64,000 nucleotides of DNA from an uncultured Holophagales bacterium (GTDB taxonomy: Bacteria > Acidobacteriota > Thermoanaerobaculia > Multivoradales > UBA5704): NCBI GenBank assembly GCA_963842525.1, contig CAWJGT010000019.1:224001-288000 (forward strand). Direction: 5' to 3'. The notes beneath the pieces are model-generated. The model did no database searches. It was given only the letters and a program-made list of their open reading frames with translations, and had not been told where the DNA came from. The first letter of the stretch is position 1. Each line of letters begins with the position of its first letter. A program made the translations under genes and the position numbers. Below, piece after piece: positions 1 through 64,000 of this stretch.

Positions 1-2043
1 CTCGAGCACAACACCGACCTGTTCAACGATGCCACGGCGTGGCGGATGTACGAGCACTGCGTGGCCATCCTGCGCGCCGGCGCGGAAGACCCGGACCGCC
101 GGGTCGGCGCCCTGCCGCTGCTCGCCGAGGCCGAGCGGCACCAGCTCCTGCGGGAGTGGAGCGAGCCCACCGGCTCAACCGAATGGAAGGGCCGCTGCGT
201 ACATCATCAGGTGGAGGAGCAGGCTGCTCGCACGCCTGGAAGGGTGGCGGTGATCGACGGCGAGCGGTCGCTGACCTACGCCGGGCTCGACGCCCGGGCC
301 AACCGCCTGGCGCACGGCCTGCGCCGGCGCGGGGTGGGGCCGGAGTCGCTGGTGGGCATCTGCGTCGAGCGTTCGCTGGAGATGCTGGTCGCCGCCCTGG
401 CGGTGGCCAAGGCGGGCGGCGCGCTGGTGGCGCTCGATCCGGCCTATCCGCGCGAGCGGCTGGCCACCATCATCGACGACGCCGGCCTCGCCGTGCTGCT
501 GACCCAGGAGGAGCTGCTCACCAGCTTCCCGGAGCACGAGCACATCGCACTCCTCTATGAGCGCGGGGCCGACCTGTTCCCGGAGGAGAGCGAGAGCACC
601 CCGGAGCGCGGGGTCGATCTCGACAATCCGATCTATGCCATCTACACCTCGGGCTCGACGGGCCAGCCGAAAGGGATCGTGGTCACCCACCGGGCCTTCT
701 CCAGCCTGATCGACTGGCAGCTCCGGGCGGCGGACCTGCGGCCGGGAGCGAAGACGGTGGCGCTCTCCACCTTCGGCTTCTGCGTCAGCTTCCAGGAGAT
801 GTTCTCCTGCTGGTGCTCGGGCGGCACCCTGGTGGTGGCCGACGAGATGACGCGGCGGGATGTCGGCGGTCTGGGCGCCTTCCTGGAGGAGCACGGGATC
901 GAGCGCCTGCACCTGCCGTTTGCCGCGCTCAAGCATCTGGCAGAGGCGGCGGACCGGGAGCGGCTGCCCGCTGGGCTGCGGGAGGTGATCACGGCGGGCG
1001 AGCAGCTCCAGGTCACGCCGGCGGTGCGGTCGCTCTTCGAGCGGCTGCCCGGGTGCGTCCTGTCGAACCAGTACGGGGCGTCGGAGACGCACGTCATCAG
1101 CGCCCTGACGCTCACCGGGGAGCCCGCGGCCTGGCCGGCCATCCCGCCGGTCGGGCGGCCGGTGGACCGGGTGCGGATCCACCTGCTCGCTCCAGGCCTC
1201 CAGCCGGTTCCGGTGGGCGTGGCGGGCGAGCTGTATGCAGGGGGCGTCTGCCTGCCGCGGTGTTATCTGAACGACCCTGTGCTGACGGCGCAGAAGCTGG
1301 TGCCCGATCCGTACGGGGCGGAGCCTGGAGCCCGCCTGTATCGCACGGGTGACGCGGCGCGCTACCTCTCCGGCGGCCGGATCGTGTATCATGGCCGCAT
1401 TGACACCCAGGTCAAGGTCCGGGGGTTCCGGATCGAATTGGGTGAGGTGGAGACGGTGCTGGCGCGCCACCCTCGGGTGCGCGACGCCGCGGTGGTAGCA
1501 AAGGCGGCCAAGGCGGACGGTCACCGGCTGGTGGCCTATGTAGTGGCCCATTCGGAGTCGGCGGATTTCGGTGAAATCCGCGCCTACCTCAAGCAGAAGC
1601 TCCCCGAGTTCATGGTTCCGGCGGCGTTCGTCGAGGTGTTGGCGCTACCGCTCAACGCCAACGGCAAGCTCGACCTGACGGCGTTACCCGAGCCGGGCGT
1701 GCAGGCCGCGCGAGCCTATGTGGCGCCGCGCACGGAGATCGAGCAGTTGCTGGTGAAGATCTACGCGGACCTCCTGAAGATCGAGAGAGTAGGGATCCAC
1801 GACAACTTCTTCGAGCTGGGCGGGCACTCCCTGCTGGGCACGCGGCTGATGGCGCAGATCCGGGAGACGGTCGGCATCGACCTCAGGGTGCGGATGCTCT
1901 TCGAGCTCCCGACGGTCGCGGAGATGGGGGAGGCGGTCGCGCAGGCGCTGATGGAGGAGACCGACGACGAGGCGCTGGCGGCGGTGCTGGCGGAGCTCGA
2001 GCGGGAAGAGATGTCCGCAGAGGTTTTGGAGGGGGCTGCATGA
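1..2043 (+). CDS. NRPS, 5'-truncated: end of C domain, then A (proline-clade, Asp235Cys) and T, with acidic C-terminal docking tail
   Basis: Frame 1 is open from base 1 ([19 protein letters not shown], the end of a C domain). A motifs [34 protein letters not shown] and NGKLD; T motif [12 protein letters not shown] at 2041-2043 overlaps the next ATG. Confidence 0.95.
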   Translation, partial: LEHNTDLFNDATAWRMYEHCVAILRAGAEDPDRRVGALPLLAEAERHQLLREWSEPTGSTEWKGRCVHHQVEEQAARTPGRVAVIDGERSLTYAGLDARANRLAHGLRRRGVGPESLVGICVERSLEMLVAALAVAKAGGALVALDPAYPRERLATIIDDAGLAVLLTQEELLTSFPEHEHIALLYERGADLFPEESESTPERGVDLDNPIYAIYTSGSTGQPKGIVVTHRAFSSLIDWQLRAADLRPGAKTVALSTFGFCVSFQEMFSCWCSGGTLVVADEMTRRDVGGLGAFLEEHGIERLHLPFAALKHLAEAADRERLPAGLREVITAGEQLQVTPAVRSLFERLPGCVLSNQYGASETHVISALTLTGEPAAWPAIPPVGRPVDRVRIHLLAPGLQPVPVGVAGELYAGGVCLPRCYLNDPVLTAQKLVPDPYGAEPGARLYRTGDAARYLSGGRIVYHGRIDTQVKVRGFRIELGEVETVLARHPRVRDAAVVAKAAKADGHRLVAYVVAHSESADFGEIRAYLKQKLPEFMVPAAFVEVLALPLNANGKLDLTALPEPGVQAARAYVAPRTEIEQLLVKIYADLLKIERVGIHDNFFELGGHSLLGTRLMAQIRETVGIDLRVRMLFELPTVAEMGEAVAQALMEETDDEALAAVLAELEREEMSAEVLEGAA

Positions 2044-5000
2044 ACGAGCGAGCCAGGGTCCTGGAGGGTCTGTCCACCGACCAGCGCCATGCGCTGCTCG
2101 AGCGGCTGCGGGAGAAGAAGCTCGCGCAGCGCGGGCCGGGCATCCGGCCGCGGCCGGCCGGTCTGCGCACCTTGCCGCTGTCTTTCGCCCAGGAGCGCCT
2201 CTGGTTCCTCGACCAGCTCGAGAAGGGGTCCGCCACCTACAACCTCCTGTTCGGGGTGCGCCTGACCGGCCGCCTCGACCGCCGTGCCCTGCAGCGCACC
2301 CTGGTCGAGCTGGTGCGCCGCCACGAGTCCCTGCGCACCACCTTCGGCCAGCGGGAGGGCCGGGCCTTCCAGACCATCGCGCCCTCGGCGGCGCCGCCCC
2401 TTCCGTGGATCGACGTCGCCGGTCTGCCGGAGGCCGCGGGCGCGGCGGAGCTGCTGCGCATCCTGCGCGACGAGGCGCTGCTGCCCTTCGACCTGGAGCG
2501 CGGCCCGCTGCTGCGCTGCAAGCTCCTCCGCTTCAGCCCCGAGGACCATGCGCTCGCCGTGGCGATGCACCACATCGTCTCCGACGGCTGGTCGATGGCG
2601 GTCTTCCTGCGCGAGATGTCGGACCTGTATGCCGCCTTTGCCGCCGGCCGGCCTTCGCCGCTGCCGGAGCCGGGGCTCCAGTACGCCGACTTCGCCGTCT
2701 GGCAGCGCGAGCACCTGAGCGGTGCGGCCCTCGACGCCGAGATCGCCTGGTGGCGGCAGCGGCTGGACGGGCTGCCGGTTCTCGAGCTGCCGGTCGACCG
2801 GCCGCGGCCGGCGCGGCAGAGCCACCGCGGCGAGTCGGTGCGGCTGACCCTGGACCCCGCCGTGACCGCGCGCATCTACGCGCTCGGGCATCGCGAGGGG
2901 GCCACCCCGTTCATGATCCTGCTTGCCGTCTGGAAGGCGCTGCTCCTCCGCACCACGGGGCAGACCGACTTCGCGGTGGGCTCCCCGGTGGCCAACCGCG
3001 AGCACGCCGAGATCGCGAACCTGATCGGGTTTTTCGTCAACACGCTGGTGCTGCGCACCGACCTGTCGGGCGGCCCCGGCTTCCGCGCGCTGCTCGGCCG
3101 GGTACGGGCGACGTCGATCGCCGCCTACGACCATGCGGAGCTGCCGTTCGAGAAGCTTGTGGAGCATCTGCAGCCCGAGCGCTCCGGGGGGCGCAATCCG
3201 CTCGTCCAGGTGATCTGCGTGATGCAGAACCATTCCTGGCCGGAGCTGCGGATCGGCGACGTCCAGCTCAAGCTCCTGGAATTCGGGACCCAGATCGCGA
3301 AGTTCAACCTGAGCCTGGGCTGGAGCGAGGAGGACGGCCGGCTCGAGGGCGGGCTGGAGTACGCCACCGACCTCTACGAAGCCGCGACCATCGAGCGCAT
3401 GCTGGGCCACTACCGGATGCTTCTCGACGGCGTGCTCGACGACCTGGAGACGGATGTCACGGAGCTCCCGCTGTTCGCCGCCGCCGAACGGCGGCAGCTC
3501 CTCGGCGAAGCGAGCGGGCCGGCGCATGACCGGCATGCCGGGATCGACGGCCGCTGCATCCACCACCGGATCGAGGAGCAAGCGGCGCGGACGCCCGAGG
3601 CGCCCGCCGTCGAGGACCTGACCTACCGGGAGCTCAACGCGCGCGCCAACCGGCTGGCGTGGTGGCTGCGCGCCCACGGGGTCGGCCCCGAGGCGCGGGT
3701 CGCCGTGCTCTTCGAGCGCTCGCCCGAGATGGTGGTGGCCGCGCTGGGAGCGTTCAAGGCCGGGGCGGCCTATGTGCCGCTCGATCCCACCTACCCGGCG
3801 GAGCGCCTCGGCTTCCTCGCCACCGATTCGCAGGCAGGCGTGGACAGGCCGGTGATCGTGACCCGCGAGGATCTGGTCAGGCTGCTGCCGGAGGAGACGC
3901 AGCAACGGGCGCGGATCATCCGCCTGGACGCCGACGCAGAGGATCTGGCCCGCCAGGAGGCCGGCAATCCGCCGTCCTCCGTCACGCCCGAGAACCTCTG
4001 CTACATCATCTACACCTCGGGATCGACCGGCCGGCCCAAAGGCTCGGCGCTCCCGCATGCCACCCTCTCCCGCCTGGTGGACTGGCACCGCGAGGCGTTC
4101 GGCGTGACGCCGGCCGACCGTGCGAGCTGGATCGCGAGCCCGGCCTTCGACCCCGCGGTGTGGGAGGTCTGGTCGTGCCTCTGCTGTGGCGCCTGGCTGC
4201 GCATCCCGGACGAGCGCGTGCGCTCCGAGCCCGCGCGGCTGGCGGCCTGGCTCGCGGACGAGGGCATCACCTTCGCCTACATGCCGACGCCGCTCGCCGA
4301 GGCGGTGTTCCCCGGGCCCTGGCCGGAGGACCTGCGGCTGCGGGCGCTCACCCTCGGCGGCGACCGCCTGGTGCGCCGGCCTCCCGCCGAGGCGACGTTC
4401 GAGGTCTACAACCTCTACGGGCCGGCCGAGTGCACCGTGAACTCGACCTTCGGCCTGGTCGAGCCGCACGGGACGGACCTGCCCCATCTGGGCACCCCGG
4501 TCGCGGGGGTACGCGTCTACGTGGCCGATCCCTGGGGAAGCCTCGCTCCGGCCGGCATTCCCGGCGAGATCTGGGTCGGCGGCGCCGGGATCGGCCGTGG
4601 TTATCTCGACCGCCCGGTCTGGACGGCCGAGCGCTTCGTGCCCGACGGATTCGGTGATGGAATCGGAGAGAGGCTCTATCGCACCGGCGACCTGGGGCGG
4701 CGCCGGCCGGGCGGGCCCCTCGAATTCCTCGGCCGCATCGACCACCAGGTCAAGATCCGCGGCATCCGGGTGGAGCTGGGCGAGGTCGAGGCGATCCTGC
4801 AGGAGCATCCCGAGGTCGGCACCTGTGTGGTGATTGCACGGCAGGACCGGCCGGGGGACAAGGCCCTGGTGGCGTATCTGACGCGGGCCGAGGGAGTCGC
4901 AGAGGGACCGGATCCGGGCGAGCTCCGCCGCCATCTTGCGACGCGTCTGCCGGCGGCCATGGTGCCCTCTGCGTTCGTCGTGCTCGACGCCCTGCCGCTC

Positions 5001-8000
5001 AACCCCAACGGCAAGGTGGACCGCCGCGCGTTGGCGCGCCTGGAGCCGCCGGCCGACGACGCCCGCGCCTCGTCTGCCGGCGAGCACGTGCCGCCGCGCA
5101 CCGCCACGGAGGAGATCCTCGCCGCCATCTGGGCCGACCTCCTGGGGGTCGAGCGCGTGGGCGTCCACGACAGCTTCTTCGATCTGGGCGGGCACTCGCT
5201 GCTCGGCGTCCAGGTCCTGTCGCGCCTGCGCACCCTGTTCCGGGTCGAGCTGTCCGTCCGCACCCTGTTCGAGGAGCCGACGCTGGAGGGCTTCGCGGCC
5301 CAGGTGGACGCGGCGCTCCGCGCGAGCGCCGGCACCGCGGCGCCGCCGCTTGAGCGGGTGCCCCGTCAGGATCGCCAGAGAGTAGTGCTCTCCTTCGCCC
5401 AGGAGCGGCTCTGGTTCCTGGAGCAGCTCGAGCCGGGGACGGCCTTCTACAACATCCCTGCGGCCACGCGCCTCGCCGGGCCGTTGCGGGTGGACGTCCT
5501 GCGCGGCGGTTTCGCGGAGCTGGTGCGCCGTCACGAGTCGCTGCGTACCACCTTCGGCGAAGAGCACGGCCAGGCCTTCCAGGTCATCGCCCCGGCCGCT
5601 GCCGCGGAAATGCCGTTGATCGACCTGGCCTCGCTGCCGCAGGTACCGGACAACCCGGTGCGTGGCGCCGAGCTGCTGCGCCTGGCCACCGCCGAGGTGC
5701 GGCGCTCGTTCGACCTGCAGCGCGGCCCACTCGTCCGCACGACCCTCTTCCGGGTGACGCCGGAGGACCATGTCCTGGTGTCGACCATGCACCACATCGT
5801 CTCCGACGGCTGGTCGATGACCGTCCTCGTCCGCGAGATGGCGGAGCTCTACGGCGCTTTCGCCGCGGGGCTCCCGTCCCCGCTTCCCGAGCTGCCCATC
5901 CAGTACGCCGACTATGCGGTCTGGCAGCGCAGCTATCTCCAGGGGGTGGTGCTGGAGGCCGAGATCGAATGGTGGCGTGCGCGCCTGGCCGGGGTGCCGG
6001 CGCTTCAGCTCCCCACCGACCGGCCGCGTCCGCCGGTCGAGACCTTCCGCGGCCGGCAGCGCCCCTCGGGGCTGTCGGCCGGGCTCACCGGCGCTCTCCA
6101 GGAGCTGAGCCGCGGCGAGGGCGTGAGCCTCTTCATGACCCTGCTCGCCGCCTTCCAGACGATGCTCTTCCGCTACAGCGGGCAGACCGACCTGGCGGTG
6201 GGCTCGCCGATCGCCAACCGTAACCGCAGCGAGACCGAAGAGGTGATCGGCTTCTTCGCCAACACCCTGGTTTTGCGCACCGACCTGTCCGGTGATCCGA
6301 GCTTCCGCGAGTTGCTGGCGCGGGTGCGGGAGGTGACCCTGGGGGCCTACGCGCACGAGAACCTGCCGTTCGAAAAGATCGTCATGGAGCTCCAGCCGGA
6401 CCGCGACATGAGCCGCAACCCGCTCTTCCAGGCCATGTGCGTGCTGCAGAACCAGCCGTTCAGGGCGGCGCCGCTGCGCGACCTGGAGATCTCGGGGCTG
6501 AGCCTCGATACGGCGACGGCGAAGTTCGACCTGACCCTCTTCTGGCAGGAGACGGGGGGCGTGCTCAGCGCTCTCCTGGAGCACAACACCGACCTGTTCG
6601 ACGACGCCACGGCATGGCGGATGTACGAGCACTGCGTGGCGATCCTGCGTGCCGGCGTCGAGGACCCGGACCAGCGGGTTGGCGCTCTGCCGCTGCTCGC
6701 CGAGGCCGAGCGGCATCAGCTCCTGCGCGAGTGGAGCGGACCCGCAAGCTCGACAGATTGGGCCGGCCGCTGCGTCCATCACCAGGTGGAGGAGCAGGTG
6801 GCGCGCACACCCGGCGGGGTGGCGGTGATCGACGGCGGACGGTCGCTGACCTACGCCGAGCTCCACGCCCGCGCCAACCGCCTGGCGCACGGCCTGCGCC
6901 GGCACGGTGTGGGGCCGGAGTCGCTGGTGGGCATCTGCGTCGAGCGCTCGCTGGAGATGGTCGTGGCGGGCCTGGCGGTGGCGAAGGCGGGCGGCGCCCT
7001 GGTGGCGCTCGATCCGGCCTATCCGCGCGAGCGGCTGGCCACCATCATCGATGACGCGGGCCTCGCCGTGCTGCTGACCCAGGAGGCGCTGCTGGAGAGC
7101 TTCCCCCAGCATGAGCACATCGCCCTCCTCTATGAGCAGGGGGCCGACCTGTTCCCGGAGGAGAGCACGGCGAATCCGGACAGCGGGGTCGACCTCGATC
7201 ATCCCATCTATGCGATCTACACCTCGGGCTCGACGGGGCAGCCGAAGGGGATCGTGGTGACTCACCGCGCGTTCGCCAGCCTGCTCGCCTGGCAACTGGA
7301 TGCGCCGGGCCTGCGTCCGGGGGCGCGGACGGTGGCGCTCTCCACCTTCGGCTTCTGCGTCAGCTTTCAGGAGATGCTCTCCTCCTGGTGCTCGGGCGGC
7401 ACGCTGGTGGTGGCCGACGAGATGACGCGGCGCGACATCCTCGGGCTGGCCTCGTTCCTGGAGGCGTACGGTATCGAGCGGCTGCACCTGCCGTTCGCCG
7501 CGCTCAAGCACCTGGCCGAGGCCTTCTCGGCCCAGACGGCGGGCGGGGGCCTGCTGCCGTCGCGTCTGACCGAGGTGATCACGGCGGGCGAGCAGCTCCA
7601 GGTCACGCCGGCGGTGCGATTGCTGTTCGAGCGCCTGCCCGGATGCGCGCTGTCGAACCAGTACGGTGCGTCGGAGACGCACGTGATCAGCGCTCTGACG
7701 CTCCCGGGCGCGCCCGGGGAGTGGCCGGCGATCCCGCCGGTGGGGCGGCCGGTGGCGCGGGTGCGCATCCACCTGCTCGATGCGGGCCTCCAGCCGGTGC
7801 CGGTCGGTGTGGCCGGCGAGCTCTTCGCGGGAGGCGTCTGCCCGCCGCGATGCTATCTGAACGATCCGGTGCTGACGGCGCAGAAGCTGGTGCCCGATCC
7901 GTACAGCGCGGAGCCCGGGGCGCGTCTCTACCGCACGGGCGACGCGGCGCGCTACCTGGCCGACGGCCGCATCGAGTACTACGGCCGGATCGACACCCAG

Positions 8001-8657
8001 GTGAAGATCCGCGGCTTCCGGATCGAGCTGGGCGAGGTCGAGACCGTGCTGGCTCGCCACCCGCAGGTACGTGACGCCGCCGTTGTCGCCAGGGCGGCCA
8101 AGACGGCAAAGCCGGGCGGGGCGGACGGGCACCGACTCGTCGCCTATGTGGTGCCTCAAACGGAGCCGGCGGATTTCGACGAGATCCGGGCCTACCTCAA
8201 GCAGAAGCTCCCCGAGTTCATGGTGCCGGCGGCGTTCGTCGAGATGCGGGAGCTGCCGCTCAACGCCAACGGCAAGCTCGACCAGGCGGCGCTGCCCGAG
8301 CCGGACCTCCAGACCGTTTCGCGCGCCTATGTGCCGGCGCGCACGGAGGTCGAGCAGCTTCTGGCGGAGATCTACGGGGACCTCCTGAAGGTCGAGAGGG
8401 TGGGGATCCACGACAACTTCTTCGAGCTGGGCGGGCACTCCCTGCTCGGCACACGGCTGATGGCGCAGGTCCGGGAGACCTTCGGCGTCGATCTCAAGGT
8501 GCGGACGCTGTTCGAGATGCCCACGGTTGCGGAGATGTCCGTGGCGATCGCGCAGTCGCTGATGGAGGGGACCGACGACGAGGCGCTGGCGGCGGTGCTG
8601 GCCGAGCTCGAGCAGGACGAGATGCACGCGGAGGCCCTGGAAGGGGAACCGGCATGA
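2040..8657 (+). CDS. Bimodular NRPS C-A-T-C-A-T (2205 aa)
   Basis: ATGA overlap with GGAGGGGG RBS at 2028-2035. Two LCL-like C domains ([21 protein letters not shown]), two A domains (hand-read codes DPWYTGLVNK and CVQHIAQVIK) and two GGHSL T domains. Confidence 0.95.
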   Translation: MNERARVLEGLSTDQRHALLERLREKKLAQRGPGIRPRPAGLRTLPLSFAQERLWFLDQLEKGSATYNLLFGVRLTGRLDRRALQRTLVELVRRHESLRTTFGQREGRAFQTIAPSAAPPLPWIDVAGLPEAAGAAELLRILRDEALLPFDLERGPLLRCKLLRFSPEDHALAVAMHHIVSDGWSMAVFLREMSDLYAAFAAGRPSPLPEPGLQYADFAVWQREHLSGAALDAEIAWWRQRLDGLPVLELPVDRPRPARQSHRGESVRLTLDPAVTARIYALGHREGATPFMILLAVWKALLLRTTGQTDFAVGSPVANREHAEIANLIGFFVNTLVLRTDLSGGPGFRALLGRVRATSIAAYDHAELPFEKLVEHLQPERSGGRNPLVQVICVMQNHSWPELRIGDVQLKLLEFGTQIAKFNLSLGWSEEDGRLEGGLEYATDLYEAATIERMLGHYRMLLDGVLDDLETDVTELPLFAAAERRQLLGEASGPAHDRHAGIDGRCIHHRIEEQAARTPEAPAVEDLTYRELNARANRLAWWLRAHGVGPEARVAVLFERSPEMVVAALGAFKAGAAYVPLDPTYPAERLGFLATDSQAGVDRPVIVTREDLVRLLPEETQQRARIIRLDADAEDLARQEAGNPPSSVTPENLCYIIYTSGSTGRPKGSALPHATLSRLVDWHREAFGVTPADRASWIASPAFDPAVWEVWSCLCCGAWLRIPDERVRSEPARLAAWLADEGITFAYMPTPLAEAVFPGPWPEDLRLRALTLGGDRLVRRPPAEATFEVYNLYGPAECTVNSTFGLVEPHGTDLPHLGTPVAGVRVYVADPWGSLAPAGIPGEIWVGGAGIGRGYLDRPVWTAERFVPDGFGDGIGERLYRTGDLGRRRPGGPLEFLGRIDHQVKIRGIRVELGEVEAILQEHPEVGTCVVIARQDRPGDKALVAYLTRAEGVAEGPDPGELRRHLATRLPAAMVPSAFVVLDALPLNPNGKVDRRALARLEPPADDARASSAGEHVPPRTATEEILAAIWADLLGVERVGVHDSFFDLGGHSLLGVQVLSRLRTLFRVELSVRTLFEEPTLEGFAAQVDAALRASAGTAAPPLERVPRQDRQRVVLSFAQERLWFLEQLEPGTAFYNIPAATRLAGPLRVDVLRGGFAELVRRHESLRTTFGEEHGQAFQVIAPAAAAEMPLIDLASLPQVPDNPVRGAELLRLATAEVRRSFDLQRGPLVRTTLFRVTPEDHVLVSTMHHIVSDGWSMTVLVREMAELYGAFAAGLPSPLPELPIQYADYAVWQRSYLQGVVLEAEIEWWRARLAGVPALQLPTDRPRPPVETFRGRQRPSGLSAGLTGALQELSRGEGVSLFMTLLAAFQTMLFRYSGQTDLAVGSPIANRNRSETEEVIGFFANTLVLRTDLSGDPSFRELLARVREVTLGAYAHENLPFEKIVMELQPDRDMSRNPLFQAMCVLQNQPFRAAPLRDLEISGLSLDTATAKFDLTLFWQETGGVLSALLEHNTDLFDDATAWRMYEHCVAILRAGVEDPDQRVGALPLLAEAERHQLLREWSGPASSTDWAGRCVHHQVEEQVARTPGGVAVIDGGRSLTYAELHARANRLAHGLRRHGVGPESLVGICVERSLEMVVAGLAVAKAGGALVALDPAYPRERLATIIDDAGLAVLLTQEALLESFPQHEHIALLYEQGADLFPEESTANPDSGVDLDHPIYAIYTSGSTGQPKGIVVTHRAFASLLAWQLDAPGLRPGARTVALSTFGFCVSFQEMLSSWCSGGTLVVADEMTRRDILGLASFLEAYGIERLHLPFAALKHLAEAFSAQTAGGGLLPSRLTEVITAGEQLQVTPAVRLLFERLPGCALSNQYGASETHVISALTLPGAPGEWPAIPPVGRPVARVRIHLLDAGLQPVPVGVAGELFAGGVCPPRCYLNDPVLTAQKLVPDPYSAEPGARLYRTGDAARYLADGRIEYYGRIDTQVKIRGFRIELGEVETVLARHPQVRDAAVVARAAKTAKPGGADGHRLVAYVVPQTEPADFDEIRAYLKQKLPEFMVPAAFVEMRELPLNANGKLDQAALPEPDLQTVSRAYVPARTEVEQLLAEIYGDLLKVERVGIHDNFFELGGHSLLGTRLMAQVRETFGVDLKVRTLFEMPTVAEMSVAIAQSLMEGTDDEALAAVLAELEQDEMHAEALEGEPA
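5380..8620 (+). repeat. Intragenic duplicated C-A(X)-T terminal module (other copies at 1-2010, partial, and ~15270-18480)
   Basis: Long near-identical DNA stretches. For example GAGCACAACACCGACCTGTTC...ATGTACGAGCACTGCGTGGC occurs at ~4, ~6579 and ~16471, with its C part also at ~13258. All three modules end in TDDEALAAV. Confidence 0.9.
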
Positions 8658-11600
8658 TGGAGAGAGCGAAGGTCCTGGCGGACCTGCCGGCCGGCAAGCG
8701 CGAGGCGCTGCTGCACCTGCTGCGGGAGCGGAAGCTCGCCCAGCGGCGGCCGGAGATCCGGCCCCGCCCGGCGGAGCTCGTCCGCGTGCCGCTGTCCTTC
8801 TCCCAGGAGCGTCTCTGGTTCCTGGAGCAGCTCGAACGCGGGACCGCCACCTACAACCTCCCATACTGCGTACACCTGGCGGGACGCCTCGACCTGGACG
8901 CCCTGCGGCGCACCCTGGCGGAGGTGGTGCGCCGGCACGAGTCGCTGCGCACCACCTTCGGCCAGAGCGAAGGCAGGCCCTTCCAGGCCGTGGGATGCCC
9001 CTGGGCCCCCGCACTGCCGCTGATCGACCTCTCCGCGGTCACCCCCGTCGCCGATATCGCCGACATCGCCAATCACTCCGCCGCGGTGTACACAGCGGAG
9101 CTGCGGCGCCTGTTCGCGCTGCAGGCATGGCAGCCCTTCGATCTGGAGCATGGACCGCTGCTGCGTTGCCAGCTCTTCCGCCTCGGGCCGGAGGACCACG
9201 CCTTCGCCCTGACCATGCACCACATCGTCTCCGACGGCTGGTCCATGACCGTCTTCCTGCGCGAGATCTCGGCGGTCTACAGCGCGTTCTGCGCCGGCCG
9301 GCCCTCGCCGCTGCCGGAGCCGCAGATCCAGTACCCCGACTTCGCCGTCTGGCAGCGGCAGCACCTGAGCGGCGCGGCTCTCGACGCCGCGCTCTCCTGG
9401 TGGCGCGAGCGGCTGGCCGGCGTGCCGGCGCTCGAGCTGCCCACCGACCGGCCGCGGCCGCCCGTCCAGAGCCATCGCGGCGCGGGGTTGCTGCAGACGC
9501 TCGATCCCGCGGTCACGGGCCTCCTGCGCGAGCTCGGCAACCGGCAGGGGGCGACGCCGTTCATGGTCCTGCTGGCTCTCTGGCAGGTGCTGCTCCTCCG
9601 TTACAGCGGCCAGGACGATTTCGCGGTGGGGACCCCGGTGGCCAACCGCGACCACTTCGAGGTCGCGGACCTGATCGGATTCTTCGTCAACACCCTGGCG
9701 CTGCGCACCCGCCTGGCGGGCGGTATCGGCTTCCTCGAGCTCCTCGGCCGGGTGCGCCAGGTGGCCGTCGAGGCCTACGACCACGCCGAGCTGCCGTTCG
9801 AGAAGCTCGTCGAGCATCTCCAGCCCGAGCGGTCGGCGGACCGCAACCCGCTCGTCCAGGTGTTCTGCATGATGCAGACCCAGTCGTGGCCGGACCTCCG
9901 CCTCGGCGATGTCCTGCTCTCCCCGATGGATCTCGGCACCGGAACCTCCAAGTTCGAGCTGAGCCTGGGCTGGACCGAGAACAAGGGGTGCTTCCTCGGC
10001 GCCCTCAACTACAGCACCAACCTGTTCGACCGGGCCACCGCCGAACGCATGCTGCGCCACTACGTGACGCTGGTCGGCTCCGTGCTGGCCGATCCCTACC
10101 GGAGTGTGACGGAGCTCTCTCCTCGACGACGCCGAGCGCCGCGCGCTCCTCGCCGAGGCGGCCGGACCTGCCCTCGATACGACGGCCGGCCGGTGCGTCC
10201 ACCACCGCGTCGAGGAGCACGCGGCGTGTGCTCCCGAGGCTCCCGCGGTGGAGGACCTGACCTACCGCGAGCTCAACGAGCGCGCCAACCGGCTGGCCCG
10301 GTGGCTGCGCTCCCAGAGCATCGGTCCCGAGGCGCGGGTCGGCGTGCTCTTCGAGCGCTCGCCCGAGATGGTGGTGGCCGCGCTGGGTGTGCTCAAGTCG
10401 GGAGCCGCGTACGTGCCGCTCGATCCCTCCTATCCGGCGGACCGTCTCGGGTTCATCCTCGCCGATTCGCAGATGGGAGTGGAGCGGCCCCTGCTGGTGA
10501 CGCGCGAGGGTCTGGTCGGGTTGCTGCCGAAGACATCGGAAGACACCGCGCGCCGGGCGCGGATCGTCTGTCTGGACGCCGACGAGGAGGAGCTGGCGCG
10601 GCAGGACGCCGGGAACCCGCCGGCCCTGGCCGGGCCGGACAACCTGGCTTACGTGATGTACACCTCCGGCTCGACGGGCAGGCCCAAGGGCTCGGCCGTC
10701 ACTCACGCCTGCCTCGCCAACCTGGTGGACTGGCACCGGGAGACGTTCCGCGTAACCCCGGCCGACCGTACGACCCAGGTCGCGAATCCGGCCTTCGATC
10801 CGGTGGTCTGGGAGCTCTGGTCGTGCCTCTCCTGCGGGGCCTGGCTGCGGATCCCGGAAGAGGGTGTGCGCTCCGATCCCGCGCGCTTGGTCGATTGGCT
10901 GGCCGCCGAAGAGATCACCATGAGCTATCTCCCCACGCCCCTGGCGGAGGCGGCGCTGGCTGCCCCATGGCCGGTGGAGATGCGCCTGCGGACGCTCTTC
11001 ACGGGCGGCGACCGCCTGATCCGCCGGCCTCCCGCGGGGGCGGCGTACGAGATGATCAACTGCTACGGGCCGGCGGAGTGCACGGTGATTTCCACGGTGA
11101 GCTGCGTCGAGCCCCCGGGGCAGGGGCAGTTACCGGGGCTGCCGTCCATCGGAACACCCGTCTCCTGCGCTCGGGTCTATCTGGTGGACCTCTGGGGGAA
11201 CCTGGCCCCGGCCGGCGTGCCCGGAGAGGTCTGGATCGGCGGCCGTGGGACAGGGCGGGGCTACCTGGGCCGGCCGGACTGGACCGCCGAGCGCTTCGTG
11301 CCGGACCCGTTTGGCGGATGGAGGGGAGAGCGGTTGTACCGTACCGGCGATCTGGCGCGGCGCCGGCCGGGGGGAGCTCGAGTTCCTCGGGAGGATCGAC
11401 CATCAGGTCAAGGTGCGCGGTATCCGCATCGAGCTGGGAGAGATCGAGGCGGGTCTGCTGGAGCATCCGGAGGTCGGCGGCTGCGCGGTGATCGCGCGGC
11501 AGGACCGGCCTGGGGAGCGGAGCCTGGTGGCCTATGTGGTTCCTTCCGGGGAGGCGGCGGGCGCCGAGTCCGTTTCCGTGGCTCCGAGCCCCGCCGAGCT

Positions 11601-14600
11601 CCGCCGCTTCCTGGCGCAGCGGCTCCCGGCGGCCATGGTGCCCTCCGGCTTCGTGATGCTCGAGGCCCTCCCCTTGAGCCCCAATGGCAAGGTCGACCGC
11701 CGCGCTCTAGCGCGCCGGGAGCCTCCCACCGACGCGGCGCGGGCCTCGGCCGCCTGCGAGCACGTGCCGCCGCGCACCCCCACCCAGGAGATCCTCGCAG
11801 CGGTCTGGTCGGAGCTCCTCGGGGCCGAGCGCGTCGGCGCCAGCGACAGCTTCTTCGAGCTGGGCGGCCACTCCCTGCTCGGCGTCCAGGTCCTGTCGCG
11901 CCTGCGCACCCTGCTGCGGGTCGAGCTGCCGGTCCGCACCCTGTTCGAGGAGCCGACGCTCGAGGGCTTCGCGGCCCGAGTGGACATGGCGCTCCGAGAA
12001 GGAGCTGCGACCGCGGCGCCTCCGCTCCAGCAGGTCCCACGGGAAGAGCACCAAGGGAGATCACCGCTCTCCTTCGCCCAGGAGCGGCTCTGGTTCCTCG
12101 AGCGGCTGCAGCCGGGCACGGCCTTCTACAACATCCCTTCCGCCACGCGCTTCGCGGGGCCGCTGCGGGTCGACGTCCTGCGCCGCGGCTTCGCGGAGCT
12201 GGTGCGCCGCCACGAGTCGCTGCGCACCACCTTCGGCGAGGAGAGCGGCCGGGCCTTCCAGGCCGTCGCGCCCGCTGGCTCCGCCGAGATGCCGTTGATC
12301 GATCTGGCCTCTCTGCCGCAGGCACCGGACAACCCGCTGCGTGAAGCCGAGCTGCTGCGCTGCGCCACCGGCGAGGCGAGGCGCCCCTTCGACCTCCAGC
12401 GCGGCCCGCTCGTCCGCGCGCCGCTCTTCCGGCTCGCGCCGCAGGACCATGTCCTGGTGGCGACCATGCACCACATCGTCTCCGACGGCTGGTCCATGAC
12501 CGTCCTGATCCGCGAGATGGCGACGCTCTACGAGGCGTTCTGCGACGGTCTTCCGTCGCCCCTGCCCGCGCTGCCCGTCCAGTACGCCGACTACGCCGCC
12601 TGGCAGCGCGGCTGGCTCCAGGGAGAGGTGCTTGCGGCCGAGGTCGCGTGGTGGCGCGAGCGCCTGGCCGGGCTGGAGGTCCTCCAGCTCCCGACCGACC
12701 GCCCGCGCCCGCCGGTCGAGACCTTCCGCGGCCGGCAGCGCACCGCCTGGGTCTCGGCCGAGCTCACCCGCGGCCTCCACGAGCTGAGCCGGCGCGAGGG
12801 GGTCAGCCTTTTCATGACCCTGCTCGCCGCCTTCCAGACGCTGCTCTTCCGCTACAGCGGGCAGACCGACCTGCCGGTGGGCTCGCCCATCGCCAACCGC
12901 AACCGCAGCGAGACCGAAGGGGTTATTGGTTTCTTCGTCAACACCCTGGTGCTGCGCACCGACCTGTCCGGCGAGCCGACGTTCCGCGAGCTGCTGGCAC
13001 GGGTGCGGGAGGTGACCCTGGGGGCCTACGCCCACGAGAGCCTCCCCTTCGAGAAGGTCGTCCTGGAGCTCCAGCCGGAGCGCGACATGAGCCGCAACCC
13101 GCTCTTCCAGGTGATGTGCGTGCTGCAGAACCAGCCGCTCAAGGCGACGCCGCTGCGCGGCCTGGAGATCTCGGGGCTCGGCCTCGATACGGCGACGGCG
13201 AAGTTCGACCTGACCCTGGCCTGGAGCGAGGCGGGGGGCGCCCTCGGCGCGCTGCTGGAGCACAACACCGACCTGTTCGACGACGCCACGGCCTGGCGGA
13301 TGTACGAGCACTGCGTCGCCCTCCTCCGCGCCGGCGTGGAGGATCCGGACCGCCGGGTCGGCGCCCTGCCGCTCCTCGGCGAGGCCGAGCGCCGCCAGCT
13401 CCTCGCCGAGGCGGCAGGGCCAAGCTGGAGTGGGGAGGGCGGATGCGTCCACCACCGGGTGGAGGAGCATGCGGCGCGTACCCCCGAATCCCCGGCCGTG
13501 GAAGACCTCACCTACCGGGATCTCAACGAGCGCGCCAACCGGCTGGCCGGGTGGCTGCGCGCGCACGGGGTCGGTCCCGAGGCGCGGGTCGCGGTGCTGC
13601 TGGAGCGCTCGCCGGAGATCGTGGTGGCCGCGCTGGGCGTGCTCAAGGCGGGAGCGGCGTACGTGCCGCTCGACCCCTCCTATCCGGCGGAGCGTCTGGC
13701 CTTCCTCCTGGCCGACTCGCAGGCGGGCCCCAGGGGGATAGACCGGACGGACCGGCCGGTGGTGGTGACGCTCGAGGGATTGACCCGGCTCCTGCCTGAT
13801 CAGACGGCGCGGATCGTCCGCCTTGACGCCGACGCCGGCGAGCTGGCCCGCTACGGCCCCGGCAACCCGCCGCCGTTCGCCGCACCGGATAACCTGGCCT
13901 ACGTGGTCTACACCTCGGGCTCGACCGGCCAGCCCAAGGGCGCAATGGTCTCTCATGCCAATCTCGCTCACCTGGTCGACTGGCACCGGGAGGCGTTCCA
14001 CCTGACTCCGGCCGACCGCACGACCCAGGTCGCCAACCCGGCCTTTGATGCCGCGGTCTGGGAGGTCTGGTCGTGCCTCGCCTGCGGGGCCTGGATGCGC
14101 ATCCCGGAGGAGGCCGTGCGCGCCGACCCCGCGCGTCTGGTCGCCTGGTTGGCCGCCGCGGAGATCACCGTCAGCTTCCTCCCCACGCCGCTGGCCGAAG
14201 CCGCGCTCGCCGCGGTCATCCCGGAATGGCCGGCGGGGATGCGCCTGCGGGCTCTTCTCACCGGAGGCGACCGCCTGGTCCGCCGGCCGCCTGCAGGGGC
14301 GGCCTTCGAAATGATCAACTGCTACGGGCCCGCCGAGGCGGCGGTGGTCTCCACCTGGGGCCGCCTGGCGCCTGATGCGGCAGGAATACCGTCGATCGGT
14401 CTGCCGCTCCCTCGCGCGCGGGTCCATCTCGTCGACCCCTGGGGGGACCTGGCTCCGGCCGGCGTGCCCGGGGAGATCTGGATCGGCGGACGCGGGCTCG
14501 GGCGCGGCTACGTGGGCCGGCCGGACTGGACCGCCGAGCGTTTCATGCCGGACCCGCTCGGCGGCGGACAGGGCGAGAGGCTCTACCGCACCGGCGACCT

Positions 14601-17600
14601 GGCGCGGCGCCGGCCGGGCGGGGAGATCGAGTTCCTCGGGCGCATCGACCAGCAGGTCAAGGTCCGCGGCGTCCGCATCGAGCTGGGAGAGGTGGAGGCG
14701 GCTCTCCTGGAGCATCCGGAGGTCGGCGGCTGTGCCGTGATCCTGCGGCAGGATCGGCCGGGGGAGCGCGGCCTGGTCGCCTACGTGGTGCCGGCGAGCG
14801 CCTCCCTGGTCTCACCCTCCGACCTCCGCCGCTTCCTGGCAGAGAGGCTGCCGGTCGCCCTGGTGCCCTCGGCCTTCGTGGCGCTCGAAGCCCTGCCGCT
14901 CAACCCGAACGGCAAAGTGGACCGCCGCGCCCTGGCGCGTCTGGAGGCGCCCGCCGGCTCCACGTCCGCCGCCGAGCACGTACCGCCGCGCACCGTCACG
15001 GAAGAGATCGTCGCGGCCATCTGGGCCGACCTCCTGGGGGCCGAGCGCGTGGGTATCGACGACGACTTCTTCGCGCTGGGCGGCCACTCGCTGCTGGGGA
15101 TCCAGGTCCTGTCGCGCCTGCGCACCGCCTTCGGCGTGGAGCTGCCGGTGCGCGCGCTCTTCGAGGAGCCGGTGCTCGAGGGCTTCTCGGCTCATATCGA
15201 CGCGACGTTGCGCGACAGCGCCGCCGTTGCGGCGCCACCCCTCGAAAGGACGCCGCGCACGGGGCGGCTGCCGCTCTCCTTCGCCCAGGAGCGGCTCTGG
15301 TTCCTCGAGCAGCTCGAGCCGGGCACGGCCTTCTACAACATTCCCTCCGTCACCCGCTTCCGCGGGCCGCTGCGGGTCGACGTCCTGCGCCGCGGCTTCG
15401 CGGAGATCATGCGCCGCCACGAGTCGCTGCGCACCACCTTCGGCGAGGAGCACGGCCAGGCCTTCCAGGTCATCGTGTCCGAGGTCCCGTCGGAGATGCC
15501 GGTGATCGATCTGGCGGCGCTTCCCGGCACGGCGCGCCTGTCGCGCCTGTCGCAGGATACCGAGCTGCTGCGCCTCGCCACCGGCGAGGTCCGGAGCCCG
15601 TTCGATCTGCAGCGCGGCCGGCTCGTCCGTGCGCTGCTCATCCGCGTGGCGCCGCAGGACCACGTCCTGGTCGCGACCATGCACCACATCATCTCCGATG
15701 GCTGGTCGATGACCGTCCTGATCCGCGAGATGGGCACGCTCTACGAGGCCTTCTCCGGCGAGCGCCCGTCCCCCCTGCCCGAGCTGCCCGTCCAGTACGC
15801 CGACTATGCCGCCTGGCAGCGCGGCTGTCTCCAGGGGGAGGTGCTCGCGGCCGAGGTCGAGTGGTGGCGGGCGCGTCTGACCGGGGTGACAGCGCTCCAG
15901 CTCCCGACCGACCGGCCGCGTCCGCCGGTCGAGACCTTCCGCGGCCGGCAGCGCTCCGTCCGGCTCCCGGCCGAGCTCGCCGGAGCTCTCCACGCGCTGA
16001 GCCGCGGCGAAGGGGTGAGCCTCTTCATGACCCTGCTCGCCGCCTTCCAGACGACGCTCTTCCGCTACAGCGGCCAGACCGATCTGGCGGTGGGCTCGCC
16101 GATCGCCAACCGCAACCGCAGCGAGACCGAAGGGGTCATCGGCTTCTTCGCCAACACCCTGGTGCTACGCACCAACCTGTCCGGCGATCCGACCTTTCGC
16201 GAGGTGCTGGCGCGGGTGCGTGAGGTGACTCTCGGCGCCTACGCCCACGAAAACCTCCCCTTCGAAAAGGTTGTGATGGAGCTCCAGCCGGAGCGCGACA
16301 TGAGCCGCAATCCGCTGTTCCAGGTGATGTGCGTCCTCCAGAACCAGCCGTGGAAGGCGGCGCCGTTGCGCGACCTGGAGATCTCGGGGCTCAGCCTCGA
16401 CACGGCGACGGCGAAGTTCGACCTGACCTTGTTCTGGCAGGAGGTGGGAGGCACCCTCGGCGGACTGCTGGAGCACAACACCGACCTGTTCGACGACGCC
16501 ACGGCGTGGCGGATGTACGAGCACTGCGTGGCCATCCTGCGCGCCGGCGCGCAGGACCCGGACCAGCGGGTCGGCGCTCTGCCGCTGCTCGCCGAGGCCG
16601 AGCGGCACCAGCTCCTGCGCGAGTGGAGCGGGCCGGCCAGCGCGCCAGACTGGGTGGGCCGCTGCATCCATCACCAGGTCGAGGAGCAGGTGGCGCGTAC
16701 GCCCGGGGCCACAGCCGTGATCGACGGCGAGCGGTCGCTGACCTACGCCGAGCTCAACGCCCGGGCCAACCGCTTGGCCCATGGCCTGCGCCGGCGCGGG
16801 GTGGGGCCGGAGTCGTTGGTGGGCATCTGCGTCGAGCGCTCCCTGGAGATGGTGGTGGCAGGCCTGGCGGTGGCCAAAGCGGGCGGCGCGCTGGTCGCGC
16901 TAGACCCGGCCTATCCGCGCGAGCGGCTGGCCACGATCATCGACGACGCGGGCCTGACTGTGCTGTTGACCCAGGAGGCGCTGCTGGAGAGCTTCCCGCA
17001 GCATGCGCACACTGCACTCCTGTATGAGCGGGGGGCCGACCTGTTCCCGGAGGAGAACACGGCCGATCCAGACAGCGGCGTCGATCTGGACAACCCGATC
17101 TATGCCATCTACACGTCGGGCTCGACGGGCCAGCCGAAGGGGATCGTGGTCACCCACCGGGCTTTCTCCAGCCTGCTCGCCTGGCAACTCAACGCGCCAG
17201 GGCTGCGTCCGGGGACGCGGACGGTGGCGTTGTCGACCTTCGGCTTCTGCGTCAGCTTCCAGGAGATGTTCTCCTCCTGGTGCTCGGGCGGCATGCTGGT
17301 GGTGGCCGACGAGATGACACGGCGCGACATCATCGGGCTGGGCGCCTTCCTGGAGGAATACGGCATCGAGCGGTTGCACCTGCCGTTCGCCGCCCTCAAG
17401 CACCTGGCCGAAGCCTTCTCTGGTCAGAACCGACTGCCGTCGCGTCTGACGGAGGTGATCACGGCGGGCGAACAGCTCCAGGTCACGCCGGCGGTCCGGT
17501 CGCTGTTCGAGCGGCTGCCCGGGTGCGCGCTGTCGAACCAGTATGGGGCGTCGGAGACGCACGTGATCAGCGCTCTGACGCTGGCGGGCGCGCCCGCGGA

Positions 17601-18505
17601 GTGGCCGGCGATCCCGCCGGTGGGGCGGCCGGTGGCGCGGGTGCGCATCCACCTGCTCGATCCGGGCCTCCAGCCGGTGCCGGTGTGTGTGGCCGGTGAT
17701 CTCTATGCGGGCGGCGTCTGCCCACCTCGGTGCTATCTGAACGATCCGGTGCTGACGGCGCAGAAGCTGGTGCCCGATCCGTACGGCCTGGAGCCGGGCT
17801 CGCGCCTCTATCGCACCGGCGACGCGGCGCGCCATCTGGCCGACGGCAGCATCGAGTACCACGGCCGGATCGACACCCAGGTGAAGATCCGTGGCTTCCG
17901 GATCGAGCTCGGCGAGGTCGAGACCGTTCTGGCCCGCCAGCCGCGGGTGCGTGATGCTGCCGTGGTGGCAAAGCCGGGCGGTGCGGACGGGCACCGGCTC
18001 GTCGCCTACGTGGTGCCGCAGACGGAGCCGGCGAATTTCGACGAAATCCGGACCTACCTCAAGCAGACGTTGCCCGAGTTCATGGTGCCGTCGGCGTTCG
18101 TCGAGATGCGGGAGCTGCCGCTGAACGCCAACGGCAAGCTCGACCAGGCGGCGCTGCCCGAGCCGGACCCTCAGTTCCTGACGCGGGTCTACGTGGCCCC
18201 GCGCACCCCGGTCGAGGAGACGCTGGCCGGCCTCTACGCGAGCCTGTTGAAGGTCGAGAAGGTGGGGATCTACGACAACTTCTTCGAGCTGGGGGGGCAC
18301 TCCCTGCTCGGCACGCGCCTGATGGCCCAGGTGCGCGAGGTCTTCGGCGTCGAGATCAAGGTGCGGACGCTCTTCGAGGCGCCCACTGTCGCCGATCTGG
18401 CCGTGGCGGTCGCGCGGAAGCTCATGGACGACACCGACGACGAGGCCCTGGCGGCGGTATTCGCCGAGATCGAGCGGGAAGAGATTCTCGCGAGGAGCGA
18501 GGGCC

Positions 18506-18513
<8 letters not shown>
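8654..18513 (+). CDS. Trimodular NRPS C-A-T-C-A-T-C-A-T (about 3290 aa), interrupted by two apparent frameshifts (~10120, ~11372)
   Basis: Homology passes from ORF 8654..11491 (C domain, up to VTELS) to ORF 10248..12344 (A domain, up to RRRPG) to ORF 11245..18513 (from [13 protein letters not shown] on). A codes DPWYFGCVIK, DAWFLGCVVK and CVQHIAQVIK. ATGA overlap with the upstream gene. Confidence 0.9.
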
Positions 18514-55691
<37,178 letters not shown>

Positions 55692-55695
<4 letters not shown>

Positions 55696-58600
55696 CCACG
55701 GCGTTCGATCTGTCCGACAAGAAGCGCCTGCTCCTCTCGAAGCTCCTGCAGAAGCGGGGGCTCGCCACGGAGGAGACGCCGCAGCAGCGCATCCCCCGCC
55801 GAGTGGCGCTGGAGCCGGCGCCGCTCTCCTTCGGACAGCAACGGCTCTGGTTCCTGCACCAGCTCGACCCGCAGAGCACGGTCTACAACATCGTCGAGGC
55901 CGTGCGTCTGGTCGGTCCTCTGGACACGCCGTCGTTCGAGCGCGCCCTGGTCGAGGTCGTCCGCCGCCACGAGGCCCTGCGCACGGTGTTCCTCGCCGTC
56001 GACGGCCAGCCCGTGCAGGCCGTGGCGGAGCGTATGGACCTGCCGTTGCCGCGGATCGACCTCGCGGCGCTGCCGGAGAGGACCCGCGCAGGCGAGGCCG
56101 CCCGCCTCGCCGCCGCGCTCTCCCGCCGCACCTTCGACCTCGCGCGCGGGCCGCTCCTCGGGGCGGCGCTGCTGCGGCTGGAGGCCGCCGAGCACGTGCT
56201 CGTGCTCGTGATGCACCACATCGCCTCCGATGGCTGGTCGATGGGCGTCCTGGTGCGCGAGCTGACCGCCCTCTACGGCGCCTTCTCCGCCGGCCGGCGG
56301 TCGCCCCTGCCCGAGCTGCCGATCCAATACCCGGACTTCGCCGTGTGGCAGCGCGATTGGCTACAGGGCGAGGCCCTGGAGTCGCAGCTCCGCTTCTGGA
56401 GGGAGCGCCTGGCCGGAGCGCCTGCACATCTCGATCTGCCGACCGACCGGCCGCGACCGATCGTCCAGAGCTTCCGCGGCGCCCGCCAGGGGCTGGTCGT
56501 GGACCGGGTCGCCGCCGCGGCGCTGCGCAGCCTCTCCCAGGCCTGCGGAGCGACGCTGTTCATGACCCTGACGGCGGCGCTGGGGGCCCTGCTCCATCGC
56601 TACACCGGCCAGGACGATGTCCTGCTCGGGACGCCGATCGCAGGCCGCCATCGTCCCGAGACCGAGGCCCTGGTCGGGTTCTTCGTCAACACCCTGGTGC
56701 TGCGCGTCGAGCTGGCGGCCGATCCCGGCTTCCCCGAGCTCCTGGAGCGGGTCCGCGAGACGGCCCTGCAGGTCGATGCGCACCAGGACCTCCCCTTCGA
56801 GAAGCTGGTCGAGTCGCTGGATCTGCCGCGGGACCTGTCGCGGACTCCGCTCTTCCAGGTGCTGCTCGTCTACCAGAACCTGCCCCAGGTCGCCGAGCGG
56901 CCGCAGGACCTCGCCGTACGCCCCTTCGGGGTGGAGGTGCGGACGGCGCAGTTCGAGCTGAGCGTCGCGCTCACCGAACGGGAGCAGGGGATCTTCGGCA
57001 ACATCGACTACCGGACCGACCTCTTCGACCCGTCGACCGTCCGGCGGCTTGCCCGCCACTTCGAGGCCCTGCTGCGCGGGGTCGCACAGCACCCCGATCG
57101 CGCGGTCTCCGAGCTGCCGTTGCTCAGCGACGCCGAGCTTCAGCAGGTGGTGCGCGAGCTGAACGGCGCCGCCGACGCTGGCAACGGACAGTGGCTCTGC
57201 CATCAGCTCTTCGAGGCGCAGGCGGAACGGACGCCGGAGGCGCCGGCCGTCGTCTCCGACAGCGGGAGCCTGACCTACCGCGAGCTCGAGCAACGGGCCG
57301 ACGCCCTGGCCTGCCGCCTCCGGCGGCTCGGCATCGGACCCGAGTCGCGCGTCGGCCTCTGTTGCGAGCGTTCCTCCGACGCCCTGGCGGCCATGCTCGG
57401 CGTCCTCAAGGCAGGCGGCGCCTACGTGCCCCTCGATCCCGAGTCGCCGCGCGAGCGCCTGGCCGCCATCGTGGCCGATGCCGGCGTGGACCTGCTGCTG
57501 ACCCAGGAACGCCTCGCGCCCTCCCTCGCCGGGCTCGCACCGCGGGTCCTGGCGATCGATGCCGATCTGTCCGATCCGTCCGATCTGTCGGATGTTCAGG
57601 TCTCTCCCGACAACGCCGCCTACGTGATCTACACTTCGGGCTCGACCGGGGTGCCGAAGGGGGTCGTGACGCCCCATCGCGCCGTCGTGAGCTTCGTCCA
57701 GGGCCTGTCCGCGGCGGTGGGCCTGGGGCCGGGCGACCGCCTGCTGCTGTTCGCGCCGCTGTCGTTCGACGCCTCGGTGCTCCAGATCTTTCCGGCGCTG
57801 GCGAGCGGAGCGGCGGTGGTGGTGCACCGCAACCCGCGGGAGCTGGCCAACCACGAGATCCTGGGCTTCTGCGAGCGCCATGGCGTCACGGTGCTGGACC
57901 TGCCGGCCGCCCTGCTGCGCCAGTGGGTGGAGGACGTGGCAGCGCGGCGGCTGCCGCTGCCCGGCTGCCTGCGAGCGTTTCTGACCGGCGGCGAGAGCGT
58001 GCCGGTGGAGCGATTGAAGACCTGGGCGGGGCTGACCGACCGCCGGCTCGATTTTTTCTCCTCCTACGGCCCCACCGAGGCGACGGTCACCGCGACCGTC
58101 TTCCAGACCGCCAACGACCGGGTGGAGGACCTCGCGGGAGCCAACCTGCCGATCGGCCGCCCGCTCCCCGCCGCGCGGGCCTATGTGCTCGACCGTAGGA
58201 CGCGGCCGGTGCCGTTCGGCGTGCCCGGCGAGCTGTTCCTGGGCGGCGCGGGCCTCGCGCGCGGCTACCTCGGCCGCCCCGGTCCGACCGCCGCCTCCTT
58301 CGTGCCCGATTCCCTCGCGGAGGACAACGAGAACGGTGGAGCCGGAGGGCGCCTCTACCGGACCGGCGACCTCGCGCGCTGGCTGCCCAGCGGGCAGCTC
58401 GAATTCCTGGGTCGCACCGACCACCAGGTCAAGATCCGCGGCTTCCGCCTGGAGCCCGCCGAGGTGGAGTCGGCGCTCCTCCTGCATCCAGCCCTGCGCG
58501 AGGCCGCGGTCCTGCTGCGTGAAGACCGCCCCGGCGACAAGCGGCTGGCCGCCTACGTCGTGGCTCATGCCGCCCCGCCCACCGCCGGCGAGCTGCGGGA

Positions 58601-61600
58601 CTTCCTCGCCGCCCGGCTGCCGCAGTACATGGTACCGGCGGCGTTCGTCTCCCTGCCCGCGCTGCCGGTGCTCGCCAGCGGCAAGGTGGACCGCGCGGCG
58701 CTCCCAGTGCCGGAGATGGAGCTGTCCGATCTCGCGGGGGACTACGCGGCGCCGCGCACCCCCGGCGAAGAGCTGCTCGCCGGCATCTGGAGCCAGATCC
58801 TCGGCCTCGAGCGGGTCGGTGCTCACGACGACTTCTTCGCGGTGGGCGGGCACTCCCTGCTGGCGACCCAGGTGGCGTCCCGGGTGCGCGACGCCTTCGG
58901 GGTGGAGCTGCCGCTGCGCGTCCTGTTCGAAAGCCCGACGCTGGCCGGCCTCGCAGCGCAGGTCGAGGAGGCGCAGCGCGCCGGCGCCGGGGTGCAGGCG
59001 CCGCCGATCGTGCCGGTGCCGCGCGATGCCCCCGGGGTGGAGCTGCCGCTCTCCTTCGCGCAGCAGCGGCTCTGGTTCCTGCACCAGCTCGACCCGGAGA
59101 GCCCCGTCTACAACCAGCCGGCCACCTTCCGCCTGCGGGGACCCTTCAGCGTGCCGGCGCTCTCGCGCGCTCTCACGGAGATCGTGCGGCGGCACGAGAC
59201 GCTGCGCACCACCTTTGCCGCTCCCGACGGCCGGCCGGTGCAGTCGATCGCGCCGCCCGCGCCGCAGCTCGTGCCGGTCGTGGACCTGCGAAGCCTCCCG
59301 GATGGGGTGCGCGAGCGGACCGCCCTGCGGCTCGCCGCCGAGGAGGCGGCACGCCCCTTCGACCTCTCCCGGCTGCCGGTCGTGCGTGCGCGGCTCCTGC
59401 GGCTGGGTGACGAGGACCAGGCGCTGCTCTTCACCCTGCATCACATCAGCAGCGACGGCTGGTCCATGGACGTGCTGCGGCGCGAGGTCGTGGAGCTGTA
59501 CGAGGCGTATGCGACGGGGCGCGAGCCGCGGCTGCCCGAGCTGCCGGTCCAGTACGCCGACTTCGCCCGGTGGCAGCGCGACTGGCTCCAGGGTGAGGTG
59601 CTCGACACCCAGCTCCGGTACTGGCGCGACCATCTCGTCGGCGCTCCCGCGGTGCTGGAGCTGCCCGTCGATCGCCCCCGCCCGCCGGCGCAGACCTACC
59701 GCGGCGGCAGGAGGTCGCGGGTGCTGCCCGCCGGCCTCGCCCGCTCGCTCGTGGAGCTCGGCCGGCGCGAGATGGCCACGCCGTTCATGACCCTGCTCGC
59801 GGCCTTCCAGGTGTTGCTCCACCGCTACACGGGACAGGACGCGATCGTCGTGGGGACTCCGATCGCCAACCGCAACCGCTCCGAGGTCGAGGGGCTGATC
59901 GGCTTTTTCGTCAATACCCTGGCGTTGCGCGCCGACCTGGGGGACGACCCCGGCTTCCGCACTCTGCTGCATCGGGTCCGCGAGGCCTCTCTCGGCGGCT
60001 ACGCCCACCAGGACCTGCCGTTCGAGAAGCTGGTCGACGAGCTGCAGCCGCAGCGCGACATGAGCCGCTCGCCGATCTTCCAGGTCCTGTTCGTCCACCA
60101 GGCCGCGCCGCCGTCGTCGGCGCCGATGTCCGGCGTGCCGCTCGAGCCGTTCGGCGCCGACACCGGCGTCGCTCGCTACGACCTGACCCTGGCCTGCGTG
60201 GAGCAGCGCGCCGGCATGCTCTGCGACATCGACTTCAACGTGGATCTGTTCGATCCCGAGAGTGCGGACCGCATGGCCCGGCTCTTCGTCCATCTGCTGG
60301 CGGGGATCGCCGCCGATCCGGACGCGGCGGTGTCCGATCTGCCGCTGCTCGACGAGGCCGAGCGCGCCGAGGTGGTCCATCGCTGGAACGAGACCCGGCG
60401 CGAGCTGAGCGGAGACCTCCTGCTGCACCGGTTGTTCGAGGCGCAGGCCGAGCGGGCGCCCGCGGCCCTGGCCGTGGTCGCCGAGGGCGAGAGCCTCACC
60501 TACCGCGAGCTGGAGCAGCGGGCGAGCCGCCTCGCCCGCCACCTCCGGCGGCTGGGCGTCGGGCCCGAGTCGCGCGTCGGGATCTGCTGCGAAAGGTCGC
60601 CCGACGCGCTCGCCGCGATGCTCGGCGTGCTCAAGACGGGTGGGGCCTATGTGCCGCTCGACCCCGAATCCCCCGGCGAGCGCCTGGCCGCGATCGCGGC
60701 CGATGCCGGCCTCGACCTGGTGCTCACCCAGGACCGTCTGGCTGCCTCGCTCCAGGGCCTGCCGGCGCGGATGCTGCGGGTCGACGCCGATCGGGCCGAT
60801 CTGTCGGATGAGACCGAGCAGTTGGATGTTCAGATCTCTCCCGACAATGCCGCCTACGTGATCTACACCTCCGGCTCGACCGGGACGCCCAAAGGGGTCG
60901 TGGCACCCCACCGCGGAGTCGTCAACTTCGTCCATGGCCTGGCCGGGGAGGTCGGGCTCGGGCCGGGCGACCGCCTGCTGGTCTTCGCACCGCTCTCCTT
61001 CGACGCCTCGGTGCTCCAGATCTTCCCCACCCTGGCGAGCGGCGCCACGGTCGTGCTGCACCGCAACCCGCGCGAGCTGGCGAGCCACGAGATCCTGGAT
61101 TTCTGTGCCCGTTTCGGCGTCACGGTACTCGACCTGCCGGCCGCCCTGCTGCGCCAGTGGGTCGAGGACGTGGCCGCCCTCCGGCTGCCGCTGCCGCCGT
61201 GCCTGCGCGCCTTCCTGACCGGCGGCGAGAGCGTTCCCGTGGCGCGGCTCAGAACCTGGGCCGGGCTCGCCGGCCGGCCGCTCTCGTTTCTCTCGTCCTA
61301 TGGCCCGACCGAGGCTTCGGTCACCTCCACGGTCTTCGTGACCGGCAACGATCCCCGGCAGGCGCCGGACGGGATGAACCTGCCGATCGGCCGGCCCCTG
61401 CCCAACACCCGCGCCTATGTGCTCGACCGGCGGCTGCGGCCGGTACCGCGCGGCGTGCCGGGCGAGTTGTTCATCGCCGGCGCCGGCCTCACCCGCGGCT
61501 ACCTCGGCCGGCCCGACGCGACGGCCGAGGTCTTCCTGCCCGACTCTCTGGCTGCAGAGATCGGCGAGCCGGGAGGCCGCCTCTACCGCACCGGCGACCT

Positions 61601-63664
61601 GGCCCGCTGGCGGACGGAAGGCCACCTCGAGTTCCTCGGCCGCGCCGACCACCAGGTCAAGATCCGCGGCTTCCGCCTGGAGCTCGGCGAGGTCGAGGCC
61701 GCGCTCCGGCGCCACCCGGCGCTGCGCGAGACGGTCGTCCTGCTGCGCGAGGACCGGCCGGGGGACCGGCGGCTGGTCGCCTATCTATCTCCACGCGAAG
61801 GAGCGGAGCCGCCGCCGGTCGGCGAGCTGCGCAGCTTCCTCGCCGAGCGGCTGCCTCACTACATGGTGCCCTCTGCCTTTGTCACCCTGCCGGCGCTGCC
61901 GGTGCTCGCCAGCGGCAAGGTGGACCGCGCGGCGCTGCCCGCGCCGGACGCCGCGCGGCCGGAGCTGGAGGGCGGATACGCCGCGCCTCGCACCGCGGAG
62001 GAAGAGCTGCTGGCGGGCATCTGGGCACAGGTTCTCGGCGTCGAGCGCGTCGGCATCCACGACAACTTCTTCGAGCTGGGCGGCGACTCGATCCTCTCCA
62101 TCCAGATCATCGCGCGCGCCAACCAGGCAGGGCTGCACCTGACAGCCAAGCAGCTCTTCGAGCACCAGACCGTCGCCGAGCTTGCGCAGTCGGCGGAGTC
62201 GGCGACCGCCGTGGTCGCAGAGCAGGGGACCGTCAGCGGCCCGGTACCGCTCACCCCGATCATGCACTGGTTCTTCGAGCAAGGGTTCGCCAACCTGCAC
62301 CACTTCAACCAGGCGGTGATGCTGGCGCCGCGCGAGCCGCTTGTCCCGGGGGCGCTCGACCGGGCCGCGGCCATGCTCTTCGCCCACCACGACGCCCTGC
62401 GCCTGCAGGCCGTGCGCGACGCCGGAAGCTGGCGGCTGGAGAACGCCGCGAGCGAGCCGTCCACGCCCTTCGTCTGGATCGACCTCGGGCAGGTCCCGGC
62501 GGCGGAGCGGGCGGCGGCCTTGTACGACGCGGCCTCCCAGCTCCAGGCCGGCTTCGACCTCGCAAGCGGCCCGCTCGCCTGCCTCGCCCTCTTCGATGTC
62601 GGCGAGGGGACCCAGCGCCTGTTGTGGGTGATGCACCACCTGGTGGGCGATGGCGTCTCCTGGCGCGTCCTCCAGGAGGACCTCGAGCGGGCCTACCGCC
62701 AGGCCGCGGCGGATGAACCGCCGGCGCTGCCGCCCAAGACCACCTCGTTCAAGGCCTGGGCCGAGCGCCTCCTCGCCTATGCCGGCTCGGAGGAGCTCCA
62801 CGGCGAGCTGGAGCACTGGCTCGCCATCGCCGGCGCCGCGGTGCCGCGGCTGCCTCTCGATGCTGTCGAAGGGCCCGGGCTGGCGGCGAACACCGTCGAG
62901 TCGGGACGCTCGGTCGCCCTGGCGCTGACCCCGAAGAGACCCAGGCCCTTCTGCAGGAGGTCCCGGCAGCCTACCGGACGCAGATCAACGACGCGCTGCT
63001 CGCCGCTCTGGCGCAGGCGCTCGCGCCCTGGACGGGAGCAACCGCTCTGCGCGTCGATCTCGAAGGGCACGGGCGGGAGCCGCTGTTCGACGACGTCGAC
63101 CTGTCGCGCACGGTGGGATGGTTCACCACCCAGTTCCCCGTGCTCGTGGACCCGGGGGACGCCACGAGCCCGGGTCCGGCGCTCGCCGCGGTCAAGGAGC
63201 AGCTCCGCCGCGCCCCGCGCAACGGCATCGGCTACGGCCTGCTGCGCCACCTGAGCGGCGCGCCGGCCGCCCGGGCGCTACGGGAGGCGCCGCCGGCAGA
63301 GGTCAGCTTCAACTACCTGGGCCAGTTCGACCAGCTCGCTTCTGCGCAGGAGGCCACCTTCCGGCCGACGGGCGAGCCGTCAGGGCCGGCGCGCAATCAG
63401 CGCTCTCACCGCACCCATCTTCTGGAGGTGAGCGGCCTGGTGGCCGGCGGGCGGCTCCAGCTCACCCTCGGCTACAGCGCCAACCTCCACCACCGCTCGA
63501 CGATCGAGCGGCTGGCCGAGGCCTACGCCGAGGCGTTGCGTTCGCTCATTTCCCACCGCCAGCAGGCGGCCGGTACGGCGCTGACACCGTCCGACTTCCC
63601 GCTGGCGAAGCTCGACGAAAAGAATTTCCGCAAGCTGTCGGCCCTGCTCGACGACGCGGAGTGA
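55692..63664 (+). CDS. Bimodular NRPS C-A-T-C-A-T-E with donor COM tail (about 2660 aa), one apparent frameshift (~62930)
   Basis: GTGA overlap. Two A domains with code DALDLGSVTK. The last T has the pre-epimerase GGDSI motif. E motifs PLTPIMHWFF and HHLVGDGVSW, then after a -1 shift EGHGRE, RTVGWFT, GIGYGLLR and FNYLGQFD (ORF 63113..63664). Ends in TPSDFPLAKL. Confidence 0.9.
62240..63560 (+). other. Epimerization domain
   Basis: HHLVGDGVSW, EGHGRE, RTVGWFT and FNYLGQFD; preceded by a GGDS-type T and followed by a DCL-like C in the next gene. Confidence 0.9.
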
Positions 63665-63669
63665 TTGAC

Positions 63670-63673
63670 GGAG
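63670..63673 (+). promoter_or_regulatory. Shine-Dalgarno site of the last NRPS gene
   Basis: GGAG 7 nt upstream of the ATG at 63681, in the only intergenic gap of the window (16 bp). Confidence 0.6.
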
Positions 63674-63680
63674 CCGATGC

Positions 63681-64000
63681 ATGAAGAACGTCGAAGACAT
63701 CTACCCCTTGTCGCCGCTGCAGCAGGGCATGCTGTTCCACACTCTGCTGACGCCCGACTCCGGGGTCTATGTCAACCAGTGCAGTTGCACGCTGCACGGC
63801 GAGCTCGACCAGGAGCTCTTCCGGCAGACCTGGCAGAAGGTGATCGAGCGGCACCCGATCCTCCGCACCGCCTTCCTCTGGGAGGGCCTCGACGAGCCCG
63901 TCCAGGTCGTGCGCCAGCAGGTGAAGCTCGCCTGGGAGGAGCAGGACTGGCACGATCTCCCGGCCGCCGAGCAGGCCGGCCGCCTCGCGGCCCTGCGCGC
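63681..64000 (+). CDS. NRPS, 3'-truncated, starting with a DCL-type condensation domain
   Basis: Not in the ORF track because it has no stop. ATG at 63681 follows GGAG at 63670-63673 and reads MKNVEDIYPLSPLQQGMLFHTL...ERHPILRTAFLWEGLDEPVQVV, the typical start of a C domain that follows an E domain. Confidence 0.9.
   Translation, partial: MKNVEDIYPLSPLQQGMLFHTLLTPDSGVYVNQCSCTLHGELDQELFRQTWQKVIERHPILRTAFLWEGLDEPVQVVRQQVKLAWEEQDWHDLPAAEQAGRLAALR

Follow-up and report, generated by a model that had tools for sequence, protein, structure and literature searches.

A conserved clade of proline-type adenylation domains with cysteine in place of Asp235 that probably loads an unusual building block

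In the excerpts of the literature at hand, two positions separate the A domains of keto and hydroxy acids from those of amino acids, i.e. position 235 and the Gly-Pro of motif A5 (PMC11253843, PMC10949194). A non-acidic residue at 235 is given there as a rule for keto-acid domains (PMC10949194, PMC13643306). These domains carry an aliphatic residue at this position, the remaining code being that of the parent amino acid (PMC10949194), and in the A domains of hydroxy acids it is a Gly or an Ala (PMC11253843). The second determinant is the residue that follows the A5 Gly, as in Gly414-Met415 of StsA, and replacing the A5 Pro of LgrA by Met or Ala led to more keto-acid activation (PMC11253843). 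In the same excerpts, the A domain of McyG, with Val at 235, reportedly accepts L-Phe, and Asp is described as 'not strictly required' (PMC11253843).

Here, we describe three A domains in which the Asp at position 235 is replaced by Cys (hereafter Z1, Z2 and Z3, or Z domains). They belong to the first three NRPS genes of a hybrid NRPS/PKS line in the window, i.e. the whole stretch of 64,000 nucleotides of DNA that was analysed (Table 1). A scan of motifs and codes found no additional Z domain in the remainder of this line. With three Z modules, the first-pass annotation is right for this gene cluster in stating that the monomer is incorporated at least three times. The whole gene line shows three frame changes, two of them in NRPS gene 3 (near 10092-10117 and 11371-11375) and the third at about 40700; it may be decaying, or else these may be assembly errors. 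The start of NRPS gene 1 upstream of the window, as well as the A5 and A2 Pro losses listed in Table 1, are features beyond those of the first-pass annotation.

Table 1. Position of the Z domains, their motifs and the surrounding genes in the window.
Feature	Position	Strand	Remarks
NRPS gene 1, 3' end	1..2043	+	Full order C-A-T-C-A-T-C-A(Z1)-T; start at G000:C19:216081, outside the window
Window part of NRPS gene 1			C-domain end, A domain Z1, carrier domain, acidic docking-like tail
Z1 motif A2 Ala	430..432	+	ALVALDP vs AYVPxDP; near-universal Pro lost
Z1 Cys235 codon TGC	781-783	+	Raw read ttc-ggc-ttc-TGC-gtc-agc-ttc-cag-gag
Z1 motif A5 NQYGASE	1066..1086	+	Ala codon 1078-1080 in place of the Pro of NxYGP(S/T)E
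Z1 motif A6 GGVCLPRCYL	1240..1269	+	Remodelled
Z1 A10 catalytic Lys (Lys517 equivalent)	1666..1668	+	Within LNANGKLD
NRPS gene 2	2040..8657	+	C-A(code DPWMTGLVN)-T-C-A(Z2)-T
A domain Z2	6696..8345	+	Cys codon TGC 7356-7358, A5 Ala 7668-7670 (NQYGASE), A10 Lys 8274-8276
NRPS gene 3	8654..18513	+	C-A-T-C-A-T-C-A(Z3)-T; three reading frames
A domain Z3	16588..18237	+	Cys codon TGC 17248-17250, A5 Ala 17548-17550 (NQYGASE), A10 Lys 18136-18138
Remainder of the hybrid NRPS/PKS line	18506..63254	+	More C-A-T modules, 3 KS-AT units, 2 sulfotransferase domains

The product of the Z1 gene matches AMP-binding (aa 72-423; PF00501, E-value 1e-74), AMP-binding_C (482-556; PF13193, 9e-16) and PP-binding (583-645; 3.4e-15), which places Z1 among the NRPS adenylation domains of the ANL superfamily. 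Motif A4 reads FGFCVSFQE in Z1, Z2 and Z3. Using phmmer against the solved LgrA structures (E about 1e-218), the Z Cys aligns to the Asp of the A4 motif FDxS in both LgrA A domains. The TGC codon was read in the raw sequence for the first copy, and translations and motif coordinates agree with it. The first-pass annotation had claimed a Cys for Asp235 in three A domains, and this is borne out by all these comparisons. Its reading of the code CVQHIAQVIK also stands, with nine Acore positions (C-V-Q-H-I-A-Q-V-I) identical in the three copies, to which the A10 Lys is added. All three copies have kept the P-loop (A3), the A5 Glu, A7 (YRTGD), A8, the catalytic A10 Lys (NGKLD) and the carrier motif GGHSL with its Ser. 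The remodelled A6 that it had reported, GGVC[LP]PRCYL (Leu form in one copy, the other form in two), is present; across the clade described below, most members have its first Cys (26 of 32) and its Pro (19 of 32), but only 11 of 32 have its second Cys. A metal or disulphide site formed by several Cys near A4 and A6 was ruled out because Cys235 alone is invariant clade-wide.

From the genome that carries the window, we compared the Z domains with 229 other A domains. None of these has Cys235 and 220 have Asp235; at motif A2, Ala was never found and Pro was found 213 times. Four intact Z copies are present in this genome and all use TGC, with dS of 0.33-0.73 and dN/dS of 0.16-0.26 (0.33-0.46 and 0.16-0.24, respectively, for the three window copies). 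Chance or sequencing error is rejected because the four copies share TGC at such dS values with a low dN/dS, and because Cys235 is found in 0 of the 229 other domains. Judged by these values, the window Z domains are old copies under purifying selection, and the earlier view that the Cys does not come from a sequencing error is upheld.

Cys235 is not restricted to this genome. Among 32 aligned clade members with 46-85% identity to the first copy, all have Cys235, V236, Q239, A301, Q322 and the A5 Ala (NQYGASE). The side-chain pocket of Pro-type domains is thus kept in the clade, with little or no variation at V236, Q239, A301, Q322 and V330. His occupies position 278 in 27 of 32 members, and a new Lys, seen in none of the 229 other A domains of the genome, appears seven residues after it. 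In these clade members, Cys235 is always paired with the loss of the A5 Pro and with altered A2, A6 and A10. In a FastTree phylogeny of 95 rows, all 34 Z rows group together as a single clade (SH-like support 99) within the FDVSFQE-type domains; the successive Pro-type outgroups have supports of 82-98, the immediate sister node being unsupported (18). On this tree, the Z clade has a single origin from within the proline-type A domains.

To broaden the view, public sequences were screened. The exact Z motif was found in 38 stretches among 185,579 species genomes, nearly all from Acidobacteriota MAGs and one from a cultured Lentzea, and the Z clade extends across phyla. From 61 public stretches with a Z-type A4, motif A5 shows GA in 49, GS in 5 and GT in 3, 4 being unreadable; GP was thus found in 0 of the 57 readable ones. 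Similarly, only 3 of 120 database relatives have FGFC, all three with NQYGASE, which is found in none of the 117 others. A profile search of 1.84 billion representatives found the Z motif in 2 of the best 150 listed, in a ranking by summed score whose top is filled by giant multi-A proteins. In a plasmid collection, identity reached 50.6% at best and the 40 rows listed included no Z-type domain. The code and motif strings, as well as D235C, Asp235Cys and Cys235, have zero occurrences in the open-access literature searched, in which no characterised precedent for Cys at 235 was found.

We then considered the modules that contain Z domains. From 37 occurrences, 29 have an HHxxxDG motif about 517-547 residues upstream; the other 8 comprise 5 that are cut or broken, 2 with HHxxxDA and 1 without a match. 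A carrier motif lies at +348 to +396 of Z in 35 of the 37, followed by the protein end (9) or by a C domain (23). Every readable Z copy is therefore part of an ordinary C-A-T elongation module without a KR, and it follows that the substrate must carry a nucleophile. Monomers without any nucleophile are excluded by this module context. The active sites of the upstream C domains do not differ between Z modules and Pro-type modules, both being HHI(V/I)SDGWS. A KR, a hydroxy-acid dehydrogenase or another precursor gene was found neither in the Z modules, nor at the cluster edges, nor in 19 flanking ORFs. These ORFs come from 12 related loci and comprise 16 of 29 candidate non-NRPS ORFs plus 3 others; the 13 omitted candidates are mostly short, together with the ORFs of L042-L044, L043 having no Z domain. 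The flanking ORFs scanned encode transporters, regulators, housekeeping functions and one Rieske/FMN-reductase, and a precursor enzyme is never recurrent.

The best explanation in our view, which we consider evenly balanced, is that Z is an active domain selecting a small Pro-sized acid that bears something other than a protonated amine at its alpha position. The small Pro-type side-chain pocket is kept, and the change of Asp235 to Cys and of the A5 Gly-Pro to Gly-Ala (some relatives have Ser or Thr instead of this Ala) would have dropped the anchor for the protonated alpha-amine. Alongside, residues of A2, A6 and A10 that are otherwise near-universal changed, and the Lys seven residues past position 278 was gained. 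Z would then adenylate a Pro-sized carboxylic acid with a neutral or weakly basic alpha-substituent and load it onto the carrier domain of the same module; the C domain upstream of it, which is of standard type, would couple the growing chain to the nucleophile of the monomer, and the next C domain would forward the chain. The Pro-sized substrate without a basic alpha-amine put forward in the first-pass annotation fits the Pro-type pocket and the loss of both Asp235 and the A5 Pro, and stays a proposal as regards the substrate itself. Several observations weigh against this best explanation. The loss of the A5 Pro alone is not diagnostic, since domains of the Thr (GITE) and Cys (GATE) type in this genome lack this Pro and have Asp235, and McyG reportedly accepts an amino acid with Val at 235. 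The modules, cluster edges and flanking ORFs scanned gave no precursor gene, the upstream C domains have the site seen in Pro-type modules, the literature searched holds no characterised precedent for Cys235, and the gene line with its frame changes may be decaying. As monomer, we would tentatively put an alpha-hydroxy acid first, in which case the product would contain three ester (depsi) links; we know of no natural bacterial Pro-type hydroxy-acid A domain. Next, and a little more doubtful, would come an imino acid of proline metabolism that is cyclic and either weakly basic or of the imine type. More specifically, Z might load the cyclic imine of Pro, either delta-1-pyrroline-2-carboxylate (the 'keto-acid equivalent' of Pro) or delta-1-pyrroline-5-carboxylate, which we regard as unlikely. 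Both pyrroline carboxylates are ordinary metabolites and a cluster-encoded supply would be unnecessary; the upstream C domain would acylate the imine or enamine nitrogen, leaving a dehydroproline or hemiaminal residue.

Z might also activate L-Pro or a close secondary-amine analogue (hydroxy- or methyl-proline, azetidine carboxylate), in which case only backbone carbonyls would hold the amine and Cys235 would be a quirk that the lineage tolerates; this is conceivable and rather improbable. The Z side-chain pocket is almost identical to that of the DVQFVAQV paralogues in the same genome, and precursor genes are not clustered with Z. A comparison of specificity codes found no canonical Pro-type module in the gene cluster of the window, so Z could fill that role. 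Moreover, Pro stays among the candidate substrates because McyG, with Val235, reportedly accepts L-Phe, Asp235 being dispensable there according to the excerpts. However, Asp was present in 11 out of 11 compared sister Pro-type domains, and Cys in an FDVSFQE-type motif was found only within the Z clade, with none outside it among the 120 database relatives. The D-to-C change requires two base changes, is invariant, and is coupled to changes in A5, A2 and other core motifs. In addition, the same genome harbours 10 canonical DVQF..A(H/Q)V domains beside the Z domains, and in the relative L038 a Z module adjoins an FDVAFQE module within one protein; two separate classes are therefore maintained.

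The remaining readings seem to us far less probable. An alpha-keto-acid-activating domain, as in the depsipeptide modules of the cereulide, valinomycin and cryptophycin type, would account for the non-acidic 235 and the lost A5 Pro, and we consider it very improbable. Z has a Gly-Ala instead of the Gly-Met of keto-acid domains, a KR is absent in or next to all Z modules, where the motif spacing leaves no room for one, and Z is nested in Pro-type amino-acid domains. An unreduced keto acid would, moreover, offer the upstream C domain no nucleophile. Kinship with keto-acid domains was not found in a comparison made with CesB only, the first domain of CesA having been missed by the motif filter: the first domain of CesB is divergent and CoA-ligase-like, has WGMSE and none of the Z motifs, aligns poorly to Z and Pro-type domains, and is too divergent for a comparison of the A2, A6 and A10 changes of Z. 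The loading of an N-N or N-O heterocycle, e.g. piperazate, would combine a Pro-like monomer shape with a lowered amine basicity, and appears just as far-fetched. In the Lentzea region, a gene with a strong Lys/Orn N-monooxygenase match (336.7 bits) does lie downstream of the genes that contain Z, but its neighbour is a separate NRPS that has three modules and a thioesterase, as is typical of hydroxamate siderophores. In the genome of the window, PF13434 gives only weak partial matches (32.6 and 24.8 bits, the best covering positions 89-216), which fall short of a KtzI-like enzyme, in a search that was non-specific since the control had matches in 12 of 14 genomes; the cluster edges and the flanks that were looked at contain no such gene. 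These weak matches and empty flanks speak against one of the monomers listed in the first-pass annotation, an N-N heterocycle from a KtzI/KtzT-type route. Finally, Z could be dead or purely structural, with a carrier that is bypassed or receives its monomer in trans. The main anchor for the amine is missing, the line has its three frame changes, and the fifth Z copy of the genome, on contig C14, is broken; we nevertheless find this hardly credible, the catalytic motifs being intact in all three copies and conserved clade-wide, the copies being under purifying selection and the clade having persisted across phyla.

As far as sequence comparison can tell, the rare conserved Pro-type variant of these three modules probably loads an unusual building block. 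Specificity codes underlie structure prediction, and the synthesis of predicted products, for silent NRPS clusters of uncultured soil bacteria, and a conserved clade with Cys at a supposedly invariant Asp falls outside the logic of the code. At every Z position, the structures predicted for these Acidobacteriota clusters probably have an incorrect residue and possibly also an incorrect type of bond. Should the monomer be a hydroxy acid or an imine-type ring, Z would represent a natural switch away from amino-acid selection within an ordinary A-domain lineage by few defined changes, which would be directly useful for engineering. A cyclic imine would, if true, be an undescribed class of NRPS substrate that leads directly to dehydro-imino acid residues; this product would use it three times, and it would recur in peptides of soil Acidobacteriota. 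The substrate question can be tested in a cultured carrier, Lentzea sp. NPDC034063 (locus L040), whose homologue of the Z unit lies at L040:7892-11377.

Compared with known systems, Z domains are closest to Pro-activating A domains, whose code we take to be of the DVQ(F/L/Y)IAHVVK type. They share with them 45-55% identity, V236, Q239, I299, A301 and V330, the AGEQL and SETHV motifs and the C-A-T layout. They differ from them by Cys for Asp235, by the A5 Gly-Ala in place of the Gly-Pro of N(Q/H)YGP(S/T)E, by the A2 Pro to Ala change, by altered A6 and A10, and by a position 278 that is mostly His with the new Lys seven residues on. Keto-acid domains (StsA/CesA/CesB, CrpD-M2, Dol15D KAL) have, in the excerpts describing them, lost both the acidic 235 and the A5 Pro as Z has; unlike them, Z has no KR, a Gly-Ala and not a Gly-Met, another evolutionary origin, and would act as a mid-chain acceptor without reduction. 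Hydroxy-acid A domains, as these sources describe them, resemble Z in having a small neutral residue at 235, in needing no KR and in giving the C domain a nucleophile on the monomer, but they have Gly or Ala at 235 and belong to other lineages. McyG is, in the excerpts on it, a natural A domain with a non-acidic 235, as is Z; it belongs to a loading module that takes phenylpropanoid starters and its pocket is large and aromatic, whereas Z is part of an elongation module and has a Pro-type pocket.

The + strand of the window (72% G+C) is almost entirely occupied by one line of hybrid NRPS/PKS genes. A scan for the A3 motif found 15 A domains, 3 of which, each the last of its NRPS gene, carry a Cys in the A4 motif (FGFCVSFQE). 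The raw DNA at 760-790 encodes TFGFCVSFQE, and each of the three translated frames holds the motif within one identical 11-residue stretch. In a phmmer search against solved structures, this Cys aligns on the A4-motif Asp of both linear gramicidin synthetase A domains, which is established as Asp235 of GrsA (excerpt of PMC11253843). When 243 A-domain segments from the genome were aligned, all three copies showed the same nine Acore code residues, CVQHIAQVI. We refer to the clade of these Pro-type-derived domains as Z. The positions of the three Cys codons, recomputed, agree with the first-pass annotation, as do an A6 motif reading GGVC(L/P)PRCYL and, from translations and motif coordinates, an intact P-loop and YRTGD; the hinge, A10 with its Lys and the carrier Ser motif are likewise intact.

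The Cys had been argued not to be a sequencing error, and the genome bears this out. FGFCVSFQE is found at five places in the source genome (9.95 Mb, 34 contigs, >150 A domains): three in the window, one intact on contig C34 and one broken on contig C14. All four intact copies use TGC, and their pairwise dS of 0.33-0.73 and dN/dS of 0.16-0.26 show that they are therefore old paralogues under purifying selection. The change from Asp to Cys (GAC to TGC) takes two base changes. Cys is absent from position 235 of the genome's remaining 229 full-length A domains, where the residue is Asp 220 times, Asn 5 times, Ala twice and Ile once (one more residue not listed). The five Asn235 domains retain the A5 Pro; they may represent a second route to losing the amine anchor, or dead domains.

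Scanning 185,579 species genomes with a protein pattern yielded 79 loci, the best ~30 of which belong to Acidobacteriota MAGs (Thermoanaerobaculia, Holophagales, Blastocatellia) and one Chloroflexia MAG, all with FGFCVS(F/Y)QE. The exact back-translated DNA pattern for FGFCVSFQE gave 38 stretches in these genomes, 37 of them in MAG records by title (with one Longimicrobium and two Cloacimonadota-labelled bins), the sole isolate being Lentzea sp. NPDC034063; 26 stretches were found in 241 million metagenome records. When the Lentzea domain was used as query in a word-indexed protein search, 3 of the 120 relatives listed were FGFC, the remaining 117 being FDVSFQE-type or unmatched by the motif filter. 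The closest Asp-bearing relatives in the protein-pattern scan, at ~52-56% identity, carry FDV(S/A)FQE. A FastTree phylogeny was built from 95 rows: 34 Z, 11 sister domains, 10 outgroup A domains and a random 40 of the Pro-type database domains, the other 39 Pro-type rows having been left out of an initial 134. All Z rows form one clade (SH-like 99). Its successive outgroups are Pro-type (supports 82-98), with an unsupported immediate sister node (18).

Between 33 Z domains and 11 sisters of Pro type, 20 columns stand out, each conserved to at least 93% in Z but shared by no more than 10% of the sisters. In A2, AYVPLDP of Pro-type and other domains becomes A.VALDP, an Ala seen in none of the other 229 A domains (Pro in 213). 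In A4, S(P/L)SFD becomes TFGFC, and seven residues past position 278, where other domains vary, Z has a Lys (0/229). A5 changes from NxYGP(S/T)E to NQYGASE, A6 from YL.RP to YLNDP and A10 from LTPSGKVD to LNANGKLD, the last two Z residues not being unusual among the 229 (D in 21 for A6). All 32 aligned Z members have C235, V236, Q239, A301, Q322 and the A5 Ala; position 299 is Ile in 29, position 278 is H in 27, Y in 4 and F in 1, and position 331 is V in 22 and I in 10. The A6 remodelling is clade-wide only in part (first Cys 26/32, Pro 19/32, second Cys 11/32). In 61 public stretches with the peptide in frame, A5 reads GA in 49, GS in 5 and GT in 3, with 4 unreadable and none reading GP. The A5 Pro is also missing in Asp-bearing Thr-type (NMYGITE) and Cys-type (GGATE) domains of the genome, so its loss alone is no proof of a non-amine substrate. 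The informative part is the strict coupling of Cys235 and the A5 change inside the Pro-type lineage.

Coordinates of the Z copies and associated features (window positions unless a contig or locus is given; C, contigs of the source genome; L, fetched loci)
Feature	Coordinates	Details
Gene line	C19:216081 to about 295402	
Gene 1, Z Cys codon	781-783	C-A-T-C-A-T-C-A(Z)-T
Gene 2, Z Cys codon	7356-7358	C-A-T-C-A(Z)-T
Gene 3, Z Cys codon	17248-17250	C-A-T-C-A-T-C-A(Z)-T
Fifth Z-type copy	C14:99714-100487 (-)	72% identity across residues 46-304; FGFCVSFQE present; one TGA, open frame of just 254 residues
Asn235 A domains	C3 (-)1563209, C9 (+)1375638, C9 (+)1572294, C20 (+)40967, C34 (-)695862	Codes NILQLGLVW, NILQLGVIW, NAWLLGHVV, NLFNAALTY, NAWQFGLID; else canonical Gly-, Leu-, Ala-, Gln-type
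Pro236 A domains	A3 at 4014, 10662; C19:218229, C19:221433	Codes DPWMTGLVN, DPWLFGCVI, DPRMTGLVN, DPWMVGLVN, in this cluster only (other DP- codes elsewhere in genome); usually directly precede a Z module
LAHDPLQRD (A4) A domain	A3 at 20498	Code DPRHLVLRA; leads into KS-AT PKS module; type recurs after Z modules in L016, L020, L026, L029, L030, L035, L036
Sulfotransfer_3 domains	31463-32110, 45177-45820 (+)	97.8 and 97.5 bits
Frame changes	about 10092-10117, 11371-11375, 40696-40740	Between C and A, within an A domain, within an AT domain
Last NRPS gene	L094:669-8402 (C19:287669-295402)	C-A-T-C-A(methyltransferase insert)-T
Lentzea region	L102:6175-12555, L102:17013-18998, L101:12871-15479	Surroundings of the sole isolate-borne Z module; fatty-acyl-AMP-ligase-like starter, A domain interrupted by luciferase-like monooxygenase, 662-residue radical-SAM protein; TfuA/YcaO pair further away

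After each Z module of the window, an acidic tail closes the protein, and in the following protein a helical N-terminus leads into a C domain. Over 37 Z occurrences, HHxxxDG lies 517-547 residues upstream in 29, the other 8 being cut or broken (5), HHxxxDA (2) or without match (1). Downstream, 35/37 show a carrier motif at +348 to +396; past it come a C domain in 23 (HHxxxDG at +541 to +592, next A3 near +1030) or the protein end in 9, the rest being 2 that stop near +600, 1 open without match and 2 fragments. Pfam searches of the window and of Lentzea detected no KR for Z, and the motif spacing gives no room for one. Z is therefore a mid-chain unit, which must accept and donate, and monomers without a nucleophile are thus excluded. 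In Lentzea, a KS-AT-KR-ACP protein comes before the Z module; after the module come a lone C domain, a dioxygenase of the TauD family and a C-A-T-TE protein.

Elsewhere in the line, both Sulfotransfer_3 domains follow the carrier of a module with the Thr-type code DFWNIGMVH and precede the next C domain (A-T-ST-C). They could O-sulfate the tethered Thr, as final decoration or as leaving group for dehydration; the family also occurs in an unrelated metagenome NRPS (P0061). Paralogous modules used as tblastn queries located the three frame changes, which could reflect genuine decay or assembly indel errors, and all three Z domains lie in intact frames. The last NRPS gene has no thioesterase or reductase, and the ORFs after it are small and lack Pfam matches.

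Excerpts of three papers describe the alpha-amino and carboxyl groups as bound by Asp235 and Lys517 (PMC11253843, PMC13643306, PMC10949194). Asp235 is replaced by an aliphatic residue in keto-acid domains, whose remaining code matches the parent amino acid (excerpt of PMC10949194), and by Gly or Ala in hydroxy-acid domains (excerpt of PMC11253843). According to the same PMC11253843 excerpt, the A5 Gly is followed by Met in StsA and by Pro in amino-acid domains, the carbonyl between these two residues touches the alpha-substituent, and changing this Pro to Met or Ala in LgrA raised keto-acid activation. Since both positions are changed and the Pro-type pocket is kept, we read Z as selecting a Pro-sized acid, which would bear a neutral or weakly basic alpha-substituent. 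The need for a nucleophile leaves an alpha-hydroxy acid, a cyclic imine or weakly basic imino acid, or proline bound without the Asp. The first two of these, of which the alpha-hydroxy acid would give an ester bond, together have about an even chance. That Z takes proline or a close analogue, bound without Asp235, seems rather doubtful: the genome holds 10 canonical DVQF-type domains alongside its 5 Z copies, and both types occupy adjacent modules of one protein at the related locus L038, which argues that they are not interchangeable.

As for precursor supply, the cluster is flanked upstream by genes for two VWA-domain proteins and an NAD-glutamate dehydrogenase of 1629 residues, and downstream only by small ORFs without Pfam matches. 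No recurrent precursor gene was found in 19 flanking ORFs of 12 related loci, which encode transporters, regulators, housekeeping genes and one Rieske/FMN-reductase. The KtzI-type N-N route that the first-pass annotation had suggested fared poorly, as PF13434 matches in the source genome are weak and partial (32.6 and 24.8 bits; the control search matches in 12/14 genomes); Lentzea has a true member (336.7 bits). These weak matches and the lack of flanking precursor genes make a KtzI-type route to piperazate unlikely here. For its monomer, Z probably draws on ordinary metabolism or on a pathway encoded elsewhere in the genome.

Placing Z in the keto-acid domain family was rejected, given the lack of a KR, a Gly-Ala instead of Gly-Met and the divergence of CesB, the sole keto-acid domain fetched for comparison, which is CoA-ligase-like and unlike Z. 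In the open-access full texts searched, we found neither the Z code or motif with Cys at 235 nor a characterised member. A domains without Asp235 are already known as a kind; the Pro-derived Cys variant with coupled core-motif changes, concentrated in biosynthetically rich Acidobacteriota MAGs, appears to be undescribed.
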